Assembly (NCBI GenBank): GCA_964495685.1
Contig: CAZBVQ010000001.1
Location: forward strand, 373,568-437,567
Length of the DNA stretch: 64,000 bases
DNA from: an uncultured Candidatus Saccharibacteria bacterium
Lineage (GTDB): Bacteria > Patescibacteriota > Minisyncoccia > Phycocordibacterales > PALSA-1337
Direction: 5' to 3'
Part shown: positions 1-64,000 of the stretch, piece after piece
Layout: each line of letters begins with the position of its first letter
Position numbering within the stretch: the stretch's first letter is position 1
Notes under the pieces: generated by a model
Seen by the model: the letters and a program-made list of their open reading frames with translations, nothing else
Told to the model about the DNA's origin: nothing
The model's database searches: none
Position numbers and translations under genes: made by a program

Positions 1-736
1 AGCTGATTGGTATGATGATGTGGTCAATGACAGCGACTCATACCAGAAGAATGTCCTCCTGCCCAACATGCTCCGCATCGTCGATCCCAAGAAAGGGCTG
101 ACCGTGCTCGATGTCGCCTGCGGCCAAGGATATTTCTCCCGTTTTTTCGCTGGTGCTGGCGCCAAGGTCATCGCTACTGATATTTCTATCGAACTCATCG
201 AGAAGGCGCAGGCGGGTCAGATCAAGGAGTCGCCGGTCGAATATTACGTCGCTCCTGCTGACGATCTCTCCATCATCGAACCATCCTCGATCGATGTGGC
301 TACTATTGTCCTCGCACTTCAGAATATCGAAAACCTTCAAGGCACTCTCTCCGAAATTGCACGTGTCCTCAAACCGGGTGGCCGACTGGTGTTCGTGCTC
401 AATCATCCAGCATTCCGCATACCACAACGCTCCGATTGGGGATGGGATGACAAAAATGCCACGCAATATCGTCGTATCGATTCGTATATATCAGATGATC
501 GGGTGAAGATCGACATGACACCAGGCGAGAAAGATGACAAGAAAAAGAAGTTCACGGTTTCATTCCACCGACCGCTGCAAGTATATTTCAAAGCCATGAA
601 CAAAGCAGGTCTCGCGGTGACGCGTCTCGAGGAATGGGTGTCACACAAGAAAAGCCAGGAAGGTCCGCGCGCGGCAGAAGAAGATCGTATGAGGAAAGAG
701 ATTCCGTTGTTTGTGTGTGTGGAGTGTAGGAAATAA
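1..736 (+). CDS. Class I SAM-dependent methyltransferase (5'-partial; frame is open from the window edge)
   Basis: SAM-binding motif VLDVACGQGYFS followed by an acidic loop (ATDIS). The reading frame is open upstream of the first in-frame GTG/ATG, so the gene probably starts before the window. Confidence 0.6.
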   Translation, partial: ADWYDDVVNDSDSYQKNVLLPNMLRIVDPKKGLTVLDVACGQGYFSRFFAGAGAKVIATDISIELIEKAQAGQIKESPVEYYVAPADDLSIIEPSSIDVATIVLALQNIENLQGTLSEIARVLKPGGRLVFVLNHPAFRIPQRSDWGWDDKNATQYRRIDSYISDDRVKIDMTPGEKDDKKKKFTVSFHRPLQVYFKAMNKAGLAVTRLEEWVSHKKSQEGPRAAEEDRMRKEIPLFVCVECRK

Positions 737-800
737 ATCTCATAAACGAAGGCCCGCCGACAGATTGCTCTGTGGCGGGTTGAAAGGGCTACAAACAGAT

Positions 801-2024
801 TCAGAACGTGAGGTGCTCGATTTCCAAACCCTCAATTCCATGGGTGATGTGGTAGCCGTACAATGAATACGGCGTGAGACCGTAAGCAATGCCGATCACC
901 TTTGCTGATCTGACCATCACTGGGCCATTGACCGCCTTGGTAATTGTTCCTGCCAGAGAAAACTGGCGTGAACTACCTGCGGGGACGACGAAGTATTCAA
1001 CAGTGTCCCCGGTGACAACTTCTGGCGCCGTTGACACCGATGTTAGGCCGAACATGGTATCCAGATCGGTGATTGCCTGAATAAGACTCTGTCCACTCGA
1101 ACCGACGATGGGGCCATTTCTACTCAGAAACAGCGTCTCATCTGCAGCCGTCAATGTGAAATCGAGCTGTACGGGGTAGCCTACGATCACCCCATTTGAT
1201 TCGATGGGTGTACCAAGTGTTATCTGTGTATCTGATACCAGCGCGCTGGCCGAAGAGAATGTCGTCGTAGCGCTCGTATTGGTGGACGCCGTCACCGGTA
1301 GGGTGTTGTACTGGCCGTCTTCAACCGTAGGGTTAGTACCAGTGACGTTATTGGTGCCGTAACATTCCAGTGTCACAGATGCTTGGACACCATCTAAGTG
1401 TCCACCAGTATTTACAACGACTCTGCCCAACACCTTGATAGGAACCCACGTGTTAATGGGCATAATGGCTACAAGGCTGAGGAAGGTTACTGTGGCTTGG
1501 TTGGTACTATTCACCACGATCGAGTCGGCTGAGTACGTCAGGCCATTCACCCATATTTTCAGATCGCTGAACACATCAACACATGAGGCGTTGCTTGTGT
1601 TGATTGTGAGTTTGAGCGAACGCAATGCTGCGTCCGTGGTGGCCTTCACATCATACACAGCGAGTACCACGTTCTCTGTATCAACACTCTCCGACACTTG
1701 AACTATCCGGTTCAGTGGCGAAGTGTCACTTATTTTCACCGACACCTGACCCAGCGCTCCCGGAGCCAACTGAATGGTCCGGTAGTAGAGTTGAGGGCCA
1801 GTGGGGAAGTTGGTGTAGCCATACACCCCCGACGCGTTCCCGTACACAATCGCCTTGTCCGTCCAATCGTTTAGATTGGTCGAAGTCTGCAATTTATAGT
1901 TCGTGAACGGCTGGCCGTTGAACGTGACCACGTCCGCGGGAACGCGATTCAAGGTCAGTGTCTGTGCCTGGGCCGTGATGGCCACCGAAACTACCACTAA
2001 CAGGGTAGCGATCGTGCTTTTCAT
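801..2024 (-). CDS. Secreted hypothetical protein with N-terminal signal peptide
   Basis: 407-aa ORF with an MKSTIATLLVVVSVAITAQA signal-peptide-like N-terminus and a Thr/Ser/Asn/Val-rich, probably beta-rich body. No recognisable catalytic motif. Confidence 0.5.
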   Translation of the reverse strand: MKSTIATLLVVVSVAITAQAQTLTLNRVPADVVTFNGQPFTNYKLQTSTNLNDWTDKAIVYGNASGVYGYTNFPTGPQLYYRTIQLAPGALGQVSVKISDTSPLNRIVQVSESVDTENVVLAVYDVKATTDAALRSLKLTINTSNASCVDVFSDLKIWVNGLTYSADSIVVNSTNQATVTFLSLVAIMPINTWVPIKVLGRVVVNTGGHLDGVQASVTLECYGTNNVTGTNPTVEDGQYNTLPVTASTNTSATTTFSSASALVSDTQITLGTPIESNGVIVGYPVQLDFTLTAADETLFLSRNGPIVGSSGQSLIQAITDLDTMFGLTSVSTAPEVVTGDTVEYFVVPAGSSRQFSLAGTITKAVNGPVMVRSAKVIGIAYGLTPYSLYGYHITHGIEGLEIEHLTF

Positions 2025-2163
2025 ACTGATTATTCCTTTTCTTTGTTGTTTTTCCGTTTGTTTATGTGGCTTTATAGAGCCAAAGTTTCAGGTACTATTA
2101 TATCACACTATATAGTAGTGTGTCAAATAGACCCAAGGGCCACAAAACCCCCTTGTTGAGCAC

Positions 2164-3330
2164 TTATTTCGTATCCCTGATCATTATCGCCGGTATGATA
2201 CCGACCAGTGAGATCATGCCTACCAATACGAACAAATATTCGTGAGTCATGAAGAGGAGTCCGAATCCAGTTATGATCGGTGCAATGAAATTTGAAACAG
2301 GACGAGTGATACGGAAGAGACCGAGGACGGCGCTGTCGCGAGGAGATACCGTTTTGAAGAAATAAGTCTCCATCATGATCTCCGCAGCTGCAGCGCCGAC
2401 ACGTGTCATGAAGAGGGCAATCGCCCAGATGGCCACATTGTGTGAAGTCAGGAATGAAAGTGCGATGGTGGCGACTCCGACGATTGCGAATCCGATAGCC
2501 ATGATTTCTTTCTCGCCATAACGCTGGTCAGCAAGTTTGCCCAGAGGGTATTGGACCACCACGAATGGTATGAGCATCACCGTCAGGATAATAGCAATCT
2601 GATCCCAACTGAATCCCATCGTCTTATTCAAGTAAATCGGACTATAGATCACCATCCAGGCATAGAATGTTTGCAGAATGATGTTGCCGAAAAAGAGCCA
2701 CGACCAATTCCTGTTCGATGAGACATGTTTGATGAGTTGCCAAGGAGATAGATGAATATAGTTGGGATCTTTGAATCGAGGGAAATTCTTGTGAATGAGA
2801 TAGAGGAGCGGGAAGAGCATGGCCAGGCCGGCGATGTAGGTGTTGCGATAGTTATTCATGCCATTGATGAGCATGCTGCCGATCATTGGACCGATCAGCC
2901 AGGAAGCATTGAGTGTCGTGGTGTAGAAGCCACGAATGGTCCCCGTGTGTTGTCCATCAGTGTATTTTTCGAGGAATATGTCGAGCGTGAGACCGATCAG
3001 TGAGACGATGGCAGATTGCAAAATGAAAAATACAGCAATCCATGTCGGCGACGTGGCCGTAACAAGACCATAGAACAGAATAATCTGGATACATACGAGA
3101 CCTATCGAGACTGCATAGTTGCCGAAGCGACGAATGATGGGAGATGCGAGCAGGAAGCCCAGGATGGAAACGGCCGCGCCGATCATATAAATAATACCGA
3201 CGGTACGTTCGTCTGCGTAGAGTGACAGGAAGCTGGAGTTCGAGTACATCGGCAGCACCATGTGCAGTGTGTAGATGAAGCCGATGACTGCGATGGTGTA
3301 GATGACGTGAGAACGGGGGATGGAGTTCAT
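2164..3330 (-). CDS. MFS-type transporter (multi-pass membrane protein)
   Basis: 388 aa with about 10-12 predicted hydrophobic helices and an MFS-like architecture. Confidence 0.55.
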   Translation of the reverse strand: MNSIPRSHVIYTIAVIGFIYTLHMVLPMYSNSSFLSLYADERTVGIIYMIGAAVSILGFLLASPIIRRFGNYAVSIGLVCIQIILFYGLVTATSPTWIAVFFILQSAIVSLIGLTLDIFLEKYTDGQHTGTIRGFYTTTLNASWLIGPMIGSMLINGMNNYRNTYIAGLAMLFPLLYLIHKNFPRFKDPNYIHLSPWQLIKHVSSNRNWSWLFFGNIILQTFYAWMVIYSPIYLNKTMGFSWDQIAIILTVMLIPFVVVQYPLGKLADQRYGEKEIMAIGFAIVGVATIALSFLTSHNVAIWAIALFMTRVGAAAAEIMMETYFFKTVSPRDSAVLGLFRITRPVSNFIAPIITGFGLLFMTHEYLFVLVGMISLVGIIPAIMIRDTK

Positions 3331-3413
3331 GGAGTTGGATATTATTATAGCAGGAATGGTTGGAATAGTATCGATACTTGCCTCACACTCGGTTTAATGC
3401 TAAAGTATCGCCT

Positions 3414-3674
3414 ATGAAAAAAGACATCCACCCAGCCAACTATCGTCCTGTAATCTTCGCTGACAACTCAAGCGGAGCCAAATTCCTCGTATCTTCTGCT
3501 ATCGCCACCAAGGAGACCGCCACGTGGACCGACGGTAAGGAATATCCAGTACACTACGTCGAAATTTCAAGTGCTTCTCATCCGTTCTACACCAACCAAG
3601 AGAAGACCATCGACACTGCTGGTCGCGTCGAGAAGTTCAAGAATCGTCAGGCCAAGGCAAAGACAAAGAAATAG
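3414..3674 (+). CDS. rpmE: 50S ribosomal protein L31 (type B, lacks the Zn-binding cysteines)
   Basis: MKKDIHPANYRPVIF...HPFYTNQ...GRVEKF matches L31. No CxxC pairs are present, which indicates the type-B form. The internal Met at 3414 was chosen as the start. Confidence 0.8.
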   Translation: MKKDIHPANYRPVIFADNSSGAKFLVSSAIATKETATWTDGKEYPVHYVEISSASHPFYTNQEKTIDTAGRVEKFKNRQAKAKTKK

Positions 3675-3791
3675 CGCACTACGAATCCACGAATACGCAC
3701 GAATGCCACGAATGACGAATTCAGGCCGTGCGTTTGTTCGTATATTTGCGACATTCGCATAGATTCGTCAATTCGTATTATAATCTCAGAT

Positions 3792-4769
3792 ATGGACCTC
3801 AACCCCTACAAATCCAATCCCAAAACCTCATTCATGGCAGGAATGTATGAGAAGCTCCTCAAGGACGAAGCTGAAGTGCGCGGTCTCATCGAAGCTGATC
3901 CTGGCATGAAAGAGATGGCCGAGCATGAGCTCGCGTCACTCATCGAACAGAAGAAGTCGCTGGAAACAGAGATGGCGGCTATTGTCGCTGCTGATGTAGT
4001 CGAAGAAGAGAAACCCAAAGAAATGATTCTCGAAGTTCGTGCCGGTGCGGGTGGTGACGAGGCAGCACTCTTCGCAGCTGAGCTTATGGATATGTACAAG
4101 CGCTATGGCGAGAGCAAAGGGTGGACGATGAAAATCATCGATGAATCAAAAAATGACCTGGGTGGATACAAAGAGGCGTCACTTGAATTCAAAGGTAAAG
4201 ATGCATTCGAGACTCTGCGCTGGGAGACAGGTGTGCATCGCGTGCAACGCGTCCCTGAGACCGAGAAGATGGGTCGTGTCCATACCTCGACCGTGACCGT
4301 TGCTATCATGCCCATCCGCAAGAAATCCAAATTCGTCATCAATCCTGCCGATTTGGAAATGGAATTTTCGCGTGCTGGTGGTAAGGGTGGCCAGAACGTC
4401 AACAAAGTCGAATCTGCTGTCCGCTTGATCCATAAGCCGACAGGTATCGACGTGCGTTCGACTGCTGAGCGTTCACAAGGTGCCAACAAGGAATTGGCTC
4501 TCCAGATTCTCACCGCCAAACTCGAAGCTCTCGAGGAGGAAAAAGCTGCTCAGAAGTTTGCTGCTGAACGCAAGGGTCAGATCGGTACGGGTAGTCGCTC
4601 AGAGAAGATTCGCACGTACAATTTCCCACAGGACCGTGTGACCGATCATCGTATCAAGGAGTCATGGCACAACCTGCCAGCAATTCTCGCTGGTAAGTTT
4701 GACCCGATTACTGAGGCGCTCAAGGAGTTTGAGAAGACGGGGAAAACGGGGAGTTCGGATGAAGAGTAA
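3792..4769 (+). CDS. prfA: Peptide chain release factor 1
   Basis: GGQ motif ([17 protein letters not shown]). RF1-type tripeptide region [17 protein letters not shown] (PxT-like, not SPF). [11 protein letters not shown] tail. Confidence 0.85.
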
Positions 4770-4834
4770 TATCGAAATACACAAGGAGTCTGGGATTTCT
4801 GTACCTCGTGTCCACTTTATGGGGTACAGATCAT

Positions 4835-4909
4835 TGGTGCCCTCGGTAGGAATCGAACCTACATCTATTCCTTAGGACGGAACTGTTCTATCCATTGAAC
4901 TACGAGGGC
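4835..4909 (-). tRNA. tRNA-Arg (anticodon CCU)
   Basis: Manual cloverleaf on the minus strand: acceptor GCCCTCG/CGAGGGC, D-arm GTTC-AATGGATA-GAAC, anticodon loop GTCCTAA (anticodon CCT), T-arm GTAGG-TTCGATT-CCTAC, CCA encoded. Confidence 0.8.
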
Positions 4910-4986
4910 AGGGGTGACTATAATAGCTGAACGAGAAAACTATAGCATATTTTGCGAACAATGATATTTTCTGTTATAGTGTTTTT

Positions 4987-5274
4987 ATGACTGATGAAGA
5001 GCGCTCCTTACTCGAGAGAACGTACAAGCTCGCCGAGGAGAACAATGGGATACTGCGTGCGATGCGCCGAGCCAATAGGTTTTCGACGGTTATGCGTGTA
5101 CTCTATTGGGCAGCTATCATTGGTCTCAGTTTCGGTGCCTATTATCTCATCCAACCGTATCTCAATGCGACCATGGATGCATATAGCAAACTCTCAGGAA
5201 GTATTCAGGGAGTCGAGAACAATATAAATAGTGCGCAAAATACGCTGGATACGTTGAAAGGGTATCTCAAATAA
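4987..5274 (+). CDS. Small membrane protein (hypothetical)
   Basis: 95-aa ORF with one hydrophobic helix (VLYWAAIIGLSFGAYYLI), lying between two tRNA genes. Confidence 0.35.
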   Translation: MTDEERSLLERTYKLAEENNGILRAMRRANRFSTVMRVLYWAAIIGLSFGAYYLIQPYLNATMDAYSKLSGSIQGVENNINSAQNTLDTLKGYLK

Positions 5275-5280
5275 CCTCAT

Positions 5281-5353
5281 GCCGAGGTAGCTCAGTTGGT
5301 AGAGCATTCCCCTGAAGAGGGAAGGGTCACCAGTTCGATCCTGGTCCTCGGCA
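5281..5353 (+). tRNA. tRNA-Phe (anticodon GAA)
   Basis: Manual cloverleaf: acceptor GCCGAGG/CCTCGGC, D-arm GCTC-AGTTGGTA-GAGC, anticodon stem TTCCC/GGGAA with loop CTGAAGA (anticodon GAA), T-arm ACCAG-TTCGATC-CTGGT, discriminator A. No encoded CCA. A long imperfect hairpin follows at 5355-5400. Confidence 0.85.
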
Positions 5354-5486
5354 CTACTTCGCAACCCCGCCCAAAAGGCGGGGTTGCTTCGTAGTGCGGG
5401 CACGGTAAGGTTCTAGGTCATATTTCATCCACAGGAGGCCTTGTCGAATAAGGCGATTTTGTTATGCTTACCGCTGGGTTCAGTAT

Positions 5487-6017
5487 ATGCAAAAGCCAAT
5501 CCTGGGTGCACTAATCGCACTCTTCGTTGCGGCGAACGCATCGCCGCGGGACATGACTCCAGGGGAGTCAGATAAGGGTCGGCCACCGACGCATGTGCAG
5601 TTGACCGACGAACAGTTGATGTACCTCAACAACTATTGTGGTAAACGTAGCTGGGCCATTTTTCTCTGCCGTGTACTTGGTTATTTTCACGGCAGGCATA
5701 ATGCCGACATCACGCTCGAGGATTTGCGTCCTCGTGCCGCGAAACACTGCGGACTACCTTCAGATGCGGTCTGGGAATCATTTCTTGGGGTCAAGAAATA
5801 CCAGAAGTATCTGACCGAAGTAAATCGCAAGAAAATCTCCAAGGTGCTCTTCGGGCATGAAGATGCCACCTGGGTGCAGCTGCTCAACAGGATTGAGTGG
5901 CTCCGCATCAAACGTGAACAGAACGAGATCTCGATGAGAGTGCAGGGCGACCAGGGAGGTCGCCTTTTTTGTTCTAGGCCCGGCCTAGAAATTCGGTTAT
6001 ACTACCGACATGAATAG
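5487..6017 (+). CDS. Hypothetical secreted protein
   Basis: Signal-peptide-like N-terminus (MQKPILGALIALFVAANA). The 3' end of the ORF runs through a terminator hairpin and the palindrome at 5972-5990, so the true C-terminus is uncertain. Confidence 0.35.
   Translation: MQKPILGALIALFVAANASPRDMTPGESDKGRPPTHVQLTDEQLMYLNNYCGKRSWAIFLCRVLGYFHGRHNADITLEDLRPRAAKHCGLPSDAVWESFLGVKKYQKYLTEVNRKKISKVLFGHEDATWVQLLNRIEWLRIKREQNEISMRVQGDQGGRLFCSRPGLEIRLYYRHE
5946..5970 (+). terminator. Rho-independent terminator (GGCGACC-AGGG-AGGTCGCC followed by T6)
   Basis: Perfect 7-bp GC-rich stem followed by TTTTTT, seen directly in the sequence. Confidence 0.55.
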
Positions 6018-7812
6018 AACCGTCGTCGAACAGATCAAGGAGCGCCTGCCGGTCAATGAGGTTATTGGTCAGTATTTGAAATTGGAAAAGTCAGGTAATG
6101 CCTACAAGGCCAAGTGCCCATTTCACAATGAGAAGTCACCCTCATTCTTCGTCTCACCAGATCGTGGGGGTTACTACTGTTTTGGCTGTAATGCCAAAGG
6201 AGACATTTTTACATTTGTGGAACAATTCGAAGGACTCGATTTCCGCGGCGCGCTCAAAGTCCTCGCCGAACGTGCGGGAGTGCAGCTCACCTTCGACAAG
6301 AAAGCAGATGGGGAACGAGATCGTTTGTTCGATATCATGGAGGCCGCTGCGTCCTATTTTGAAGCAGAATACATTCGAGCCAAAGACGTTCAAGACTATG
6401 TGAAGAAACGCGGTATCACCGACACAACTCGCGAAGAGTTCCGTATCGGCTGGGCGCCAGAGGGGTGGCAGTCGCTCATCGATCATCTTCGAGTCAAGAA
6501 GTTTTCTGATTCACTTATAGAGAAAGCGGGACTCGGCAAGAAGACTGACGAAGGTAAATTCTACGATCGTTTCCGTGGTCGTGTGATGTTTCCCATTTTT
6601 GACTCAAGTGGTCGGGTGATCGCTTTTTCGGGACGTATTCTCAAAGATGATGGCAAGTCTGCGAAATATTTGAATAGTCCAGATACACCACTCTATGACA
6701 AATCAATGGTGCTCTACGGTCTCGACAAGGCCAAGAGTGACATTCGTCGCATGAATTACACTATCATGGTCGAAGGACAGATGGACCTCGTCATGTCTCA
6801 TCAGGCAGGGATAAAAAATACAGTTGCATCTTCAGGTACGGCCCTTACCGATGAATCGTTTAGTGAATCTGGCGCAGTGAGTAATCTCGGGCTTGTCCGT
6901 CGCTTGTCGCCAAATGTTATTATCGCCTTCGATTCTGACAGTGCGGGAAGAAAGGCGGCCATGCGTGCCGCGGGCATTGCACTTTCTATGGGTATGGATG
7001 TGAAGATTGCGGACTTGGTCGGCGGCAAAGATCCGGCCGATCTTGTTCTCCACAATCCTGAAGACTGGAAGAACGCACTCCGCTCTGCCAAGCCCATCAT
7101 CGAATTCGAACTTGGCAATGTGATGCGTGATGTGCCAGATAGCAGGAAAGTGGGACGCGCTCTGCGTGAACGAGTTTTCCCATTCCTGGCACGTATCGAG
7201 AGTAGGATGGATCAGGCACATTTCGTGAAGATGATTTCGGACAAGACGAATATTCCAGAAACGGCGGTGTGGGATGATTTGAAGAACGTGAAGGTCGAAC
7301 AAGCGAAGGGGGGCAGCGCGTCTGAGGGACGTTTCGGAGGCCACGAAGGTGGCCGAGAACCAGCTGCGCCGTCAGCAGACGGCGACAGCGTGTCCCGAAG
7401 ACGCGGTGCCCCCGGAGCGGGCCTCGACCTCATCGAGCGTCGCCTCTTCGGTCTTCTTTCGCTCATTGAGAAAACTGAACCCAAAAAGGGTGCTGAGTAT
7501 CGTGCCGCTATCAAGAAAATCGCAGACGCTTCATACGATATGCGCTGGGCCCGTATCGAACCAATGCTCGGTGATGTCGCCTTCGAAGCAGAGGCATTCT
7601 TCGGCAGCGCTCTTGCGGAATGGGATCGTCACATGAAAGAACTCATCGCCAATTTCGAGCAAAATATGGTCAATGAGGAACTTCTCGCTACTATGAATGA
7701 GCTCCGTCAGGCAGAAAAGATCGGAGATACCGCCAAGGTCGCTGAGCTCGCCAAGAAATGTCAGGTCCTGAGTATCAGGAAAGGGGAGATCGGGAAAAGG
7801 ATGAGGGATTAA
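6010..7812 (+). CDS. dnaG: DNA primase
   Basis: CHC2 zinc finger (CPFHNEKSPSFFVSPDRGGYYCFGC), Toprim region (MVEGQMDLV ... DSDSAGRKAA), C-terminal helper domain. TATACT -10 element 8 nt upstream of the ATG. Confidence 0.9.
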   Translation: MNRTVVEQIKERLPVNEVIGQYLKLEKSGNAYKAKCPFHNEKSPSFFVSPDRGGYYCFGCNAKGDIFTFVEQFEGLDFRGALKVLAERAGVQLTFDKKADGERDRLFDIMEAAASYFEAEYIRAKDVQDYVKKRGITDTTREEFRIGWAPEGWQSLIDHLRVKKFSDSLIEKAGLGKKTDEGKFYDRFRGRVMFPIFDSSGRVIAFSGRILKDDGKSAKYLNSPDTPLYDKSMVLYGLDKAKSDIRRMNYTIMVEGQMDLVMSHQAGIKNTVASSGTALTDESFSESGAVSNLGLVRRLSPNVIIAFDSDSAGRKAAMRAAGIALSMGMDVKIADLVGGKDPADLVLHNPEDWKNALRSAKPIIEFELGNVMRDVPDSRKVGRALRERVFPFLARIESRMDQAHFVKMISDKTNIPETAVWDDLKNVKVEQAKGGSASEGRFGGHEGGREPAAPSADGDSVSRRRGAPGAGLDLIERRLFGLLSLIEKTEPKKGAEYRAAIKKIADASYDMRWARIEPMLGDVAFEAEAFFGSALAEWDRHMKELIANFEQNMVNEELLATMNELRQAEKIGDTAKVAELAKKCQVLSIRKGEIGKRMRD

Positions 7813-7842
7813 AAAACGAAGGGCTTCAGGGAGCCCTTCGTC
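7813..7842 (+). terminator. Terminator hairpin after dnaG (CGAAGGGCT-TCAGGG-AGCCCTTCG)
   Basis: 9-bp perfect stem immediately after the dnaG stop codon. dnaG and rpoD are therefore separated by a terminator and about 480 bp. Confidence 0.5.
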
Positions 7843-8292
7843 AAGGTGCGCTACTGTCTAGATGGAGAATGTTCCACTTGTGAAGATTGGAATGACTGTG
7901 GTTGTTCTCAGATCGTTTCTAAGTACCCTGACTTTCTTCAGAAGGTCGAGGATGATCCCGAATTGATTGCTCCTACGGCCTGGTACCAAGATCTCCAAAT
8001 ACTGACAAGCTTCCCCTTTCATATTCCAAATTCGGTTCACAACTGCTACTGATGTTCGCTGAGTCAACACCTTATCTGTGAGACCGGCCGCGGGAATAAG
8101 TTCTCGCAACTCTTGAACAATAGCATCTTCGGTGCAGCTATTGAATCCATGAAATCTGATAATGATCATAGTCGGTTCTTTCGTTGGTTTACCATTTTGA
8201 TACCACGCCACACATATAACGTCAATACTACTTGCGCTACCTACGAATACCATTTATAATCATGGTCTATTAAATAACCCCCTTCTTCCTTC

Positions 8293-9540
8293 ATGAAGAA
8301 ACAACATAAGCGTCCGCGTGCCGGCGGATCGAAGGCTCGAAAGAGCGTTCAGCGTCCGGTCAAGCGTTCAGCTGGCAGATCAAAGCCGGCTCTACGAAAA
8401 GCTGGTGTACCAAAATCACATGGTAAGGGCAAGCCCATGTCCAAGGCCGACAAAGCCAAGGATTTCGAGACGCGCGCAAACAAACTGATCGCCAAAGGTC
8501 GCGATCGTGGTTTCATTACGTATGATGAGATCATGAAGGAGTTTCCTCAGATCGAGAACGATATTATGTTTCTCGATGAGTTGTATACCAAATTCGGCGC
8601 AGCCAATGTCGACGTGCTCGAAGGTGGTGGATTGCTCGAGATCGAAGATCTCGCTCCCAAGAAGCCGCAACAGCAACACTATTCTCGTACGAGCTCATCT
8701 GATTCTGCCTATGACTCTATCCAGATGTACCTCAAAGAGATCGGGCAATACCCACTCATCACTGCTTCAGATGAGAAAGATCTCGCCAAGCGTATTCAGG
8801 CAGGTGACACTGAAGCAAAGAACCTGCTCGCAAAAGCAAACCTTCGCCTCGTCGTCTCTATTGCCAAGAAATATGTTGGCCGAAGTCCAGACCTCACGTT
8901 GCTCGATCTTATCCAAGAAGGTAACCTTGGTCTCTTCCGTGCCGTCGATAAGTTCGACTGGACCAAGGGATACAAATTCTCGACATATGCTACTTGGTGG
9001 ATTCGCCAAGCTATCACTCGCGCACTCGCTGATCAGTCACGCACTATCCGTGTGCCGGTACACATGGTGGAGACTATCGCCAAGTACAAGCAGGTAGTCC
9101 GTCGCCTCTCTCACGATCTCGGTCGCGAACCACTCCCCGATGAGATTGCCACTGAGATGGGTATGGATGTCGACAAGATCTACCAGATCGAGAAGATCGA
9201 ACAGGATGTCGTGTCACTCGAGCAGCCTGTCGGTGATGATAGCGATGATGGCAAGTCGACGTTGCAAGACTTCATTCCTGACGACAAGATCCTGTCTCCG
9301 GCTGATGAGTCATCTCGTCGTATTCTCCGTGACCAGGTCACGACTATCTTGAATGATCTCTCGGAAAAGGAACGCAAGATTCTTGAGATGCGTCATGGAC
9401 TCAATGATGGCATCACGCACACCCTCGAAGAAGTGGGTAAAGAGTTCGGAGTCACCCGTGAACGTATTCGTCAGATTGAGGCCAAGGCACATGAGAAGAT
9501 CAGACAACATGAGAAGATAAATAGGCTCAAGAATTACTAA
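8293..9540 (+). CDS. rpoD: RNA polymerase sigma factor RpoD (sigma-70)
   Basis: Region 2 ([40 protein letters not shown]), region 3 and a region 4 HTH ([23 protein letters not shown]). Lys/Arg-rich N-terminus. A TATAAT box sits about 30 nt upstream. Terminator CGCCTCTCCAGGCG plus T7 at 9563-9590. Confidence 0.9.
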
Positions 9541-9639
9541 CTAAAGCCCCAATAGAAGAAATCGCCTCTCCAGGCGGTTTTTTCTTGCCAAAATTAGCTT
9601 ATCGTGCTATATTTTTGCGCGTACCTGCGTCAGTGAGAC

Positions 9640-10386
9640 GTGGGATGTAACCAAAACCCGATAGTAGTTGAAAATCAAATGAAGACGAAGATGTTAGTCA
9701 TTGGCGCCTTGGCAGTTGCCTTGGCGGTAATTAACCCCATCACTATCCATGCAGTGCCCGTCACTCCTGATTATGACACGTTCGGTCCGCTTGCCGGCGC
9801 GACGTTTGGCGGAAGTGGTATTCCAAACCACTCAGTTGCGGTTAGCACGTCTGGTGGCGTGACTCTGGGTCTCGAAGCTCATCAGCGTTACGTCGGCCCG
9901 GATCTGGTGGACAATGGGGCGGGCACTTATTGGGCCAACCCTGGACCTGGCACGCCGGCCAACCTGAGCACCTGGAACTTCGCATTCTATGGTCTCGGCT
10001 CTGCTTCGGCACCTGGCGCAACGGCCCGTTTGTTCTATGACTTCGATCCGGCGATCGGCAATGACCAAAGCACACTGGGTTATGTCAATCTTGGTCTCTT
10101 GGGTTTGACCCCGGGGCAAGATTCTTGGAATCTCGGTTTTTCCTTTTTGGATACGGCCATTCCTGGTGTCGTGGTACCTCCTACCTACCCATCGTTCAAT
10201 CCGAATGCGGTTGGAGAATACAGCTTCGTCCTGGAAGCATACAACCGAGATGGGCAGACCATTGGCCGGTCAGCGATTAATGTGAACACCTCAGCTGTCC
10301 CCGACTCCGGTTCGACGTTTGCCTCCTTAGGCCTTGCCTCGCTCGGCCTTCTGGCATTTCGCAAATTCACGCTTGTGACGGCCTGA
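9640..10386 (+). CDS. Secreted protein with a C-terminal VPDSG/PEP-CTERM-like sorting signal
   Basis: N-terminal signal peptide (MKTKMLVIGALAVALAVINPITIHA). C-terminus is VPDSGSTFASLGLASLGLLAFRKF: a VP-D-S-G motif, a hydrophobic helix and a basic tail. Confidence 0.5.
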   Translation: MGCNQNPIVVENQMKTKMLVIGALAVALAVINPITIHAVPVTPDYDTFGPLAGATFGGSGIPNHSVAVSTSGGVTLGLEAHQRYVGPDLVDNGAGTYWANPGPGTPANLSTWNFAFYGLGSASAPGATARLFYDFDPAIGNDQSTLGYVNLGLLGLTPGQDSWNLGFSFLDTAIPGVVVPPTYPSFNPNAVGEYSFVLEAYNRDGQTIGRSAINVNTSAVPDSGSTFASLGLASLGLLAFRKFTLVTA

Positions 10387-10525
10387 TGTCACCGGGGCAG
10401 TGATGCGCCCTGTCTTTCAGTTTCAGCTCAACAATCGGGAAACCTCCTGGTCCGCAAGGATCGGGGGGATTTTTTATACAAAAAAGCGCACGGAGTGTTC
10501 TGTGCGCGGGCTGACTGATCTCGAG

Positions 10526-10951
10526 TTAGGTTTTCGGACGATGGATCGGCCGACACGTATTGGTGATGATGGCCAGGTCAATCTCTTGCTGCATTCGTCT
10601 CACGGTGCACACTTGGAACTGTGTTCCGTTTCGGACAATTCTCGATCCGGCCAAGAATCCGTTTGCGGCAGTAGTTAGTTCTACCAGGACAGATCGTTTG
10701 AGGTGTTCGCCGGGGAATTCCTTTCCTTGATCACAAACAATGAGTACATACGCACTACTGATGAGCATGGATCCTGCTTCGCAATCATGAGCTTCTGGAG
10801 AACTAGACTCAATACGGAAGCAGAGTCTGTTTCGGGCGAGAGTGAAGTGTTCTGTATCGGTCAGAGGATCTCTTCCTGCATCAATTTTTGCGCGAATGCG
10901 TCGAACTTCATTTTCGTATGCGCGACGATTGAATCGTTTCGGTAGCTTCAT
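10526..10951 (-). CDS. Hypothetical protein (second gene of a small minus-strand operon)
   Basis: 141-aa ORF whose start overlaps the stop of the upstream 81-aa ORF by 4 nt. Ends at a bidirectional terminator (GCGCACGGAGTGTTCTGTGCGC). No recognisable domain. Confidence 0.35.
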   Translation of the reverse strand: MKLPKRFNRRAYENEVRRIRAKIDAGRDPLTDTEHFTLARNRLCFRIESSSPEAHDCEAGSMLISSAYVLIVCDQGKEFPGEHLKRSVLVELTTAANGFLAGSRIVRNGTQFQVCTVRRMQQEIDLAIITNTCRPIHRPKT

Positions 10952-11193
10952 TTCGTCCTCCTGTTTCTCACTGCCTCATCCCATGGAGGCCCTACGTAGG
11001 TCTCAATGGACAGGCCAATGAAAAGAATTATTGTTGTGACAACATCGAGACCGATTGAGAAAATCGATATCAGTACCAATGTGGCCATGTTGAGCGTGCT
11101 GTCGAGGTACTCGCCGAATGCGATCCAGAGAAATACACATATCGCAATGGCAGTTCCTGCCATGAGTGCAAGTTTCAAGTTACTCAAGTGCAT
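10948..11193 (-). CDS. Small two-helix membrane protein (hypothetical)
   Basis: Two clear hydrophobic helices (LMAGTAIAICVFLWIAF; LVLISIFSIGLDVVTTIILFIGL). Translationally coupled to the downstream ORF. Confidence 0.4.
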   Translation of the reverse strand: MHLSNLKLALMAGTAIAICVFLWIAFGEYLDSTLNMATLVLISIFSIGLDVVTTIILFIGLSIETYVGPPWDEAVRNRRTK

Positions 11194-11237
11194 GATGTTT
11201 CCTGGGTTGGGGGTTCTGAATCAAATGCTAGCACAAG

Positions 11238-14207
11238 ATGAGGTATAATCAATCCATGTCCAACCAGGTATTCGATATCCAATACAAGCGCCTCAACAAG
11301 GCCCAAAAAGAGGCAGTGGATGCCATCGAGGGACCTGTCATGGTCATCGCCGGTCCTGGAACTGGTAAAACGACTATTCTAACGCTCCGAATAGCGAATA
11401 TCCTCAAACGTACTGATACGCCCGCCAACGGCATTCTTGCCATCACCTATACCGACGCGGGAGTCAAAGCGATGCGCCAAAAACTCCAAGGAATAATAGG
11501 TGACAGAGCTCATGATGTTCGCATTCACACTTTTCATGGATTTGCTTCTTCGGTCATCGCTGAATACCCAGATCATTTCCTGCATTTGTCAGACAAGAAA
11601 CAGATGACTGATATCGAGCAGGAGTCGCTCATTCGCGCAATCATTACTGACACCAAGTTTGCTGACGTACGTCCGGCAGGCAAACCAGACGCGTATATTT
11701 CAGGGATTATTCGCAGTATAGATGATGCCAAAAGGGAGGCACTTACCCCAGAAATGGTCCGCCAACATGCACGACAGGAGATCGGGCGTATCAAGAATGA
11801 CGAGGATTCTATTTCTTCACGTGGCGCCACCAAGGGCAAACTCAAAGCCGATGCACTCGAGCAGATCGCCAAATGTGAGCGTACCATTCTGTTCGGTGAT
11901 ATTTACGAACTCTATGAAGCCAAGAAAGAAGAGGTCAAGAAGATGGATTTCAACGACCTTATCATCGAGCTTCTCCTTGCGCTCAGGAATGATGAATTGC
12001 TGCTCCGCCTTCTTCAAGAACGCTATCTCTATCTTCATGTTGATGAACATCAAGACACCAACGACGCACAAAACTTCATCGTCGGCATGATTGCTGAGTT
12101 CTTCGAGACCCCGAATATTTTCATTGTCGGTGATGAGAAGCAGGCTATTTACCGTTTCCAGGGAGCATCGGTTGAGAATTTCTTGCTTCTCCAGAAGAAA
12201 TGGCCAGCCATGAAGCTCATTTCTCTCGATACCAACTATCGCTCACACCAAGATATTCTTGATGCCAGTTTCGGCATGATTGAGAAGAACTATGAAGAAG
12301 GTGAGCATGCTGATTTGCGCATCAAATTGAAAGGTGGTTCTAAACTAGACACTGAATCTGGGTCCACATCAGGTCTACAAATCGTCACGGGCGAGAATGT
12401 GGCAGCCATCGAAGCTCATATGGTCGGAGAATTGCATGCTCTCTACGAACGTGAGCCGAACGCAACTACTGCCATCATCGTCCGTCGCAATCGTGATCTT
12501 GATCGCGTCATCAGGTTGCTCGAGTCCAATGGTATCGCCGTAGCTTCTGAGCGTAGTATCGATATGTTCAGTCATCCCGTCGGGCGCCTATTCTTTGACC
12601 TTGTTGATTATCTCACTGATCTCTCCAAGACTGACGCATTGGCACGTACGATGGTGGCAGGAATGTGGGAACTGTCGCTGGAGCAGGCCATCGATCTGGT
12701 CAAGAATGTCAAAAGTGGCAAGCCATTCGAACTTCCTGCACTTCTCGGTATCCAACGTCAGATGCTCAATGACGGCGCTATCGGCTTCCTCATTCATGCC
12801 GCAGAACAATCGGGCTTCACCACACTGGTCACTCGTCATCCTTCATATATTCATGTTTGGCGTGGCATCATCACCTTGGCAGAATCACTGACGCGGGAAG
12901 GTGACATTCGTGATCCGGTCGAGCTCATTCGTGCTATGCTCGCCTATCGACTCTCAGCTGAGACCAAGACAGTCAAAGTATCAGTCGGTGCACCTGATCT
13001 ACCTATTCGTGCCATGACAGCTCACGGGAGTAAGGGGCTTGAATTTGATCATGTATTCATACCATATGTCACCGAAGAATCATGGGTGGGTCGTCCCAAG
13101 GGCGCCTCATTCGTGTTGCCCAAGAAACGTACGGCTGATAGCGATATTCGTGATGTGCGCCGTCTCTTCTATGTGGCACTGACTCGTGCACGTAAGCATG
13201 TCACAGTCCTGACTGCACGCGAAGAGTCTGACGGCAAAGCATTGGAGCCACTACGCTTCATCGATGAGCTCGAAGAGAAGTACGCATCGCGATTGTCATT
13301 GTCGCGTGTAGGTATCGAGGCGGTGCATGAAGGAGGATCTGAGAAGCGGCGAGCGCAGAGTAGTGAGCATGATACTATCGGCACCGAACTGGTCAGCATC
13401 GCCAAGCGCGTACTCACCGAAAAGGGTTTGTCAGTGACTGCACTCAATCATTTCTTGAAATGCCCGAATACATTTTTGTATCAGAGTATATTGAAACTTC
13501 CGCAGGCGCCGTCTGTTCCTGCAGAGAAGGGAAGCGCTATGCATTATGCATTCGATGCTGCATGGCAATCTACGGATCGTTCTAGGGCTGGTCTAGAATT
13601 GGTCATGAAAGAAAAGATCACTGAATATTTTGCCGACTCATTCCTGCCAAGTGTGGAGAAGACACCTGCCATGAAAGAATTGCTTGATGATGTGCCGGCT
13701 GTCGCAGCGGCACTGGAGTCTCATTTCGCACAGTCCGAACGTGCCACAGTCTATACCGAGACATGGGTGGAGCGAGAATTCACTGGTACGTACAATGGTC
13801 AGACCATTCACATCCCACTTCACGGCAAGATGGATGCTATCGTCGATACGAGTGACCTAGTCTACGTCTATGACTACAAGACACGCCAAGCCATGTCAGT
13901 GAATGCTATCAAGGGTGAGACCAAGAGTGATTCGAGTGGTGATTATTTCCGACAGCTGATTTTCTACAAACTACTTCTCAGTGCTGATCCGCGTTGGCGT
14001 ACCAAGAAGATTGAACCAGCTCTGGTATTCGTGTCGCCAGATGACAAGGGGAGGTGCCCGACTGTGACGGTGCCTATCGAGGCGACTGACAGTGAGCGGG
14101 TTAACAAAGAGATTCAACAACTGATCGACAGTGTCTGGAGTGGTGCTATCGCCACTGCTACCTGTGATGACAAGGATTGCGAATGGTGTGGTGTGAGGAG
14201 GGTATAA
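11238..14207 (+). CDS. ATP-dependent helicase-nuclease: UvrD/PcrA-type SF1 helicase fused to a C-terminal RecB/Cas4-like PD-(D/E)xK nuclease with a Cys cluster
   Basis: Walker A (GPGTGKTT) and UvrD-like motifs (TFHGFAS; VDEHQDTN; FIVGDEKQAIYRFQGA; RSHQDIL; YVALTRARKH). C-terminal YVYDYKTRQ ... YFRQLIFYKLLL nuclease motifs plus KCPNT and CDDKDCEWCG cysteines, AddB/Cas4-like. TATAAT about 12 nt upstream of the ATG. Confidence 0.8.
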   Translation: MRYNQSMSNQVFDIQYKRLNKAQKEAVDAIEGPVMVIAGPGTGKTTILTLRIANILKRTDTPANGILAITYTDAGVKAMRQKLQGIIGDRAHDVRIHTFHGFASSVIAEYPDHFLHLSDKKQMTDIEQESLIRAIITDTKFADVRPAGKPDAYISGIIRSIDDAKREALTPEMVRQHARQEIGRIKNDEDSISSRGATKGKLKADALEQIAKCERTILFGDIYELYEAKKEEVKKMDFNDLIIELLLALRNDELLLRLLQERYLYLHVDEHQDTNDAQNFIVGMIAEFFETPNIFIVGDEKQAIYRFQGASVENFLLLQKKWPAMKLISLDTNYRSHQDILDASFGMIEKNYEEGEHADLRIKLKGGSKLDTESGSTSGLQIVTGENVAAIEAHMVGELHALYEREPNATTAIIVRRNRDLDRVIRLLESNGIAVASERSIDMFSHPVGRLFFDLVDYLTDLSKTDALARTMVAGMWELSLEQAIDLVKNVKSGKPFELPALLGIQRQMLNDGAIGFLIHAAEQSGFTTLVTRHPSYIHVWRGIITLAESLTREGDIRDPVELIRAMLAYRLSAETKTVKVSVGAPDLPIRAMTAHGSKGLEFDHVFIPYVTEESWVGRPKGASFVLPKKRTADSDIRDVRRLFYVALTRARKHVTVLTAREESDGKALEPLRFIDELEEKYASRLSLSRVGIEAVHEGGSEKRRAQSSEHDTIGTELVSIAKRVLTEKGLSVTALNHFLKCPNTFLYQSILKLPQAPSVPAEKGSAMHYAFDAAWQSTDRSRAGLELVMKEKITEYFADSFLPSVEKTPAMKELLDDVPAVAAALESHFAQSERATVYTETWVEREFTGTYNGQTIHIPLHGKMDAIVDTSDLVYVYDYKTRQAMSVNAIKGETKSDSSGDYFRQLIFYKLLLSADPRWRTKKIEPALVFVSPDDKGRCPTVTVPIEATDSERVNKEIQQLIDSVWSGAIATATCDDKDCEWCGVRRV

Positions 14208-14253
14208 AAAATGTATGCAATTCAAAAAGCCCCTTCAGGAGGGGTTTTTGTGA
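14208..14253. terminator. Bidirectional terminator between convergent genes (AAAAAGCCCCTTCAGGAGGGGTTTTT)
   Basis: Perfect hairpin flanked by A-run and T-run. Confidence 0.55.
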
Positions 14254-15072
14254 TTATTTTGTGGCAAGCACCGCATCAATAATTGCCCTGATCGCCTCTT
14301 CTGGCAAAGCGCCACTCATGATGATGTGCATACGATCACTCGAAACGACAATTGGGGGTAAGCGTAGCTGCAATACCAAATTAGATATTACCGTATCAAC
14401 ATGTGCTGGCGCTGGTTTGGATAAGACGAAAATACTCGTCGGTGTACCAGAGATGCCCGCGTTCACACCATCAAGATACTGCTTCTCTACTTTGTCTTTG
14501 TTCTGACCACTCGAGAGACACTCGTTGAAGGCGACCACATCGAGCCCAGCGTATTTGGCGATCACAGGAAGCTGGGTCTGATCTAGTGACTTGCCCTGAT
14601 CAGAGGGAGTGATGTCGTAGAGTCGGTTGGTGAATTTCCAGAATGCATCATTGCCTCCGAGAGATGCCGCACATTCCATGGCCTGAGATTCATGGCCAGC
14701 GTTGGGGTGCAGTACACGTCCTTGTGCGTCAGGCTTGTCGAGTGGGAATGCACGGTAGACCCAAGCAACGTTGCCCGAAGGACCATAGGTCTCCATGATT
14801 TTCTTCATGGTCGGATGGAATATCTTACAAAATGGACATGAAGGGTCCGAGAATTCGATGATGCGTACGGCCGCGTTGGGATTGCCGAGGATGTGATCAT
14901 GTGAAGTGATTGGACTCACCGCTATCTCTATTTTCTGTACCTGTTGAGCTGCTGTGGTCGGTGTGGCTGCAGGAGTAGCTGGCTTGAATGCGTAAATAAG
15001 GGCGGCACCAATAATTGCGGCGGCAATGATGATGGCTCCGGGAACGGAGATGGGGTTTGATTGTTGGTTCAT
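14254..15072 (-). CDS. DsbA-family thiol:disulfide oxidoreductase (membrane-anchored thioredoxin fold)
   Basis: N-terminal hydrophobic anchor, CxxC active site (DPSCPFCKIF), thioredoxin-like length. Confidence 0.7.
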   Translation of the reverse strand: MNQQSNPISVPGAIIIAAAIIGAALIYAFKPATPAATPTTAAQQVQKIEIAVSPITSHDHILGNPNAAVRIIEFSDPSCPFCKIFHPTMKKIMETYGPSGNVAWVYRAFPLDKPDAQGRVLHPNAGHESQAMECAASLGGNDAFWKFTNRLYDITPSDQGKSLDQTQLPVIAKYAGLDVVAFNECLSSGQNKDKVEKQYLDGVNAGISGTPTSIFVLSKPAPAHVDTVISNLVLQLRLPPIVVSSDRMHIIMSGALPEEAIRAIIDAVLATK

Positions 15073-15088
15073 GGAGCTAAGTATATCA

Positions 15089-15664
15089 CTAAAACGGTAG
15101 TGTGAACGTCATGGCGTGTTCACTGCCAGTTTCCCAGGTGTCAGTTTTGAGTTTGACCTCTTTGACGGCACCCAATTCTTTGTATTTGAGGGATTTATTC
15201 TTGAGGGCATAGTCGTAGAGCTCACGCGTGAGACGTACGTCCTCAATGCAGTACTTGATGATCTTGTCGATTTCACCATTTTGCCACCACTCGATAGCGT
15301 CGAGGCCATGACCAGACTTATTCCTGCCGAGTGTCGCTTCGCCGACAGTGTCGAGTTTGAGACGGCGGCCGAGGACCTGCTGCACCTCTCTCATAAGATC
15401 AATGCTTTTGATCTTGGTGAGGTCACCGGGATAATATTTGTTGAGGAGGGGGATGTCGAAGTGATCACCATTCCAGGTCACGAATGCATCGGCTTGTTCG
15501 ATCATGGGCCATAGTTTGCCGAAGTCTTTCTCGAGGTAACTCGTGAATTCACCGGTAGCTGAATCGTGAATACAGAGGACTGATATGTCGAGTGCGGTAG
15601 GATCATTCGATCCGACATCCTGGAATGTGTTCTTGGTTTCGATATCGAACGTGATGACGTGCAT
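15089..15664 (-). CDS. DEDD-family 3'-5' exonuclease (RNase H-like fold)
   Basis: Exo motifs ITFDIETKN (Exo I), FVTWNGDHFDIPLL (Exo II), YCIEDVRLT (Exo III). Confidence 0.6.
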   Translation of the reverse strand: MHVITFDIETKNTFQDVGSNDPTALDISVLCIHDSATGEFTSYLEKDFGKLWPMIEQADAFVTWNGDHFDIPLLNKYYPGDLTKIKSIDLMREVQQVLGRRLKLDTVGEATLGRNKSGHGLDAIEWWQNGEIDKIIKYCIEDVRLTRELYDYALKNKSLKYKELGAVKEVKLKTDTWETGSEHAMTFTLPF

Positions 15665-16027
15665 AGGTCACTATTGTAGCAAGAAATATTTTTTGGGCAA
15701 AGAAAAAACGGTCGCCGAGGGAGCGACCGTTAAAGAGTGGCTAGTGACGTGATTCACCAAGACCGGAAAGAAGAACTGTTTGTCCGGAATACATGGTGGT
15801 GCCAGAGCCGATTGCTATTGCGCGATACCCGATTTGGTGAATACCGGTCGAGGGACGAATCCCGACGACTAGCGTTCGAATGGGCACAATCGCGTGATTT
15901 GCCTGTGCCCACTTTTGTGTGGAACAGACATCGACTTCTTGGTGGCAACGCACCTCACTAGCCAATGAGGATACTATACCAATCGGTAACCTCCGTCAAC
16001 TGCCTACTAGAGTCTGACTAATTCGAA

Positions 16028-17326
16028 TTAATGGCCCAAAAACGTCCTCGCAATCTCCTCCTCACTACCACTCAATTCTTCGCCGCTCGAGAGTATCTTC
16101 ATGCGCAGTTTGCCATTCTTGACTTCTTCATCACCAATACACATGATACGAGGAATGCCACGCTTATCCGCATTCTTGATCTGGTCACCGACTTTCTTGC
16201 CTGAGAGGTCCACGAAGACATTTATATTCTTGGCCCTGAATGATTGAGCGAGCTCCAGTGCATACGGAGTATTCTGGTCACCGACGACGCAGAGGGCCAC
16301 GTCCGCAGGAGACTCATTCTTGGGAAGTGTGCCGTAGGTCTCCATTAAGTCTCGTGCAATAACATCACCTGCGCCAAAACCGACGGCAGGAACTTTGTCA
16401 TTACCGAAAAGGGAAAGGAGGTCATCGTAGCGTCCACCACCGAAAACAGAACGACGATTGGCTGGATTGAGGTCATAGACTTCGAAAACTACTCCCGTGT
16501 AGTAGTCGAAGCCGCGCATCAGTGTCTGGTCGAAGCGGGCATTGGTGATACCGAGACGCTCCAGGCCAGCGATGACTTCACGTATTTCTTTGAGGCCGAC
16601 ATGCTCCTCGGTAGTTTGTGGTAGGTTCTTGGTGAATTCTTCGAAGTTTTTGGAATTGAGGAGTGTCATGAATTTCCTCGTGTTGTCACCGAGGACTTCC
16701 GTGGCAGCAGCTTCGAACCATTCTGGCTTGACCTTGTCCTTCTTGTCGATGAGTTTGGAAATCTTTTGGGCAGCTTCCTCATTCAAGCAGAAAACATCTC
16801 GTGTCACATAGTTCATGAGCTTGCGGTTGTTGATGCGGATTTCGAAGTCGGTATCCTTGAGGCCATAAGCACGTGTAATATCGTAGGCGATATTGATAGT
16901 CTCGATTTCCGCCGAAATAGACTCGACGCCGAATATGTCGACGTTGAGCTGCCAATGTTCACGGACACGACCGCGTTGAGGTTGTTCGTAACGGAATAGG
17001 TTGGGGATAGAATACCAGCGGACAGGGAAGGTAAGCTCACGCTTGCGGGCAGCGATCATGCGGGCGAGAGTAGGGGTCATCTCAGGACGGAGAGTCACTT
17101 CACGGTCGCCACGGTCAGTGAAGGTGTATGTTTGTTCGTTGATGATCTCTTCACCACTCTTGGCACGATACAAATCGGCGGGTTCCAGAACCGATGCACC
17201 GTATTCTTCATAGCCGTATGACTCGACTGCCTTGCGCCAGATATCGAAGATCTTCTTTTCAGTAGCCATATCGGCAGGGAAGAAATCTCGAACTCCTTTG
17301 TAGGAATCAGTTGAAAGCTTTTTCAT
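16028..17326 (-). CDS. hisS: Histidine--tRNA ligase
   Basis: Class II HisRS motifs (RPEMTP; FRYEQPQRGRVREHWQ; GGGRYD), C-terminal anticodon-binding domain. Confidence 0.9.
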   Translation of the reverse strand: MKKLSTDSYKGVRDFFPADMATEKKIFDIWRKAVESYGYEEYGASVLEPADLYRAKSGEEIINEQTYTFTDRGDREVTLRPEMTPTLARMIAARKRELTFPVRWYSIPNLFRYEQPQRGRVREHWQLNVDIFGVESISAEIETINIAYDITRAYGLKDTDFEIRINNRKLMNYVTRDVFCLNEEAAQKISKLIDKKDKVKPEWFEAAATEVLGDNTRKFMTLLNSKNFEEFTKNLPQTTEEHVGLKEIREVIAGLERLGITNARFDQTLMRGFDYYTGVVFEVYDLNPANRRSVFGGGRYDDLLSLFGNDKVPAVGFGAGDVIARDLMETYGTLPKNESPADVALCVVGDQNTPYALELAQSFRAKNINVFVDLSGKKVGDQIKNADKRGIPRIMCIGDEEVKNGKLRMKILSSGEELSGSEEEIARTFLGH

Positions 17327-17489
17327 GGGGGTATTGTAGCAGATTGTGCCATAAACGTAAGGGCTCTACTCATACCCCTTGACTTTTTCATTATTTCAGT
17401 ATACAATACTGGACGTTATCACTATAAAGAGCCGTACCCTGAATTATGGCCCCATTGAGCCATAAGACTAAGGATACGTTTATCACATT

Positions 17490-18758
17490 ATGAAAAACAT
17501 CATCCGCACAGCTTCATACGTCACCGTGGGCATCATGTCACTCGTGATCGCCTTCGGTATCGTCGTCTCTGCTCCGGCTCAGGCCCATGCAGATTATGGC
17601 TACTATGGTACACCGTCGTACAACTACGACTACTCGTACTATCGTCAGCAGCCTCGTAATGACTATGGTCCGTTGCAAGTATCGTGTTATCCGATGCCTC
17701 TTTCGGCTCGTACCGGTGATTCGGTGACGTGGGTTGCGAATGCGTATGGTGGCAACAACTCATACAACTACACCTGGAGTGGCACGGACGGCCTCAGTGG
17801 TTACGGCTCTTCTATAGTCAAGGCCTACTACTCCAATGGTTCCAAGACCGCCAGTGTGACTGTCACATCAGCTGGTCAGACTATCACCAAGATTTGTGAT
17901 GGCTCAGCAAGCATTTATGGTGACACGAACTATAATTACAACAACTACAATTATAGTTATCCGTATTACACCAGTTACCCGAATTACAACTACAATTCAT
18001 ACTACTCACCGTTGTATGTCACCTGTACGCCAAGTACTACCTATGTCAACAATGGCATGCAAGTAGTCTGGAATGCATATCCGTCAGGCGGCAATGGTTC
18101 ATATACGTATTCATGGACAGGCAGCGACAATCTGTACGGTTCAAGTCAGTCAGTGTATTACACGTATTCGAATCCTGGTGCCAAGACGGCCAATGTGACT
18201 GTCTACTCGACAAACGGTCAAACAGCTACTATCAATTGTGGCACTGTTAACGTCGCTGGTTACTATGGTGCGGTCCCTGTCGTCGTCGGTTCGACCAATG
18301 CTGGTCTCGATGTTGCTTGTTATTCTGATCCTTCGAATGTCCGCGTCAATCAGCCGGTCACTTGGAGGGCAGAAGTTACTGGTGGCGTCGCGCCGTATAC
18401 CTACACATGGACTGGTGCTGATGGCCTTTCAGGTTCTGAGAACACGGTACTCAAGTACTATGCTTCTACGGGAGACAAGAGTGCCATCATCTCGATCAAG
18501 TCCGCTGACGGCAAGACTGCTACTCGCGCATGTAGTACCAGTGTGACGGTTCGCTCTGCGTCTGCGACAGCTCCTGTCCAGCAGACTCAGCAGCCATCTT
18601 CGCAGGTCCAGCCGAATACCAATCAAAATTCAAATGGCCTCTCAGCTGCAGCATTGTTCTCACTCAAGAACGTGCCGTGGGGTTGGGTTGCTATCCTGAT
18701 TATCTTGGTACTCTTTGCGACGGTTGTGTATCTTATCTTCAATCGCCCGAAGATCTAA
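17490..18758 (+). CDS. Cell-surface repeat protein (Tyr/Asn-rich, C-terminal membrane anchor)
   Basis: Signal anchor at the N-terminus. Three repeated modules (YTWSGTDGLSGYGSS / YSWTGSDNLYGSSQS / YTWTGADGLSGSENT), each near Cys pairs. YNYNNYNYSYPYY low-complexity tracts. C-terminal TM plus basic tail (ILIILVLFATVVYLIFNRPKI). Promoter TTGACT-17-TACAAT at 17381-17409. Terminator ACCCCCTGAAATAGGGGGT plus T-run at 18822-18848. Confidence 0.55.
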   Translation: MKNIIRTASYVTVGIMSLVIAFGIVVSAPAQAHADYGYYGTPSYNYDYSYYRQQPRNDYGPLQVSCYPMPLSARTGDSVTWVANAYGGNNSYNYTWSGTDGLSGYGSSIVKAYYSNGSKTASVTVTSAGQTITKICDGSASIYGDTNYNYNNYNYSYPYYTSYPNYNYNSYYSPLYVTCTPSTTYVNNGMQVVWNAYPSGGNGSYTYSWTGSDNLYGSSQSVYYTYSNPGAKTANVTVYSTNGQTATINCGTVNVAGYYGAVPVVVGSTNAGLDVACYSDPSNVRVNQPVTWRAEVTGGVAPYTYTWTGADGLSGSENTVLKYYASTGDKSAIISIKSADGKTATRACSTSVTVRSASATAPVQQTQQPSSQVQPNTNQNSNGLSAAALFSLKNVPWGWVAILIILVLFATVVYLIFNRPKI

Positions 18759-18856
18759 TAGGGTAGAGTGGACTATACGTAGTCCGATGGCGACAATACG
18801 TGAGACTCCAAAATAAATGTTGAAAATACCCCCTGAAATAGGGGGTATTTTTGTGC

Positions 18857-18886
18857 TTGACAAATACATATTAAACATGGTATAAT
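18857..18886 (+). promoter_or_regulatory. Consensus sigma-70 promoter (TTGACA - 18 nt - TATAAT)
   Basis: Exact TTGACA at 18857-18862 and exact TATAAT at 18881-18886 with an 18-nt spacer, about 75 nt upstream of the 18965 ATG. Confidence 0.55.
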
Positions 18887-18964
18887 ATAAAAGTACTACA
18901 AAGAGGTAGTACGTATGTTTTGAAAATTTGGTCAACATGAAAATTTGATTCAGAAAGTCATTTT

Positions 18965-19330
18965 ATGACAAGTTCAGACTTCGTTGGAAATGACTTCGAA
19001 TATGCCTACGCGAAAGCGTTTGGCGGTGAAGTCAGTGGAGGTTTCGATGATGGTGGCAGAGATGTCATCATTCCGAAAATCGGCGGCGTACAGGTGAAAG
19101 CCAGTGCCGACGGAGCCAAGAGTTTCTTGGCTGTCTCCATCAAACGGAACCAATTTATTCCTCTGTGTGTCGGCGAACCCGGCGCACAGCAGGATATGAT
19201 TGAGTCTCTCAAGCGCTTCGGTGCTTGGGTCGGGAACGATATCCCGAATCGCGTGGCATTGCTCACGGGGATTGCCCAAGTGCGTGCCATGATCGAGCAG
19301 GCGAAAGGAGGTACTCGTGTCCGAGCGTAA
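18965..19330 (+). CDS. Small Mrr-cat-like PD-(D/E)xK nuclease domain protein
   Basis: GGFDDGGRDVIIPKIGGVQVKAS matches the restriction-endonuclease Mrr catalytic core pattern (DGG-D ... hydrophobic-Q-x-K). 121 aa. Confidence 0.4.
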   Translation: MTSSDFVGNDFEYAYAKAFGGEVSGGFDDGGRDVIIPKIGGVQVKASADGAKSFLAVSIKRNQFIPLCVGEPGAQQDMIESLKRFGAWVGNDIPNRVALLTGIAQVRAMIEQAKGGTRVRA

Positions 19331-19565
19331 TGGACGACACGAGTCCTTCCTTGATCAACTACTCACTAGTCTTCGTAAGAGGGATGGTGAAGAGGAGATC
19401 GGCAGGCTCAAAAAGGAACTTCAGGGGTTCACTCGGGAAGCGACTTGTCGCGAAGCAATCGTTCAGTTGATTGCCAAGCAGAAGTTGCGGTACCGGCTGG
19501 CGCTCCTCTTGTTGAAACCAACCCTCATCATTCCTTATTTGATACGCATCAAGCGAATCCGGTAG
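19317..19565 (+). CDS. Small helical protein with hydrophobic/basic C-terminal tail (partner of the nuclease gene)
   Basis: ATGA start/stop overlap with the upstream gene. Charged coiled-coil-like N-terminal half, then LALLLLKPTLIIPYLIRIKRIR. Followed by a 10-bp-stem terminator (CACCCCCATCC/GGATGGGGGT) at 19573-19603. Confidence 0.3.
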   Translation: MSERNGRHESFLDQLLTSLRKRDGEEEIGRLKKELQGFTREATCREAIVQLIAKQKLRYRLALLLLKPTLIIPYLIRIKRIR

Positions 19566-19632
19566 GGATCACCCCCATCCAACGAAAGAAGGATGGGGGT
19601 TAAAACATGGTCAATTTTATTTTCTTATTGAG

Positions 19633-21387
19633 CTATCTTCTCTCTCTGATTTCCTCTACCAATTTTTTCACCACCTCATCCACGCTCATCTGCCCGACCT
19701 GTCCCTTGTCTCTACTTTCCAGTGTCACCTTACCAGCCTGAATATCTTTGTCGCCAATGATGATTGTATAAGGCACACGTGCATTCTTGGCGGCGCGTAT
19801 TTTTTTGCCGAAATTGTCATTTGAGTCATAAAAGTCAGAACGAATCATGGCGGCACGGAGCGCCTCGTGGATTTTCTTGGCTTCGTCGGCATGCGCTTCA
19901 GCGACGGGAATAACGGCTACTTGTGTCGGTGCCAGCCAGAGAGGGAAGTTGCCACCGTAGTGTTCTATGAGGAAGCCAATGAAGCGTTCATGAGTACCGA
20001 GTGGTGCACGGTGAATACAAAGAGGTGTCTTGGCGACACCATCTTTGTCAGTATAGGTAAGACCGAATCGAGCTGGTACAGCGAAGTCGACCTGGTTGGT
20101 GGCAAGGGTAAATTCACGACCAATGGCACTCCAGACCTGCACATCAATTTTGGGACCATAGAAAGCGGCTTCGTTGGGAACTTCAATAAAAGGAATTTTT
20201 GAATCCACGAGCACTTTGCGGACCATGTCCTCGGTCTTCTTCCAGAGCGCTGGTTCGTTGACGAACTTCTGGCCCAATTTCCTGGGATCATGAGTCGAGA
20301 AACGCATGACGTACTTGTCGACACCGAAAATCTTGAAATACTGGAGATACATATCATTCACGGCCTTGAATTCATCGGCAAACTGTTCTTCTGTGCAGTA
20401 CATGTGCGCATCATTCATCTGGAGTGTGCGTACGCGCATGAGTCCGAAGAGCTCACCTGATTTCTCGTGACGATAACAGGTGCCGTATTCTGCCAAGCGA
20501 AGTGGTAGGTCGCGATAGCTCTTGGGACGAGCTCCGAAAATCTTGTGGTGATGCGGACAGTTCATGGCTTTCAGATAATATTTGCCGCCCTCGTATTCCA
20601 TCGGAGGATACATGGACTCTTCGTAGTAAGGCAGGTGACCACTCTTCAGGTACATTGATTCCTTGGCGATATGCGGTGTGCGTACACGAACATAGCCCAT
20701 TTTGAATTCAGTCTCTTTTGCCAATTTTTCTAGTTCCTCGACCAAGACTGCACCGTTCGGCAACCAGAGGGGGAGCCCTGGGCCGACATCATCATCAAAT
20801 TCGAAGAGGTCGAGCTCTTTGCCTAGCTTGCGGTGATCGCGCTTCTCAGCTTCTTTCATCATAGTTTCGTACTCGTCTAGGCCGGGCCTGGACTCGAACG
20901 CCAGGCCGTAGATACGCGTCAGTTGCGCGTTCTCCTCACTTCCACGCCAGTAGGCGCCAGCGAGTCGATTGAGCTTGAAACAATCAGATGGGATATCCTT
21001 TGCGGGATTTTCGATATGGCCACCACGGCAGAGGTCAGTAAATTTGCCCATAGTGTAGAAGGTAATTTTTTCACCCTTCTCAGCAATCTCATTGATGAGC
21101 TCTATCTTGTACGGATTGGTCTTGAAATGCTCCAGAGCTTCTTCTTTGCTGACTTCCTTGTGCTCGACTGATTTCCATGAAGGTAGAAGTTTGCGCATTT
21201 TCTTTTCGATATCCTTGAGGTCTTTCTCAACGATAGGAGTCTTGAATTCGAAGTCGTAATAAAAACCGTTATCGATGGCAGGACCGATGGTCGGCTTGGT
21301 GTCGGGATGTAGTTCAAGTACCGCCGCGGCCAAGAGGTGGGCGAGTGTGTGACGGAGATGGGGGAGGTGGTCGTTTGTTGGATTCAT
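19633..21387 (-). CDS. thrS: Threonine--tRNA ligase (short form lacking the N-terminal TGS domain)
   Basis: Class II core plus N2 editing-domain HxxxH region (LRHTLAHLLAAAV), motifs 2/3, C-terminal anticodon-binding domain. Confidence 0.9.
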   Translation of the reverse strand: MNPTNDHLPHLRHTLAHLLAAAVLELHPDTKPTIGPAIDNGFYYDFEFKTPIVEKDLKDIEKKMRKLLPSWKSVEHKEVSKEEALEHFKTNPYKIELINEIAEKGEKITFYTMGKFTDLCRGGHIENPAKDIPSDCFKLNRLAGAYWRGSEENAQLTRIYGLAFESRPGLDEYETMMKEAEKRDHRKLGKELDLFEFDDDVGPGLPLWLPNGAVLVEELEKLAKETEFKMGYVRVRTPHIAKESMYLKSGHLPYYEESMYPPMEYEGGKYYLKAMNCPHHHKIFGARPKSYRDLPLRLAEYGTCYRHEKSGELFGLMRVRTLQMNDAHMYCTEEQFADEFKAVNDMYLQYFKIFGVDKYVMRFSTHDPRKLGQKFVNEPALWKKTEDMVRKVLVDSKIPFIEVPNEAAFYGPKIDVQVWSAIGREFTLATNQVDFAVPARFGLTYTDKDGVAKTPLCIHRAPLGTHERFIGFLIEHYGGNFPLWLAPTQVAVIPVAEAHADEAKKIHEALRAAMIRSDFYDSNDNFGKKIRAAKNARVPYTIIIGDKDIQAGKVTLESRDKGQVGQMSVDEVVKKLVEEIRERR

Positions 21388-21690
21388 GTTGTGTGTTTGC
21401 GCAGGTCTACCCTGCGCATGTTATTGATAAATAAAACGCCCGAGTATATACGCGAAAATTCACGTACATACTCGGGCGGAGAACTAATGTTCTTCGTGGT
21501 TCCACCGAGTTTCCCTTCGACAAGCGTAGGGCACTCTTTGGTACAGATTGGTCTCGACTGTGAGATCGGATGGATCCGACTACGATTGGTGGCCGTAGCG
21601 ACTTCTGTGCAGGTAATTATATAATTTCTTTTATATTCAGTAAATAGGATGTGTAGTTGCGCATACATAAATATTATGGCACACTATTTT
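21388..21690 (-). promoter_or_regulatory. Putative T-box leader of thrS (minus strand)
   Basis: Minus-strand CUCGGUGGAACCACG at plus 21494-21512 resembles the T-box consensus AGGGUGGNACCGCG. Downstream terminator at 21437-21478 (CGCCCGAGUAU ... AUACUCGGGCG plus U-run), whose 3' arm is mimicked by the T-box CUCGG (antiterminator logic). An upstream hairpin loop GCCACCAAU contains the Thr codon ACC followed by A. Confidence 0.4.
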
Positions 21691-21709
21691 AGAACAAAGA
21701 GAGGATTCT

Positions 21710-22024
21710 ATGAGCGAAGAATATGATCCAGATACGTTACAACATGTCCAGAGTGGTGATTACATTGAATTTGTACCGTGGATTGTTGAGGAAAACGTCC
21801 AAGGGCACGAACGACTAGTTGCTTACTTTGGTGGTCATGGACCGTTCAAGGTTACCTCAATCGGCGGTGGAAAACATGGACTCTTCACCCTCTCGATTGA
21901 AGGAAAAGGAGCGCTTACAGGGGTTTATTCTAACAGCCTGTTCCGCAAAGTAGTTCCACGACACCCACCTCGTCCGACTTATACACTTGCTGAAATGGGT
22001 TTTGAATCTCCGCAGGAACGATAG
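21710..22024 (+). CDS. Hypothetical protein
   Basis: 104-aa ORF with no recognisable motif. Confidence 0.35.
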   Translation: MSEEYDPDTLQHVQSGDYIEFVPWIVEENVQGHERLVAYFGGHGPFKVTSIGGGKHGLFTLSIEGKGALTGVYSNSLFRKVVPRHPPRPTYTLAEMGFESPQER

Positions 22025-22066
22025 GCGAGGCAGAAAAGATGGGGCCAGGTATAGCCACCAGCACAG

Positions 22067-23224
22067 ATGGTCCACGCGCCGATGACTTCGGCGCTTTTTA
22101 AATATTCATTTTCCCCGTATACTTACCCCATGACCACCATCCTCATCATCCTTGTAATCGTCGCCATTCTGGCCAACATTTTCATGTTCGTGTTCTTCAT
22201 GCGCAAGAATCGTGTGGCTGAACAGCCAAAGGACGACACAGGACTGAAGCTTATTCTAGAACAAATCAACGAAATGTCGCGTACTGTAGATCGCAAGGTG
22301 GGAGATTTGACCAAAACTGTTGATCACAAAATCAACGAATCATCCCGCAACGTTCAAGATTCAATGCGCGCGCAACTTTCTGAGTCGTCGAAGCTCATTA
22401 AGGAGGTGACGCAGGGTCTTACCAAGCTTGATGAGACAAACAAGCAGGTGGTGTCATTTGCCGACCAGCTCCAGAACCTCCAAGACATTCTCAAAAATCC
22501 GAAACATCGCGGTATTCTCGGTGAATATTATCTCGAGACACTTCTCAAGAACGTCTTGGCTCCTGGGCAATATCAGATGCAATATCCTTTCAAGAATGGG
22601 GAAATCGTCGATGCGGCTGTTTTCGTCAAAGATAAGATTATTCCCGTCGACTCCAAGTTTTCGTTGGAAAACTACAACAAGTTAGTTGAAGAAAAGAATC
22701 CTGCAGAAAAAGAGAAGCTGGAAAAGGCTTTCGTAGGAGACCTGAAAATCCGTATTCAGGAAACCGCCAAGTATGTCAGGCCTGCAGAGAAGACTATGGA
22801 CTTTGCCTTCATGTTTATTCCGCACGAGGCTATTTATTATGATTTATTGGTCAATAAGATCGGCATGGCGGCTGATGAAACCGATAATTTGATCCAGCGT
22901 GCTGCGAGTAAATATAAGGTTATTATCGTCTCTCCGACATCATTTTTGGCCTATTTGCAAACGGTATTACAGGGCTTGAAGGCCATGCAGATCGAGGAAA
23001 CGGCCAAAGATATCATCAAGCATGTGGGGCAGTTGGGGACTCATCTCAAGAAGTATGAGGATTATCACAATAAGCTCGGAACTTCGCTTTCGACCGTGGT
23101 CAATCATTTCAACAATTCGGGCAAGGAGCTCAAGAAGGTAGATAAGGATGTTCTGCGTATTACAGGGGAGACTCCGGGGATTGATGTGGCACTGATAGAA
23201 AAGCCTGAAACTGAGGAGGAATAG
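22067..23224 (+). CDS. rmuC: DNA recombination protein RmuC
   Basis: N-terminal TM helix (TTILIILVIVAILANIFMFVFF), long coiled coil, C-terminal RmuC-like region. The true start is possibly the internal Met at 22130. Confidence 0.7.
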   Translation: MVHAPMTSALFKYSFSPYTYPMTTILIILVIVAILANIFMFVFFMRKNRVAEQPKDDTGLKLILEQINEMSRTVDRKVGDLTKTVDHKINESSRNVQDSMRAQLSESSKLIKEVTQGLTKLDETNKQVVSFADQLQNLQDILKNPKHRGILGEYYLETLLKNVLAPGQYQMQYPFKNGEIVDAAVFVKDKIIPVDSKFSLENYNKLVEEKNPAEKEKLEKAFVGDLKIRIQETAKYVRPAEKTMDFAFMFIPHEAIYYDLLVNKIGMAADETDNLIQRAASKYKVIIVSPTSFLAYLQTVLQGLKAMQIEETAKDIIKHVGQLGTHLKKYEDYHNKLGTSLSTVVNHFNNSGKELKKVDKDVLRITGETPGIDVALIEKPETEEE

Positions 23225-23329
23225 GGGAGAGGTATTTTCTAGGTGTCCGTTCATGTGCATGCAAGGAAGGATGGATCTGGTAGGCTGAAGTACTGGTATT
23301 TTTGGATAATATGGTGTTATAATTCACAC

Positions 23330-23845
23330 ATGACTAAACCATCATCTTTCCTTTTAATCAAGACCAACCTGAATTCTCTTAGGGTTGTAAGGTCTGTCAA
23401 AGAGAGTCCATTTGTGAAATGGGCAAGTGTCGTGTATGGACCGTATCAGATAGTGGCCTACGTCCAGACTGATACTGATACAGAAATGGCAAATTTTATT
23501 GAAGATTTGCGTTCACGAAGATTCATAACTGAGCTTGATGCTAGAATGGTAAAGGTCATTCCAGATGATGAGAAGCTTACTCTCCCCGAAGTAAAGGCAG
23601 AAAAAGTTGCTGTTCTACTTGTTAATGTTAATTATAAAGAAGAAAAAGAGAGAGTGGTCACTTACAATCTAAGGAAAGTCAAAGGTATAAAGCTGGCGAG
23701 AGCCATGTGGGGCCCCGCTGACATAATCGCGATTGTGGAAGCTGAGGACGCTGAAGCTATGAGAAATAAGATATGTGATGAAGTAAAAACAATGAAAGGT
23801 GTCATTTCGAACACCACATTATACTGTTATCCTAATTCTCTATGA
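23330..23845 (+). CDS. Tandem Lrp/AsnC C-terminal (RAM/ACT-like) ligand-binding domain protein without HTH
   Basis: Two repeats with the AsnC-C pattern (FLLIKTNLNSLRVV ... VYGPYQIVAYVQT ... ; VAVLLVNVNYKEE ... ADIIAIVEAED ...). Start choice (23330 vs 23243) is uncertain. Overlaps the downstream gene by 4 nt. Confidence 0.45.
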   Translation: MTKPSSFLLIKTNLNSLRVVRSVKESPFVKWASVVYGPYQIVAYVQTDTDTEMANFIEDLRSRRFITELDARMVKVIPDDEKLTLPEVKAEKVAVLLVNVNYKEEKERVVTYNLRKVKGIKLARAMWGPADIIAIVEAEDAEAMRNKICDEVKTMKGVISNTTLYCYPNSL

Positions 23846-24963
23846 AAAATAAACCTGTAGCTTTTGGTGCACTTATCTTGGTCATAGTCGCAATTGTATT
23901 GGCCGTTGTTTATTTGCCGACGCGACAGAAGGTGGCTATAGACCCTCTGAAGATCGGTGTAGATTTTCCACTGACAGGTAATCTTGCCAGATATGGCGAG
24001 TGGGGCAAAAGGGCCATTGAGATAGCTTCGGAAGAAACAAATGCCTCGGGAGGTGTTAATGGCTTACCAGTGCAAGTCTTTTTTGAGGACAACCAAGGTG
24101 AACCTTCGAAGGCGCTTTCTGCGTATCAAAAGATGAAAAGTCTAGATGGTATCGACGCAGTAATGACACTCGTAAGTTCTATTGCACTTATTGTCCAGAA
24201 GAGTGCTGAACAGGACAAGATCGTCCAAATGGACACATCTGCGTCGACCCCAGCATACAGTACTCCCAATGACTATTCCTTCAGGACAGGTGTAGTTGCT
24301 ACTCAGCTTGCAAAGGATGCGGCGCATATTCTCCAGGATAAGTTTAATGCCAAAAATATTGCAATTTTAAGTATTAATAACGATTTCGGTAAAGGGATGG
24401 TCGGTGTATTTAAGAGTTCATTCAAGGGTACTATCGTCGTGGAGCAGACATTTAATCAGGATGGGATAGATTTTAGAACTCAGCTTCTGAATTTAAAAAA
24501 ACAAAATGTTGATTTTATATTTTTGGTTGGGCACATAAAAGAGTCCGGTCTTCTTGTTAGACAAGCAAGAGAACTTGGCATCAAAACTCCCATCTTTAGT
24601 GACGTGTATTCGGTTGAGGGACCAGAATTTATCCAAAATGCAGGAGAGCTTGCTGATGGGATAGTGTATCTGGGCATACAATTTGATGCGGATAATAAAA
24701 GCCCTGAGGTTTCAAAATTTGTTACTGCATATCGAGCCAAATACGGCGAAGATCCTGGAGTGTATGCCGCACAAGCATACGACGGTATCATGGCCCTAAT
24801 CAAGGCCTACGATAAATGCCCAGACAATGAGTGCGCCAAGAGACAACTGTTTACGACAGATTTTCAAGGAGTTTCTGGTCGAATCAAATTTGATGAGAAT
24901 GGTGACGTGATAAAAGATGTTGTCCTAAAAACAATAAAAGACGGTAAGTTTGTAAACTATTAA
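23842..24963 (+). CDS. ABC-type branched-chain amino-acid-family substrate-binding protein (Peripla_BP_6-like), N-terminally membrane anchored; no cognate permease or ATPase in the window
   Basis: Signal-anchor (VAFGALILVIVAIVLAVVYL). Periplasmic binding protein type I fold motifs (IGVDFPLTGNLARYGEWGKRAIEIASEE; AILSINNDFGKG; FIFLVGH). Confidence 0.7.
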   Translation: MKNKPVAFGALILVIVAIVLAVVYLPTRQKVAIDPLKIGVDFPLTGNLARYGEWGKRAIEIASEETNASGGVNGLPVQVFFEDNQGEPSKALSAYQKMKSLDGIDAVMTLVSSIALIVQKSAEQDKIVQMDTSASTPAYSTPNDYSFRTGVVATQLAKDAAHILQDKFNAKNIAILSINNDFGKGMVGVFKSSFKGTIVVEQTFNQDGIDFRTQLLNLKKQNVDFIFLVGHIKESGLLVRQARELGIKTPIFSDVYSVEGPEFIQNAGELADGIVYLGIQFDADNKSPEVSKFVTAYRAKYGEDPGVYAAQAYDGIMALIKAYDKCPDNECAKRQLFTTDFQGVSGRIKFDENGDVIKDVVLKTIKDGKFVNY

Positions 24964-25056
24964 AAGAGCATTTACCGGGCTCTCTTTCAAAGAGAGGTCT
25001 TCGGGAAACATTGGTGCTATTCTATTGCTGAAACTGAGGAGGAATAGGGGTATTTT

Positions 25057-25094
25057 CCAGGCCCGGCCTAGAAAATATTCTAGGCCGGGCCTGG
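25057..25094. repeat. 38-nt perfect palindrome CCAGGCCCGGCCTAGAAAATATTCTAGGCCGGGCCTGG followed by a T-run
   Basis: Perfect dyad including the centre AATATT. Lies between the SBP gene stop and the rplU extended -10 element (TGTATAATG at about 25118-25126). Confidence 0.7.
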
Positions 25095-25116
25095 AATTTG
25101 CGTTTTTTGGGTCTTC

Positions 25117-25452
25117 ATGTATAATGTTCTGACTATGCAATTCGCAGTTATCGCAACCGGTGGCAAGCAGTACACAGTCTCAAAAGGGGATGTTATCTCC
25201 ATTGAGAAGATTACGGGTACCTACAAAGAGGGTGACAAGATCACTTTCGACAAGGTACTCCTCACTGATGACGGCAAAGATACTACGATCGGCACTCCCT
25301 ATATCCCCAAGGCCTCAGTCGTTGGTACTATTACACAGATTGGTCGCGCCCCGAAGATTATGGTTGTCCACTACAAGCAGAAGAGTCGTTACTACAAGAA
25401 AAACGGCCATCGCCAGCCTTTCTTCAAGGTCAAGATCGATAGTCTCAAATAA
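25117..25452 (+). CDS. rplU: 50S ribosomal protein L21
   Basis: MQFAVIATGGKQYTVSKGDVISIEKI ... is the L21 signature. Followed by terminator AAAAAACCGCTTGATGGCGGTTTTTTT at 25453-25480. No rpmA follows. Confidence 0.85.
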   Translation: MYNVLTMQFAVIATGGKQYTVSKGDVISIEKITGTYKEGDKITFDKVLLTDDGKDTTIGTPYIPKASVVGTITQIGRAPKIMVVHYKQKSRYYKKNGHRQPFFKVKIDSLK

Positions 25453-25492
25453 AAAAACCGCTTGATGGCGGTTTTTTTGTTGGTTTGATTGT

Positions 25493-26116
25493 TCAGTGCC
25501 TATTTTGCAAAGCGTTCTTTATGGTCTCACCATCAACATATTCGAGTTCGGCACCAGTGGAGAGTCCACGACCTAGTATGGTGATCTTCAAATTCGACTG
25601 ATTTTTGGTCACTTTCTGAATAGCTTCACGGACGATGGTGGCTGTATGTTCGCCATCGGGCGTTGCGTTCAGAGAGAGAATAACTTCTCGAAGCGGGGAC
25701 TTTTTTTGTGTGACATGCTCCAGTAATTTCTCTAGACGAATCCGCTTCTCTGGTTCTTTGTCCAAAATAGGGACGGTGCCGCCAAGGATGAAATACAGGC
25801 CTTTGTAGGCTCCACTCTTCTCAACTGTTTCGAAGTCAGAATCTCGAGCGACAATCATGAGGGTTTCTCCGTCACGTGAGGTATCCGAACAGATTGAACA
25901 GTGATGCGAGGCCTTGGTACCGGTATGAGCGGTAAAAAAACGGTAGCATTGTACGCATTGTGATGTAGAATGACGCACTTCTTCGATGAGTTGTGTGAGT
26001 TCTTTGATGGAAGAGGGTGATTTGTTGAGCAGATAATAGACAAATCGCTTGGCCTGACGCGGGCCGATGCCGGGGAATTTGGCGAAATGTTCTTCGAGTT
26101 TGCGTAGAGAATCCAT
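25493..26116 (-). CDS. recR: Recombination protein RecR
   Basis: HhH N-terminus (FPGIGPRQAKRFVYYLL), C4 zinc finger (CVQCYRF ... CSICSD), Toprim domain. Confidence 0.9.
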   Translation of the reverse strand: MDSLRKLEEHFAKFPGIGPRQAKRFVYYLLNKSPSSIKELTQLIEEVRHSTSQCVQCYRFFTAHTGTKASHHCSICSDTSRDGETLMIVARDSDFETVEKSGAYKGLYFILGGTVPILDKEPEKRIRLEKLLEHVTQKKSPLREVILSLNATPDGEHTATIVREAIQKVTKNQSNLKITILGRGLSTGAELEYVDGETIKNALQNRH

Positions 26117-26121
26117 AGTAA

Positions 26122-27501
26122 TTACATCTTCTCAAACCCTCCGAAATCCGCCTTATCCATACTAAGGAAGGTGGTTTTCTTGCTATCGAAGAAGAGCTTG
26201 GCGATACCGGTCGGACCATTGCGGTGCTTCTCGATAAGGATCTCCGCTTCTTCTTTGCGGCCACCTCCTTCCTGATCAGATTCACGGTGGATGAACATGA
26301 CCACGTCAGCATCTTGTTCGATAGAACCTGAGTCACGGAGGTCAGAAAGACGAGGTTTGCCGCCACGTTGCTCCACGGCACGAGAGAGCTGTGAGAGGGC
26401 GAGGACGGGTACCTCGAGTTCGCGAGCTAGATTCTTGAGAGAGCGGGAAATCTCAGTGACCTGCTGGACGAGGTTGTCAGTATTCCTCGTCTGCGTCGGC
26501 ACCATGAGCTGGAGATAGTCGACGATGATGAGACCGAGTCCCTTCTCATTCTTGAGACGACGAGCGGTGGCACGCATCTTGAGGATATTGTTGCCCGCTT
26601 GATCGTCAATGTAGATCGGAGCATCAGAGAGACGACCGATGGCATCACCGATGGCCTTGAAATCTTCTTGGACGGACAGATTGTGACCGGTACGGATCTT
26701 CCAGTTGTCGACTTGAGACTCAGCAGAGAGCATACGGTCGACCAGCTGCTGCGAACTCATTTCGAGAGAGAATATGGCCACAGGAACTTTGTGATTGATG
26801 GCAGATTTGCGGGCGATGTCGAGTGCGAGAGATGTCTTACCCATAGAAGGACGTGCGGCAAGAATAATGAGGTCTGATTTCTGGAAACCAGCTAGCTTGT
26901 TGTCGAGCTCGACGAAACCAGTCGGTACGCCGCGGAGCTCATCCTTGGTCTTGTGGAGATGGTCGAGACGTTCCCAGGCCTCAGAGAGAGTGTCTTTGAG
27001 GGCGATGAATTTGTGCGAACCGGTCTTGTTGGTGACAGCGTAGAGGGCTTTTTCGGCTTTCTCGAGGATGTCGTGGAGCTCGGCTTCTTCGTCGTACCCG
27101 AGTCCGGTGATGTGCTCGGCAGCACGGAGGAGCTCTCGCATGATGTGCTTCTTCTGGACGATTTCAGCGTAATGGGTGGCGTTGGTCGAAGAAGGGACTG
27201 CGTTGACGAGTTCGCTCAAGTAGGTGATTCCGCCATTCTGTTCGAGATGGCCTTTTTCTTTGAGACGTGCAGAGACTGAGAGCATGTCGATGGGAGTACC
27301 CTTGCTGTGAAGCTCGAACAAGGTAGCCCATATAGCTTTGTGCTGGTTTGAATAGAACGATGCTTCGCCGACGACGTCGACGATGTCATGCATGACTTCT
27401 CCTCGGATCATGATAGATCCGAGCAAGGCCTTTTCAGCCTCAATATTCTGAGGAGGTATCTTGAGATCTTTGGTCTTGAAATAGGGAGACGTCGTGCTCA
27501 T
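26122..27501 (-). CDS. dnaB: Replicative DNA helicase DnaB
   Basis: DnaB N-terminal domain, Walker A (ARPSMGKTSLAL), motifs H3/H4 (IIVDYLQLM; ALSQLSRAVE). Confidence 0.9.
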   Translation of the reverse strand: MSTTSPYFKTKDLKIPPQNIEAEKALLGSIMIRGEVMHDIVDVVGEASFYSNQHKAIWATLFELHSKGTPIDMLSVSARLKEKGHLEQNGGITYLSELVNAVPSSTNATHYAEIVQKKHIMRELLRAAEHITGLGYDEEAELHDILEKAEKALYAVTNKTGSHKFIALKDTLSEAWERLDHLHKTKDELRGVPTGFVELDNKLAGFQKSDLIILAARPSMGKTSLALDIARKSAINHKVPVAIFSLEMSSQQLVDRMLSAESQVDNWKIRTGHNLSVQEDFKAIGDAIGRLSDAPIYIDDQAGNNILKMRATARRLKNEKGLGLIIVDYLQLMVPTQTRNTDNLVQQVTEISRSLKNLARELEVPVLALSQLSRAVEQRGGKPRLSDLRDSGSIEQDADVVMFIHRESDQEGGGRKEEAEILIEKHRNGPTGIAKLFFDSKKTTFLSMDKADFGGFEKM

Positions 27502-27572
27502 GTGCTGATTGTATCACAGGGGCAGGAATGTGTCGGCGCGCACGTTATGAAATGGGTGGAAAAGGTGTGGAG

Positions 27573-27679
27573 ATCCCCGACAATGTATGCGCACAGGCCC
27601 CAGAAAGGAGAACTTCGTGGTATGCGGAGTGAGTGCCAAGATCTGTTTCTGGGGCCTGTGCGCATACATTGTTGGGGAT
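27573..27679 (+). ncRNA. Structured hairpin element, copy 1: 34-bp near-perfect stem enclosing a conserved ~33-nt core
   Basis: Left arm 27573-27606 pairs with right arm 27646-27679 (one G-T position, which is G-U on the plus transcript). Loop 27607-27645 contains CTTCGTGGTATGCGGAGTGAGTGCCAAGATC, nearly identical to the loop of copy 2. Confidence 0.45.
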
Positions 27680-27816
27680 TTTCATGGCGAATGTTGTTGT
27701 TTACTAGACCATATAAATAAATCTTCAGCGAATCTTCAGCGAATCTTCATTTTTTCTTCATGCACCATTGGTACTGTACATACATTATTAGCAACCCATA
27801 ATACACTTCCAATTTC

Positions 27817-28395
27817 ATGCACATCAACAAATATGGTTTCAAGAAACCAACGTATCCATTGCGTATTCGATCGGTCGATAAGTCTCATTACAAACGTATT
27901 CCACGTCATCTGCTCAAGGCCTACAAGCCGCGCACCTATGCTCGTGGCGGATTCACACTCATCGAAGTTTTGGTTGTTATCGGCATCATCGCTATACTTG
28001 CGGCAGTTGTCTTGGTGGCAGTCAATCCATCACGTCAGTTCAAGTTGGCTCGGGATTCGCAACGCACCAGCAATGTCAATGCAATCTTGAACGCTATTCA
28101 CCAGAATATGTCTGAGCATAAGGGTTCATTCGTATGTAACGGTGTAGCCAAGACAGTCCCAGTCACATTCACGCGTATCAAGAGTTCATCGTCACCGGCT
28201 GATCCAGGCGATATTGCCAGCTGTCTTGTCCCTGACTATTTGTCGGCGCTACCGTTCGATCCTAGTATTACGGACGGACATTTCGCTAGCACGACTGATT
28301 ATGATACTGGGTATGAATATGCTCGGGATACCAATGGGCGCATCACTGCCAGTTCGACAGGTGAGCTCACGACCACTATCTCGGTGACGCGATAG
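27817..28395 (+). CDS. Type IV pilin-like protein (prepilin-type N-terminal cleavage/methylation domain)
   Basis: G|FTLIEVLVVIGIIAILAAVVLVAV class III signal. The leader before the Gly is unusually long (44 aa from the first ATG), so the start is uncertain. Confidence 0.55.
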   Translation: MHINKYGFKKPTYPLRIRSVDKSHYKRIPRHLLKAYKPRTYARGGFTLIEVLVVIGIIAILAAVVLVAVNPSRQFKLARDSQRTSNVNAILNAIHQNMSEHKGSFVCNGVAKTVPVTFTRIKSSSSPADPGDIASCLVPDYLSALPFDPSITDGHFASTTDYDTGYEYARDTNGRITASSTGELTTTISVTR

Positions 28396-28419
28396 TGTGT
28401 CCATGGTACGATAGGTGGG

Positions 28420-29349
28420 ATGCATAGCAATCGTCGTCTCATACTGATCATGTGTCTGTGTCTTGTGGTTGTCGGCATATCAGCGGCGGCTCAGTTTGAT
28501 TATTACCAGAATCGTCCTCAGGATGCGACAGTTGCTACGGATATACCAACAAGCACCAGCATAGATAATTCATTCTATGACACGAGTGCAAATGCAAGTA
28601 CAAGTACTACGACTCGGCCACCTATTCCTGGACTGACGGCGCGGGCATTCCTGATCGGTAATATCCAGACAGGTAAGATATACAAAGAATACAATAGTAC
28701 ACGGCCACTCCCGGTGGCGTCTATGTCCAAGCTTGTGACCGCATTCGTAGCTACAGACATCATGAAGGGTGATGAAGTCGTTACGGTCACCGAAGAGGCG
28801 ACCAAGGCGCCACCAGATGGGAGTAATTTGCTTGCGGGTGAGAAGTTCCACTTGAGCGAAATACTAGTTCCGCTACTCTTGAATTCATCGAATGTTGCCG
28901 CCGAATCTATTGCTTCGACCAAAGACCGCACGCGATTCCTGGAATTGATGAGTAGTTATTCGTGGGAAATAGGCATGCCCAAGACATATTTCGCGGATCC
29001 ATCGGGAGTCAATCCTCACAATGCCGCATCGGGCAGAGACCTATTTGAACTCGCCAAATACCTAGTCAATTATCGCCCCGACATTCTAGCGGTGACTCGT
29101 ATTCCAGAAGCTGATACCGCGACGACCAGTGAGCATGGAGGGCATCATTTCTCGAGCACACATCCGTTCGTGCGAGATCCACGATTCATCGGCGGCAAGA
29201 CGGGGCGTACACCTGATGCAGGTGAGACGATGATGACGATATTGAATATTAATGATCAGCCAATCGTGTTCATCGTACTTCATTCGGAGTATGGGTACCG
29301 TGAAGCTGATACGCGCATATTACTTCGTGAATATGAGACTATTCAGTAG
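28420..29349 (+). CDS. D-alanyl-D-alanine carboxypeptidase (serine-type, PBP5/6-like)
   Basis: SxxK (ASMSKLVT), SxN (NSSNVAAE), KTG (GGKTGRT) motifs. N-terminal membrane anchor. Confidence 0.75.
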   Translation: MHSNRRLILIMCLCLVVVGISAAAQFDYYQNRPQDATVATDIPTSTSIDNSFYDTSANASTSTTTRPPIPGLTARAFLIGNIQTGKIYKEYNSTRPLPVASMSKLVTAFVATDIMKGDEVVTVTEEATKAPPDGSNLLAGEKFHLSEILVPLLLNSSNVAAESIASTKDRTRFLELMSSYSWEIGMPKTYFADPSGVNPHNAASGRDLFELAKYLVNYRPDILAVTRIPEADTATTSEHGGHHFSSTHPFVRDPRFIGGKTGRTPDAGETMMTILNINDQPIVFIVLHSEYGYREADTRILLREYETIQ

Positions 29350-29367
29350 CTTCTCTGTGTGAGGGAA

Positions 29368-30123
29368 TTACTCAGTATCCAACCAGCCGCTGATGAGCTT
29401 TTTGGTGTCCTCGGGATTTTTGACTGAAATGCAGTCGACACCTGTTGCTTTGGCTGGATAGTCATTCCCGCCAGGAAATAACGTATCACCAACAAACACG
29501 ATGTCATCGGGGCTGAGGTGCAGAAACTCCTCGATTTTGCGGATACCATAGGCCTTGTTGACCCCCTTCTTGGTGATATCAATAGAAGTACTGCCTCCAA
29601 TACGTACATCAAATTCAGGGATCTTTGGCTGTAGGAATGACACAATGGCTGTACGCTTTTCACGTGTTGGGTCCCACGTAGCTTTTTCTTCGACGGGCGC
29701 CTGTTGTCCGAGCGCAGAAAAAGTTATTTGTGATCCTCGATCCTCAATAATGTGTCCATAGACACGAGCTGGTTCTATGTGTCCGGCCTGCTTGAGTGCC
29801 GCATTGAGCGCCATCATTACCTTTTCTTTTTCGCGAGGTGATAGGTGCTCGGCGTATTGTTCATTCCAGGTGCCTCGCCATGAATAAAGGCGCGTGCCAG
29901 ACGTTGGTAACAAAAATAAATTAGTAAAATTTTCGTCGCTCGGAAATGCACGTAAGACTTGAGTTTGAAACTGCGGATAGCCACCACCGGAAATGATCGC
30001 AACTTTTTTTCTTGTTATAAGCTTCTGCAAAAGTTGTTCCATCTCAGGATCGAGAGGGCACTTACTCTTGCCGAGCGTGCCGTCAAGATCGAACATAATG
30101 AGTTTTTTTGAATAGGCCACCAT
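29368..30123 (-). CDS. HAD-superfamily (subfamily IIB, Cof-like) sugar-phosphate phosphatase
   Basis: DxD motif (LIMFDLDGTL), central cap, C-terminal GDTLFPGGNDYPAKA (motif IV GD-x-x-ND). Confidence 0.7.
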   Translation of the reverse strand: MVAYSKKLIMFDLDGTLGKSKCPLDPEMEQLLQKLITRKKVAIISGGGYPQFQTQVLRAFPSDENFTNLFLLPTSGTRLYSWRGTWNEQYAEHLSPREKEKVMMALNAALKQAGHIEPARVYGHIIEDRGSQITFSALGQQAPVEEKATWDPTREKRTAIVSFLQPKIPEFDVRIGGSTSIDITKKGVNKAYGIRKIEEFLHLSPDDIVFVGDTLFPGGNDYPAKATGVDCISVKNPEDTKKLISGWLDTE

Positions 30124-30124
30124 G

Positions 30125-32041
30125 TTATATCTTGAGCATATCGAGGAGCATGGCTACTTTGAGGGTTGCCACTCCTACGACCAAGTCAGCACCTCCATAA
30201 TATATATAGACAGTTCCATTTCTGATCACCATACCACAAGGGAATACGACATTGGAGACAATACCGCTCAATTCGTATGGTGCCTCTGGTTCAAAGAAGG
30301 GTATTGCAGTACGGGCAAGCACAATAGTCGGATCGGTAAGATCGAGAAGTACAGCGCCTACGCGATATACAGAGCTCCATGAGACGCCATGGTAGAGCAT
30401 GAGCCAGCCGTGGGCAGTCCGTACGGGCGGAGTAGAAATGCCTACCTTCATGCCGTCCCACATACCTCGACGTGGTGACATTATCTCGATACAACGGGTG
30501 ACTTTTTCTTTTGAAAAATCCAAAGAATTGACGAAATCGGCGCAGATGCTTTCGTGGACACGATGGAGGACCATGTATTTGCCATCGATAGCTTCGGGGA
30601 CGATGGCGGCATCTTTGTTGTCTATGTTCATCGGCGTAATAATCTCAGGCTTGGTCCACGCACTCCATGTGCGCTTCAAGAAATCGTCGGTGCCGATAGA
30701 GGTGACCGCCACTCGCGGTAATCCACCGTCGTATGCTGTATAGGTCATGTATACACGAGTACCAATTAGCATGATACGAGGATCCTCGCAGCCACGTGAC
30801 TCGAAGCTGATGCGGGGGCTGTATATAGGTTTGTCTGAACGTTCGTCTATGGTAAATCCGTCACTCGTAGTGGCATACCCAATAGTTGATATGTTGTCGG
30901 CAGAAACGGCGCGATAGAGGATGTGTGTCTTGTTGCCCAGATCTATGGCGGCAGGATTGAGTGTACCTCGAGCTTCCCAGAGAACCCCTGGACGTGGAGC
31001 AATGATAGGATTGCCGGCAAATCGCTTCAAGGCAGTTTTGCCTGATGATGGTGCGAGCGACTCGAGGAGTGGCTCCATTGGAATAGTTGCTACTGAACAA
31101 TGGGAATCGGCTGCGCCATAATAAATCTCCAAATGCTCGCCTCGAATCAGTGCACCTGAAGGGAAGATGGTATGGGGAACTTGCCCCACGTGTTCGTAGA
31201 AGAAATCGGGGACCATGAAAGGACCTTTGGTGCTACCGATGACGTTGAGTGGATTTTTCTCATCGAGTAGGAGCAGCTCTATGCCGAATACATGATCAGG
31301 TTTGTCGTAACGTTGGATGTGAGAATACACGATCAGCCACCCTTTGTCTGTTTTGACCGGGACAGCACCAAGCTCAACATGGTCATCGCCGCGTCGGCGA
31401 ATGTTCAGTTTGTGCGCGTCGAGATTCTTGTACCATTCGTTCCAATAATCTGCGGACCAGATATCCTCGGGTGTATTGAATTCGATGTAACAAATATCGG
31501 AAGGTTTGCGGTCAGTGTTCACGGTGACCAGCGCAGCCAACTTGCCGTTTATTTTCTCAGGGAAAAGAGCCATAGCTTTGGCGTTGAACGGTGTCACCAA
31601 GTGCTTCTCGGTGATAGTTTTGAGATCAGTACTCAGGGCTACACAGACCTTGATATTATTGGCAGAAAAGGGGAAGCCGCCGAGGCCGGTATAGAAAATA
31701 TAGTAGGTTTTGCCGATCTTGGTGACACGCGGATCTTCACAGCCATAGCGATCGAAGTCTGCATCAGGTGAAATGAGTACGGAACGGTTCTCATAATCTA
31801 TGCCATCCTTGGAATCGGCTCGGGCAATCACGGACATACGGATATGGGGCTCCTTGAGAAGGTCTGGCTCGGACATGGCACGATATACCAGAGTCGTCCT
31901 GCGCCCCTGAATAATGGGGGATCCATTGAATGCAGCAGCCGCTTCCCATGGATGTTCGCGGAACGGGGAGAGGATAGGGTTATGTGGAGAACGGGTGACA
32001 GTGAACATGGTGTTGATTATATCATGCAGGAATCTGCTCAC
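30125..32041 (-). CDS. Tandem two-domain GH130-family glycoside phosphorylase (beta-mannoside phosphorylase-like)
   Basis: Two repeats of the GH130 signature (YGCEDPRVTKIGKTYYIFYTG; RGCEDPRIMLIGTRVYMTYTAYDG) within 638 aa. Confidence 0.7.
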   Translation of the reverse strand: MSRFLHDIINTMFTVTRSPHNPILSPFREHPWEAAAAFNGSPIIQGRRTTLVYRAMSEPDLLKEPHIRMSVIARADSKDGIDYENRSVLISPDADFDRYGCEDPRVTKIGKTYYIFYTGLGGFPFSANNIKVCVALSTDLKTITEKHLVTPFNAKAMALFPEKINGKLAALVTVNTDRKPSDICYIEFNTPEDIWSADYWNEWYKNLDAHKLNIRRRGDDHVELGAVPVKTDKGWLIVYSHIQRYDKPDHVFGIELLLLDEKNPLNVIGSTKGPFMVPDFFYEHVGQVPHTIFPSGALIRGEHLEIYYGAADSHCSVATIPMEPLLESLAPSSGKTALKRFAGNPIIAPRPGVLWEARGTLNPAAIDLGNKTHILYRAVSADNISTIGYATTSDGFTIDERSDKPIYSPRISFESRGCEDPRIMLIGTRVYMTYTAYDGGLPRVAVTSIGTDDFLKRTWSAWTKPEIITPMNIDNKDAAIVPEAIDGKYMVLHRVHESICADFVNSLDFSKEKVTRCIEIMSPRRGMWDGMKVGISTPPVRTAHGWLMLYHGVSWSSVYRVGAVLLDLTDPTIVLARTAIPFFEPEAPYELSGIVSNVVFPCGMVIRNGTVYIYYGGADLVVGVATLKVAMLLDMLKI

Positions 32042-33170
32042 GTATGTTGCCGTAGGTGGTCATCCACGTGAGAAGGTCGTTGAGTGGCGTTTCGGCAATG
32101 CAGGTATGTCTGTCGCCTCCGCCATAGTAGATGACGAGTCGTCCGTCGCGTATCAGGGCGCCTGAGGCATAGACTATGCCTGGTTTGCCATCATTCTCGT
32201 AACACATATCAGGAGAGAGGATCGGTTCTGGTGAACGATACAGAATCACGCTCGGGTCATTCGTGTCGAGAATCATAGCGCCGAGTTTGTATTTGCTCCA
32301 GTCCTTCTTGTCTATGGCGTGATAGAGCAGAAGCCAACCGATAGGTGTCTTGATCGGTGGAGGTCCAGCTCCACGTAGGGTGTTGTCCCAGAATTGATCA
32401 CGCCCGGGCTGAGGCCCTTGTGGACGTTCGCTTTGTATGTGACCGTCAAAGTGCTCAATATCATCAACATAATCGATCAAGATACGCGGAGCGATGCCGT
32501 GTAAGATAGCATATTTACCTTTTATTTTTTCTGGGAAAAGAACCCAGTTTTTGTGGACCTGACCAGGTGGTGAAATGAGGCGAGGTTTTTTCCAATTCCA
32601 GCGCTCCTTCTTCAAATCCTTGAGTGCAATCGAGGTAAGGGCGATGCGCACGGAACTCCAACCCTGGAAAGCGGTATAGGTCATATAAACACGGTCACCA
32701 ATTTTCACGGCACGTGGATCCTCATGCCCACCCCATCCACCGCCAGATGTGTAGATGGCAGGATTGTATGTCTTGAGTCGGTCTGATGCGGATAGGACTT
32801 TCTCTTCCGTGTGCGGTCGATATACAGGGAATGATGAACGTCGGTCAAAATTCTTGCCATCTTTGCTTGATGCGTGACCAATAGTAGAAAGTCCATCACT
32901 GCCGATGGCGCGATAGAGGAGATGGACGCGACCTTCGTCGTCTTGCACTGCTGCTGGATTGAAGGTACCGTTGGCTTCCCATTCCTGATGAGGACGAGGG
33001 GACATGACTGGATTTGCTCCATGTCTCTCTACACGGTGGCTCCTAGATTTCTTTTTGCCACTACGTTGTGTATGTTCCGAAATGAGATGCCATACAATAC
33101 CGATTGCAATGGCGAGTGCCAGAGCAAAAAGTCCTATGACGAGTGTTGAATAATCTGCTGTAACGTTCAT
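32022..33170 (-). CDS. Membrane-anchored GH130-family glycoside phosphorylase
   Basis: N-terminal TM helix, then the GH130 signature GHEDPRAVKIGDRVYMTYTAFQG. Overlaps the downstream GH130 gene, consistent with an operon. Confidence 0.7.
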   Translation of the reverse strand: MNVTADYSTLVIGLFALALAIAIGIVWHLISEHTQRSGKKKSRSHRVERHGANPVMSPRPHQEWEANGTFNPAAVQDDEGRVHLLYRAIGSDGLSTIGHASSKDGKNFDRRSSFPVYRPHTEEKVLSASDRLKTYNPAIYTSGGGWGGHEDPRAVKIGDRVYMTYTAFQGWSSVRIALTSIALKDLKKERWNWKKPRLISPPGQVHKNWVLFPEKIKGKYAILHGIAPRILIDYVDDIEHFDGHIQSERPQGPQPGRDQFWDNTLRGAGPPPIKTPIGWLLLYHAIDKKDWSKYKLGAMILDTNDPSVILYRSPEPILSPDMCYENDGKPGIVYASGALIRDGRLVIYYGGGDRHTCIAETPLNDLLTWMTTYGNIREQIPA

Positions 33171-33200
33171 CGAAATGCCTCACACATGTGGGGCTATATA

Positions 33201-33554
33201 TTATGCGATTCTGCCGTACTTATCTTCAAGTCGTGTTATATCTTTTTCATCAAACTCTCCGAATGATATTTCAAGCACGACCACGCTTGAAACGCCGGCT
33301 TGTATCCGGTGTACGGTATTATGTGGAATAAAATGATTTTGGCCTGCTTGTATAGGGAATGAGTCTGTTCCGATCGTAATAGTTCCTTCGCCAGATATCA
33401 CACGCCAAAATTCGTCACGTTTGTTGTGGGTTTGAAGACTAAATGCCTCACCAGACTTCACGGTTATAATCTTGACGGTCGAGAGAGTGTTCTTGGTAAA
33501 CTCAACAAACTCCCCCCAAGGTCGCTCTTCACGATATGGTTTAGGGGCTTGCAT
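33201..33554 (-). CDS. Cupin-2 domain protein (mannose-6-phosphate isomerase type II C-terminal-like)
   Basis: Cupin motifs G-x5-H-x-H-x3-E (SLQTHNKRDEFW) and G-x5-P-x-G-x2-H (HFIPHNTVHR). First gene of the GH130/HAD minus-strand cluster. Confidence 0.55.
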   Translation of the reverse strand: MQAPKPYREERPWGEFVEFTKNTLSTVKIITVKSGEAFSLQTHNKRDEFWRVISGEGTITIGTDSFPIQAGQNHFIPHNTVHRIQAGVSSVVVLEISFGEFDEKDITRLEDKYGRIA

Positions 33555-33664
33555 ATATTGTATATGGACATTGTACTATATTTGAACCTGTCATATTTGA
33601 GTCACATCTGTGCATAACTTTGAATGTACGCTCCGTAACCATTCCAGTGTACAATAAGGGCACT

Positions 33665-33787
33665 ATGGATACAGTAATTATAGTAATCATTGTTCTTGCA
33701 CTTCTTTTCTACTCGACTCGTCCCAAGCCCAAGAAGAAGGATGATAAGAAGGAAGGTGGGGAAGATAGGGGTGGGGCCAGGAAATAA
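33665..33787 (+). CDS. Possible 40-aa membrane peptide with a lysine-rich tail (not in the ORF track)
   Basis: ATG at 33665. MDTVIIVIIVLALLFYSTRPKPKKKDDKKEGGEDRGGARK: one TM helix plus a charged tail. Located in the cupin/DUF1761 divergent spacer. Confidence 0.2.
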   Translation: MDTVIIVIIVLALLFYSTRPKPKKKDDKKEGGEDRGGARK

Positions 33788-33872
33788 CTTAGTAATAGGA
33801 GGATTCGCTTCTTATAAGCGACATCGACATGTTATACTCGGTGTACTTAGCCATAACTAATCATTTTAGATC

Positions 33873-34289
33873 ATGTTTTCAATAAGCATTCTCGGTGTCA
33901 TTGTCGCGGCAATCGCTTGTTTCGTTCTCGGTTTCCTTATTCATGGCCCCCTGTTCGGCAGATTGTGGATGAGACTTGCCGATATCCATCCGACAGGCAA
34001 CGAAAAATTCTCAGATATGTACGGTCAGATGTTCTGGAATTTCGTCAGTAACCTGATAAGTGCCTTGGTCCTCGCCGTCCTCGTCAATATTATCGCTGCA
34101 TCTACCGTGTTCTCGAGCAGTCTGACATGTGCAAGTCTCACGGGTGCGGTCATCTTGTGGTTGGTCATCACTTCAGGCTCATCTATGGAAGTCATTTGGA
34201 TGAAGAGGAAGATATCGCACTGGCTTTTCGAGGTGATTTCTTCGTTGGCCTGTTTCGTGGTCATGGGAATTATCATAGCGGCTATCTAA
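33873..34289 (+). CDS. DUF1761-like small membrane protein
   Basis: Four hydrophobic segments in 138 aa. LGFLIHGPLFGRLW motif typical of DUF1761-type proteins. Confidence 0.4.
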   Translation: MFSISILGVIVAAIACFVLGFLIHGPLFGRLWMRLADIHPTGNEKFSDMYGQMFWNFVSNLISALVLAVLVNIIAASTVFSSSLTCASLTGAVILWLVITSGSSMEVIWMKRKISHWLFEVISSLACFVVMGIIIAAI

Positions 34290-34304
34290 TCACTATCCAC
34301 TGAT

Positions 34305-34760
34305 ATGATTACGCAAAAAATAACTCCATTCTTGTGGTATCAAAAAGATGCGCTTGCTATCGGTCGCTACTATCAATCAGTATTTGGTTCCCAGAATGTA
34401 GAAATCGTTGGTGAAGATCAATTCAGTGATACGCCTTCTGGTACGGTGGAGGTCATGACACTCAAGATATTCGGTACGGAGTTTCGTATCATGACGGCGG
34501 GGGAGTACGAACCATTCAACGGCGCCATTTCATTCGAGGTGACCTGTGCTGATCAGAATGAAATCGATACGTATTGGAATGTGCTGACCAAAGAAGGTCG
34601 TGAGATGCAGTGCGGCTGGTGTGCAGACAAATATGGTGTGCGCTGGCAGATTGTGCCTGAGAATATGGGGCAGTATATTTCTACCAAGGCTGGCATGGAG
34701 GCCATGCTCACGATGAAGAAGCTGGTGATCAAGGACTTGAAAAAGGCGGCGGGGGTGTAG
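34305..34760 (+). CDS. VOC-family protein (PhnB / 3-demethylubiquinone-9 3-methyltransferase-like glyoxalase fold)
   Basis: ITPFLWY N-terminus, FGTEF ... and CGWCADKYGVRWQIVP C-terminal signature of PhnB-like proteins. Confidence 0.6.
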   Translation: MITQKITPFLWYQKDALAIGRYYQSVFGSQNVEIVGEDQFSDTPSGTVEVMTLKIFGTEFRIMTAGEYEPFNGAISFEVTCADQNEIDTYWNVLTKEGREMQCGWCADKYGVRWQIVPENMGQYISTKAGMEAMLTMKKLVIKDLKKAAGV

Positions 34761-34765
34761 AGAAC

Positions 34766-35392
34766 TTATTTCAGCCAGTCTAGTTTGATAACTGAAGCAT
34801 TGGGGTAGGGAGGTAAATCATAAAAAAGCTCGGGATCCGTACCTTTTTTGATTGTTTCAATAATCCTTCCTACGCCAGCGTGTGCAACCATCAAAATGTT
34901 ACCTTCATAGGCATTCCATTGTTTCAAAAATGAATTAACTCTTTCATTGAAATATTTCGGGTCCTCTGCATTTTGGGCTCGGACTAACATCTTTGAAGAT
35001 ATTTCAAATGTTGGAGTGCCTGTGAGTGTTCCCATATCATACTCCGTAATTCGAGGGTCAATCGCTATTTCTTTGTCATACCCGATTATCTCAGCCACAA
35101 TTTTTGCGGTATCCAAAGCCCTGATGAGTGGAGAGCTAATAACCATAGTTATGACGAGACCCATCTCTTTAATTTTAAGTCCTTCAGCCTTGGCTTGCTC
35201 AATCCCTCTTTGAGTTAATGGGGAATTATCTTTTTGGCCAGCAAAAACGTGCTTTAGATTGGATTCACTTTCTCCGTGTCGTATAAAATAAATCATGGGA
35301 TGAGTATAGCAAAAGTTCGATATGCGCGGTATGTGAGGTCGCTTCGCTCCTTGTCGTAGCAGCGACTTCGGTTCGAGACTTATCTCCCGCAC
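34766..35392 (-). CDS. Histidine phosphatase family protein (phosphoglycerate mutase-like)
   Basis: RHGESESN catalytic motif (IYFIRHGESESNLKH), C-terminal H of the histidine phosphatase fold (MVAHAGVGR). Confidence 0.7.
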   Translation of the reverse strand: MREISLEPKSLLRQGAKRPHIPRISNFCYTHPMIYFIRHGESESNLKHVFAGQKDNSPLTQRGIEQAKAEGLKIKEMGLVITMVISSPLIRALDTAKIVAEIIGYDKEIAIDPRITEYDMGTLTGTPTFEISSKMLVRAQNAEDPKYFNERVNSFLKQWNAYEGNILMVAHAGVGRIIETIKKGTDPELFYDLPPYPNASVIKLDWLK

Positions 35393-35422
35393 GAGAAATA
35401 AAAAGCGCCCAGAATTTGGGCG

Positions 35423-35455
35423 TTTTTTGTCTCGGCTCCGCGGCCAGGGATCGAA
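35423..35455 (-). repeat. Partial duplicate of the tRNA-Asn 3' end (acceptor 3' strand plus half T-arm plus flanking T-run)
   Basis: TTTTTGTCTCGGCTCCGCGGCCAGGGATCGAA at 35423-35455 against TTTTTGTCTTGGCTCCGCGGCCAGGGATCGAA at 35610-35642 (32/33 identical). Each copy is preceded by a different terminator hairpin. Confidence 0.6.
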
Positions 35456-35619
35456 GCTTACAGCTTCAGTACAGGCTTCGTGTCTCGCTTCGTCCTACAC
35501 TTCGTTTCGGACTCGCTGCGACATACTCAGCCTTTTCGATCCCTGGCTCGCAAAGCGTGCAGACGCTTTGCTCGCGTCGCCTCAACAAAAAATACTTCCC
35601 GAAAGAAGTATTTTTGTCT

Positions 35620-35984
35620 TGGCTCCGCGGCCAGGGATCGAACCTGGGACATCCTCGTTACGTTTGGTCTCCTATTACTAGGGGTACGGACTATATCATC
35701 TCCAATGAAACTCGTGTCAAAGCTTCATTACGGAGTAAGGCGCTTCCCAGAGCATATTGCTCCAGTACTCCCACAAGGGGATAGTCTCTGAACCTTTCCC
35801 TCACATGGATTCTTGCTATGTCATCGGTGTACATAACAAAGATTCATGTGAGGGACTTGGCTGCTGATTGCCCACATTTGCATGTTGGGGTTTCCGGCAA
35901 TTCACCTTATTTTTCAGCCTAAGTTTCCTTAGGAAGCTGCTATTCTCTAACAGCGAGGCGCTCTACCGGCTGAGCTACCGCGGA
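35620..35984 (-). tRNA. tRNA-Asn (anticodon GUU) interrupted by a 289-nt group I intron
   Basis: 5' exon at plus 35950-35984 gives TCCGCGG-TA-GCTC-AGCCGGTA-GAGC-G-CCTCG-CTGT. 3' exon at plus 35620-35660 gives TAA-CGAGG-ATGTC-CCAGG-TTCGATC-CCTGG-CCGCGGA-G-CCA. Spliced cloverleaf is canonical with anticodon loop CUGUUAA. Intron (plus 35661-35949) follows U35 and ends in G. P1 is GCTGT/GCAGC with U-G, P2 is CCTAAG-GAAA-CTTAGG. Core elements P AATTGCCGGAAA, Q AATCAGCAGC, R GTTCAGAGACTA and S GATATAGTCC are all present. Confidence 0.8.
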
Positions 35985-36089
35985 ATATGTTGTGTAAGAA
36001 CGTACGTAATTCCATGAAGAATTACGTCACAAAATGTATCATATCTCGCGCCGTAAATCAAAACCGAAGTGACAAATCTGTAGTATAGT

Positions 36090-36317
36090 ATGCTCATGCT
36101 TATAGGAATCCACATAACTCCAGACGCCAAAGAAGAAAGTATCGAGAAGGCGAGTGACACCAGGTATCTCATCTCTGTTCGCGAACCAGCCGAAGACAAT
36201 CGTGCCAACAAGCGTATGCTAGAAATTCTTGCAGAAATTTTCCCTGATAGCTACCCGCGCATCGTCAGTGGCCACCACGCGCCGAGCAAGATTATTTCCC
36301 TGGAAAAGAAAAGCTGA
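36090..36317 (+). CDS. DUF167 (YggU-like) family protein
   Basis: IHITPDAKEESIE ... LISVREPAEDNRANKRMLEILAEIF ... matches the YggU/DUF167 pattern (V-x-P-x-AK ... P-x-x-G-x-AN-x-x-L-x-x-LA). Confidence 0.55.
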   Translation: MLMLIGIHITPDAKEESIEKASDTRYLISVREPAEDNRANKRMLEILAEIFPDSYPRIVSGHHAPSKIISLEKKS

Positions 36318-36329
36318 TATACTATCTGC

Positions 36330-36710
36330 ATGAATATCAATATCAAAGCCACCAATTTCTCGCTCACTGACGCTATCAATGACTACGTCGGCAAACGTCT
36401 CGACAAGATCGCCAAGATGGTCCAGGATGACCCGTCCGCCAAGTGTGATATCGAGCTCGGTCGCACCACCGCCCACCACAACAAGGGTGACATCTTTCGC
36501 GCGGAGATACACATTGTCGGTGCCTCAGGGCTCAATACCTATGCCGCCATCGAACGTGAGGACCTCTATGCTGCTGTCGACGAAGTCCGTGACGCGATCG
36601 TCCGTGATCTGACCTCCACTCGCAAGAAGCAGACTTCGCGTATTCGTCGAGGTGGTGCACGTATCAAACAGATCATCAAAGGTCTTTGGCCGGGCAAGAA
36701 CAATTATTAA
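36330..36710 (+). CDS. hpf: Ribosome hibernation promoting factor (short HPF/RaiA, S30AE family)
   Basis: MNINIKATNFSLTDAINDYVGKRLDKI ... is the S30AE/sigma-54 modulation protein signature. 126 aa. Confidence 0.8.
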   Translation: MNINIKATNFSLTDAINDYVGKRLDKIAKMVQDDPSAKCDIELGRTTAHHNKGDIFRAEIHIVGASGLNTYAAIEREDLYAAVDEVRDAIVRDLTSTRKKQTSRIRRGGARIKQIIKGLWPGKNNY

Positions 36711-36729
36711 CGCATCAGTATATATTCGT

Positions 36730-36918
36730 ATGGCAAAAAAGAAACCATCATTTTTTAGTATTGCGGAGCTCAAACAGCCCGTCAATCAATGGATTTGTAT
36801 CGCTTTCGTAGGAGTTCTCTGTTTTTGGGTTGTTCTCTATTATTTCACCGAGAAAACAAAAATCATCGCTGAAGGATACAGTTTATCCTCTGCGGCTAGT
36901 ATAGTCTCTGAATACTAG
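36730..36918 (+). CDS. Small membrane protein (hypothetical)
   Basis: MAKKKPSFFSIAELKQPVNQWICIAFVGVLCFWVVLYYF: one TM helix. Internal Met of the listed 36652 ORF. Confidence 0.3.
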   Translation: MAKKKPSFFSIAELKQPVNQWICIAFVGVLCFWVVLYYFTEKTKIIAEGYSLSSAASIVSEY

Positions 36919-37766
36919 GATCTGGCGAGATAGCCACTCTGGAAATCAGCGTATGACATTTCTTTGCCACCTTCGGGGATGACCTTCTCGAGGGTGAGTT
37001 TGTCGTTCTTGAATGAGGCGGCAGTGACTTTGATTCGTAGAGGTGCGCCGTTCTTGCTGATCATGAAATACGCTTGTGGTCGTGTGTGGAAGGCCTGAAT
37101 CTTCCTGAAATTCGCATAGGCATCTCCAGTGAGGTCGATGAGGGCATCTTCTTTCTTGAATTTGGTGGTATAGGTTGCAACCGCATGATTCTGTTCCTCT
37201 GCAGTAATTGTGCCAGCCAACCATCCAGGGAGCACTGAAGCGGTCAATCGTGCACCTTCACGTGCCATGAATTCCTCGAAGTCGTCATAGGTGGGCCATT
37301 CATTCATGGTGATCTCTTTCTGGCCGACGATGGGACCATGATCCATCTCTTTGTCGATGCGCATGATGGAGACGCCGGTCTTTTTGTCATCATTGAGCAT
37401 GGCTGATTGGAGTGGGGAAGCGCCACGATATGTCGGGAGGAGTGAGGGGTGGATATTGAGTGTTTTGCCACGAGGAATTTCGATGAGCGACTCAGGCATG
37501 ATTTTGCCATACGAAGCGACGATGAATACGTCGGCGGGAACCTTCCTGATCTCTTCGATAGCAGCAGCATCGAGTTTGGCAGGACTGATGACAGGAATCT
37601 GGTGCGCGAGTGCCCAAGTCTTCACTACGTTGGGGGTGAGTACCAATTTCCTTCCTTGCGGCTTGTCGGGTGTCGTTACGATGAGGGCTGGAATGAGGCC
37701 GAGCTTCTCGAATTCATCGAGGACGACGGTAGACATGCGTGAGGAGCCGAAGAATGTGAAATTCAT
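36915..37766 (-). CDS. fmt: Methionyl-tRNA formyltransferase
   Basis: Formyl_trans_N motifs (NIHPSLLPTYRGASPLQSAML; GVSIMRIDKEMDHGPIV) and C-terminal domain. The start lies 1 nt after the def stop. Confidence 0.85.
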   Translation of the reverse strand: MNFTFFGSSRMSTVVLDEFEKLGLIPALIVTTPDKPQGRKLVLTPNVVKTWALAHQIPVISPAKLDAAAIEEIRKVPADVFIVASYGKIMPESLIEIPRGKTLNIHPSLLPTYRGASPLQSAMLNDDKKTGVSIMRIDKEMDHGPIVGQKEITMNEWPTYDDFEEFMAREGARLTASVLPGWLAGTITAEEQNHAVATYTTKFKKEDALIDLTGDAYANFRKIQAFHTRPQAYFMISKNGAPLRIKVTAASFKNDKLTLEKVIPEGGKEMSYADFQSGYLARS

Positions 37767-37767
37767 A

Positions 37768-38298
37768 CTACTTTTTTTGCAGCTCCTTAATCTCCTCCTC
37801 ACTCATCTCCCAGACGTGCTCTGCCTTGTCGATGAAGAGTGTGCCATCCAGATGATCGGTCTCGTGCTGGAATATTTGTGCCAAGAGGCCGCTCGCTCCG
37901 CGTTCTACTTTTTCACCTTTTTCGTTGTAGGCGCGAATGGTGGCGCGGGTCGAACGTCTGACCTTGCCATAGAGCCAGCGTACTGAGAGACACCCTTCCT
38001 CCATTTCTTTCTTGTCGCGTGAGAGTTTGAGGATTTCCGGGTTGATGAATACCAGATTGCCACCTTCACCAGTGTATGTCTTGTCAGCTTGCTTGAGGAG
38101 GTCACCAGATACGACGAATATGCGGAGTGATACACCGATCTGGGGTGCAGCAATAGCGATGCCGTCTTTCTGGTCGGCCATGGCGGTGGACATGTCAGAA
38201 ATAACTTTGCGGATGGTTGCAGATCCGATATCGGCTACAGGCACGGTCTTGGCCTTGTCACGCAGTATGGGGTTGTCTCGTTGGACGATGTCTTTCAT
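37768..38298 (-). CDS. def: Peptide deformylase
   Basis: Motifs GIAIAAPQIG, EGCLS, QHETDHLDG (HExxH). Confidence 0.9.
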   Translation of the reverse strand: MKDIVQRDNPILRDKAKTVPVADIGSATIRKVISDMSTAMADQKDGIAIAAPQIGVSLRIFVVSGDLLKQADKTYTGEGGNLVFINPEILKLSRDKKEMEEGCLSVRWLYGKVRRSTRATIRAYNEKGEKVERGASGLLAQIFQHETDHLDGTLFIDKAEHVWEMSEEEIKELQKK

Positions 38299-38459
38299 AG
38301 GGAAACTGTAACAGGGAAAGGGGAATTAGTAAAATGGTGTGTCACCGACTTCTTTACTTATATGTGTTTGTAGGATAAGGTTTTCTTCAGAAGTTGACTT
38401 GTTCAACTGGGCTACCACGTTGCCTCAAAACGTAATTATGGACTCTGACATACAATGCT

Positions 38460-39128
38460 ATGACACGAGATACAGATGGTTGGATAGGCCAATACAAACA
38501 AAAAGGTGCGCTTTGGATCCATGACGGAAACATGCGACGTCCTCACGCGCTTCTCACTTCAGGAAAACACTCAAGCGGCTTTTTTAATAGTCGCCTCGTG
38601 ATCCCCGACGAAGTCCTGCTGCGCGACGCCGCTGCTGACCTTCTCGCACTCTTTGCCCAACAAGGCGGTGATGTTTCGAAAGTTCAAGGTGTCGTCGGCC
38701 CGCAGACGGGAGCGACCAAACTCGCCGAACTGATCAGCGATCAGGTCATGGCTTTCAACAGAAGTGAATGCTTCTGGGCATCTCCTACCAAGAACGAACA
38801 GGAAGGTGCGAAGTCGATGGTTTTCAATGGTGAAGACCATTACCTTTTGAGGGGGAGTTATGTTCTTCTCTGCGAAGATGTCCTCACTACTGGCGGAAGT
38901 GTGGAACTCACAGCTGATGCTGTTGATTCTTGTGGTGGCGCTGCCATGCCGTTCATCCTCGTCCTCGTGAACCGCTCTGGTCTCACCGAAGCGGGCGGGA
39001 AGAAGATCGTCGCACTTATTGATCGTCCCATGCCAATGTGGACAGCCGAGGAATGCCCGCTCTGCAAAGAAGGCTCCGAAGCGATTCGTCCGAAAGATAA
39101 CTGGGCCGCACTGAACGCTGGTCAGTAG
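38460..39128 (+). CDS. pyrE: Orotate phosphoribosyltransferase-like type I PRTase
   Basis: LTSGKHSSGFFNSRLV resembles the OPRT N-terminal motif (LKSGRKSPYFFN). PRPP-binding motif VLLCEDVLTTGGS. Confidence 0.55.
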   Translation: MTRDTDGWIGQYKQKGALWIHDGNMRRPHALLTSGKHSSGFFNSRLVIPDEVLLRDAAADLLALFAQQGGDVSKVQGVVGPQTGATKLAELISDQVMAFNRSECFWASPTKNEQEGAKSMVFNGEDHYLLRGSYVLLCEDVLTTGGSVELTADAVDSCGGAAMPFILVLVNRSGLTEAGGKKIVALIDRPMPMWTAEECPLCKEGSEAIRPKDNWAALNAGQ

Positions 39129-39201
39129 TCCTCCACTTACTACTTGGTTTATTTTGAAAACAACGGCCCCGTACCAATTAAGTACGCGGGCTTTTTCTTT
39201 C

Positions 39202-41172
39202 CTACAACAAACTCTCTGGATCAACTTTCACCTTCACATTGGGTGGCAATGTGCGTAGTTTCTCTAACAGATCCGAGTTGGGCCAGCCACCTTCGGATAG
39301 CTTGATCAGTCCATGAATGATGGAATTGCCTCGGACGGCCGCGGTGAATGCGGGGAACACATCAATCTCACGGGGTGCCAGTAGCGCCTGGACTTCTGCC
39401 ATGGCTGCGGCGATCGACTCTTTCTTGCCCTCGATAGTGATCTTGATCAATGTCGAATAGGGCGGATACTGGAATTGTTTGCGCTCCGCCAGCGTGGCAC
39501 GATAGAAGTCACTGATATTACCTTTCATGCCAAATTCGAAGACATGTTCATCGGCCTTGCGCGTCTGGACCAGGAATGAGCGCGTAGCCGTACTACGGAG
39601 TCGAGTCAGCAGGTACATTATTTTTTCTTGAATACGGAAATCAGGAAGTGCCAGAAGTGAATCGAGCGAAGCGATGGCGACATGATCTATTTTTTCGCCG
39701 AGGTGGACCAGTGCCATTTCGGTGCCGAGTAGGATACTTCCTGGCTTGGCACGGAATGAGTCGAGTGTGGCATGAATCTGTGCATCAGTCTTGGTGGTGT
39801 CGGCGTCGATTTTGAACACCTCAATATCAGGAAACTCGGCGCGGAGTTCTTCGTAGACACGATCGATACCGATGCCGAGTGGTGTCAGACGCCAACTGTC
39901 ACAGGTGCGGCATTTCTCGTTGGCATCACGTCGTTCACCGCAATGATGACACATGAAGAAAGTGCGACCAGTCGTTTTGGACGAATGAAGAACTACAGGT
40001 GATGAGCAGGTCGAACAAGAAACAATGGTTTCGCAGTCGCCACATATGGTAATAGGCGACAATCCACGTCGCATGGTCAGGATGAATAGGTGGGTACTAC
40101 TTTCTTGATTGTAGGCGATGAGTTCTTTGAGTTCTTGAGAGAGGACTCGGAAAGGTATAGTGCCTACCTCGGTTTTTTGGTCGGATGATTCTGTTGGTGT
40201 AGCGGTGCGCAATAGGCCAGATTTCATATCTATCAACACATCCTGTGCATTCGATATTGATCGCCACTTGAAGGGAGAACCCTGGGCAATTTCGTGACTG
40301 TCTACTCGGTGTAGAGTTTCGGTACGTAGGACACTGTCAGCTCGATACACGGTCTGCTTCTGTCGACGAGCGATAGTTTCGAGTGCGTGACGAATATCGA
40401 GGTAGGGATGCTTGATACTCATCCAGCCACGACTATTTTCACGTTCAATGACAATACTATCTATATCAGCACGTGGAATGACTGTGAACGATCCGGTGGC
40501 CACCACGACGACTGGGTGTGCGGTCTCGGCGATATTCTTCCAGGTGTCGATTATTTCTTTCTTGGTGAGTTTGCCGTGGAGGGTGAAGATATACCCCTCG
40601 ATACCTTTGGTCAATGCCTCAGTCAGCCACCGAGCATCTTCAATAGTGGGGACATAGAGGGCGATAGAACGTTTGCGAGCGAATTCTTGCCTGATGAGTG
40701 AGCGCCACGAACCGATACGATCTTCATCGTCGCCTTGGATGGCGTAGGTCTCATCGATGCTACCGGCCTTGAGATCGTTGAAGAAAGGATTCTGTCGTAC
40801 GGGCATGGCGATCTTGTTCGCATTTTCGAGGAGGATGTCAGAGACGAGTGAGTCGATGATAGAGCCGACGCTGGCAGCATAGTAGTCTGCGAGCACAGTG
40901 CACGCTTCCATGAATGTGGCGGGGAAAAAGGCAGTTGATTTGATGCGCCCGAGTTTCTTCATCTGGAATGAGGCGCTGCGAATTTCGGCCTTCATGTCGA
41001 CGGCGGGACGAATACTGGTGACGATGGCGTATATGTTCTTGGAGCGAAGTGGTACAGACACGATGGCACCCAAGGTCACCTCCGCGCTGGTGAAATAGGA
41101 GAGTTCACCGGCGATTTTCGATCGAGTGAGTGGGATGACGGTGATGACATTGAGGATAGGGGAAGAGGTCAT
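39202..41172 (-). CDS. priA: Primosomal protein N' (PriA helicase)
   Basis: N-terminal 3'-DNA-binding domain, helicase lobes, Cys4-Cys4 zinc-binding insert (CGDCETIVSCSTCSSPVVLH ... CHHCGERRDANEKCRTCDS), C-terminal domain. Confidence 0.9.
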   Translation of the reverse strand: MTSSPILNVITVIPLTRSKIAGELSYFTSAEVTLGAIVSVPLRSKNIYAIVTSIRPAVDMKAEIRSASFQMKKLGRIKSTAFFPATFMEACTVLADYYAASVGSIIDSLVSDILLENANKIAMPVRQNPFFNDLKAGSIDETYAIQGDDEDRIGSWRSLIRQEFARKRSIALYVPTIEDARWLTEALTKGIEGYIFTLHGKLTKKEIIDTWKNIAETAHPVVVVATGSFTVIPRADIDSIVIERENSRGWMSIKHPYLDIRHALETIARRQKQTVYRADSVLRTETLHRVDSHEIAQGSPFKWRSISNAQDVLIDMKSGLLRTATPTESSDQKTEVGTIPFRVLSQELKELIAYNQESSTHLFILTMRRGLSPITICGDCETIVSCSTCSSPVVLHSSKTTGRTFFMCHHCGERRDANEKCRTCDSWRLTPLGIGIDRVYEELRAEFPDIEVFKIDADTTKTDAQIHATLDSFRAKPGSILLGTEMALVHLGEKIDHVAIASLDSLLALPDFRIQEKIMYLLTRLRSTATRSFLVQTRKADEHVFEFGMKGNISDFYRATLAERKQFQYPPYSTLIKITIEGKKESIAAAMAEVQALLAPREIDVFPAFTAAVRGNSIIHGLIKLSEGGWPNSDLLEKLRTLPPNVKVKVDPESLL

Positions 41173-41240
41173 TGGTGTATTTATACATAATTTGTTTCAT
41201 TTGTGAAATCGCCCAAAAAACGCTAGAATACCGCCTACGT

Positions 41241-41795
41241 ATGATAAAAGAATTTGACCGCTGGAATGGGACGAAGAAAAAAATGGACCTCAAGGTGCAG
41301 GCTGTTGACTTTCATGAACGTGAAATCTGGTGGTGTTCTATTGGGGTCAATATCGGATCAGAACAACATTCTCAATCTGTTGATTTCAGTAGGCCAGTTA
41401 TCATTGTCAAGAAATTCACAAACAGGATTTTTTTGGGGATACCACTTACAACAAAAAATAGAAAAGGTTTGTTCCGAATAAGTTTTCTGTTAGGGAGTGT
41501 TTTGAATGATATGTTAGTTTTACAGATGCGATCATTCGATAGGAAACGTCTGATTAACAAAATAGGCATGTTGCCACAAGCCGAATTTGACTCACTTAAT
41601 ACATTTATTGCGCAACTGTTTACCAAAAGTATGAAAACCCCGATTGACGGGGTTTCCGAGGCCGAAGCCAGTGTGTTTACGGAGTTTCATGTTGAAACCT
41701 CGTATACCAGAAGTATAGAAGAACATCGGCTTTTGTCAAGATTCTATGGTGAGTTGTATGCATATAGAATGTATCGTTCGGGGATATGTCTATAA
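41241..41795 (+). CDS. PemK/MazF-family endoribonuclease-like protein (solo; no adjacent antitoxin recognisable)
   Basis: REIWWCSIGVNIGSEQHSQSVDFSRPVIIV ... GIPLTTKNRKGLFRISF matches the MazF/PemK/EndoA core (EIWW ... G ... GSEQ ... RP-V-I-V ... P-L-T). It has an extra about 70-aa C-terminal extension. Confidence 0.5.
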   Translation: MIKEFDRWNGTKKKMDLKVQAVDFHEREIWWCSIGVNIGSEQHSQSVDFSRPVIIVKKFTNRIFLGIPLTTKNRKGLFRISFLLGSVLNDMLVLQMRSFDRKRLINKIGMLPQAEFDSLNTFIAQLFTKSMKTPIDGVSEAEASVFTEFHVETSYTRSIEEHRLLSRFYGELYAYRMYRSGICL

Positions 41796-43118
41796 TTGAA
41801 ATTCATGAATACCAAAGAAACATTCGTCATACAGGGATTGGCGGGAAAGCGGACACTCGAGGGCTCTGTGCGTATTGGTGGCGCCAAGAATAGTGCCCTC
41901 AAGGCCATGGCAGCTACTATCCTTTTCGATGGTCCAGTCACACTCGAGAATGTTCCCGACAACAGTGACATACGAACCCTCTCGACTATCCTGCAGAAAT
42001 TGGGGGCCAAGATTGAGCGTTCTCATGATATGCTCACTATCGATACCACAACCATCAACTCGACCGATATAGATCAGGATCTCGCCAAAGGCATGCGTGC
42101 GTCAGTGGTGCTCACTGGCCCGATGCTCGGTCGTTTCAAGAAAGTATTATTTCCTTCACCTGGTGGCTGTGTGATCGGCGCTCGACCTATCGACCTTTTC
42201 ATTTCCGGATATCAGAAGATGGGTGCAACTACTGCTGAGTCTGATTGCCTCTATTCTATGCAGGCGCCAGCTGATGGTCTCAAGGCGACAGATATATTTT
42301 TCAACAAAGTGACCGTTGGTGGTACTGAGACTCTCATGATGGCCGCAGTCCTGGCGCACGGCACAACTATTCTCAGGAATTGTGCTATGGAGCCAGAGAT
42401 CGGCAATGTCGCCGAGTGGCTCAATGCTTGCGGCGCAGATATTTCTGGTATTGGCAGTCCGACACTGACCATTCGTGGTAGGGGAGGCAAACTTCTTTCG
42501 CCCAAACAATCATTCGTGACTATTCCTGATCGCGTCACTGCCGGCAGCTTCCTCATTCTCGGTGCACTGACTGCCAAAGAATTGACTATCGAGAATTGTC
42601 GTCCTGATCACATGGAAGCGGTCACACAGCTTCTCATCGATCTTGGTGTGCGTATGGAGATTGGCGCGGATAAGATCACGGTGTATGGTGCCGAGGTGAC
42701 CAAGCCGTATGCTGCTATCTCGAGTTTGCGCACTCATGAATATCCTGGATTCCCGACCGATCTACAATCACCGATTGTGACATTGCTGACACAAAGTGCG
42801 GGCGAGAGTATCATTTTCGAAACTATTTTCGAGGGACGATTCAAGTACGTCGAAGATCTGACTGCTATGGGTGCAACTATTACTACTATGAATCCACGCG
42901 AGATCCTGATCAAAGGCCCGACTGTGCTCAGGCAGTTGGCTGACGATGAACAGGTCACTGCACACGATATTCGCGCAGGATTCGCCGTCGTCTTGGCGGC
43001 TCTGATTGGTACAGGTACATTCACGGTCTCGAATATTCATCTTATAGATCGTGGTTATGAGCGACTCGAGGAAGTGCTCACTGGATTGGGGGCGGATGTG
43101 AAGAGGGTTTCTTACTAG
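41796..43118 (+). CDS. murA: UDP-N-acetylglucosamine 1-carboxyvinyltransferase
   Basis: EPT-family double-domain. VRIGGAKNSALKAMAATIL N-terminal signature. Cys region (GGCVIGARPIDL). Confidence 0.9.
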   Translation: MKFMNTKETFVIQGLAGKRTLEGSVRIGGAKNSALKAMAATILFDGPVTLENVPDNSDIRTLSTILQKLGAKIERSHDMLTIDTTTINSTDIDQDLAKGMRASVVLTGPMLGRFKKVLFPSPGGCVIGARPIDLFISGYQKMGATTAESDCLYSMQAPADGLKATDIFFNKVTVGGTETLMMAAVLAHGTTILRNCAMEPEIGNVAEWLNACGADISGIGSPTLTIRGRGGKLLSPKQSFVTIPDRVTAGSFLILGALTAKELTIENCRPDHMEAVTQLLIDLGVRMEIGADKITVYGAEVTKPYAAISSLRTHEYPGFPTDLQSPIVTLLTQSAGESIIFETIFEGRFKYVEDLTAMGATITTMNPREILIKGPTVLRQLADDEQVTAHDIRAGFAVVLAALIGTGTFTVSNIHLIDRGYERLEEVLTGLGADVKRVSY

Positions 43119-43178
43119 GAGAGATCTGGGACGTTTAGCATTGAACACCTTCCTATATATGCTATAGTCAACCCACCT

Positions 43179-44192
43179 ATGGGTATCTTTTCCTCGAAAC
43201 TTGGCATCGATCTTGGTACAGCCAATACGCTGGTGTATATTCCCGGCAAGGGCATCGTGCTCAATGAACCCTCAGTCGTAGCTGTTTCTGAAGTAGACAA
43301 GAAAGTGTTGGCGGTCGGTAATGAAGCCAAAGAAATGGTCGGCCGTACGCCAGACAATATTGTGGCGTATCGTCCTATGCGTGATGGTGTCATCGCCGAC
43401 TATCGCGTGACCGAAGCGATGTTGCGTTACTTCATCGACAAAGCTCTCGGTCGTTTTTCATTTTTCAAGCCTGATGTCATGGTCTCTGTGCCGGCAGGAA
43501 TTACGTCGACCGAACGTCGCGCCGTCGTCGAAGCCGCCCTCCGTGCTGGTGCCAAGAATGCGTATGTGGTCAAAGAACCAATTCTTGCTGCTATCGGTGC
43601 TGGTATCCCGATCCAGGAGCCGCGCGGACATATGATTGTCGATATTGGTGGTGGTACTACGGACGTGGCAGTCATTTCGCTTGGTGGTATCGTCTCGTCG
43701 ACGTCGGTCAAGGTTGCAGGCAACAAAGTAGATGCCGCCATCGCTGATTATGTGAAGAAAACGTTTAACCTAGCTATCGGCGAGCACATGGCTGAAATCA
43801 TCAAGATTACTATTGGCTCCGCAATTCCGCTCGATCAAGAACTTGCCATGCAAGTCAAAGGTCGTGATTTTATTTCAGGCTTGCCTCGCTCTACCGAAAT
43901 CAAAACTAATGAGATTGTCAAAGCTATCGCTGCTCCTCTTCGCGATATGATCAAGGCGATCAAGGATGTGCTCCAAGAAACTCCTCCAGAATTGGCTGCT
44001 GATATTATCGATCAGGGTATTACGATGACTGGTGGTTCGTCCATGCTCCGCAATTTGCCCGAATTGGTATTCCGCCGCACTGGCGTGAAGGCACAGTTGG
44101 CTGATGAGCCACTTCTCTGTGTGGTGAAGGGGACAGGTATAGCGCTGGAGCATTTGAATGTGTATAAGAAGACGATGATGAGTAAACGCTAA
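43179..44192 (+). CDS. mreB: Rod-shape determining protein MreB (paralog 1)
   Basis: Actin-fold motifs (GIDLGTANTLVY; MIVDIGGGTTDVAVIS; MTGGSSML). Promoter TTGAAC-16-TATAGT at 43141-43168. Confidence 0.9.
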   Translation: MGIFSSKLGIDLGTANTLVYIPGKGIVLNEPSVVAVSEVDKKVLAVGNEAKEMVGRTPDNIVAYRPMRDGVIADYRVTEAMLRYFIDKALGRFSFFKPDVMVSVPAGITSTERRAVVEAALRAGAKNAYVVKEPILAAIGAGIPIQEPRGHMIVDIGGGTTDVAVISLGGIVSSTSVKVAGNKVDAAIADYVKKTFNLAIGEHMAEIIKITIGSAIPLDQELAMQVKGRDFISGLPRSTEIKTNEIVKAIAAPLRDMIKAIKDVLQETPPELAADIIDQGITMTGGSSMLRNLPELVFRRTGVKAQLADEPLLCVVKGTGIALEHLNVYKKTMMSKR

Positions 44193-44251
44193 TGGGCAAA
44201 TACTTGTGATTTGTAATTTATTTGGAAATTGTAATTTGTTATTTGGTGCTT

Positions 44252-44956
44252 ATGTCTAATTTTACCCACCACGCTTATTTCCTCACGGGTCCTACATCTC
44301 TGCGACCCACGCTTATTTCAATACTTGAGAAGGAGTACAAACTGACTGCGCGCGGCAATCCGGACTTCTTCGATCAATCATTCGACACCTTCACGATCGA
44401 CGATGCACGTGAACTCAAGCGACTGCACTCCATGCGTCCGATCGGACAAGGTGGCAAGAAAATATTCTTGGTGAGTATGAACGGCATCACTGTCGAGGCA
44501 CAGAACGCACTTCTCAAACTCTTCGAGGAGCCAGCTGAATACGCTCATTTTTTCATTGTTATTCCGAGTGCTCATATATTATTGCCGACGGTCAAGTCGA
44601 GGATGCAGGAATTCCAAGTAAGTAAGGAAGTGACGAAGCCAGGAAACAAAAAGGACGCGGGGAATCTTGCGGGTATTAATTCGGAGGTTTTGAAAACTGC
44701 CCAAAAATTGGTCACTTTGTCGAAAGCAAAAAGACTTGAGGAGGTGAAGAAGTTGGCTGATGAGATTTCCAAGGACAAGAAAACTAAACAAGATGCAATC
44801 GAGCTACTGAACGCTCTCCAGGCAATTATTTATGATGAACGAGGCGTCAAAGAAGGGAAGTCGGCACTTGAAGCCATAGAGTTTGCACGTAGCTATATGC
44901 ACGATCGTGCACCAAGTGTGAAGATGTTGCTGGAGTATGTGATGTTGAGTATGTAA
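44252..44956 (+). CDS. holB: DNA polymerase III delta-prime subunit
   Basis: AAA+ clamp-loader fold without an intact P-loop (HAYFLTGPT). Sensor/arginine-finger region (KLFEEPAEYAHFFIV ... LPTVKSRMQEF). Confidence 0.65.
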   Translation: MSNFTHHAYFLTGPTSLRPTLISILEKEYKLTARGNPDFFDQSFDTFTIDDARELKRLHSMRPIGQGGKKIFLVSMNGITVEAQNALLKLFEEPAEYAHFFIVIPSAHILLPTVKSRMQEFQVSKEVTKPGNKKDAGNLAGINSEVLKTAQKLVTLSKAKRLEEVKKLADEISKDKKTKQDAIELLNALQAIIYDERGVKEGKSALEAIEFARSYMHDRAPSVKMLLEYVMLSM

Positions 44957-44965
44957 CAGACGGAG

Positions 44966-45076
44966 CACCAGGCGAACATGTGAGTGAGGAAGCCTTGCGA
45001 GTGCGACTGGCACGAGCACGAGGAATTTTTCAGCAGAAAAATATCCGTGCTTCCGAAGTCACATGTTCGCCTGGTG
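44966..45076. repeat. Long inverted repeat (18-bp perfect arms CACCAGGCGAACATGTGA / TCACATGTTCGCCTGGTG plus extra GGAAG/CTTCC) enclosing about 75 nt, just upstream of the frr promoter
   Basis: Arms at 44966-44983 and 45059-45076. Followed by the extended -10 element TGCTATAAT at 45083-45091. Confidence 0.6.
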
Positions 45077-45122
45077 CGGTAGCTGTGCTATAATCGCTTC
45101 ATATAACCTAACCACTACCTTT

Positions 45123-45674
45123 ATGGCCTACGACCTCAATCCCTTCAAGAAACAGCTCGCCTCCACCGAAGAATGGCTCAAGAAAGAGCTCCAGCAGATC
45201 CGCACCGGCCAAGCATCACCGGCCGTGTTGGACGCAGTCAAAGTAGAGGTCTATGGAGCCCCTATGGCTCTCAAAGAAGTCGCCAGCGTCACTATCGAAG
45301 GTGCTCGCACTCTCCGCATTGCCCCGTGGGACAAGAGCCAGACCAAGGAGATCGAGAAGGCCATCACTGTTGCCAATCTAGGTCTTTCGGTCGTCGTCGA
45401 TGATCAAGGTCTTCGCGTCAATTTCCCTGAATTGACTGGTGAACGCCGTCAGCAGATCGCCAAAACAGCCAAGGAGAAGCTCGAAGAAGCCAAGAAACAG
45501 GTTCGTGGTCACCGAGATGTTATCGTCAAAGATCTGGCTACCAAGGAGAAAGACGGTGCAATGGGTAAGGATGATGCATTCCGTGCCAAGAATGACGCAC
45601 AGAAGCTTGTTGATGATATGAACAAAAAATTGGATGATGCCTATGGCAAGAAAGAGAGGGAGCTCATGGGCTAA
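45123..45674 (+). CDS. frr: Ribosome recycling factor
   Basis: RRF signature (EEWLKKELQQIRTGQASPAVLDAVKVEVYG ... RTLRIAPWDKS). Internal Met at 45123 chosen as the start. Confidence 0.9.
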   Translation: MAYDLNPFKKQLASTEEWLKKELQQIRTGQASPAVLDAVKVEVYGAPMALKEVASVTIEGARTLRIAPWDKSQTKEIEKAITVANLGLSVVVDDQGLRVNFPELTGERRQQIAKTAKEKLEEAKKQVRGHRDVIVKDLATKEKDGAMGKDDAFRAKNDAQKLVDDMNKKLDDAYGKKERELMG

Positions 45675-45680
45675 ATTTGC

Positions 45681-46835
45681 ATGATTACTGTCATTATCTT
45701 CCTGATCGTTCTAGCTGTCCTCATTTTCGTTCACGAATTGGGGCACTTTCTGGCTGCGCGATCGGCAGGAATCCGTGTCGATGCATTCAAGATAGGATTC
45801 GGTCCGCGCATCCTCTACTGGAAGCGTGGTGAGACTGAGTATGGCATCAATCTGATTCCGTTCGGTGGCTTCGTCAAAATTCATGGTGAGAATCCGAGTG
45901 AAGAGGCGGCCACAGGTCCTGATGCGGCACGTAGTTTCATCAATAAGTCACGATACAAACAGGTGATGGTCCTGGTGGCGGGCGTCTTTTTCAATTTCCT
46001 CTTCGCTTGGTTGCTCTATTCGATTGCATTCATGTCAGGTGTGACTGCTACTCATGAAGGTTTCGAGAAATACGCTGACAGATTCAGTGCTGATCGGGTG
46101 ATGATTACGTATGTAGAAAAAGATACCCCAGCTGATCGTGCAGGATTACAAGTTGGTGACGTCATTCTTCATCTGATACAGCCAGCGTCGGTCTCGAGTT
46201 CGGACGCATTCATATCGGCGACAACCACTTCGATCGGGTACGCTACGCCGATTATGGTTGCAGATATTCAGCGATTCATCGCCTCATCGAGTGGTCATGT
46301 ATTGAAATTCGATATCGAGCGTTCTGGTGCTACCAGTACAGTTGCCGTCAGTGCAGTCACAGGTCTGCATGACAGCCCTACCTACGCTATCGGCATCGCC
46401 ATGCAGGAGGTCGCCGATTTGCAGTTACCATTTTTCACTGCTATCGGGGAAGGTCTCCACTACATGTTGGTCATGATTCGTGAGACAGTCATCGGTCTCG
46501 CTAGCTTCATCGGTAATATATTCCAGGGTACTGCCAATTTCGCTGACGTCGCCGGTCCCGTGGGTATTGCTGGTATCGTTGGCGATGCGGCACAGCTCGG
46601 TTTCACGTATCTCATTATGATCACTGCGCTTATCTCTATCAATTTGGGCGTGATAAATCTTATTCCATTCCCAGCCCTTGATGGAGGACGCACACTCTTT
46701 GTTATTATCGAAGGCATCATTCGTCGACGTATCTCGATGAAGTTCACGAATGTCGTGAACATGATCGGATTTATCCTGCTCATGGCGCTCATGGTGGTGG
46801 TGACATTCAAGGATATTGTGAAGTTGTTCAGATAG
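45681..46835 (+). CDS. rseP: RIP metalloprotease RseP (site-2 protease, M50 family)
   Basis: HExxH in TM1 (FVHELGHFLAAR), PDZ domain (DRAGLQVGDVIL), LDGG motif (FPALDGGR). Confidence 0.85.
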   Translation: MITVIIFLIVLAVLIFVHELGHFLAARSAGIRVDAFKIGFGPRILYWKRGETEYGINLIPFGGFVKIHGENPSEEAATGPDAARSFINKSRYKQVMVLVAGVFFNFLFAWLLYSIAFMSGVTATHEGFEKYADRFSADRVMITYVEKDTPADRAGLQVGDVILHLIQPASVSSSDAFISATTTSIGYATPIMVADIQRFIASSSGHVLKFDIERSGATSTVAVSAVTGLHDSPTYAIGIAMQEVADLQLPFFTAIGEGLHYMLVMIRETVIGLASFIGNIFQGTANFADVAGPVGIAGIVGDAAQLGFTYLIMITALISINLGVINLIPFPALDGGRTLFVIIEGIIRRRISMKFTNVVNMIGFILLMALMVVVTFKDIVKLFR

Positions 46836-46878
46836 GGAAGCGTGGAATAATTCAGTACTTTCCCGTATAATTCAAGCC

Positions 46879-48114
46879 ATGAAACAATCCCACCTCTTCA
46901 CCAAGACACGTCGCGAAGCTCCCAAGGACGAAGTCGCCAAGAATGCACAGCTCCTTATTCGTGCTGGCTATATAAACAAAGAGATGGCGGGTGTCTACTC
47001 ATTTCTACCACTCGGACTCAGGGTTATGAATAAGATTGTCGGTGTCATTCGTGAAGAAATGAATGCTATCGGGGGTCAGGAGGTACACTTGAGCGCACTC
47101 CAAGATAAGAAGACCTGGGAAGCGACCAATCGCTGGGATGATGCAGTTGTCGACAACTGGTTCAAAACTACACTCAAGAATGGCAACGAAGTCGGTCTAG
47201 GCTTCACACACGAAGAGCCACTAACCAAGCTTATGAAGGATCACATACGCTCGTTCCGTGATCTGCCGATGGCTGTCTACCAATTCCAGACCAAATTCCG
47301 CAATGAAGAGCGTGCCAAGTCAGGTATCATGCGTGCGCGTGAATTCCTGATGAAGGATCTCTATTCGTTCAACGTCGATGATGTGGCGCATCAGGATTTC
47401 TACGAACAAGCCAAGAAGGCGTATGTACGCGTCTTCGATCGACTTGGTCTCGGTGGCGAGACATATGTGACATTTGCAGCAGGTGGTTCATTCTCGAAAT
47501 ATTCGCACGAATTCCAGACACTGACTGAAGCTGGTGAAGATGTCATCTATGTCCACGAAGGCAAGCGACTAGCTATCAACAAAGAAGTATTGAATGACGA
47601 AGTGCTCAAGGATTTGGGTATAGACAAGAAAGATCTAGTAGAAAAGAAAGCAGTCGAAGTCGGAAATATCTTCAGCCTCGGTACCAAATTCTCTGATGCA
47701 CTTGGCCTGAATTACAAAGACGCAGAAGGAAAGAATAAGCCAGTCATCATGGGCTCATATGGTATCGGTCCCGGCCGCGTGATGGGTACGATCGCCGAGC
47801 TGTGGTCTGATGACAAAGGATTGGTCTGGCCAGAATCAGTAGCCCCGTTCGCTGTGCATCTTATTGCCTTGAATGACGTGGAGGGTTCGGTCAAGAAAGT
47901 GGCCGATGATCTCTATGCTACGTTGACCAATAAGGGCATCGAAGTCCTCTATGATGATCGCGACGCATCAGCTGGTGAAAAGTTCGGTGACTCTGATCTT
48001 ATCGGTATTCCGAAACGCATTGTGCTTAGCGCGAAGACGCTCAAAGAAGATTCTGCTGAAGTGAAAGATAGAAGGACAGGGAAGGTAGAGATGGTGAAGA
48101 TAACAAATATCTAA
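46879..48114 (+). CDS. proS: Proline--tRNA ligase (short form without the INS editing domain)
   Basis: Class II motifs (FRNEERAKSGIMRAREFLMKDLYSF; GSYGIGPGRV), C-terminal anticodon-binding domain. Terminator GCGCGCTCCGAGTGGGCGCGC at 48122-48146. Confidence 0.9.
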   Translation: MKQSHLFTKTRREAPKDEVAKNAQLLIRAGYINKEMAGVYSFLPLGLRVMNKIVGVIREEMNAIGGQEVHLSALQDKKTWEATNRWDDAVVDNWFKTTLKNGNEVGLGFTHEEPLTKLMKDHIRSFRDLPMAVYQFQTKFRNEERAKSGIMRAREFLMKDLYSFNVDDVAHQDFYEQAKKAYVRVFDRLGLGGETYVTFAAGGSFSKYSHEFQTLTEAGEDVIYVHEGKRLAINKEVLNDEVLKDLGIDKKDLVEKKAVEVGNIFSLGTKFSDALGLNYKDAEGKNKPVIMGSYGIGPGRVMGTIAELWSDDKGLVWPESVAPFAVHLIALNDVEGSVKKVADDLYATLTNKGIEVLYDDRDASAGEKFGDSDLIGIPKRIVLSAKTLKEDSAEVKDRRTGKVEMVKITNI

Positions 48115-48179
48115 ATAAAAAAGCGCGCTCCGAGTGGGCGCGCTTTGGAGTCGGGCCTTTTGAGGCCGTCCGAGCTGAG

Positions 48180-48563
48180 TTACGAGGTAATTTCCGTCTT
48201 GCGTGGCCAAGCTGTACGTATGAGTCGGAGGCAATTACGGTAAAATACCACAACAAACAATGGCAAGCTACATAGATAGAGCAGAAACAGGGGCCAGTCC
48301 GTACCTTTCCCTGCAGCCATGGTGATTTTCAGAAAATCTGTACACAGATAGATTGTCAGAGAGAAGGCGATGAGGGCTCCAATCAGTCTGGCCCAGAAAT
48401 CAAGAGTCTTGCAACCCTTATCGCATTCGAACCCAAAAGAGTGTTGCTCAGTTGAGCTAGGCCACGGGCCAGCAAAAGTATGCCGAAGTTGATAATGAAT
48501 AAGGAGAGGTATTTGTTCTGGGCGTACCAATCCGCCGATGGGATTATCAGAGTCATAGTTCAA
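48180..48563 (-). CDS. Small membrane protein (hypothetical)
   Basis: Two hydrophobic helices (LIGALIAFSLTIYLCTDFL; WPLFLLYLCSLPLFVVVFY). No other support. Confidence 0.3.
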   Translation of the reverse strand: MNYDSDNPIGGLVRPEQIPLLIHYQLRHTFAGPWPSSTEQHSFGFECDKGCKTLDFWARLIGALIAFSLTIYLCTDFLKITMAAGKGTDWPLFLLYLCSLPLFVVVFYRNCLRLIRTAWPRKTEITS

Positions 48564-48654
48564 AGGGGTTGTCGTTGACCGTCTGGCACCATAATTTCAT
48601 GTTTATCGGCATCTGTCAATTACTGGATTTTCTGGTTTGTGATACGCTTCAGCT

Positions 48655-49722
48655 ATGACACTCAAGGAGCGCACAGAAAAAATACTCGGCCGTTTTTCGA
48701 ATGATATTGGTATCGATCTTGGCACAGCCAATACACTGGTCTATGTGCGCGGCAAAGGCATCGTCGTCAACGAACCATCAGTCGTCGCCGTCAACCAGAA
48801 GACGGGTCAGGTCGTCGCCGTAGGTCAGACTGCCAAGGATATGCTCGGACGCACACCTCAGCACATCACCGCAGTCCGTCCGTTGGTCGATGGAGTCATC
48901 TCTGATTTCGAGGTGACCGAAGAAATGCTCGCTTATCTGATGCGACGTGCCGGCGACTATATGCCCAAGAAATTCCTCGGCCCACGTGTGGTCGTCGGCG
49001 TACCTTCTGGGGTGACCAACGTCGAGGTACGTGCTGTCCGTGATGCTACAAAAAATGCTGGTGCCCGCGAAGTCTACATCGTCGAGCAGCCGATGGCGGG
49101 AGCCATCGGTATCCGCCTCCCAGTCCATGATCCGGTGGGCAGTATGATCATAGATATTGGTGGTGGTACGACTGATATCGCTGTTATTTCATTGGGCGGT
49201 ATTGTCCGTTCCAAGAATTTGAAAATAGCTGGTGACAAACTCAACAACGATATTATTTCCTACATTCGTAACGAATTCAAAATCCTGATTGGTGAGACTA
49301 CTGCAGAACAGGTCAAGAAAGACGTCGGCGCTGTCATTCCAGGCGAACCACTCGAGACGACTATCCGTGGTCGCGATCTCATCACGGGTTTGCCGCGCGA
49401 AGTGATCATTACCGACTCAGATATTCGAGAAGCTATCGGCCAATCCGTCGATACCTTGGTCGAAGCTACCAAAGAGGTACTCGAGACGACTCCGCCAGAA
49501 ATTCTTGCCGATGTGATGAAGCGAGGTATCCACTTGGTCGGTGGTGGTGCACTCATCAAAGGTCTCGATCAGCTTCTCATTGATACGCTCAATATTCCCG
49601 TCACCATTGCTGAAGATCCACTCACTGCTATTGCGCGTGGCGCGGGTGTGATCCTCGAAGATTTGGACAAGTTCCGTTCAGTACTTATTGAGAGTGAAGA
49701 TGACTTACCTTCAAACAAGTAG
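48655..49722 (+). CDS. mreB: Rod-shape determining protein MreB (paralog 2, in the mreBCD-mrdA operon)
   Basis: Same actin-fold motifs as paralog 1, about 65-70% identical over the core. Confidence 0.9.
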   Translation: MTLKERTEKILGRFSNDIGIDLGTANTLVYVRGKGIVVNEPSVVAVNQKTGQVVAVGQTAKDMLGRTPQHITAVRPLVDGVISDFEVTEEMLAYLMRRAGDYMPKKFLGPRVVVGVPSGVTNVEVRAVRDATKNAGAREVYIVEQPMAGAIGIRLPVHDPVGSMIIDIGGGTTDIAVISLGGIVRSKNLKIAGDKLNNDIISYIRNEFKILIGETTAEQVKKDVGAVIPGEPLETTIRGRDLITGLPREVIITDSDIREAIGQSVDTLVEATKEVLETTPPEILADVMKRGIHLVGGGALIKGLDQLLIDTLNIPVTIAEDPLTAIARGAGVILEDLDKFRSVLIESEDDLPSNK

Positions 49723-50524
49723 AAGGCCTTACCAACGACTCCGCCGCAGTGTCGGCTTGGTCGCCGTGGTCGTGCTCATTATAGTGGGTGGTATCCAACT
49801 CATTTCTCCGCATTTCTTCGCGGGGTTATTTACGGCTTTTGCTCGACCATTCTGGCGTGCGGAGGTGGGGGTCAAGAGTGGGGAACTCCTATCAGTCGAA
49901 ACATTGGTAGATGAGAAAGAGCAACTTGTTCGTCAGATTGCTGATATGCAGATGCGCATGCAGACAGTGACTGCGCTCGAGTCACAGAATGAGGAACTCA
50001 AAGCATTACTCGGACGTAGTACCGATCCTACAGCAACTACTACCAGCACAGCGCGCCGAATGAATGAACCAGGAACATTGGCTGCAGTATTACGTAGACC
50101 ACCATTTTCTGGGTATGACTATTTCATCATTGATATTGGAGCAGATTATGGCGTCTCCACGAGTAGTCTCGTCTATATCGCTGGAAATGTATTGGTCGGC
50201 CGCGTGGTCGACGTCCTCGAGACCACCTCCAAGGTCAAACTATTTTCATCATCAGGAGAAAGCTTCCCCGTACTCATCGGGTCGACACATATCGCCGCCA
50301 CAGCTAGTGGTCGAGGTGGGGGACAGTATGAGGCTCAAGTATCTCGTGATACCACTGTGGCCGAAGGGGATTTCGTGCTCGGATCTTCGTTTGCAGATCG
50401 CCCAATGGGACTTGTCTCTGCCATTCTGATTGATCCGACTCAACCATTCAAGACGGTGCTTTTTGCCCCACCAGTCAACCTATATCAGACGAGATGGGTC
50501 ACCGTGCAACATCATGGTCAATAA
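49688..50524 (+). CDS. mreC: Rod-shape determining protein MreC
   Basis: N-terminal TM, coiled coil (QLVRQIADMQMRMQTVTALESQNEELKALL), C-terminal beta domain. Position after mreB. Confidence 0.7.
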   Translation: MRVKMTYLQTSRRPYQRLRRSVGLVAVVVLIIVGGIQLISPHFFAGLFTAFARPFWRAEVGVKSGELLSVETLVDEKEQLVRQIADMQMRMQTVTALESQNEELKALLGRSTDPTATTTSTARRMNEPGTLAAVLRRPPFSGYDYFIIDIGADYGVSTSSLVYIAGNVLVGRVVDVLETTSKVKLFSSSGESFPVLIGSTHIAATASGRGGGQYEAQVSRDTTVAEGDFVLGSSFADRPMGLVSAILIDPTQPFKTVLFAPPVNLYQTRWVTVQHHGQ

Positions 50525-50780
50525 TCTTTCGGTGCGTATATGTACAGACATCGTGCTCACTATCTGCCTTATTCAGGGCTGGTGGCTGGTGTTATTTCTT
50601 GCAGCGATCATTCATGTCAGTTTATTCTCGTACCCGTTCGAGATCATTATCGCTGGCATTGTTTACGATTCCTTATTCGGCCTATTGCCAGGTACAGGGG
50701 TGCGTGGGTATGCAGGAACTATCGCCATGGTAGTGGTGTTCCTGATTGTCTACGGTATCAAGAAATTGGTGAGGAGGTAG
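50514..50780 (+). CDS. mreD: Rod-shape determining protein MreD (short)
   Basis: Three hydrophobic helices in about 88 aa. Start overlaps the mreC stop. Position between mreC and mrdA. Confidence 0.45.
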   Translation: MVNNLSVRICTDIVLTICLIQGWWLVLFLAAIIHVSLFSYPFEIIIAGIVYDSLFGLLPGTGVRGYAGTIAMVVVFLIVYGIKKLVRR

Positions 50781-50812
50781 GTTGCGTTCTTGAGTGGTCG
50801 ATATGGTAGTAT

Positions 50813-52540
50813 GTGCCCATGCCATTCTCCCTCCAACGACTGATGTTCTGGCGTCGACGTCGCCGACGAGTGACGGAGATCGCTCCGGATGAAGTCATGT
50901 TGGATTCCAGCAACTTGCCGGAATTCGATACATCTCAATTCGAAGGACGTCTGGAGAAACCAATATCCAAGGTCTCACTATTCATGGTGGTGATCATATT
51001 CGGCATCATCGCAGTCGTCTATATTATACAGACGGGTAACCTGCAGATCGCTCATGGTGATGAGTATCGTGGACGAAGTGAACGTAATCTTCTCCGCCCA
51101 GTACCCATCTTCGCTGGCCGCGGAGTTATCGAAGATCGCATCGGACACCTCTTGGCATGGAACGCACCATCTCAGACTGTATCAGCCACCGCCACCGACG
51201 AAGTCGTCGCTACACGGCAATATGCCACTACTACTGGCCTCTCGCACGTTCTGGGATATGTGAAATATCCTTCGAAAGACAAAAACGGATTCTACTATCA
51301 AGATGATTTCGAGGGTGTGGCAGGTGCCGAAAAATATTTCGACCCCAACCTTCAAGGCAGGAATGGTTCTCGGCTCATCGAAGTCGATGCACATGGCGAT
51401 ATTATTTCAGGGAATGTTGTTCGGCCTCCGGTACAAGGTGCTTCCGTCACGTTGTCGATCGATAGTCGAGTCCAGTCCTCATTGTATGATCACATCAAAG
51501 GCATTGCAGAAAGTGTCGGATTTGCCGGTGGTGCAGGTGTCATTATCGATGTGCGCACTGGCGAACTTATCGCACTCACCAGTTACCCAGAATATAGCTC
51601 TCAAGTCATGTCTGACAGGAATGACACGGCGCGTATCAAGTCGTTGTTGGCCAACAAAGATTTACCATTCCTCAATCGTGCTGTCGATGGTCTCTACACA
51701 CCGGGTTCGGTGGTCAAACCGTACGTGGCTTTGGCCGCATTGACTGAACATACGATTGATCCCAGCACAGTTATTGTTACTACGGGTTCAGTTTCTATTC
51801 CCAACCCGTATGATCCGACCAAGAGTACCGTTTTCAAAGATTGGAAGAATAATGGGTCACTTGATATGCGCCATGCTATTGCCGCATCATCTGACGCCTA
51901 TTTCTATATCATTGGCGGTGGCTACAAAGATCAGAAAGGTCTCGGTATAGCCAACATCGACAAATATCTACGCATGTTCGGCCTGGGTTCACAGATTCCA
52001 GACTCATTCGCCCAGGGCAAGATCGGTACTATCCCGACACCAGAATGGAAAAAGACGACATTCAACGAAGATTGGTATCTCGGAAATACGTATCATACCG
52101 CCATTGGGCAGTATGGTTTCCAGGTCACTCCTATCCAGATGGCACGTGCCGTAGCGGCGATGGCCAATAGTGGTATTCTACTCACGCCAACTATCATCAA
52201 AGATGATGGTCCTCACGTCGATCGTTTCATCGACGCCATTCCTGCCAAGAATTTCCAGATCGTCCGGGAAGGTATGCGTCTCAGTGTCACCGAAGGTACT
52301 AGCAAAGCGCTCAATGTGCCTTTCACGAATGTGGCAGGAAAGTCTGGTACTGCTGAGCTTGGTGTCAGCAAGGATAAGGTCAACTCCTGGATTACCGGTT
52401 TCTGGCCGTATGAGAATCCCAAATATGCATTCACAGTGATGCTCGAAAAAGGTTCAGTGCACAACCTCATTGGTGCTGCAGCAGCCATGCGTCAGCAGCT
52501 CGATTGGATGGGGGAGCATACACCTGAGTACTTCAAGTAA
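50813..52540 (+). CDS. mrdA: Penicillin-binding protein 2 (elongasome transpeptidase)
   Basis: N-terminal TM, dimerisation domain, transpeptidase motifs SxxK (GSVVKP), SxN (SSDAYF), KSG (GKSGTA). Confidence 0.85.
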   Translation: MPMPFSLQRLMFWRRRRRRVTEIAPDEVMLDSSNLPEFDTSQFEGRLEKPISKVSLFMVVIIFGIIAVVYIIQTGNLQIAHGDEYRGRSERNLLRPVPIFAGRGVIEDRIGHLLAWNAPSQTVSATATDEVVATRQYATTTGLSHVLGYVKYPSKDKNGFYYQDDFEGVAGAEKYFDPNLQGRNGSRLIEVDAHGDIISGNVVRPPVQGASVTLSIDSRVQSSLYDHIKGIAESVGFAGGAGVIIDVRTGELIALTSYPEYSSQVMSDRNDTARIKSLLANKDLPFLNRAVDGLYTPGSVVKPYVALAALTEHTIDPSTVIVTTGSVSIPNPYDPTKSTVFKDWKNNGSLDMRHAIAASSDAYFYIIGGGYKDQKGLGIANIDKYLRMFGLGSQIPDSFAQGKIGTIPTPEWKKTTFNEDWYLGNTYHTAIGQYGFQVTPIQMARAVAAMANSGILLTPTIIKDDGPHVDRFIDAIPAKNFQIVREGMRLSVTEGTSKALNVPFTNVAGKSGTAELGVSKDKVNSWITGFWPYENPKYAFTVMLEKGSVHNLIGAAAAMRQQLDWMGEHTPEYFK

Positions 52541-52551
52541 TCGCTCAATCA

Positions 52552-52659
52552 GGCCGGCAGGAATATGTGCACGTGATGCGAATGAAGGTTAATTCGTGGT
52601 ATGCGGAGTATGTTCCAAGATCGGTTCATTCGCATCACGTGCGCATATTCCTGCCGGCC
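52552..52659 (+). ncRNA. Structured hairpin element, copy 2: 35-bp near-perfect stem enclosing the conserved ~33-nt core
   Basis: Left arm 52552-52586 pairs with right arm 52625-52659 (one T-G position, which is U-G on the plus transcript). Loop 52587-52624 contains ATTCGTGGTATGCGGAGTATGTTCCAAGATC. Confidence 0.45.
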
Positions 52660-52750
52660 CCCTTTATACACTTTTCGTATTGTGGCATAAGGGTTTTGGT
52701 GCTAGAATAACGGTCTATTAACCTAGGAACTAAGGTCTCTTTTTATTGCC

Positions 52751-53218
52751 ATGTCTACCGAAGTACAGTATCTCACTAATGAAAAATTTGCGGAGCTTAC
52801 CAAAGAGCTCAAACATCTCAAGACCAATCGGCGCAAAGAAGTAGCGGATCAGCTCGAATATGCCAAGAAACTCGGCGATCTTTCTGAAAATGCTGAGTAT
52901 CATCAGGCTCGCGAAGAGCAGGCGGAAGTAGAGGATCGTATCGGTCGTCTCGAAAATCTCCTCAAGAATGCCACCATTATGAAATCGGGCGGCGGTGATG
53001 TGGTGTCAGTCGGTTCTACCGTACACCTCAAAAAAGCTGGTGAGAATCGCTCATATATTTATATTATCGTTGGTTCAGAAGAAGCTGATATGACACAGGG
53101 CAAGGTTTCCAACATGTCACCTCTCGGTGCAGCACTCCTCGGACACAAGGTTGCTGATACGATCAAGGTGAATACTCCCAAGGGCGTGGTCGCATATACC
53201 ATCGATCAGATCAAATAA
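52751..53218 (+). CDS. greA: Transcription elongation factor GreA
   Basis: N-terminal coiled-coil with acidic tip (GDLSENAEYHQAREEQ) and C-terminal FKBP-like domain. Confidence 0.9.
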   Translation: MSTEVQYLTNEKFAELTKELKHLKTNRRKEVADQLEYAKKLGDLSENAEYHQAREEQAEVEDRIGRLENLLKNATIMKSGGGDVVSVGSTVHLKKAGENRSYIYIIVGSEEADMTQGKVSNMSPLGAALLGHKVADTIKVNTPKGVVAYTIDQIK

Positions 53219-53222
53219 TCCC

Positions 53223-54683
53223 ATGGCATCCATCGACGAACTTCGTACAACTCGGCTGCAGAAATTGGAGCTTCTCAAGAAGGCTGGCATGGAAGCGTAT
53301 CCTGCCAAAGTCCCTCGGGATTTCTGTCTCGAAGACGCACGTGCTAATTTCGGTGAATATGAGAAATCACAGAAGCCAGTCTCGGTGGCTGGTCGCATTA
53401 TGGCGATTCGCGGCCAAGGCGCCATCCTCTTCGCGGTGCTCGATGATGGTAAAGCGACATTCCAGGCCGTGATCAAGAAAGATGTCCTTGACGTCAGACT
53501 GCTCGACCTTTTTACAGCTGCTGTAGATATTGGTGATATTATTTCCGTAACAGGAACGTGCTTCACTACTCAGCGAGGTGAGCAGAGTTTGTTGGTGACT
53601 TCGTGGACTATGGCTTCCAAGTCGTTACTTCCGTTACCAGAAAAATGGCACGGTATCACCGATCCTGATGAAAAGTTCAGGAAGAGGTATTTGGATTTTA
53701 TTATGACGCCAGAGCTCCGTGAAATGTTCCTCAAAAAAGCAAAGTTTTGGAATGTAACGAGGCAATTTTTGAGCAACAATGGATTTTTGGAAGTAGAGAC
53801 ACCAACATTAGAGACCACGACTGGTGGTGCAGAAGCAACTCCATTCAAGACACACCACAATGACTACGATCTTGATGTCTATTTGCGTATTTCCGTTGGA
53901 GAGTTGTGGCAGAAGAGGTTGATGGCCGGAGGTTTTCCAAAAACTTTCGAGATTGGTCGTGTGTATCGCAACGAAGGCACGAGTCCAGAACATGCGCAGG
54001 AATTCACCAACATGGAATTCTATTGGTCATATGCCGATTACAATGATGGCATGAAGTTGGTCCAAGAAATGTATCGGACGATTGCACAAGAAGTATTTGG
54101 AACAACCAAGTTCACCACTCGTGGTCACAGTTTCGATCTATCTGATGAGTGGGTGAAGATTGACTATGCAGAAGAAATTAAGAAACAGACCGGCATCGAC
54201 ATTATCTCTGCATCAGAAAAGGACATGATGGGTAAACTCGGTGAGCTCAAGGTTAAATATGATGGGACCAATCGTGAGCGACTTACCGATACATTGTGGA
54301 AATATTGCCGCAAAAATATTACCGGCCCCGCATTCCTGATCAATCATCCAGTCTTGGTCGCCCCACTTGCCAAAAGTGTACCTGGCAAGTCTGTAGTCCA
54401 AATGTTTCAACCAATTATTGCAGGAAGTGAACTCGGTCGTGGCTATTCTGAGCTCAATGATCCTATCGATCAAGCTAACCGATTTGCTGAACAACAGAAA
54501 CTCATTGAGAAGGGAGATACTGAGGCCATGATGGCTGATCATGAATTCGTCGAGATGCTGGAGCACGGCATGCCACCAACGTGTGGATTTGGTTTCGGTG
54601 AACGACTATTTGCATTCTTGATAGACAAGCCGCTCCGTGAGACGCAGTTGTTTCCACTTATGAAGCCGAAAGGAGACAAATAA
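53223..54683 (+). CDS. lysS: Lysine--tRNA ligase (class II)
   Basis: N-terminal OB anticodon-binding domain, class II motifs (FEIGRVYRNEG; GGAEATPF; GFGFGERL). Confidence 0.9.
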   Translation: MASIDELRTTRLQKLELLKKAGMEAYPAKVPRDFCLEDARANFGEYEKSQKPVSVAGRIMAIRGQGAILFAVLDDGKATFQAVIKKDVLDVRLLDLFTAAVDIGDIISVTGTCFTTQRGEQSLLVTSWTMASKSLLPLPEKWHGITDPDEKFRKRYLDFIMTPELREMFLKKAKFWNVTRQFLSNNGFLEVETPTLETTTGGAEATPFKTHHNDYDLDVYLRISVGELWQKRLMAGGFPKTFEIGRVYRNEGTSPEHAQEFTNMEFYWSYADYNDGMKLVQEMYRTIAQEVFGTTKFTTRGHSFDLSDEWVKIDYAEEIKKQTGIDIISASEKDMMGKLGELKVKYDGTNRERLTDTLWKYCRKNITGPAFLINHPVLVAPLAKSVPGKSVVQMFQPIIAGSELGRGYSELNDPIDQANRFAEQQKLIEKGDTEAMMADHEFVEMLEHGMPPTCGFGFGERLFAFLIDKPLRETQLFPLMKPKGDK

Positions 54684-54698
54684 AATCTATCATTTCAC

Positions 54699-54923
54699 AT
54701 GCTCAATTTTTTCACCAAAGCACTCATAAAAAGACAGATGAAGGGGGTTCCTGAAGCAGAAATTAATAAAATTTTTGAAATGATCGAGAAGAATCCAGAC
54801 TATTTCAAGCAGATGGCCGAACAGATTCAAGCGAAGATGAAACAGGGGATGAGTCAGGAGGAGGCTGCCAAGGCAGTTATGGTGACGGATAAGAATAAAA
54901 TACAGGAGATGTTTGGGAAATAA
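54699..54923 (+). CDS. Small helical hypothetical protein
   Basis: 74-aa charged helical ORF. Confidence 0.3.
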   Translation: MLNFFTKALIKRQMKGVPEAEINKIFEMIEKNPDYFKQMAEQIQAKMKQGMSQEEAAKAVMVTDKNKIQEMFGK

Positions 54924-55605
54924 AATAGGCCCCGACAACTTCGTTAGTCTGCGCTTACGCGCTGCGACTGTAGGCTGTCGGGACCGTGTATGGAAGAGTC
55001 CTCGTGCTTTCTTGAATAGCGATTGATGCGGCTTTTGGAGGGCCACATCGTTCAAGTAGTGATTGTCCGAGGGTGCTTGCTTTTTAGGGCAATTGCATCT
55101 GGGGTGATTGACTATCACTTTGATGCTGCACGTTTAGTGTTGACTGACCCCCGGGTCAGTCTTCCTGAATTCTCGCTTCCACGCCTGGAAGCAATAGCTC
55201 AGAATCATAGGTGCTGACGCAAAGGCCTTTAGCGACTCGTCTTTCGACTCATCGTCTTGGTCGTTGCTTTTCAGCTATCCGGGTTTGTCTGGCCAGATAG
55301 TGCCTAGGGGAGACTTCTCTCCACAATGGCGCGGGAACACTCAGGCGCCAAGGTTTTTCGATGGTTCTCATGACAACATTCCAATCTTGCGACTAGTTCG
55401 TTGCCCTCATTCCGTTGAGTACCATCATGGTTTCTGCCAGAGTGTCTGGCTCTCACCGAAATTCAATGTGCTGCGTATTACGAGCGTGAAGTGAAAGATA
55501 CACCCTTAAACACGATTCGTCAATAATGTTAAAATACAAAACTGAAAATATAGCCTTGTCAAATATTAGTTGCAATTTCGCGATTTCAAACGTACACTAG
55601 CTTCT

Positions 55606-56703
55606 ATGTCACTCTCCATCGGCATCGTGGGACTTCCCAACGTCGGTAAATCGACGCTTTTTAATGCACTTACTAGGAAGAGCGTCCTTGTGGCCAACTA
55701 TCCATTCGCGACCATTGACCCATCAGTGGGCGTGGTTGCGGTACCTGATGAACGACTCCATAAGCTAGCTGAATTTTCAAAGACGCAGAAAACAGTTCCG
55801 GCAGTCGTCGAATTTGTAGATATTGCAGGGCTCGTCAAAGGTGCCTCAGCTGGCGAAGGTCTCGGCAACCAATTCCTGACCAATATTCGTGAGACTGATG
55901 CTATCGCCGAGGTGGTCCGCATATTTGAGGATGACAATATCATTCATGTCGATGGCAAAATCAATCCACTCAAAGATATCGAGGTCATCAACCTCGAACT
56001 CATTCTGGCTGATATCCAGACCGTGACCAAGCGTCATGGCAATTTGGGCAAAGAAGCACGATCGGGCAAGAAGGAGGCCTTGATTGAGCTTGGTCTCGTG
56101 GAGAAGATTAAGAAGGCTCTGGAGGCGGGCAAACTGGCATCCTCGGTTATTCCTGATGAATTCGAGGCACCTTATATGAAGTCTCTACACCTCCTCACAT
56201 CGAAGCCATTCATGTACGTGCTCAACAAGAAGTCAGGTGGCAAGAATTTGGATGAGACCAATGATGAACGTTATCAAGCCTTGATGAAATTCTTTGCTGA
56301 CAATAAGGCTTCATGGGTTATCGTCGATGCCGGAGTGGAACATGAGCTCAAAGATCTAGAAGGGGATGAGAAGAAAGAATTTCGTGAAAGCTTGGGCGCG
56401 CACGACGATGGCATTAACGACCTAATCAAGAAAGGCTATGAGCTTCTGAATTTGATCACCTACTTCACTACTGGTGAAAAAGAAACTCGCGCATGGACTA
56501 TTCATCGTGGTTGGACAGCACCTGAAGCAGGAACTGCAATCCATGGTGATTTCAAAGACAAATTTATTCGTGCAGAAGTGATCGAGTGGGATAAATTGCT
56601 CGAAGCAGGTTCGTTCGGTGTTGCTCGCGAGAAGGGGTGGCTTCGAACAGAAGGGAAGGAATATGTGGTTAAGGATGGGGATGTGATGGAGTTTAAGGTG
56701 TAG
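55606..56703 (+). CDS. ychF: Ribosome-binding ATPase YchF (Obg-family GTPase)
   Basis: G1 (GIVGLPNVGKST), G3, coiled-coil insert and C-terminal TGS domain (EYVVKDGDVMEFKV). Internal Met at 55606 chosen as the start. Confidence 0.9.
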   Translation: MSLSIGIVGLPNVGKSTLFNALTRKSVLVANYPFATIDPSVGVVAVPDERLHKLAEFSKTQKTVPAVVEFVDIAGLVKGASAGEGLGNQFLTNIRETDAIAEVVRIFEDDNIIHVDGKINPLKDIEVINLELILADIQTVTKRHGNLGKEARSGKKEALIELGLVEKIKKALEAGKLASSVIPDEFEAPYMKSLHLLTSKPFMYVLNKKSGGKNLDETNDERYQALMKFFADNKASWVIVDAGVEHELKDLEGDEKKEFRESLGAHDDGINDLIKKGYELLNLITYFTTGEKETRAWTIHRGWTAPEAGTAIHGDFKDKFIRAEVIEWDKLLEAGSFGVAREKGWLRTEGKEYVVKDGDVMEFKV

Positions 56704-56774
56704 GCAAAAAATCACCCGCTTCGACCTGAGCCGTGGCGGGATGAAATTTAAAATTTATTAGATAATTAACACAC

Positions 56775-57419
56775 ATGAAAAACTCACAAAAAGGTTCGGT
56801 GGCAGTAATTTTATTAGTAATTATTATTGTAGTTTTGGTAGGGGTAATTGGTTGGATTTATTTCAAACAGTCAGCTCAGGTGAGTCAAGTTTCTGATTCA
56901 ACATTGACCGTAGACACCCAATCAGTAACCTCAAATCCCAATAATACGATTCAACCTAAAAAGGGTATTGTTCCAAGTAATCAGAACTCGTCACTTAAAA
57001 CTTACAGGAATACGCAGTACAGTTTTTCATTCCAATATCCTCAAGGATATTCTATAACTGATGGGAAACCAAACAGTCAAACGGTTGGCGTATGGTTTGT
57101 TTGGCTATCAGACGCTAGCCAAGATACAGTGACAGGAATTAACGTATATCAATCAGATTTAACACTCGATCAATTTGTTGCAAACGAAAAACAAATCTTA
57201 TCTAGTTCTCCAGGCACAATTTCTTTCACTGAGGCTGGTCGGGTATCACTTGGGGGAAATACTGCAACCAAAGTGAACTATTCATTCTCGGGTAGGAATA
57301 GTGGCACGTCTGAAATTTACTATTTCAAGAAAAATGATTTCGTCTATAGAATTCAGCTTAATCAAACGATTGATTCTCAGGTTAAACAAGATATTCTTTC
57401 AACATTCAACGTAAAGTAA
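56775..57419 (+). CDS. Membrane-anchored hypothetical protein encoded in an AT-rich cassette
   Basis: N-terminal TM (VAVILLVIIIVVLVGVIGWIYF). Compositionally distinct (clearly lower GC than its surroundings). Flanked by direct repeats of the ychF 3' end. Confidence 0.45.
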   Translation: MKNSQKGSVAVILLVIIIVVLVGVIGWIYFKQSAQVSQVSDSTLTVDTQSVTSNPNNTIQPKKGIVPSNQNSSLKTYRNTQYSFSFQYPQGYSITDGKPNSQTVGVWFVWLSDASQDTVTGINVYQSDLTLDQFVANEKQILSSSPGTISFTEAGRVSLGGNTATKVNYSFSGRNSGTSEIYYFKKNDFVYRIQLNQTIDSQVKQDILSTFNVK

Positions 57420-57460
57420 AGACGTAAATAGTTTTATCAGGCTCAAGTCGCACCCCTAAA

Positions 57461-57506
57461 GGAGTATGTGGTCAAGGATGGGGATGTCATAGAGTTTAAG
57501 GTCTAA
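57461..57506 (+). repeat. Diverged direct repeat of the last 46 nt of ychF (40/46 identical to 56658-56703)
   Basis: GGAGTATGTGGTCAAGGATGGGGATGTCATAGAGTTTAAGGTCTAA against GGAATATGTGGTTAAGGATGGGGATGTGATGGAGTTTAAGGTGTAG. Encodes EYVVKDGDVIEFKV*. Confidence 0.7.
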
Positions 57507-57647
57507 CCCCCCTTGCTTTATTTTCAGTTATGTGTTTATATGCACCACTGAATTGCATGCAATGGTCCATGTACTCGCTGACCTAGACGGTTGGGAGTTT
57601 GAAACATGATCGGGAAGCATGCAGAATAATGAAAGGTTAGGGATAAC

Positions 57648-58124
57648 ATGAAACTGGTAAATCGTCTGGTGTCCACGATGGTCGTGGCGCTCGTGGCAAT
57701 CATCGGCACATCGTCGGCAGTGGCGACTGTAGGAGGGAGTGAAGACGTCAAGGTGGAAATACTCTCGGTCCACACAAGCGTCGGGCTGGTCTGCACCAAT
57801 AGCGTCGAGCACGGGATGTCTCACCACACACTGGGTGTGTGGGACCCCGGTTGATGGGAGATCTCGTCGTTCTGCAACGGTGACCAAGTGACGGTCACGA
57901 ACACTGACTGCGCGACCTCGACGGTCACGGTGAACGGAACCTTGCTCGGCGCGTCGGACACGGCGTCCGCGTCTTCATCTGCCAAAGTTACTGTCTATAC
58001 CCTGAGCCATAGCCAGTACATTACGTGGGACCCGCTGGCGGAAACATATGTCGGTCATGTTGACGTCGGTGTCTCGAAGACCTACGAGGAGTTTTGTCTG
58101 CAGCCGATTGAGCCGGAGGATTGA
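57648..58124 (+). pseudogene. GC-rich secreted-protein ORF interrupted by an in-frame TGA (57852-57854); possibly a pseudogene or two short ORFs
   Basis: ORFs 57648-57854 and 57888-58124 are in the same frame and contiguous through a single TGA. Signal peptide at the N-terminus. Local GC is clearly higher than the window average. Confidence 0.3.
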
Positions 58125-58911
58125 TCCCCTCGAGCTCTTGTTCAAGTCTTACACCCGCTGGGAACACCGGCGGGCTTTTTGTACATGACGTCTTCCATTA
58201 AGTCCCTAAATATGGTATAAACTCTCCCGGAATGTACGTTGTCGTAGGGCGTGTATTCCATAGGTTCTTCAACTAAACTGTCGGTTAACCCTTGGAGGAT
58301 TCGCATGAATAATGTCGGTGCTCTGTCACTGTTCGGGCTCAAAGCTGGGTTAGGCTGCTTTTTCTTGTTCGCCTGCCTAACTGGCGCAATCATGTTCGCA
58401 TTTTTGCTACCCTTGTTGCCGAATGATTCGGCGGACTCATCACGAAGGAGCGTTTGATATGGAAAAAATTATTTTACATCCCGTCCTGGATGCACCACCA
58501 CCTTCTCCGTTGATTCCGATTGGTACACTGTCGAAACACATGCTGGTTGCGGCTCTGAGTTGTATTTTGGTTGCTGCTGGACTCTGTGTTGTGTGGTACA
58601 TCTACTACCACTGAAAGGAGATTATGTCAGTGCGCAGATCTATGTTATCGTCATCTCGAGGGCGTGAGCGACCTTGGGGATTCAGTCGGGAACCGATACA
58701 CGTACCCCCTTGCTTCATGAGTGAACCGTCACGTGAAAATCGTATCACGTTCACTCCTTTGTTCGATTGGCTTGACAGTTGTGTACGTTGGATTCGTGCC
58801 AAGTTCAGCAACCGCCCTCGCTGAACTGATTGTGTTCAGTTTTTCTTCACGCCGCTCATCGTTGGGCGGCGTTTTTTGTAAAATAGGTCTATTTGAGCTA
58901 TGATATGAGCC

Positions 58912-61818
58912 ATGAAGAAGTCCATCTCCAAGCCCACGGGGTTGTCCGTATATGACCACAAGGCTATCGAATCCAAGTGGCAGAAAGTGTGGGAGAAGAA
59001 AAAGTCGTATCAAGTAAAGGAGGATTTAAATAAAAAGAAGTTTTACGGTCTCATCGAATTTCCATATCCATCCGGAGATGGTCTCCATGTCGGTCACATC
59101 CGCAGCAACACGGCAATGGACGTCATTGCCCGCAAGCGCCGCGCTGAAGGGTTCAATGTGCTGTATCCGATTGGTTGGGACGCTTTTGGCCTACCGACAG
59201 AGAACTATGCCATCAAGACAGGTATCCAGCCAGCTATTGTTACAAAAAAGAATACGGACACATTCCGCCGTCAACTCAAGGCACTTGGCTTCTCATTTGA
59301 TTGGTCACGTGAAATAGACACTACTGATCCTGCGTATTACAAATGGACGCAGTGGATATTCCTGCAATTCTTCAAGAAGGGATTGGCGTACAAAAAGAAG
59401 ATGACCATCAATTGGTGTCCGAAGGATTTGATCGGTCTAGCCAATGAAGAAGTCGTGGATGGAAAATGTGAGCGTTGTGGTACAGCTGTAGAAAAGCGCG
59501 AGAAAGAACAGTGGATGTTGGCGATTACGAAGTATGCGGAGAGGTTGGATAAGGATCTAGATAAGACGCAATTTCTAGAGAAGATCAAAATTCAGCAGAG
59601 GAATTGGATAGGGAAGAGTGAGGGGGCGGAGATTGATTTTGAAATACGAAATGAAAAAATAACAGTCTTTACGACACGACCGGATACTCTTTTCGGGGTG
59701 ACATACATCGTCTTGGCACCTGAGCACGTATTGATACAGCAACTACTTTCTGTAGTCGAAAACAAAAAGGATATCGAGGAATATATTTCAAAGGCAAAGA
59801 AGGAGTCAGAGATGGAGCGCACTGATGCTTCCAAAGAAAAAACAGGTGTTGAGCTGAAGGGTATCAAAGCCATCAATCCTGCCAATAATGAAGAGGTGCC
59901 GGTGTGGATCGCGGACTATGTCCTGGCCGACTATGGTACGGGTGCGGTCATGGCGGTGCCTGCGCATGATGAGCGAGATTACGCATTTGCCAAGAAATAT
60001 GGATTGCCAATAAGGGACGTCGTCATGCCTATAAGAGTCGATGCTTCAAATCCACATGTTCATGGTAAGAAGGTTGTGGAGCGTAAGGCCGTACAAGCAA
60101 TTATTGTGGATCCGAAAACAAAGAAGATTCTTTGCCTCAAATGGAAAAAGCAACCGTGGACAACGTTTGTTGTTGGGGGTGTTGAGGGTAACGAAGATAG
60201 TGTCGAGGCGGCGCGTAGAGAAATTGCTGAAGAGACTGGATACACAGATCTCAAACTCGTACGTGTCCTCGGGGGGCCAGTACGAAGTGAATTTTTTGCC
60301 GCACACAAAGATGTCAATCGTATCGCGTATTTCAATGCAATTCATTTTGAGCTTGCGAGCGACAAACGGACACCGTTGACTGATGAGGAGCAAGAGAAGC
60401 ATGAAGTAATCTGGATGGATGCTGATGCTATCGGACCTGGTGTTATGCAATGTGGAGAGCTTGATATTTGGATGAACCGATTCAAGACGGGCAACGATGT
60501 TGTTCTTGAAGATGGCGAGCTCATCAATTCAGGATCCTTCAACGGTAAGGAGTCATTATTAGTTAAAAAAGAAATTACTGAATCTGTCGGTGGGAAGTGG
60601 ATCACCACCTTCAAACTCCGCGACTGGATCTTCTCCCGCCAGCGCTACTGGGGTGAGCCGATTCCCGTCATCAACTGTGAAAAATGTGGCCTTGTCCCTG
60701 TCCCAGAAAAAGATTTGCCCGTGAAGTTGCCAGCGGTAAAGAATTACAAGCCCACTGAAACAGGCGAGTCACCATTGGCTGCAATTACGAAGTGGGTCAA
60801 CACCAAGTGTCCGCAATGCAAAGGTAAAGCCACCCGCGAAACTGACACCATGCCAAATTGGGCGGGTTCAAGTTGGTACTATTTGCGCTATGCTGATGCA
60901 CATAATAAGAAAGAATTCGCCTCAAAAAAGAGTCTGGACTATTGGACACCAGTCGATTGGTACAATGGTGGTATGGAACACACCACGCTCCACTTACTCT
61001 ATTCTCGTTTCTGGCACAAATTCCTCTTTGATCTTGGATTGGTACCGACTGATGAACCATATACCAAACGTACCTCCCATGGCCTCATTTTGGCCGAAGG
61101 TGGGGTCAAAATGTCGAAGTCAAAGGGCAACGTCATCAACCCTGATAGTATTGTCGAAACAGTCGGCGCTGACAGTTTGCGCCTCTATGAGATGTTCATG
61201 GGACCATTCGACCAGCCGATTTCGTGGGATACCAATAATATTGCTGGGGTCAGACGTTTCTTGGAACGAGTCTGGAAGTTGAGAGAGAAAGTAGTAAACT
61301 CTAAACTCGAAACTCTGAATTCTAAACAAATTCAAAATTCGAAATTTGAAATTCAAAACGCAGCAGACAAAATCATCCACAAAACTATCAAGAAAGTCAG
61401 TGACGATATCGAAGCGATGCGCTTCAATACGGCCGTGAGTGCACTCATGATCGCCCTCAACGAACTGGAGAAGATAGAAACTATCGGTACACAGCAGTAC
61501 GCATCATTCCTGCAGCTTCTGGCACCCTTCGCGCCTCATATTGTCGAAGAATTGTGGGCATCACTCGGAAATAAGACGTCTGTCCATCTCGCTCCGTGGC
61601 CGACGTATGATGCGTCGTTGGCTGTGGATAATGAGGTGACTATCATGGTGCAAATCAATGGCAAAGTGCGGGGCTCATTCATGGTGCCTGTGGATTCTAG
61701 TAGGGAAGAGCTCGAATCCCGTGCCAAAGCTCTTCCCGAAGCGGCCAAGTGGATCGCTGGTGGTCAGATCAAGAAAGTTATCGTGGTACTCAACAAATTG
61801 GTCAATATTGTTGTCTAG
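58912..61818 (+). CDS. leuS: Leucine--tRNA ligase with a NUDIX hydrolase domain inserted between the CP1/editing region and the leucyl-specific domain
   Basis: HIGH (HVGH), editing-domain T-rich region (TTRPDTLFGV), KMSKS, anticodon-binding C-terminus. Perfect Nudix box GGVEGNEDSVEAARREIAEETGY in an insert of about 140 aa at roughly nt 60040-60490. Two tandem terminators at 58820-58880 upstream. Confidence 0.9.
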   Translation: MKKSISKPTGLSVYDHKAIESKWQKVWEKKKSYQVKEDLNKKKFYGLIEFPYPSGDGLHVGHIRSNTAMDVIARKRRAEGFNVLYPIGWDAFGLPTENYAIKTGIQPAIVTKKNTDTFRRQLKALGFSFDWSREIDTTDPAYYKWTQWIFLQFFKKGLAYKKKMTINWCPKDLIGLANEEVVDGKCERCGTAVEKREKEQWMLAITKYAERLDKDLDKTQFLEKIKIQQRNWIGKSEGAEIDFEIRNEKITVFTTRPDTLFGVTYIVLAPEHVLIQQLLSVVENKKDIEEYISKAKKESEMERTDASKEKTGVELKGIKAINPANNEEVPVWIADYVLADYGTGAVMAVPAHDERDYAFAKKYGLPIRDVVMPIRVDASNPHVHGKKVVERKAVQAIIVDPKTKKILCLKWKKQPWTTFVVGGVEGNEDSVEAARREIAEETGYTDLKLVRVLGGPVRSEFFAAHKDVNRIAYFNAIHFELASDKRTPLTDEEQEKHEVIWMDADAIGPGVMQCGELDIWMNRFKTGNDVVLEDGELINSGSFNGKESLLVKKEITESVGGKWITTFKLRDWIFSRQRYWGEPIPVINCEKCGLVPVPEKDLPVKLPAVKNYKPTETGESPLAAITKWVNTKCPQCKGKATRETDTMPNWAGSSWYYLRYADAHNKKEFASKKSLDYWTPVDWYNGGMEHTTLHLLYSRFWHKFLFDLGLVPTDEPYTKRTSHGLILAEGGVKMSKSKGNVINPDSIVETVGADSLRLYEMFMGPFDQPISWDTNNIAGVRRFLERVWKLREKVVNSKLETLNSKQIQNSKFEIQNAADKIIHKTIKKVSDDIEAMRFNTAVSALMIALNELEKIETIGTQQYASFLQLLAPFAPHIVEELWASLGNKTSVHLAPWPTYDASLAVDNEVTIMVQINGKVRGSFMVPVDSSREELESRAKALPEAAKWIAGGQIKKVIVVLNKLVNIVV

Positions 61819-61972
61819 GCCGGGTCTAGACATGTTCCAATTTGACAATAAGGTGTGGATAAGGTAGTGTATACACATCAAGCCTGGGTGTGTCCGGACG
61901 ATATGTCCCCACAAGATTGACTTTATTACAAGCGAGTGATACAAATGTATCAATTATTTATTATTATTTTCC

Positions 61973-63013
61973 ATGGCCACCACACCCATCTCGTTCAAAC
62001 CAAAGCAGATCGTCAAGCGTCTCCTCTCTTCGCTTCCAGACCGTGCTCGTGATGTCGTCATCTATCGTTACGGTCTCGGATCAGACACTCGTCGCATGAC
62101 TCTTGATGCCATCGGCAAGAAATATGGTATCACTCGTGAGCGTGTTCGTCAGATTGAGAATTATGCCCTCGGCATGGTTCGTAAGTCAGATGAATACAAG
62201 ATCGAGAAGGCCGTCTTCGCCGAACTCGAGACCCTGCTCCACGCACTCGGCGGCATCGTTGTCGAGGAAGATTTCCTCGGTCAAGTCTCCAAGGACAAGG
62301 GTCTCCAGAACCACATCCACTTCCTCCTCGTCATCGGTGAGCCGTTCAAGAAGCGCAAGGAAGATGATGATTTCAATCATCGCTGGCACGTCAACGAAGA
62401 GCTTGCTTCCCAAGTAGAGATTGCTCTCCGCAAATTGTATACCAACCTCAATACACAGGATCTTCTTCCAGAATCAGAAATGATCAACAAGTTCTTGCAG
62501 CACCTCGAAGGAGTCTCGGAGCGTTATAAGAATCAAGAGATCATGAAGCGTTGGCTCAAGCTTTCCAAGGCGATCGGCGTCAATGCGCTCGGTGATTGGG
62601 GTGCTTCACACTCATCCAATATCAAGACCAAGGGTATGCGTGATTACGCATTCCTCGTCATTAGAAAGCATGGATCCCCGATCCACTTCCGTGATGTTGC
62701 CAAGCAGATTATGGTTATGTTCAAGAAGAAGGCTCATGTCGCTACGACACATAATGAGCTCATCAAAGACCCTCGTTTCGTCCTCGTCGGTCGTGGTCTC
62801 TACGCTCTTGCAGAATGGGGATATGCACCAGGTATTGTTCGTGACGTTATCCGCCAAGTTATCGAGAAGAATGGCGCCATGACCAAAGAAGAGATTGTCG
62901 CCAAGGTTATGAAGGAGCGTTACGTCAAGGAGAACACGATCGCTGTCAATCTTCAGAATCCCAAATATTTCAAGAAAGATAAGGATGGCAAATACTCAGT
63001 AGTTGCCGCATAG
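61973..63013 (+). CDS. Sigma-70 region-4-like HTH protein with a C-terminal HARE-HTH-like domain
   Basis: N-terminal LPDRARDVVIYRYGL ... TLDAIGKKYGITRERVRQIENYALGMVRK (sigma r4 HTH). C-terminal FLVIRKHGSPIHFRDVAKQI ... DPRFVLVGRGLYALAEWGY resembles the HARE-HTH domain of the RNAP delta subunit. Confidence 0.5.
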   Translation: MATTPISFKPKQIVKRLLSSLPDRARDVVIYRYGLGSDTRRMTLDAIGKKYGITRERVRQIENYALGMVRKSDEYKIEKAVFAELETLLHALGGIVVEEDFLGQVSKDKGLQNHIHFLLVIGEPFKKRKEDDDFNHRWHVNEELASQVEIALRKLYTNLNTQDLLPESEMINKFLQHLEGVSERYKNQEIMKRWLKLSKAIGVNALGDWGASHSSNIKTKGMRDYAFLVIRKHGSPIHFRDVAKQIMVMFKKKAHVATTHNELIKDPRFVLVGRGLYALAEWGYAPGIVRDVIRQVIEKNGAMTKEEIVAKVMKERYVKENTIAVNLQNPKYFKKDKDGKYSVVAA

Positions 63014-63073
63014 GTGACTCATCCACCACAAGGCCGCATTCACTGCGGCCTTTTGGTTTGCTATACTTATACC

Positions 63074-64000
63074 ATGCCCATTGAACAGATATTTCCGTCA
63101 TTGGTAGTTGATTTCAAATCGACCATATTTCCTCAGGCGATACAGTATGCCATCTTCATCTCGCCTGTAGTACTGACGGTACTTCTCGCCATGATATTCT
63201 GGCCGTTGTGGTTGCGTTATGTGCGCGCCAAGTTTTTCCTCTCTCTCAAATATACTGTTCTCGAACTCAAGTTGCCCAAAGAGACAACCAAATCACCTTT
63301 GGCGATGGAAGTGTTCTTGCAATCACTTCACAACACAGCAGACGGAAGTGCCTTCGCTCAGTACTGGAAGGGCGAAGTCCGCCCGTGGTATGCTCTCGAG
63401 CTTGTTTCCATCGAAGGCAAGGTTAAATTTTTCATTTGGACAGAGGACCGACGCAAGGGTGGTGTTATTTCTGCACTGTACTCACAATTTCCTGGTATAG
63501 AAGTCCATGAGAATGGTGATTATGCTCAATCGGTTCATTTTGATCCCAAGACGATGAAGCTTCATGGTGTGGAATTTAAGTTTACCCAGAAGGACCCATA
63601 TCCTATCAAGACATACGTCGACTATGGTCTCGACAAAGATCCCAAAGAAGAATTCAAAGTCGATCCACTCACGCCAATGCTTGAATTCCTCGGCAGTCTT
63701 GGTCCTAATCAACAAGTGTGGCTTCAATTTTTGGTTCGTGCCCACAAAGATGACCAAGCAAAACCAGGTCATTGGTTCAAAACCGCCGATCTCTGGAAAG
63801 ATGGTGCCAAGAAATTGGTCAATGAACTTATGATTCGAGATGCCAAGACGAAGGGTGTCAAAGAAGAGAACAAAAAGGAGGGACAGATGTATTTGGATCT
63901 CCCGAGACTTTCAAAAGGCGAACAGGATATTATCGAAGCCATTGAACGCTCAGTTACCAAGCCACCTTTCGATGTTGGTGTTCGGGCCTTATATATTGCC
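63074..64000 (+). CDS. Hypothetical membrane-anchored protein (3'-partial; open to the window end; not in the ORF track)
   Basis: Manual translation from ATG 63074 gives an uninterrupted frame of more than 300 codons with an N-terminal TM helix (IQYAIFISPVVLTVLLAMIFWPLWL). The short fragments in the ORF track are other frames. Confidence 0.4.
   Translation, partial: MPIEQIFPSLVVDFKSTIFPQAIQYAIFISPVVLTVLLAMIFWPLWLRYVRAKFFLSLKYTVLELKLPKETTKSPLAMEVFLQSLHNTADGSAFAQYWKGEVRPWYALELVSIEGKVKFFIWTEDRRKGGVISALYSQFPGIEVHENGDYAQSVHFDPKTMKLHGVEFKFTQKDPYPIKTYVDYGLDKDPKEEFKVDPLTPMLEFLGSLGPNQQVWLQFLVRAHKDDQAKPGHWFKTADLWKDGAKKLVNELMIRDAKTKGVKEENKKEGQMYLDLPRLSKGEQDIIEAIERSVTKPPFDVGVRALYIA

Follow-up and report, generated by a model that had tools for sequence, protein, structure and literature searches.

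The stretch of DNA analysed here (64,000 nt, hereafter the window), from a Candidatus Taylorbacteria (Parcubacteria/CPR) genome, contains two members of a lineage-restricted family of intergenic hairpins, in which units of about 107 nt combine a 34-35-bp stem with a 38-40-nt apical domain. Pairing is maintained on one particular strand, the one that carries the conserved core in this sense. The conserved parts are only a few islands (TGCGCAC in the stem, GAA/TTC at its top, and UGGU...GUGAGUG...CCA-GAUC in the loop); the remainder of the stem changes on both sides with pairing preserved. On the time scale of species divergence, the units are gained, lost and swapped for other palindromes, in either orientation. 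We tentatively favour the reading that they form a small family of hairpin insertion elements that are active as single strands, with a conserved structure and a variable sequence.

Structure of the two hairpins

Both hairpins lie at the coordinates given for them by an earlier reading of the sequence alone (hereafter the sequence-only reading), and their near-perfect arms have the lengths it reported, with a 34-bp stem and a 39-nt loop in copy 1 and a 35-bp stem and a 38-nt loop in copy 2 (107-108 nt per unit). Their parts are as follows.

27573-27606, plus strand: 5' arm of copy 1, 34 nt, with the island TGCGCAC at 27588-27594 and GAAA at the loop end
27607-27645, plus strand: apical domain of copy 1, 39 nt, GGAGAACTTCG / TGGTATGCGGAGTGAGTGCCA / AGATCTG, with the 30-nt core at 27614-27643
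27646-27679, plus strand: 3' arm of copy 1, 34 nt, with a single G.T against the 5' arm (27579 G / 27673 T)
52552-52586, plus strand: 5' arm of copy 2, 35 nt, with TGAA at the loop end
52587-52624, plus strand: apical domain of copy 2, 38 nt, GGTTAATTCG / TGGTATGCGGAGTATGTTCCA / AGATCGG, with the core at 52593-52622
52625-52659, plus strand: 3' arm of copy 2, 35 nt, with GTGCGCATA, the complement of the island, and a single T.G against the 5' arm

The core, TTCGTGGTATGCGGAGTnnGTnCCAAGATC, is identical at 27 of 30 positions between the two copies, and the whole loops at 32 of 39, which bears out the earlier description of a nearly identical loop core. Its exact 17-mer occurs within the window only at copies 1 and 2, and 0.18 matches with up to three mismatches are expected in shuffled sequence. 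A further match at 412-428 on the minus strand falls within methyltransferase coding sequence, has no hairpin around it and was discarded as chance. Compared with dinucleotide shuffles, the folds have z-scores of -10 to -14, and in both copies the plus-strand fold is more stable than the minus-strand fold by 8-10 kcal/mol. A small central hairpin with UGG/CCA closing is predicted in the apical domain of copy 1. The hairpins are not an assembly artefact, since independent assemblies contain both copies: an ENA MEGAHIT contig, a Logan contig and two JGI contigs all match copy 2 exactly, while copy 1 is present in the ENA contig and is covered by an independent Logan contig up to the start of its second arm.

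The comparison with Rfam that the sequence-only reading had proposed was carried out and yielded no counterpart for the family. A gathering-threshold scan of the window against Rfam 15 returned only a group I intron and two tRNAs; an E-value scan gave no match at the copy 1 locus and, at the copy 2 locus, generic hairpins far below gathering (mir-4536, 37 versus 76 bits; SNORD69, 26 versus 37 bits). When GTDB representative genomes, JGI metagenome contigs and IMG/VR were scanned for the core, every match was attributable to chance or lay in coding sequence (e.g., SecA, KWYAEFAK); the scanned collections evidently do not contain this genome, whose own copies were missed as well, and the scans therefore say little about absence. 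Comparison by blastn with phages and plasmids gave chance matches (E=0.08, in tape-measure genes) or none.

Some other features of the two loci and of the window were considered and set aside. Copy 1 was rejected as a replication origin or terminus, with GC skew positive throughout the window. On its minus strand the core has what looks by eye like a sigma-54-type -24/-12 motif (TGGCAC-N5-CCGC), which is not conserved in the relative L031, and a small ORF starting from GTG in the core has neither frame nor stop conserved across the three known elements (L031 by eye). GATC in the loop was dismissed as a restriction or methylation signal, as GATC is not avoided in the window. The over-represented 9-mers GGCAGGAAT and GTGCCAAGA occur mostly in coding regions and have no common context.

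The two sites in related genomes

Copy 1 is located in the spacer between dnaB and a pilin-like gene, and copy 2 in the spacer between the PBP2 gene and greA, where it begins 12 nt past the PBP2 stop codon (52538-52540). The latter spacer measures 210 nt here versus 61, 98 and 173 nt in three relatives (GreA identity 86%, 83% and 88%), in which the hairpin and the core are both absent from it. The flanks of the dnaB-pilin spacer are conserved among relatives and its content is variable. The site is empty in L042 (...GCTGTGGA|CTTCAGC...), holds only a short repeat in L036 and an unrelated perfect palindrome with 27-bp arms in L034 and L035, and is occupied in the closest relative, L033 (DnaB 96%), by a palindrome that resembles window positions 25055-25096.

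The same spacer in L031 (DnaB 94%) contains a homologous hairpin with largely different arms, which brings the known members of the family to three. Its loop is 40 nt long and its 39-nt arms are 79% complementary, with a perfect inner 21 bp. The L031 loop matches the window cores only when it is inverted relative to the flanks (p=0.003, versus 0.46 in direct orientation); the element is oriented toward dnaB and not toward the pilin gene. Conservation of the core between species is poor (L031 compared with the window). Across about 400 kb of Taylorbacteria loci, long arms and a large loop are combined only in these three hairpins. No target-site duplication is visible, and no direct repeat stands beside either copy. 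No clean insertion boundary could be defined, including by comparison with the empty L042 site; among the closest relatives, divergence is too great or the contigs (L033, L034 and L035) stop within the palindrome.

Two promoter-like sites define the context of the hairpins.

52679-52707, plus strand: greA promoter-like site TTGTGG-17-TAGAAT, 3' of copy 2 and outside the element
27508-27536, minus strand: dnaB promoter-like site CCGACA-17-TACAAT with an upstream TG, kept in relatives and outside the element

The greA site was read from the sequence and compared with L021, L023 and L026, and was not listed by a consensus scan. It lies between copy 2 and greA and is kept in all three of these relatives, whose greA leaders lack the element. 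The dnaB ATG follows the -10 box at about 7 nt, so the dnaB mRNA is probably leaderless. The dnaB and pilin promoters diverge from either side of copy 1, which is upstream of each; the pilin promoter is 3' of copy 1 and is conserved in relatives without the hairpin. Both the greA and the pilin promoter are downstream of the hairpins, which therefore are not 5' UTRs. On the sense strand upstream of copy 1 no promoter-like site was found, and a terminator scan of both loci detected no intrinsic terminator (the loops are 38-39 nt long and only UUU(U) follows the stems).

The sequence-only reading had placed both copies in 5'-UTR-like positions, as a possible cis-regulatory RNA for the pilin-like gene and greA; this is highly improbable, since, although both copies are on the plus strand 5' of plus-strand genes and their plus-strand folds are the stabler ones, the promoters are 3' of the hairpins and persist in relatives that lack them, the orthologous sites are empty or hold another palindrome, the orthologous L031 element faces dnaB, and the greA leaders of three relatives have no such element. 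There is no evidence that the hairpins regulate greA or the pilin gene.

Conserved islands and strand bias

The arms had earlier been described as unrelated between the copies, a description that does not hold: TATGCGCAC is common to both in register (p about 0.003), and both have GAA at the loop. With the loop as the starting point, 13 of the 34 arm pairs are identical in copies 1 and 2, 19 have changed on both sides and two on one side only. Compensatory variation in the stem is heavy, and in this respect the family of structured elements proposed by the sequence-only reading is supported. MAFFT alignments of copies 1 and 2 and the L031 element did not keep the arms symmetric, and the pair counts were therefore taken from a loop-anchored script. 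In each of the three elements TGCGCAC stands 12-15 nt away from the loop, and every arm conforms to GAA / loop / TTC at the stem top. Among the 21 innermost pairs, 18 are doubly changed across the three elements, and all of those are still paired. The cores of copies 1 and 2 are far more alike than their arms, which a simple copy-and-diverge history would not predict.

The single non-Watson-Crick position in each copy is G.U on the plus strand in both, as had been noted previously, and the bias extends to all three known members. Wherever a stem mismatch in the three elements is of the transition type, it is G.U on the core-sense strand and never A.C (4/4 inside the stems; 7/7 with outer extensions included), and the stabler strand tracks the orientation of the core rather than the genome strand. 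This points to selection on one strand, as RNA or as ssDNA. The earlier proposal of a plus-strand RNA structure thus gains support as far as a strand-specific single-stranded structure is concerned, including from the inverted L031 element; the G.U-only mismatches are equally compatible with an RNA function and with an ssDNA intermediate.

Competing readings and their consequences

Under the reading that we tentatively prefer, the unit would be recognised and propagated as a single-stranded hairpin by means of its structure and a few conserved islands. A trans-acting enzyme encoded outside the window would act on it, and templated repair from arm to arm (intrastrand template switching) may help to keep the arms near-perfect. 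Copy 2, which lies behind an operon, probably gives rise on transcription to a long dsRNA hairpin, which could incidentally serve as a 3'-end barrier or an RNase III site. There are precedents in integron attC sites and in the hairpin ends of REP/RAYT and IS200/IS605-type elements, for which the enzymes recognise folded single strands. No gene for a transposase, a recombinase, an HUH/RAYT enzyme, an integrase or a reverse transcriptase was detected in the window or in the 10 kb past its right end. The sequence-only reading had named the hairpin ends of a non-autonomous mobile element as its alternative, and would have taken arms that prove to be conserved terminal inverted repeats of one IS/MITE family as evidence against its own proposal. 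A mobile element is nearer to the evidence; the arms, however, are conserved in small part only, in the TGCGCAC and GAA islands, and are not the conserved terminal inverted repeats of a normal IS/MITE family.

Integron attC sites are imperfect palindromes of variable sequence in which the hairpin and a few motifs are kept and one strand is recognised. The units described here resemble them in several respects: attC sites are imperfect palindromes of about 60-140 nt, their copies diverge while the hairpin and short motifs stay, recognition is of one strand, and different units occur at one insertion point. In attC sites, however, the conserved motifs (R''/R', GTTRRRY) occupy the stem base and surround a variable centre, whereas here the centre is the most conserved part. 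Only in copy 1 does the base (CCCCGAC...GTTGGGG) partly resemble RYYYAAC/GTTRRRY; that of copy 2 reads GGCCGGC...GCCGGCC. An integron integrase, an attI site and cassette ORFs are all missing, and the window encodes no integrase; we do not classify the units as attC sites.

REP and IS200/IS605-type elements share with these hairpins an intergenic position, often right after stop codons, presence/absence polymorphism, and enzymes that act on a folded single strand. As characterised in one source, REPs are 20-40 bp long, have a GTAG or CGTC tag and are present in many copies, whose sequence is conserved within a genome (PMC3733652). The present units differ in being about 107 nt long, with at least two copies, arms that differ between copies and no tag at either end, and the window has no RAYT or Y1 transposase gene, so that they are not REPs or BIMEs. 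MITEs and the RPEs of Rickettsia are likewise non-coding palindromic insertions (about 100-150 bp) that are lineage-specific and found in a small genome. Their known copies are alike over the full length, however, and MITEs have target-site duplications, whereas in the present family the likeness is limited to the centre and short islands; with 13 of 34 arm pairs shared and no flanking direct repeat, the units are not MITEs in the usual sense.

A functional RNA gene of a new family, trans-acting or protein-bound, would account for the strand bias in another way: a long stem of free sequence would display the apical domain, and the elements would owe their retention to use of the RNA. G.U-only mismatches on the core-sense strand of three independent elements, conserved islands with a covarying stem between them, a geometry that is alike in all three (arms of 34-39 nt, loops of 38-40 nt) and the persistence of a member in the dnaB-pilin spacer of two species are all consistent with this. 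We nevertheless consider it unlikely, since copy 1 has no promoter-like site upstream on the sense strand, neither copy is followed by a terminator, no Rfam family matches, the core is poorly conserved across species, and several close relatives lack the element at these sites or have unrelated palindromes in its place.

It is similarly unlikely, in our assessment, that the hairpins are passive DNA palindromes with no single-strand function, generated and reshaped by replication template switching or hairpin-primed repair at fragile intergenic sites, with the shared core a by-product of copying between loci. Such an origin would explain why the same spot holds unrelated long palindromes in different relatives, and the genome has other lineage-specific palindromes, at 44965-45077 and 25055-25096 (the former was rejected as a family member for want of significant similarity in arms and loop). 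In the left arm of copy 1, the outermost ATCC corresponds to the ancestral flank (L031, L033) and its mirror GGAT is found only here, in keeping with a palindrome that has grown outward through templated copying. The best non-self match in the window to a copy 2 arm, at 27520-27555, is directly left of copy 1; its score, however, is within the chance range and only its position is unusual. Passive palindromes would not be expected to keep conserved islands at set distances from the loop, to share an almost identical core between two unlinked loci, or to have transition mismatches that are exclusively G.U on the core-sense strand whatever its orientation.

A broader proposal, which we regard as doubtful, is that the hairpins are RNA or ssDNA modules of an undescribed CPR system in which a protein reads the apical domain and TGCGCAC and leaves the stem free to vary. 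The modules could be divergent, dispersed relatives of stem-loop tigRNAs that work with a Tas-like protein from another locus, or they could form a new kind of structure-specific recombination site, at which hairpin units are swapped in and out of fixed intergenic positions.

The hairpins might also be orphan guides resembling the stem-loop tigRNAs of TIGR-Tas systems, with variable palindromic stems, a unit of about 36 nt made of two short spacers around a central hairpin, and a Nop-domain Tas protein encoded elsewhere. Close relatives of this CPR host do carry such a system. L036 and L042 encode TasR-like proteins (468 and 463 aa) that match Pfam Transposase_20 (E=7e-8) and have TasR (9MTY) as their sole PDB sequence match (E=3e-4), and these genes have about 1 kb of stem-loop units on each side. 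Their N-terminus reads GIR, like that of dead-RuvC CPR TasR, at what we take, from an unaligned position, to be the first catalytic Asp of IS110-type enzymes. Stem-loop tigRNAs have stems that are variable yet consistently palindromic, with conservation limited to a few nucleotides beside the boxes (D = UG and C = CCA for TasR), and one clade, from CPR bacteria, combines extended stems with a loop hairpin (PMC12045711; bioRxiv 10.64898/2026.09.09.750476). The likeness to our elements lies in the palindromic variable stems that flank each unit of about 34-40 nt and in a small central hairpin; in all three members the conserved centre opens with UG and ends with CCA, with UGG/CCA closing. The single-stranded segments beside this hairpin measure 11 + 7 nt in copy 1, 10 + 7 nt in copy 2 and 10 + 10 nt in L031, and are 60-85% identical between copies (by eye).

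The tigRNA reading is nevertheless very unlikely. The putative spacers are near-identical between the copies and the stems different, which is the reverse of a guide array, and no target of the spacers above chance was found in the window. The units are solitary, 25 kb apart in housekeeping spacers, and not in tandem arrays; their stems of 34-35 bp are three to four times longer than those in the relatives' arrays (8-14 bp), and their loops are 38-39 nt versus 33-35 nt. Boxes and CUU are not consistently present: copy 2 and the L031 element have no box C before the first spacer and both lack the outer boxes, the stem base of copy 1 has no CUU, and the only CUU is 4 nt past the copy 2 stem. There is no Tas, Nop or IS110-like gene in the window or the 10 kb past its right end. 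No window ORF matched Pfam Nop or Transposase_20, tblastn with the relatives' TasR gave no match, none of the best 120 TasR homologues is on this genome's long contigs, and the syntenic ThrRS-RmuC spacer, which holds the system in L036, has no remnant of a TIGR array here.

To our knowledge, very little has been described of the mobile-element and RNA biology of this CPR lineage. If neither a single-strand nor an RNA or TIGR-like reading is true, the hairpins would be well-documented lineage-specific selfish palindromes, and a warning against taking perfect "covariation" between two copies as proof of a cis-regulatory RNA. If an RNA or TIGR-like reading is true, guide-like or protein-bound hairpin RNAs would exist dispersed outside recognisable arrays. 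If the family consists of insertion elements active as single strands, as we tentatively favour, it would be a bacterial repeat family beyond integrons whose hairpin structure is kept through replacement of most of the stem sequence, and it would mark intergenic sites that exchange palindromes between very close relatives.

Two hairpins with a common loop core

Two long hairpins lie in intergenic spacers of the window:

Arms of the two hairpins
27573-27606 and 27646-27679: copy 1, 34 bp with one G.T, loop of 39 nt
52552-52586 and 52625-52659: copy 2, 35 bp with one T.G, loop of 38 nt

The sequence-only reading had described two hairpins with a near-identical loop core at these coordinates, which our analysis confirmed: 27 of 30 positions are identical in the core common to both loops, TTCGTGGTATGCGGAGTnnGTnCCAAGATC, and the entire loops are identical at 32 of 39 positions. 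An exact 17-mer of the core occurs twice in the window, in copies 1 and 2 only. A core match with three mismatches at 412-428 (minus strand) was rejected as it falls within a methyltransferase gene and no hairpin surrounds it. Each arm matches its own partner alone within the window. Folding of both copies gave z-scores of -10 to -14 against shuffled controls, and the minus strand is 8-10 kcal/mol less stable than the plus strand.

Neither copy is an assembly artefact. An ENA MEGAHIT contig (521,699 nt), one Logan contig and two short JGI contigs carry an identical copy 2, and the ENA contig contains copy 1 as well. Copy 1 also occurs in an independent Logan contig, which stops at the start of the second arm, as expected for an assembly with k=31. 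The elements contain no conserved ORF, and the comparison with Rfam proposed in the sequence-only reading was run and returned no matching family. A terminator scan ruled out intrinsic terminators. Compared feature by feature, the hairpins fell outside the definitions of REP, MITE and attC elements.

The closest homologues of the GreA and DnaB proteins are named Candidatus Taylorbacteria (Parcubacteria/Paceibacteria, CPR), which assigns the window to that group. The window is compact and carries housekeeping genes; an origin and a terminus are excluded by its GC skew, which is positive over the whole length. Copy 2 starts 12 nt past the PBP2 (mrdA) stop codon and ends 92 nt ahead of the greA start codon. 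The greA promoter (TTGTGG-17-TAGAAT) sits between copy 2 and greA, and is kept in relatives that lack the hairpin (TTGTAT...TAGAAT, TTGTTG...TATAAT and TTGAAA...TACAAT). Copy 1 is located between the divergent dnaB and pilin-like genes, with a promoter-like site for dnaB (CCGACA-17-TACAAT), whose transcript is probably leaderless, between copy 1 and dnaB, and a promoter-like site for the pilin gene approximately 95 nt or more downstream of copy 1. Because of these promoter positions, neither copy is in a 5' UTR; copy 2 has a 3'-UTR-like position and copy 1 lies upstream of both the dnaB and pilin promoters. The 5'-UTR-like placement claimed from the sequence alone is thus not supported.

Other features of the window
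27722-27750: tandem 11-nt repeat GAATCTTCAGC (~2.5 copies) upstream of the pilin-like gene, partly conserved in three relatives (L031, L036 and L042); possibly involved in regulating the pilin promoter
35627-35990 (minus): tRNA gene with anticodon GUU (Asn) and an encoded CCA end, its anticodon loop split by a group I intron (Rfam, 35668-35959); not called by ARAGORN
41172-41795: 207-aa ORF with a PemK/MazF-like toxin domain (residues 50-150), its start overlapping the end of a PriA-like gene on the opposite strand

Turnover at orthologous sites and a third, inverted member

Synteny is conserved, so orthologous spacers could be compared across contigs of Taylorbacteria relatives (L021 to L042; percentages are GreA or DnaB identities to the window protein). 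The PBP2-greA spacer is 210 nt in the window, 173 nt in L021 (GreA 88%), 61 nt in L023/L024 (86%) and 98 nt in L026 (83%). The spacers of these relatives contain neither hairpin nor core; copy 2 is a lineage-specific insertion. Within the L026 spacer, CCGATCTTGCTTGAAATACCTCC (9920-9945) can be aligned to the reverse-complemented loop of copy 2 (p=0.004, uncorrected for 12 tests), probably by chance.

The flanks of the dnaB-pilin spacer are conserved (left ...GGTGGAAAAGRTGTGGAG, right ...AATAAATCTTCAGC) and the content between them is different in every lineage examined. The site is empty in L042 (DnaB 91%), where GCTGTGGA is joined directly to CTTCAGC, and holds ~50 nt with one short repeat only and no significant fold in L036 (91%). 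Palindromes occupy the dnaB-upstream site of three other relatives:

Palindromes at the dnaB-upstream site
L034 1-54 and L035 1-30 (93%): unrelated perfect palindrome, 27-bp arms without a loop, TGAAGAATAGCAAGGCGAGACCTCGCT followed by AGCGAGGTCTCGCCTTGCTATTCTTCA
L033 1-45 (96%, the closest relative): palindrome like that at 25055-25096 of the window, at the contig end

One of the L034/L035 contigs ends exactly at the second-arm end and the other at the palindrome centre; this palindrome may be genuine or may stem from fold-back during assembly, and its full extent is uncertain. The window palindrome at 25055-25096, upstream of rplU, has perfect 19-bp arms (TTCCAGGCCCGGCCTAGAA-aata-TTCTAGGCCGGGCCTGGAA) with a T-rich run after them; the corresponding L036 spacer lacks this palindrome. 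Its half-site AGGCCCGGCCTAGA recurs at 5972-5990, 20875-20891 (minus) and 61813-61829 (minus), and two of these three sites are 19-bp palindromes close to gene starts. The palindrome could be mobile or could serve as an operator motif.

A long hairpin occupies the exact dnaB-pilin place in L031 (94%). Its 39-nt arms are 79% complementary around a 40-nt loop, the innermost 21 bp are perfect, and it folds at -77 to -86 kcal/mol (z -7.7 to -9.8). It shares with copy 1 the arm motif TGCGCACAGG, GTGGTATG and the loop GTGAGTG(ga)CCA(t)GATC. Its loop aligns with those of the window at a score of 27 (p=0.003) once reverse-complemented with respect to the flanking genes, compared to a chance-level score of 13 (p=0.46) in direct orientation; the family occurs in both orientations. 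The loop alignment score would be unremarkable in a genome-wide scan, so homology rests on site identity, arm motif and loop alignment combined. Across ~400 kb of Taylorbacteria DNA analysed, long arms combined with a large loop were found only in copies 1 and 2 and the L031 hairpin. One other long hairpin was considered as a member of the core family and dropped, as its similarity was not significant:

Other long hairpin
44965-45077: 113-nt lineage-specific insertion in the holB-frr spacer, 8 nt past the DNA pol III delta' stop codon, with the frr promoter close downstream; arms of 29 nt (3 transversion-type mismatches) around a structured centre of 55 nt, folding at -68 kcal/mol; absent from L023 and L026 (spacers of 49 and 36 nt)

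Compensatory change and strand bias in the stems

TGCGCAC lies 12-15 nt away from the loop in all three elements and every arm ends in GAA-loop-TTC, while TATGCGCAC is in register in copies 1 and 2 (p about 0.003). Counted from the loop, 13 of 34 pairs are identical between copies 1 and 2 (~8.5 by chance), 19 are changed on both sides and two on one side. Comparison of all three elements shows a compensatory double change at 18 of the 21 innermost pairs, without loss of pairing at any of the 21. The arms had been read as unrelated and fully covarying; the extensive compensatory change stands, but the shared pairs and the TGCGCAC and GAA islands do not fit unrelated arms. The element is a hairpin with a few conserved islands amid a freely covarying stem, not a conserved loop between random arms.

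Stem mismatches were counted with each element oriented so that the core reads GTGGT...GTGAGTG...CCA.GATC. On this core-sense strand, all transition-type mismatches are G.U and none is A.C:

G.U mismatches
Copy 1: one, plus two in the outer extension
Copy 2: one
L031: two, plus one in the outer part

This amounts to 4/4 within the stems (one-sided p=0.06) and 7/7 overall (p=0.008), supporting, with L031 included, the strand argument that the sequence-only reading drew from the single G-U pair of each window copy. The core-sense strand is the more stable strand in all three elements. As it is the opposite genomic strand in L031, the composition of the replication strands is ruled out as a cause of the bias. 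This leaves selection for pairing on one single strand (RNA or single-stranded DNA), or C-to-T changes gained by the core-sense strand as the non-template strand of a transcript. The bias does not tell RNA from single-stranded DNA.

Possible origins of the hairpins

Our preferred but tentative reading is that the hairpins are insertion elements of one small family, acting as a folded single strand. By analogy with attC sites, REP or IS200/IS605 hairpins, recognition would be by shape and a few islands, through a single-strand intermediate and by an enzyme whose gene lies elsewhere in the genome. Arm-to-arm templated repair may help hold the stems near-perfect, and the transcript might form a barrier at the 3' end or a site for RNase III. 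Against this, three members are known only, no target-site duplication was seen, and no candidate enzyme turned up: the window and the 10 kb past its right end contain no transposase, integrase, reverse transcriptase, Nop-domain or IS110-like genes. It also leaves unaccounted for that cores within one genome are far more alike than arms.

A functional RNA gene of a new family is unlikely. We also doubt that the hairpins are passive palindromes produced by template switching. This would accommodate the unrelated palindromes at the same site in relatives, and the outermost ATCC of the left arm of copy 1, which is ancestral flank whereas its mirror GGAT occurs in this genome only. Immediately to the left of copy 1, GGCAGGAATGTGTCGGCGCGCACGTTATGAAATG (27520-27555) is the best non-self match across the window to the copy 2 arm GGCAGGAATATGCGCACGTGATGCGAATG, although its score is within the chance range despite the striking position. 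This segment is itself variable between relatives.

It is very unlikely that the hairpins are tigRNA-like guides. Stem-loop tigRNAs, common among CPR bacteria, have variable yet consistently palindromic stems around two short spacers and a loop, with TasR boxes D (UG) and C (CCA); one CPR clade with catalytically dead TasR has extended stems and a loop hairpin (PMC12045711; bioRxiv 10.64898/2026.09.09.750476). Two relatives carry TIGR-TasR-like loci:

TIGR-TasR-like loci between RmuC and ThrRS
L036 14110-17575: gene at 15050-16453 (minus)
L042 10160-13240: gene at 10889-12277 (minus)

The encoded proteins (468 and 463 aa) match Transposase_20 (E=7e-8), and their sole solved-structure match is TasR 9MTY (E=3e-4). 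An N-terminal GIR stands at what we take to be the position of the first catalytic Asp of IS110-type enzymes. Each gene has ~1 kb of stem-loop units on both sides, with 8-14-bp stems and 33-35-nt loops (9 nt, a ~16-nt hairpin and 9 nt). L037 and L038 have identical DnaB yet carry other genes at this spot, so the locus is polymorphic within one species. The window elements have a broadly similar outline, with a conserved centre that begins with UG, ends with CCA and is closed by UGG/CCA. Unlike tigRNA arrays, the window units are solitary. Copies 1 and 2 have almost identical putative spacers but different stems, their stems and loops exceed those of the L036/L042 arrays in length, and the outer boxes and CUU motif are inconsistently present. 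No tas gene was found in the window or the 10 kb to the right of it, the best 120 TasR homologues include none on a contig matching this genome's contigs in size, the syntenic ThrRS-RmuC spacer (21388-22066) holds no system, and no targets of the putative spacers were found in the window above chance.

A 5'-UTR regulator is scarcely credible, and the proposed cis-regulatory RNA was not borne out, as both hairpins lie outside 5' UTRs.

We place the hairpins among palindromic intergenic repeat elements, with a slim chance that they belong to something more novel. The family is real and, in its details, unusual, keeping its structure while its sequence varies, with one strand active and fast turnover at fixed sites, for which action as a folded single strand is the mechanism we propose.

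Follow-up and report, generated by a model that had tools for sequence, protein, structure and literature searches.

The range of intron types known from bacterial tRNA genes was expanded from the four classical ones (Leu.3Ug, Arg.5Ug, fMet.2Ug and Ile2.5Ug) to 21 by Williams in 2020 (bioRxiv 10.1101/2020.01.27.920355). Its 'Asn.4Ug' class, as cited in PMC13011429, denotes insertion into tRNA-Asn at 35/36, the '4' signifying a position after residue 35 of the loop. Nakagawa et al. (mSystems 2026; PMC13011429) described group I introns at 35/36 in 15 tRNA-Asn(GUU) and 3 tRNA-Asp(GUC) genes, based on 95 complete Patescibacteria genomes. Across 4,934 complete genomes, 28 introns were placed at this site, of which 19 belonged to Patescibacteria and 25 to subgroup IA; the site was enriched in Patescibacteria, and nearly all Patescibacteria tRNA introns were assigned to IA rather than IC (PMC13011429). 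Most of the 35/36 introns were without endonuclease genes, four Patescibacteria Asn introns carried HNH genes (PF01844), and endonuclease-bearing IA introns at 35/36 were seen in Patescibacteria only, within a survey of complete genomes only (PMC13011429). Precise self-splicing in vitro was demonstrated for the Asn intron of a Saccharimonadia genome, GCA_016700035.1, where the RT-PCR product was sequenced and an omega-G-to-C mutant served as the negative control (PMC13011429). Table S5 of that study also places Asn 35/36 introns in Nitrospirota and Bipolaricaulota, and labels a Nitrospirota member of the family IA1 (PMC13011429).

The window (the whole 64-kb stretch of DNA that was analysed) carries a new, fairly divergent member of this described and experimentally validated family, rather than a new insertion site or isoacceptor. 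The earlier note had held an Asn intron at 35/36 to be undescribed; this was wrong, since such introns entered the 2020 catalogue and one of them was seen to self-splice in vitro in the work of 2026. The window copy and its genome were absent from the accessible part of the published supplementary tables, which cover complete genomes only (PMC13011429).

The interrupted tRNA-Asn gene

When the two exons were joined, ARAGORN returned a canonical 76-nt tRNA-Asn(gtt), in agreement with the exon limits that the earlier note had proposed (Table 1). In the spliced molecule all four stems (acceptor, 7 bp; D; anticodon; T) are perfect, position 73 is G and the CCA end is encoded. Since the first base of the intron and the first base of the 3' exon are both U, the boundary cannot be read from the mature sequence by itself. 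Insertion was placed between anticodon positions 35 and 36, again as had been proposed, because this is the sole boundary that provides both a U(-1) in the U.G pair of P1 and a terminal G. The same features were assessed in a MAFFT alignment of 48 sequences (A1), comprising the window, three published Patescibacteria Asn introns (among them GCA_016700035.1, validated in vitro) and 44 non-redundant genome loci. The U.G pair at the P1 splice site was present in all 48 sequences, as was the CTGT that closes the 5' exon. The 3' junction, G|TAA (G|UAA in RNA), was invariant across the alignment, including the column of the terminal G at 35661, with which the intron had been said to end; the first base of the intron varied among relatives, while U36 of the 3' exon did not.

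ARAGORN in its default mode detected no tRNA at the locus, and in intron mode it reported tRNA-Thr (ggt) i(35,289). Taken literally, this output describes a tRNA-Thr(GGU) gene with an intron one base further 5', at 34/35. Such a gene is extremely improbable: its 5' exon would end in G and its intron in C, so that the U.G wobble and the omega-G would both be lost, despite the conservation of U.G and G|UAA throughout the alignment. The tRNA body, moreover, has U1-A72 and G73, a combination typical of bacterial tRNA-Asn. The assignment to tRNA-Asn(GUU) was therefore retained. Comparable mis-calls, in which shifted boundaries turn Asn 35/36 genes into Thr(UGU) with insertion at 33/34, are a known artefact of ARAGORN and tFind (PMC13011429).

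That the interrupting sequence is a group I intron was upheld by comparison with the Rfam covariance model RF00028, which matched 35668-35959 (-) with 81.3 bits (E = 4.1e-19; gathering score 50) and across all model positions (1-253/253). The alternative, that this match is a chance resemblance and that no intron is present, was given no credence in view of an E value of 4e-19 over the full model, more than 100 homologous loci with the same tRNA and the same site, and compensatory covariation in the alignment. We hold with high confidence that the window contains a group I intron in tRNA-Asn(GUU) at 35/36.

All helices from P1 to P9 are able to form in this intron, together with an insert of the P7.1/P7.2 type (Table 1). 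Every element picked out in the earlier note was found in the place given there: the P1 helix (GCUGU/GCAGC with U-G), P2 with its GAAA cap, and the strings for P, Q, R and S. Compared with the Rfam model, the P7.1/P7.2 region shows up as an insertion of 37 nt that follows the R element. In the whole helix scheme the sole non-canonical pair was C35896.A35865 in P4, by which the Q element departs from perfect complementarity to P. A P10 of 2 bp (3'-exon UA with guide UA) would be possible, UA being the first dinucleotide of the intron as well as of the 3' exon.

Table 1. Coordinates of the tRNA-Asn exons, the intron with its helices, and the downstream element, in window positions
Feature	Position	Strand	Description
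tRNA-Asn 5' exon	35984-35950	-	tRNA positions 1-35, ends C32 U33 G34 U35; reads UCCGCGGUAGCUCAGCCGGUAGAGCGCCUCGCUGU
Group I intron	35949-35661	-	289 nt, without an ORF; begins with U (35949) and ends with omega-G (35661)
P1	35954-35948 / 35942-35936	-	7 bp: exon GCUGU + intron UA (GCUGUUA) with UAGCAGC; loop GAGAA, 5 nt
P1 splice-site wobble	U35 (35950). G (35940)	-	at 5' splice site
P2	35933-35918	-	6-bp hairpin, GAAA tetraloop
P3	35909-35903 / 35742-35736	-	5' strand / 3' strand
P4-P5 domain	35899-35862	-	
P4	35899-35894 / 35867-35862	-	one C(35896).A(35865) mismatch
P5	35889-35871	-	hairpin, GCAA loop, bulged A
P6 / P6a	35861-35792	-	long P6a hairpin: 11 perfect base pairs + apical extension; inverted repeat
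P7	35788-35782 / 35693-35688	-	guanosine-binding helix; 5' strand in R element GUUCAGAGACUA, 3' strand in S element; bulged A beside putative G-binding G-C pair
P7.1	35781-35769	-	extra hairpin between P7 and P3 3' strand
P7.2	35765-35747	-	extra hairpin between P7 and P3 3' strand
P8 / P8a	35735-35700	-	hairpin
P9	35684-35669	-	hairpin, GUAA tetraloop
Tail after P9		-	ACCAAACG; ends in omega-G, 35661
tRNA-Asn 3' exon	35660-35620	-	positions 36-76: U36 A37 A38 ... G73 CCA; reads UAACGAGGAUGUCCCAGGUUCGAUCCCUGGCCGCGGAGCCA
Terminator-like element	35618-35583	-	A/U-rich hairpin then U run directly after CCA; RNAfold -12.1 kcal/mol

No other tRNA-Asn was found by ARAGORN or by Rfam search within the 64-kb window, which is part of a metagenomic contig of 521,699 bp, and the interrupted gene is presumably the only tRNA-Asn gene of the cell. 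Because standard finders miss this gene or mis-name it as Thr, the genome would appear to lack tRNA-Asn and completeness estimates would suffer. The practical value of the result lies in annotation, a point already made in published work. The sole tRNAs that standard tools found in the window were tRNA-Arg(CCU) at 4835-4909 (-) and tRNA-Phe(GAA) at 5281-5354 (+), both of which are uninterrupted.

Relatives, covariation and endonuclease reading frames

Species-representative genomes were scanned with the pattern GCAGC N5-10 GGAAAC N5-10 GAAA N5 GGTGAAT, which produced at least 119 loci having the motif GCAGC-N-GGAAAC-N-GAAA-N5-GGUGAAU in common with the window. Loci were resolved by a rule set consisting of U(-1), omega-G, a complementary anticodon stem, a T loop and acceptor pairing. 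Among the 119 loci listed, which do not include the window's own genome, 66 resolved, together with the window as control, as tRNA-Asn GTT with insertion at 35/36 and introns of 227-384 nt. Approximately 37 further listed loci resolved as tRNA-Asn 35/36, nearly all with a 300-nt insertion in the P1 loop, and most of the remainder were cut by contig or chunk ends. The intron family spans many phyla, with at least 100 species genomes carrying it. Hosts among the matches listed included Nitrospirota, Elusimicrobiota, Planctomycetota, Aminicenantes/Acidobacteriota, Syntrophales and other 'Deltaproteobacteria' (Desulfobacterota-like lineages), as well as Margulisbacteria, Omnitrophota, Aerophobetes, Bipolaricaulota and many Patescibacteria. 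The nearest relatives of the window intron that lack an endonuclease gene, among the matches listed, were 60-65% identical and all from Patescibacteria. A phage origin of the locus was also considered and rejected; the search of a phage collection gave only a 14% partial match, to an intron-like region of a Bacillus phage.

The helices were well maintained across alignment A1. The proportion of cells that were paired was 95% for P1, 98.3% for P2, 99.7% for P3, 99.0% for P4, 100% for P6 and 99.7% for P7, and compensatory changes were found in P2, P3, P4, P6a and P8. In P2 they affected all six pairs; three pairs covaried in P3; the six outer pairs of P6a were well paired and every one of them showed compensatory changes; and the outer five pairs of P8 were 85-100% paired, with four of the five covarying. 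Five of the six P7 pairs were invariant. The covariation score was 0.295, compared with 0.109 +/- 0.004 after shuffling (0/500 reached 0.295), and it fell to 0.05-0.11 when pairing partners were slid by 1-3 columns. Paired percentages were low for the P5 apex, P7.1/P7.2, the P8a apex and the P9 register because MAFFT leaves variable hairpins unaligned; each of these hairpins forms in the window sequence itself.

The region between P7 and the 3' strand of P3 (A1 columns 224-280; window 35747-35781) displayed two different layouts within the intron family. The first, UAUCCC-loop-GGGAGUA-hairpin-GGAAGCGCC, was seen in the window, in several Patescibacteria including the published Paceibacteria GCA_026016225.1, and also in three Elusimicrobia loci (L106, L011 and L044). 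The second, UAGAGGCUGAGGA..CCAAUAA..GCCUC, occurred in Saccharimonadia as well as in Nitrospirota and many others. Neither layout follows phylum boundaries, which hints that the intron has been transferred horizontally.

Approximately one third of the family members listed had an ORF of about 100 codons that lies within the P1 loop and stops immediately ahead of the GCAGC guide (L001, L007, L012, L013, L020, L023, L024, L028, L031, L033, L034, L037, L042, L047, L048, L053, L054, L060, L067, L073, L074, L076, L077, L080, L083, L093, L096, L099, L110, L113, L117 and L119). These loci came from Nitrospirota, Elusimicrobiota, Planctomycetota, 'Deltaproteobacteria' and Aerophobetes, besides Patescibacteria. 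The protein of about 100 aa encoded by the insertion ends in ...C(A/S)NCH(R/M)E(V/I)H, and the reading frame displays an HNH-like motif, CxxC...HH...CxxCHxxxH. A Pfam search with the relatives' ORFs gave PF01844 for one (E = 0.003, below threshold) and no match for another. On the basis of this motif and of the published PF01844 assignment, the product may be regarded as a putative HNH-like endonuclease.

The HNH-bearing tRNA-Asn 35/36 introns share ribozyme family and site with the window intron; they contain the ORF within the P1 loop and reach 530-620 nt. In the window, by contrast, the P1 loop is 5 nt long. The intron contains no ORF, and the earlier note was correct that, at 289 nt, it is too short for a homing endonuclease. 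No gene was called within the intron interval in the annotation of the source contig, and the antisense ORFs that overlap the intron start outside it and had no Pfam match. Since its P1 loop is without an ORF, the window copy would be unable to home by itself.

The P4 mismatch and predicted splicing

The position occupied by C.A in the P4 helix of the window was G-C in 41 relatives, U-A in three and A-U in two. The mismatch is not an assembly error, because three assemblies made independently from different samples agree at 100% over the 601-bp locus. It does raise the question of whether the intron is decaying into a relic that is defective in splicing; the gene would then be a tRNA pseudogene, and a separate, intact tRNA-Asn would work elsewhere in the genome. 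A mismatch in a core helix would fit with this, as would the absence of the homing endonuclease ORF that many relatives have, and a duplicated stretch of 35 nt from the tRNA 3' end, situated 187 nt downstream, which shows past rearrangement. Nevertheless, we consider decay unlikely. The other core pairs are all intact, and every position that does not vary in the family has been kept (U.G, omega-G, P7, J3/4 and the R and S elements); the exons fold into a flawless tRNA; and the identity of the three assemblies likewise speaks against a relic. The mismatch itself is a single transition away from the U-A that the nearest relatives (L078, L064 and L057) carry at this position, and a bulged C is tolerated at the same spot in L025.

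A functional intron is thus preferred to a relic. The standard group I pathway has two steps and is initiated by guanosine. Applied to the window, transcription of the minus strand would produce a 365-nt pre-tRNA, in which the intron would fold into P1-P9, with P1 formed between the anticodon-loop GCUGU plus the first two intron bases and the internal guide UAGCAGC. Free guanosine bound at P7 would attack after U35, whose wobble pairing with G marks the 5' splice site. The terminal G (35661) would then take over the guanosine site and the 5' exon would attack the 3' splice site, the alignment being aided by the 2-bp P10 (exon UA / guide UA) and by the re-forming anticodon stem. Ligation of ...CUGU to UAACGAGG... 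would generate GUU as the anticodon, in a normal tRNA of 76 nt that includes its encoded CCA. Given that core features are intact and that a homologue was validated in vitro, the window copy is expected to self-splice.

One may further speculate that an intron without an endonuclease is no neutral passenger but has been kept in a reduced genome because it acts, at the RNA level, as a checkpoint on how much of the only tRNA-Asn is supplied, its splicing rate being set by guanosine nucleotide and Mg2+ levels and perhaps by the A.C in P4; we rate this as improbable. An idea of this kind, the intron as regulator, was raised by Nakagawa et al. as speculation only (PMC13011429).

Gene neighbourhood and comparison with described introns

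The window shared the gene order tRNA-Asn / PF1765-like / hpf / fmt / def / (priA) with other Patescibacteria loci, namely from Parcubacteria (L048), Kaiserbacteria (L057), Patescibacteria (L080) and Saccharibacteria (L025), at protein identities of 27-49%. This conservation suggests vertical inheritance, and the intron has probably been inherited in this manner at the tRNA-Asn locus. Gene order, together with protein identities of 38-47% to Patescibacteria loci, indicates that the host is a Patescibacterium. Synteny with the related Patescibacteria loci was confined to the 5' side (PF1765-like/hpf/fmt/def/priA). On the 3' side, which was not syntenic, two adjacent GH130 genes (beta-1,4-mannooligosaccharide phosphorylase family) and a mannose-6-phosphate isomerase-type cupin occupied 30125-33554 (-). 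A His_Phos gene was called at 176 aa; the start codon of the 208-aa ORF is too far upstream.

Close to the gene, the terminator-like element (Table 1) is plausibly the terminator of the pre-tRNA transcript; a consensus terminator scan missed it because its stem has too few G-C pairs. A consensus scan upstream of tRNA-Asn found no convincing promoter of the sigma-70 type. At 35993-36016 (-), 9-32 nt before the tRNA begins, lies a perfect 9-bp inverted repeat, ACGTAATTC-N6-GAATTACGT (-12.2 kcal/mol as an RNA hairpin). Candidate roles for it are those of a leader hairpin and an operator-like site. The downstream duplicate at 35424-35458 (-) is a direct repeat of 35611-35645 (33/35 identical), reaching from the T loop through the acceptor end and 10 nt into the downstream flank, and has a G+C-rich terminator hairpin of its own (35422-35397). 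An inverted 13-nt copy of TTCGATCCCTGGC lies between the two repeat copies, at 35535-35547. Similar repeats of the tRNA 3' end were observed 155-1359 nt downstream in three other loci (L103, L066 and L036). The 35-nt repeat resembles either a local duplication or the att-type scar that an integrative element would leave at a tRNA 3' end.

The classical IC3 introns are found in tRNA-Leu(UAA) at 34/35 (cyanobacteria, plastids), tRNA-fMet at 33/34, tRNA-Arg(CCU) at 36/37 (Agrobacterium) and tRNA-Ile(CAU) (Azoarcus). Like these, the window intron is small and ORF-less, uses anticodon-loop sequence to form P1 and would follow the same two-step, guanosine-initiated chemistry. However, it differs in its tRNA and site, and in having about 35 nt (35747-35781), folded into two hairpins, between P7 and the 3' strand of P3, an insert absent from IC3 introns. 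A classical IC3 tRNA intron was ruled out by the tRNA, the insertion site and the 37-nt insertion after the R element with respect to the Rfam consensus. An extra domain of the P7.1/P7.2 type is typical of subgroup IA, and the window intron may be assigned to IA from this insert and from homology to published introns labelled IA.

The closest resemblance is to the published 'Asn.4Ug' (Asn 35/36) family, to which the window intron very probably belongs, and to whose very widespread distribution it adds one divergent Patescibacterial example without opening a new question. The window intron differed from the published family in its longer P6a hairpin, the C.A mismatch in P4 and the lack of an endonuclease ORF, and it was less than 56.5% identical to the validated intron of GCA_016700035.1. 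In other respects it is like the Patescibacteria Asn 35/36 introns, with the same tRNA, anticodon and site, the same P1 guide (GCAGC/GCUGU with U.G), a GAAA-type P2, GAAA in J2/3, GGUG in P3, the R and S elements, and a terminal G followed by UAA. The window and the published Asn introns have in common the string GCAGC-UU-P2(GAAA)-..GAAA..-GGUGAAUU as well as the remaining core. The window gene, as with the published Asn 35/36 genes, evades standard tRNA finders or is called Thr. Its intron aligned over the full length, helix for helix, with three published Patescibacteria introns, including GCA_016700035.1 and GCA_026016225.1, and its extra domain between P7 and the 3' strand of P3 has the same layout as in the latter, from Paceibacteria.

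Follow-up and report, generated by a model that had tools for sequence, protein, structure and literature searches.

A long hairpin between mrdA and greA in a Patescibacteria genome and related hairpins with a conserved loop

Repeats located at the 3' ends of genes are co-transcribed with them and modulate mRNA stability (PMC3184786). In chloroplasts, stem-loops undergo 'minute inversions' that flip the loop between related genomes (PMC7393888), and for inversions in the 3' stem-loops this source cites Kelchner and Wendel (1996) and Kim and Lee (2005). We searched the literature on hairpin or repeat elements of CPR/Patescibacteria and found nothing specific. Patescibacteria cannot be grown alone and, to our knowledge, next to nothing is known of how these microbes form RNA 3' ends and process RNA, or of their repeat elements.

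Chloroplast 3' stem-loops are inefficient terminators and act as 3'-end stabilisers or processing signals. Transcripts of Correia-type elements can be substrates of RNase III, for which a long dsRNA duplex is the textbook substrate. At the DNA level, a conserved loop over variable stems is the pattern found at hairpin origins nicked by HUH enzymes. The hairpin family described here is undescribed although its kind, intergenic palindromic hairpin elements, is already known, and several of its properties are unusual.

The hairpin and its genomic context

The hairpin under study (c2) covers 108 nt, positions 52552-52659 of the window, i.e., the whole stretch of 64,000 nt that was analyzed. The inverted-repeat scan and the fold give a 35-bp stem, with the 5' arm at 52552-52586 and the 3' arm at 52625-52659 (both on the plus strand), closing a 38-nt apical loop (52587-52624, +) of sequence GGTTAATTCGTGGTATGCGGAGTATGTTCCAAGATCGG, the inner 31 nt of which had been quoted in the first-pass annotation. 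The 35-bp arms with one U-G described there were recovered by both methods: 34 of the pairs are Watson-Crick and one is a U-G on the plus strand (arms 97% complementary), the arms starting with GGCCGGC and finishing with GCCGGCC and pairing free of bulges. The minimum free energy of the RNA was -75.3 kcal/mol, compared with -38.4 +/- 3.4 in 200 dinucleotide shuffles, none of which equalled it (z = -11), and that of the DNA was -45.2 kcal/mol (z = -9.7). Two segments deserve mention, the alternating purine-pyrimidine tract ATATGTGCACGTG of the 5' arm (52563-52575, +), mirrored in the 3' arm and detected by a run-length test against nulls, and a conserved 30-nt core of the loop, TTCGTGGTATGCGGAGTatGTtCCAAGATC (52593-52622, +). 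The locus is identical, loop orientation included, in four assemblies of the same strain obtained from different samples.

By Pfam, MreB, MreC and PBP2/MrdA are encoded upstream of c2, and GreA and then LysRS downstream. The gene for PBP2/mrdA (50813-52540, +, Transpeptidase and PBP_dimer domains) has its stop codon 11 nt before the hairpin, and the ATG of greA (52751-53218, +) is found 91 nt past the stem, so that the position first assigned to the element, directly after mreBCD-mrdA and some 90 nt before greA, was right. Homologs of GreA and DnaB assign the genome to Patescibacteria (CPR), in the vicinity of Candidatus Taylorbacteria. Two MreB paralogs are encoded 4.5 kb from each other (43179-44192 and 48655-49722, both +), of which just the second has mreC, an mreD-like ORF and mrdA after it. 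Reading by eye and the alignment of relatives located a probable greA promoter at 52680-52708 (+), with TTGTGG, a 17-nt spacer ending in TGc (a TG extension) and TAGAAT. It begins 20 nt 3' of c2 and aligns with the TTGAAw-N17-TAnAAT conserved in relatives; its score falls under the threshold of the consensus promoter scan. The hairpin occupies the sole free space between the mrdA stop codon and this promoter and, being upstream of it, would be part of the 3' untranslated region of the mreBCD-mrdA mRNA.

A family with a conserved loop

The loop core occurs exactly twice in the window, in c2 and at 27614-27643, with 0 occurrences expected by chance. The latter belongs to c1 (27568-27684, +), a hairpin with 39-bp arms, three G-U pairs and a 39-nt loop located in the gap between dnaB and a divergent pilin-like gene, on the upstream side of the dnaB promoter and outside any obvious transcription unit. 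The two cores, both inside long hairpins, are identical at 27 of 30 bases. When the stems were registered from the loop outward, 13 of 35 pairs were the same, 19 had changed on both sides, 3 were wobbles and none was broken, while the basal parts of the stems are unrelated. The first-pass proposal that c2 is the second member of a hairpin family is therefore borne out, with further homologs in a sister species, in a relative with a 91% identical DnaB and in a distant Paceibacteria lineage. Copy number is low, with c1 and c2 only in 82 kb of the source genome, of which the 18 kb beyond the window have no additional copy. A scan over 1.17 Mb with a degenerate pattern of loop core plus arms matched only c1, c2 and L072a, a greA-site hairpin of a distant clade. 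The exact core pattern GTGGTATGCGGAGTNNNNNCCAAG had 0 matches in the GTDB representative genomes. It had one in a viral and one in a JGI metagenome collection, both the same unrelated coding sequence without hairpin and therefore regarded as chance; a match with one mismatch at window positions 412-425 was also inside a coding sequence, without hairpin.

Some other features were observed around c1 and elsewhere in the window. A dnaB promoter-like site at 27508-27536 (-), CCGACA-17-TACAAT with TG extension, ends 6 nt before the dnaB start codon (27501), and its sequence is kept in relatives (ctgattgtatcacagg); the short gap and this conservation suggest that the dnaB mRNA may be leaderless. Upstream of the pilin-like gene, at 27718-27752 (+), there are about 2.5 repeats of the tandem motif AATCTTCAGCG, and related repeats, TTCTTCA/ATCTTCAGC, are in the same place in L084, L085 and L089, and this repeat could be regulatory. 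A minus-strand tRNA gene with exons at about 35985-35960 and 35667-35615 is split by a group I intron (35668-35959, -; 81 bits in Rfam), the D-arm TAGCTCAGCCGGTAGAGC being upstream and the T-arm with CCA, GGTTCGATCCCTGGCCGCGGAGCCA, downstream; ARAGORN calls the tRNA only with the intron removed. About 100 nt beyond the window start, in the same genome (L088, 12120-12236), a 19-bp inverted repeat surrounds a 79-nt segment with a tRNA T-arm-like GGTTCGATTCCCG, which may be a tRNA-associated integration scar.

To place c2 among relatives we used 68 GreA neighbourhoods of GTDB species representatives, to which contigs from closer relatives were added. In about 1.2 Mb of these genomes the hairpin finder located some 20 long hairpins with near-perfect arms of 35-48 bp and loops of 29-43 nt, or of 72-105 nt when a nested hairpin is held inside. 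This wider class is mostly placed between a stop codon and the following promoter: 11 of 16 begin at -1 to 14 nt relative to the stop codon of the preceding gene, and 70-90 nt remain to the next gene. We have found a hairpin exactly at the greA site in six genomes (the window, L015, L016, L019, L035 and L072), and in all six the distance from its end to the greA ATG is 81-92 nt, with the conserved promoter following closely. At the empty greA sites the promoter abuts the PBP2 stop codon. Among the relatives there are also two-storey hairpins (L034, 1706-1853 and 8038-8191; L035, 5496-5653; L019, 1551-1721), in which outer arms of 32-41 bp enclose a 'loop' of 72-105 nt that is itself a hairpin of about 30 bp; the two L034 copies have in common the apex and the distal arms and not the basal arms.

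The presence of the hairpins is patchy. The greA site is filled in 6 and empty in about 66 of 72 genomes, and a tree of GreA, LysRS and PBP2 shows the filled ones dispersed, each next to a sister that is empty. In the closest relative, with a GreA 88% identical, no hairpin is present at this site (z = -0.9), and at the c1 site there is an orthologous one with conserved flanks and the stem core TGCGCACAGG in common. The c1 orthologs are those of L084 and L091, both with conserved flanks. This dnaB site is thus filled in the window, L084 and L091, holds only a 13-bp version in L085 and is empty in L089 and L086. Apparent decayed remnants at the empty sister sites of L076 and L041 fell short of significance when compared with dinucleotide shuffles (P = 0.43 and 0.29), which leaves recurrent gain indistinguishable from recurrent loss. 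With most relatives having no hairpin there, these comparisons indicate that the element is dispensable at the greA site.

The loops can be inverted between related copies. Those of c1 and its ortholog in L084 align in inverted orientation (p = 0.005) and not directly (p = 0.99), those of the orthologs L015a and L016 are identical at 31 of 36 positions when one is inverted, and L015a is also inverted with respect to its paralog L015b. Even the loop of L072a matches the core of c1 and c2 when inverted (16/20, p = 0.002), its motif being antisense to PBP2 and greA. The orientation relative to the flanking genes is consequently variable, as seen in L015a versus L016 and in c1 versus L084. In the stems of L015a and L016 we counted, anchoring the hairpin pair at the loop (a four-member MAFFT alignment misaligned the unrelated arms), 24 pairs that are the same, 14 two-sided compensatory changes, none one-sided and 1 broken, with the changes concentrated in the basal half. 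The pattern indicates that the arms are kept paired, by compensatory change and selection or by arm-to-arm conversion, and that the loop flips occasionally.

The two strands of the hairpins are not equivalent. In the four copies with imperfect arms, the strand with the loop in the TTCGTGGTATGCGG orientation is always the more stable and the one that carries the G-U pairs, with values for the motif and the other strand of -88.6 and -68.6 kcal/mol in c1, -75.3 and -68.9 in c2, -85.0 and -74.2 in L084 and -63.7 and -60.1 in L091, a small sample (n = 4) in which the orientation call of L091 is marginal (p = 0.06). In L084 the motif is on the opposite strand relative to the flanks, and the stability bias has flipped along with the loop. 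A strand-specific form, single-stranded and with a putative sequence-specific partner, is suggested by the conservation of the loop motif and by the better folding of its strand. Besides, the longest alternating purine-pyrimidine run averages 8.2 nt over 19 hairpins, compared with 5.2-5.5 in the nulls, of which 0 of 5000 and 0 of 3000 reached this value. The run usually begins 11-19 nt from the base of the stem (ATATGTGCACGTG in c2, ATGTATGCGCACA in c1).

Three long hairpins of like geometry came out of the window scan. The third, c3 (44965-45077, +), is located 8 nt past the stop codon of a holB-like gene and before frr, and has a different structured apex, GCCUUGCGAG..CGACUGG..GAGCACGAGGAAUUUUUCAGCAGAAAAAUAUCCGUGCU. 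With L059 (15725-15845, -) this apex has 96% identity over 48 nt, and with L062 (16135-16245, -) 88% over 32-35 nt, both being genomes whose GreA is just 66-67% identical to that of the window. Compensatory changes are seen in the apical helix (GUGC/GCAC, GCUC/GAGC, GCGC/GCGC), with covariation in the outer stems. Synteny is lacking between the sites, which are holB-frr in the window and ftsI-like PBP-murE/F in L059 and L062, and the orientation relative to the neighbours is opposite. The c3 apex is absent from viral contigs, and an identity with SRP RNA or another known RNA was rejected, with no Rfam support even at E <= 10. We consider the c3 type a candidate novel structured RNA or element.

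What the hairpin may be

A canonical intrinsic terminator is a short GC-rich stem with a 3-8-nt loop and a T/U-run right after the stem. In c2 the stem has 35 bp, the loop 38 nt, the sequence that follows is CCCTTTATACACTTTT, with at most 4 T in the 8-nt windows starting 0-2 nt past the stem, and the terminator scan returned 0 sites. Terminators of GC-stem plus T-run are enriched elsewhere in the genome (32 versus 15.4 and 28 versus 17.3 expected). Of the earlier suggestion that c2 might be an operon-end terminator, the location at the end of the operon stands, 11 nt past the mrdA stop, while the canonical terminator does not. Taking together the missing T-run, the empty scan, the location of c1 between divergent promoters and the empty sites of most close relatives, a dedicated and necessary terminator is not supported. 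In the same window, two 19-bp GC-rich stems with 4-nt loops and then T-runs, at 25055-25096 (+) and 21437-21478 (-), represent canonical terminators of very great stem length and do not belong to the hairpin family.

Other classes were also examined. Rfam 15 had no match to c1, c2 or c3 even at E <= 10, only spurious sub-threshold snoRNA or miRNA scores, and the phage and plasmid databases had none to c2. Integron attC sites have R''/R' core sites (RYYYAAC...GTTRRRY), extrahelical bases and a cassette array or integrase nearby; we rejected this class for c2, with arms GGCCGGC...GCCGGCC, no bulges and housekeeping flanks. A promoter-bearing inverton was rejected as well: the scan found no promoter-like site in 52300-52900, neither eye nor scan gave a convincing promoter inside the loop on either strand, and the orientation is the same in the four assemblies of the strain. 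No other match to the arms exists in the window or in the 68 related loci, so a guide function is unsupported. A strict MITE (Correia/ERIC) would have terminal inverted repeats conserved between copies, and in c1 and c2 just 13 of 35 pairs are the same; there is no direct repeat resembling a target-site duplication at the boundaries of c2, L015a, L016, L072a, L035 or L019, nor near-identical copies indicating recent transposition. The presence/absence polymorphism at one site among relatives that is expected of MITEs is seen at both the greA and the dnaB sites. REP/BIME elements, which come in many copies sharing a palindrome and with an associated RAYT transposase, were discarded on the basis of the 2 copies in 82 kb and their different stems. 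RNase III, on the other hand, acts on at least about 20 bp of near-perfect dsRNA, and c2 offers a predicted duplex of 35 bp in a lineage that has the enzyme: genes with the Ribonuclease_3 catalytic domain and dsrm/dsRBD were found in 8 related loci, although rnc was not found in the 82 kb of the source genome.

The best-supported reading of c2 is a putative 3'-end hairpin or processing site. More specifically, we would give a little less than an even chance to c2 being a member of a low-copy, dispersed, REP/ERIC-like palindromic family of Paceibacteria (Patescibacteria/CPR) that works as a 3'-end dsRNA hairpin, either a barrier or an RNase III site. RNA polymerase reading out of mreBCD-mrdA would transcribe the hairpin, and the RNA would fold into the 35-bp duplex capped by the 38-nt loop. 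Exonucleases degrading from 3' to 5' would be blocked by this duplex, and/or RNase III would cleave it, so that the 3' end of the operon mRNA would be fixed or processed there and read-through into greA limited (a partial insulation), in a way different from canonical termination. A processing or stabilising role of 35 bp of dsRNA is plausible. REP sequences within about 15 nt of stop codons reportedly affect translation termination, and the base of c2, being just 11 nt from the stop codon, may interfere with terminating ribosomes. The adjacency to the stop codon may also just reflect that the remainder of the spacer is taken up by the promoter.

The loop orientation is not fixed with respect to the flanking genes, which is a poor fit to a loop acting only in a sense 3' untranslated region, and around c1 and its orthologs, between divergent promoters, read-through transcription is not expected. 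Together with the dispensability of the element, this leaves real weight to the rival explanations. The one with most of it, although on the whole unlikely, is palindromic DNA that is selfish or neutral and has no host function, persisting in permissive spacers, kept paired by arm-to-arm conversion or template switching, with the loop flips as a by-product and loss by deletion. It would account for the patchy presence with empty sister lineages at the greA and dnaB sites, the inverted loops of orthologs, the basal arms swapped wholesale and still paired, the lack of synteny of the c3-type sites and the low copy number. It accommodates less well a loop core far better conserved than the arms (27/30 versus 13/35) and recognisable in a distant clade, or mismatches that, read on the motif strand, are G-U in 4 of 4 copies, and neither target-site duplications, conserved terminal repeats nor near-identical copies were found. 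At the other extreme, a canonical Rho-independent terminator of the mreBCD-mrdA operon has in its favor a stable hairpin 11 nt past the last stop codon of the operon. It is very improbable, being contradicted by the sequence (T-run, stem, loop and scan, as described above), in a genome where T-run terminators are enriched and with relatives that have no hairpin at the greA site.

It is quite improbable, although it deserves to be mentioned, that we are dealing with strand-specific structured elements particular to CPR, in which a dedicated partner would recognise the conserved apex TCGWGGTAWGCGGWGT, the long duplex with its alternating tract serving as a platform for processing or recognition; they could be either small RNAs matured by RNase III or a mobile hairpin with a recognised loop and arms rebuilt locally, which would explain a conserved apex over unrelated basal stems. 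Less probable again would be an independent small RNA gene on the loop-motif strand, the stem serving for processing and the conserved apex, bound by a protein or pairing with a target, being the functional part. The motif strand does fold better whatever its orientation to the neighbours, c1 is outside any obvious transcription unit, and the c3-type apex, 96% conserved with compensatory changes in the apical helix, is found in genomes with 66-67% identical GreA and in either orientation. The scan, however, found no promoter-like site upstream of c2 and there is no terminator after it, most relatives have no element, and the inner structure of the loop differs, with an inner hairpin predicted in c2 that the folds of the c1 and L072a loops do not have. 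Slightly lower still we would put, as doubtful, a site acting at the DNA level, i.e., an ssDNA hairpin or duplex motif for a recombinase, HUH-type nuclease or nucleoid protein (the loop might hold an origin-like or nicking site, or the element be a small invertible switch). The likeness to HUH-nicked hairpin origins in loop and stems, the loop inversions, the enrichment of the alternating tract in the arms and the high stability of the DNA hairpin argue for it. Against it are the spacer of 38 nt, a length that disfavours cruciform extrusion, the lack of a recombinase or HUH gene nearby, the identical orientation in four independent assemblies of the same strain and a loop without promoter-like sequence.

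The family is easily recognised and its evolution is unusual, with a conserved loop that flips, stems that are replaced and remain paired and a Z-prone stem tract. If the hairpins do shape transcript ends or yield small RNAs, they would provide a first handle on post-transcriptional control in Patescibacteria. If they are only selfish DNA, they would mark hot spots of recombination and turnover and advise caution in the annotation and assembly of these small genomes.

Comparison with described systems

The stems processed by RNase III, such as those of rRNA precursors and the R sites of phage T7, resemble c2 in having more than 20 bp of near-perfect dsRNA, and the lineage encodes the enzyme; they differ in that no mature RNA is known to be released from c2, the cleavage of which is putative. 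Correia (CREE) and other MITEs are likewise about 100-150 bp long, with long inverted arms, intergenic and polymorphic for insertion or absence, but the hairpins analyzed here have neither terminal repeats that are conserved nor a target-site duplication (TA or other), and no related transposase was seen.

The REP/BIME and ERIC sequences of Enterobacteria are also extragenic, often just past stop codons, co-transcribed and variable among relatives (PMC3184786). They form stable hairpins at mRNA 3' ends that are able to alter mRNA stability (PMC3184786), and this is the likeness that we propose for c2. Their copies are numerous and have a common stem sequence, whereas the stems of c1 and c2 are nearly all different, it is the loop that is conserved and there are 2 in 82 kb. 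The hairpins described here, with a stem of 35-48 bp and a loop of about 38 nt, are also much longer than REP.

The flipping of the loop has its counterpart in the 'minute inversions' of chloroplasts (PMC7393888). The inverted-repeat stem-loops at chloroplast 3' ends are noncoding and close to gene ends, and their loops flip while the arms stay paired, as happens here. They belong to other organisms and their sequence is unrelated, and in the hairpins that we describe the sequence of the loop is in addition kept across paralogs and clades.

Follow-up and report, generated by a model that had tools for sequence, protein, structure and literature searches.

Why does the 3' end of ychF recur as an orphan copy in the spacer between ychF and leuS, on the far side of a single AT-rich gene? 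The locus lies in the 64,000-nucleotide stretch of Candidatus Saccharibacteria DNA analysed here (the window), and the initial annotation had described it as a target-end duplication, the product of a recurring insertion mechanism that is either recombinase-independent or trans-acting. We consider it probable that the repeat is the scar of a site-specific cassette insertion at a phage-type attB, where cassettes or scars without an integrase have been left behind.

The duplicated ychF end and its cargo

The features of the ychF-leuS region are as follows.

55606-56703, + strand: ychF, the target gene, 365 aa (Pfam MMR_HSR1 and YchF-GTPase_C on the identical protein)
56656-56703, + strand: repeat copy 1 (attL position), the functional last 16 codons of ychF (sequence read and repeat finder)
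56704-56774, + strand: flank after copy 1, the putative element-side (P') arm, comprising TAG|GCAAAAAA, a hairpin and the AT-rich upstream region of p214 (sequence read)
56775-57419, + strand: p214, the cargo, an AT-rich gene for a membrane-anchored, PsbP_2-like extracytoplasmic protein (sequence, domain search and composition)
57420-57458, + strand: 39-nt spacer from the p214 stop to copy 2, without the conserved arm of canonical cassettes (sequence and nhmmer)
57459-57506, + strand: repeat copy 2 (attR position), the orphan ychF 3' end (sequence read and repeat finder)
57507-58911, + strand: remainder of the ychF-leuS spacer (ORF list, composition and hairpin search)
57648-58124, + strand: GC-rich ORFan of 158 aa (GC 0.574, GC3 0.71)
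58154-58174, + strand: terminator (hairpin search)
58305-58457 and 58459-58614, + strand: small membrane ORFs (ORF list)
58624-58824, + strand: ORF (ORF list)
58820-58840 and 58849-58872, + strand: tandem terminator-like hairpins (hairpin search)
58912-61818, + strand: leuS, which is conserved and borders the variable spacer on the right (ychF-leuS synteny in relatives)

The two copies agree at 42 of 48 nucleotides when the Lys codon is included, and at 40 of 46 over the 46-mer first reported, a match that sequence reading and the repeat finder both bear out. They encode KEYVVKDGDVMEFKV and KEYVVKDGDVIEFKV, each followed by a stop codon, and all six mismatches (A/G, T/C, G/C, G/A, G/C and G/A) are third-position changes within their codons (p about 0.0014 under random placement); for a 42-mer search allowing up to 3 mismatches the chance expectation is zero. 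These direct repeats bracket the insert, the upstream copy completing ychF in frame so that the gene is intact, and copy 2 lying outside any ORF of at least 30 aa. A canonical 30-nt core occupies 56674-56703 within copy 1, its boundary GATGG being set by the attP/attL alignment described below, and the centre of copy 2 (GTC ATA) is of the orphan, or element, type. Between copy 2 and leuS, no third core rose above shuffle level.

Between the repeats p214 is the sole gene, and no integration or transfer genes are found there. It encodes 214 aa with an N-terminal TM anchor and a weak PsbP_2 match (E=2.6e-8), and its GC of 0.363 and GC3 of 0.30 stand against a window mean GC of 0.483 (sd 0.047, 200-nt windows). 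Both p214 and the GC-rich ORF at 57648-58124 fall in the extreme <1% of 200-nt windows, so that the compositional mosaic proposed for this spacer withstood the composition check, and the small membrane ORFs and two tandem terminators described with it are likewise present. The GC-rich islet after the cassette is separate foreign or orphan DNA, and a search for homologues of its 158-aa ORF found none. The in-frame TGA noted in this ORF (57852-57854) is without particular significance: five further samples of the strain read TGG there, which led us to reject TGA recoding, and on these sequences it is a nonsense SNP (TGG>TGA) in an otherwise intact ORFan.

Comparison with relatives shows the spacer to be hypervariable rather than uniform. 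About 30 relatives have ychF and leuS in synteny, separated by spacers of 274-5704 nt, and ychF orthologues in Patescibacteria MAGs are 90% identical; even in the closest relatives YchF identity is only about 90%, and their spacers are unrelated to that of the window. All 10 loci of the window's own strain carry the cassette. The sole full-length homologue of p214 is P0122 on locus L091 (70%), which is bracketed by ychF-like cores and a conserved arm, though it does not adjoin ychF. Because p214 has this single homologue and the 158-aa ORF has none, no relative with an empty site was found. A circular form of the window's cassette was not found either.

A local event, in which the ychF end was merely duplicated in tandem and the copies diverged around native genes, would be in keeping with copies only 803 nt apart that have in common a rare terminal Val (FKV before the stop). 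We nevertheless rejected it as highly improbable, since the sequences after the two copies (GCAAAAAATCACCCGC versus CCCCCCTTGCTTT) have no homology. Cargo and islet are moreover both compositional outliers, a 6/48 divergence confined to third positions would be unlikely for a neutral copy, and the same architecture recurs with unrelated cargo in other genomes, with phage attP and attL sequences speaking against it as well. As had been proposed, the repeat is a duplication of the target end and not a tandem one.

The flank after copy 1 includes a hairpin stem (CCCGC at 56715-56719, GCGGG at 56736-56740) and resembles the flank that follows ychF in relatives; 'TAG GC' and then an A/T-rich run also follow the cores of L091(b), L002, L004, L010 and L241. 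This native-like flank had raised the possibility that copy 1 is an unrecombined attB, a reading we dropped, as all cores in arrays, internal ones too, precede an A-rich run and a hairpin or promoter flank.

Orphan ychF ends and phages at the same site

Of 38 related Patescibacteria loci, 8 have orphan cores in the 3 kb that follow ychF, cores being scored at 22/30 identity or more; there are 12 cores in all, every one of them co-oriented with ychF and ending in a stop codon; 313 kb of control sequence gave no real match. Five loci (L002, L010, L241, L188 and L192) carry arrays of 3-4 cores. The cargo varies by locus, from Fic in L003 to a 71-aa membrane ORF in L020 and a 195-aa ORF in L179, with p214-like proteins in L141, L242 and L091. 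Cassettes measure 0.15-1.2 kb, and many units have a promoter-like TTGACA right after the core. Six cassettes with different cargo carry a conserved arm of 60-140 nt before the core (nhmmer E 1e-22 to 1e-33), which suggests a family rather than random decay.

The orphans also resemble one another. Sixteen of 21 are nearer to an orphan of another genome than to their resident ychF; codon 3 of the core is AGT or GGT in 15 of 21 orphans and GAT in 14 of 15 genes, and codon 5 is ATA in 10 of 21 orphans, as in copy 2 of the window, and in none of 15 genes. They look like an element-borne sequence lineage. Most orphans have the same GATGG boundary, and so does the phage attP.

That attP comes from two IMG/VR phage contigs (L092 and L093), in which an orphan 30-nt mimic of the ychF end, GATGGGGATGTTATGGAGTTTAAGATATAA, is intergenic and adjoins a 120-aa gene, in the position of an attP. 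Three metagenome contigs (L169, L132 and L151) contain a full ychF followed, at the core, by homologues of the genes of this phage in the same order, and in the attP/attL alignment homology begins exactly at GATGG and runs through the P' arm. Because both phage contigs end 106 nt past the core, no integrase of the L093 phage's own was seen; a related phage (L101) carries a PF00589 tyrosine integrase (E=1.5e-17) beside the homologous gene. The complete elements found at the ychF site are tailed phages only, and no ICE or IME was seen there. An attachment site at the ychF end is, on these alignments, most likely carried by many related Patescibacteria.

These observations suggest the following course of events. 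In this Patescibacteria clade the 3' end of ychF would serve as attB for temperate phages and for small integrative cassettes. A circular element with a stretch that mimics the final ~30-55 nt of ychF would recombine with the gene end in Campbell fashion, most likely by means of a tyrosine integrase, rebuilding an intact ychF (copy 1) and leaving an orphan (copy 2) beyond the inserted DNA. The window's own cassette would have arrived by this route, with the crossover within the GAGTTTAAGGT block, such that 'G TAG GCAAAAAA..' would derive from the element and 'C TAA CCCCCC..' would be the old host flank. The inserted unit, the single AT-rich gene p214 with no recombinase of its own, may be a cassette that lacks an integrase and is moved in trans, or else what decay has left of a larger element, and an integrase acting in trans would then presumably exist. 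The insertion mechanism is an ordinary one; we found no report in the literature of the ychF-end site or of the cassette family.

No integrase appeared in the cassette, the 64-kb window or the 39 related ychF loci when searched with a crude motif regex and tblastn, the motif search giving one exception, in L038, where a large serine recombinase lies upstream of ychF, and no homologues of the phage proteins occur in any of the three. The exact phage P' arm had 0 matches in a metagenome scan; scans of viral sequences likewise returned 0 matches to each of three queries, the conserved arm, AGT/GGT-type cores and the rmuC core, and no free element with the window's own 48-nt core was found. A free element for the window's cassette would be expected to carry AAGGAGTATGTGGTCAAGGATGGGGATGTCATAGAGTTTAAGGT.

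The window's cassette is non-canonical: an nhmmer search of the 64 kb with the arm model did not find the conserved arm, and the orphan copy comprises 48 nt of ychF, versus about 30-33 in canonical orphans, with its full coding capacity retained. These traits speak for an import without a dedicated recombinase, in which the ychF tail of a related strain entered with its neighbouring genes by homology-facilitated illegitimate recombination, one end being joined by homologous recombination and the other illegitimately, or in which an aberrantly excised circle entered via RecA through the 48-nt homology; both routes would leave behind the short tail of a second functional ychF allele. Such an import predicts what is seen in the missing arm, in a copy 2 that reaches 18 nt past the canonical core in perfect frame with every difference at a third position, and in a hypervariable spacer between conserved flanks, as exchange mediated by those flanks would produce. 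Locus L003 has the same form, a long tail of 55 nt with 4 synonymous differences and no arm. Import would, however, leave unexplained the GATGG boundary constant in most orphans and the phage attP, the element-type states common to orphans of different genomes (ATA/GTC in copy 2 included), and the strict orientation and restriction to 3' ends; it would also make a coincidence of two independent illegitimate joins, at -48 and -55. On balance we regard import as unlikely and prefer insertion at a phage-type attB. Of the mechanism originally proposed, recurrence holds and trans action is plausible, because the cassettes carry no recombinase. Its recombinase-independent form is not upheld: the site behaves like a classical attB, given the attP-like core in a phage, the prophages joined to ychF at the core, the integrase in a related phage and the apparently element-borne lineage of the orphans.

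Relation to known integrating elements

In Escherichia coli, e14 and phage 21 integrate in the 3' end of icd, with a duplicated segment of about 165 nt. The resemblance is close: insertion is within the 3' end of a conserved protein gene, the element provides a substitute end and so leaves the protein intact, differences are mostly synonymous, and the displaced original end becomes an orphan on the far side. Those elements differ in having their own integrase and many genes, whereas the unit in the window has one gene, no integrase and a core of 30-48 nt.

Integron gene cassettes and CALINs are short, mostly single-ORF units bounded by a similar recombination site, and the ychF-end arrays resemble them in the shortness of their mostly single-ORF units and in having no recombinase inside the units. 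They differ in that here there is no attC hairpin, integron integrase or attI, the site mimics coding sequence, and many units have their own promoter-like TTGACA just after the core. We asked more generally if another repeat system (integron attC cassettes, a diversity-generating retroelement (DGR), or a duplicated functional RNA or regulatory element) might underlie the repeats, given arrays of short units that each end in a similar ~30-nt site and are superficially cassette-like, and given that DGR variable repeats are located at gene 3' ends. This too is very improbable: the cores fold no better than shuffles (z-scores about 0), Rfam gave no matches, and nothing relevant on the arm-bearing loci, and the core is a coding-sequence mimic of ychF. 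A DGR was rejected on mismatches not confined to adenine and on a spacer with no reverse transcriptase-like ORF, and an integron cassette or CALIN on the missing attC hairpin and on 39 loci in which the motif search found neither IntI nor any other tyrosine recombinase near ychF.

Cis-mobilizable elements (CIMEs), for example those at the fda 3' end in streptococci (PMC5704250), also preserve attL and attR where a housekeeping gene ends (3') while integration and transfer genes are absent, both of which hold in the window, and they accrete in tandem with further elements that share the site. CIMEs are, however, decay products of ICEs or IMEs moved by the conjugation of a partner (PMC5704250), whereas the complete elements seen here are phages, and the present cassettes are much smaller, several of them with a common conserved arm. 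Tycheposon islands of Prochlorococcus (bioRxiv 10.1101/2020.12.28.424599) likewise arise by repeated integration at one conserved site, which yields cargo arrays separated by partial target copies and degenerate remnants alongside phage-satellite-like members; their target is a tRNA and a tyrosine recombinase is usual, whereas the target here is mainly the end of a protein gene, though the window also contains a partial tRNA repeat (35424-35645). A pneumococcal prophage att site adjoins ychF (PMC6375853, PMC8637289), but that attB (14-26 nt) lies upstream of the gene, in the promoter region on the side of the DUF951 gene and dnaN, rather than at the 3' coding end, and organism and sequence are unrelated.

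A bolder reading, which we put forward as doubtful, is that the ychF end acts as an integron-like docking site, where cassettes that lack a recombinase are captured, stacked and swapped by a tyrosine recombinase that works in trans and is encoded by a phage or by the chromosome. Equally tentative is its corollary that, in Paceibacteria-type Patescibacteria, such a cassette would be built from a promoter, a single gene for a small surface or membrane protein, the 60-140-nt arm and a 30-nt ychF-mimic core. If this were true, epibionts with reduced genomes would possess a mechanism devoted to diversifying their surface proteins.

The genomes of Patescibacteria (CPR) are very small, and descriptions of mobile elements from these bacteria are few. 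An attB at the ychF end would explain the hypervariability of the ychF-leuS spacer and, being conserved and easily recognised, would offer a sequence-based means, the match of attP to ychF, of assigning uncultured phages to Patescibacteria hosts. The ychF end would also be marked as a spot at which lineages exchange small secreted or membrane proteins, which are likely to determine attachment to the host cell. For annotators, orphan 'ychF 3' ends' would be scars rather than pseudogenes or assembly errors.

Repeats at other gene 3' ends in the window

Insertion at gene 3' ends had been proposed to recur, and beyond ychF in the 8 related loci it probably does so within the window at rmuC and at a tRNA.

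22067-23224, + strand: rmuC (GC3 0.56)
23205-23243, + strand: rmuC 3' end plus 19 nt, first copy of the second repeat (repeat finder)
23330-24963, + strand: AT-rich rmuC cargo, an AsnC-type ligand-domain protein and a Peripla_BP_6 binding protein (domain search; GC3 0.36-0.38)
25028-25062, + strand: second copy of the rmuC 3'-end repeat, running into a terminator hairpin at 25056-25095 (repeat finder)
35424-35645, - strand: third 3'-end repeat, at the tRNA end (repeat finder)

The rmuC repeat, whose existence had been reported earlier, is exact over 23 nt (23205-23227 and 25028-25050) and resumes after a 4-nt gap; among the related loci analysed there is a single rmuC homologue, which is truncated. 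The tRNA, which runs from 35984 to 35620 and contains a group I intron (35668-35959), has its last 26 nt plus 9 nt repeated 187 nt downstream (35611-35645 versus 35424-35458, 94% identical). Both are probably scars of the same general kind as the ychF repeat, and all three families of non-hairpin direct repeats in the 64-kb window lie at gene 3' ends.

The repeated ychF end and the spacer around it

Both sequence reading and a repeat finder place a second copy of the last 48 nt of ychF at 57459-57506 (copy 2, AAGGAGTATGTGGTCAAGGATGGGGATGTCATAGAGTTTAAGGTCTAA), where it encodes KEYVVKDGDVIEFKV and a stop codon. It agrees with the gene end (copy 1, 56656-56703) at 42/48 positions, confirming a repeat that the initial annotation had scored as 40/46, and a 42-mer search allowing ≤3 mismatches would be expected to return no chance matches. 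All six differences fall at codon third positions (p ~ (1/3)^6 = 0.0014 if positions were random); one replaces Met with Ile, and the other five are silent or affect the stop codon. A short flank with a hairpin and a single ORF, p214, separate the copies; no third copy of the core, the ~30-nt ychF 3' end starting GATGG, was found between copy 2 and leuS, and motif-pattern and tblastn searches found no recombinase or phage gene within the window.

Features of the ychF-leuS region
55606-56703, + strand: ychF, the gene end reading ...AAGGAATATGTGGTTAAGGATGGGGATGTGATGGAGTTTAAGGTGTAG
56775-57419: p214, an ORF with an N-terminal membrane anchor and a weak PsbP_2-like domain
57648-58124: GC-rich ORF after copy 2, GC 0.574, GC3 0.71

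The GC of p214 is 0.363 and its GC3 0.30, against a GC3 of 0.50-0.51 for ychF and leuS, and the GC-rich ORF is followed in order by a terminator, two ~50-aa membrane ORFs, a 66-aa ORF, two tandem terminators and leuS. Since the AT-rich and GC-rich stretches are each among the <1% most extreme 200-nt windows of the 64-kb window, the initial description of an AT-rich membrane gene, a GC-rich ORF, small membrane ORFs and tandem terminators was correct. The in-frame TGA that it reported in the GC-rich ORF is present at 57852-57854, but it is just a nonsense SNP (TGG>TGA): the strain recurs, at ≥99.96% identity, in at least eight further samples, five of which have TGG, and the TGA truncates a 158-aa signal-peptide ORFan in the window genome and two other assemblies. 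No homologue of this ORFan was found in 5.8 billion proteins. The cassette between the two cores is carried by all sampled genomes of the strain.

The nearest YchF proteins (83-90% identity) belong to Patescibacteria MAGs of Paceibacteria/Taylorbacteria type, and leuS follows ychF in ~30 relatives. Their spacers range from 274 to 5704 nt and have no genes in common with the window, making this a hypervariable slot flanked by two conserved genes. On the other side of ychF, one relative (L038, ~60-1780) has directly 5' of the gene an ORF for a large serine recombinase (open frame of 571 codons), which may belong to another mobile element. LeuS itself (58912-61818, 968 aa) has a NUDIX domain (PF00293; GGVEGNEDSVEAARREIAEETGY) inserted between its synthetase/editing and anticodon-binding parts; this region varies among relatives, the protein of locus L020 reaching 1146 aa with a further insert.

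Orphan cores and phage attachment at ychF

Cores detached from the rest of ychF recur at other ychF loci. L003 (YchF 85% identical) has the window architecture with other cargo, an AT-rich Fic-family gene (PF02661) after the ychF stop and then a 55-nt ychF-end copy whose 4 mismatches either are synonymous or fall within the stop codon. In L020 a 71-aa membrane ORF separates ychF from a copy of 30 nt, which lies 320 nt downstream. When 38 loci were scanned ≤3 kb downstream of ychF at ≥22/30 identity to a panel of cores, 12 orphan cores emerged in 8 loci, every one on the ychF strand and ending in a stop codon; 313 kb of control sequence (opposite strand and upstream regions) gave no real core match, the two listed being slicing artefacts that re-find the gene end. 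The insertion envisaged in the initial annotation is thus recurrent and 3'-end-targeted, and it may, as also suggested there, act in trans. The closest relative (L002) has three orphan cores, in four loci (L010, L241, L188, L192) 3-4 cores form an array at spacings of 73-571 nt, and a metagenome core scan adds two-copy loci (L141, L179), orphan-only fragments (L189, L212) and others. At 2792-2880 of L189, ~30 nt separate the orphan core GATGGGGATGTAATTGAGTTTAAGATTTGA from a second, GAGGGGTGATTGAATTTAGAATTTAG, after which come GCAAAAAG and a hairpin; the two cores form a cargo-less tandem pair of att relics.

A peptide-level pattern scan of IMG/VR returned two contigs of one tailed phage (L092, L093) with portal, capsid, protease, terminase-like and methylase genes, whose intergenic sequence reads ...caaattcgtaa, then GATGGGGATGTTATGGAGTTTAAGATATAA, then CAACCCCATCTTC..., with no ychF before the core and a 120-aa gene 133 nt downstream. 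In three metagenome contigs (L169, L132, L151) ychF is complete, the sequence after its stop codon reads CA[AC][CT][CA]CCATCTTCTA.., and past this junction come homologues of the 120-aa phage gene (69-73% identity) and then the next phage genes in conserved order, reaching the methylase and terminase in L169. Aligned with these three left junctions (attL), the phage site (attP) is unrelated to the left of GATGG, where phage arm meets ychF coding sequence, and homologous from GATGG on through the core and the P' arm, the element side right of the core. The matching phage core, this alignment and the phage genes joined to ychF argue that the last 30 nt of ychF are a host site (attB) at which phages with a matching attP integrate. 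Because both phage contigs stop 106 nt past the core, their own integrase is not seen; in L101, a relative of this phage with an 88% identical ATPase, the gene for a tyrosine integrase (PF00589) lies ~650 nt away from the homologous gene. With a putative attB, a matching attP and an integrase-encoding relative, the initial label "recombinase-independent" is not borne out.

Most of the 34 related phage contigs (L095-L128, IMG/VR) have an end 0.3-3 kb away from the AAA-ATPase gene; contig breaks in this family tend to fall close to the att/integrase region, and one 59.9-kb contig (L101/L120) has two copies of the gene.

Element-borne cores and the origin of the window cassette

Among 21 orphan cores, 16 are nearer to another genome's orphan than to the resident ychF end. 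At core codon 3, 15/21 orphans read AGT or GGT and 14/15 genes read GAT; at codon 5, 10/21 orphans and 0/15 genes read ATA. Window copy 2 combines the orphan-type centre GTC ATA with GAT at codon 3. These patterns indicate that orphan cores are element-borne. Directly upstream of the orphan core, six cassettes (L091, L179, L242, L145, L158, L141) with unlike cargo have in common a conserved arm, TACTTGCTATATAWAAACGTCTTGGTA...AAGACGRGTTTGAMA (nhmmer E-values 1e-22 to 1e-33), from which some cassettes appear to form a family; a less likely reading is an integron-like cassette family that carries this arm and is moved in trans. The core showed no folding, and Rfam gave no matches on arm-bearing loci.

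The canonical form, in L242, runs from ychF core through promoter-like flank, p214-like gene, terminator and arm to a second core, and its cargo protein and that of L141 have just the N-terminal leader (MKNxQKGS..GVIGWMYFKQ) in common with p214. In the related MAG L091, p209 matches p214 along its whole length at 70% identity; its gene lies away from ychF yet is bracketed by a partial core (GAGTTTAAGGTCTAG followed by GC..) and by arm plus core. Upstream, at 7170-7243, dus ends inside an AGT-type orphan core, its TGA stop lying within GGTAGTGTGATAG, so this cassette array is attached to the 3' end of a gene other than ychF.

At the window locus, a Campbell-type crossover would lie in the block identical between copies, GAGTTTAAGGT. 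Copy 1 would then join a host left side (clade-typical GATGTGATG) to an element right side (G TAG GCAAAAAA.., hairpin and p214 upstream region), a flank comparable to the 'C TAG GC..' of L091(b), and copy 2 would join an element left side (..GATGTCATA, orphan type) to a host right side (C TAA CCCCCC..). This reading would account for every difference between the copies. The locus is atypical in three respects: copy 2 extends 18 nt further into ychF-like coding sequence, the conserved arm is absent, just 39 nt following the p214 stop, and no third core precedes leuS. Because L003 has the same form, a long tail and no arm, a RecA-mediated or illegitimate route is a real, if rather unlikely, alternative for these two loci, either from an aberrantly excised circle with an attL-type ychF tail or by homology-facilitated illegitimate recombination.

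The proposed mechanism is itself well known: the element enters a conserved gene at its 3' end and brings a replacement end, as e14 and phage 21 do at icd. The recombinase-less, att-flanked units seen here match CIMEs (as defined in PMC5704250), and tycheposon islands (bioRxiv 10.1101/2020.12.28.424599) resemble the ychF-locus arrays with their partial target copies. The sole ychF-associated prophage site found in the literature is pneumococcal and lies upstream of ychF (PMC6375853, PMC8637289); the accessible part of a paper on patescibacterial phages describes prophages with predicted att sites and does not name a ychF site.

Other gene-end repeats in the window

A direct-repeat search of the window (14-nt seed, maximum spacing 8 kb) gave four families, one a terminator hairpin and the other three (ychF, rmuC, tRNA) starting at gene 3' ends.

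22067-23224: rmuC, with a 23-nt exact 3'-end repeat at 23205-23227 and 25028-25050
35620-35984, - strand: tRNA gene interrupted by a 292-nt group I intron (RF00028, 81 bits)

The rmuC repeat, which continues after a 4-nt gap into a terminator (feature span 22067-25095), brackets an AT-rich AsnC-like gene and a periplasmic-binding-protein gene (Peripla_BP_6) in the same layout as at ychF, and the shared architecture proposed initially for the two cassettes holds. The intron-containing tRNA, probably Asn-GUU (anticodon loop CUGUUA), was not called by ARAGORN; a second copy of its 3' 35 nt lies 187 nt downstream (35424-35458). Partial tRNA repeats are a textbook integrase scar, and this one supports the view that integrating elements have entered the window genome repeatedly. 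Two MreB-like paralogues (43179-44192 and 48655-49722) have an 85-nt stretch of 84% identity near their 5' ends (43201-43285 and 48707-48791).
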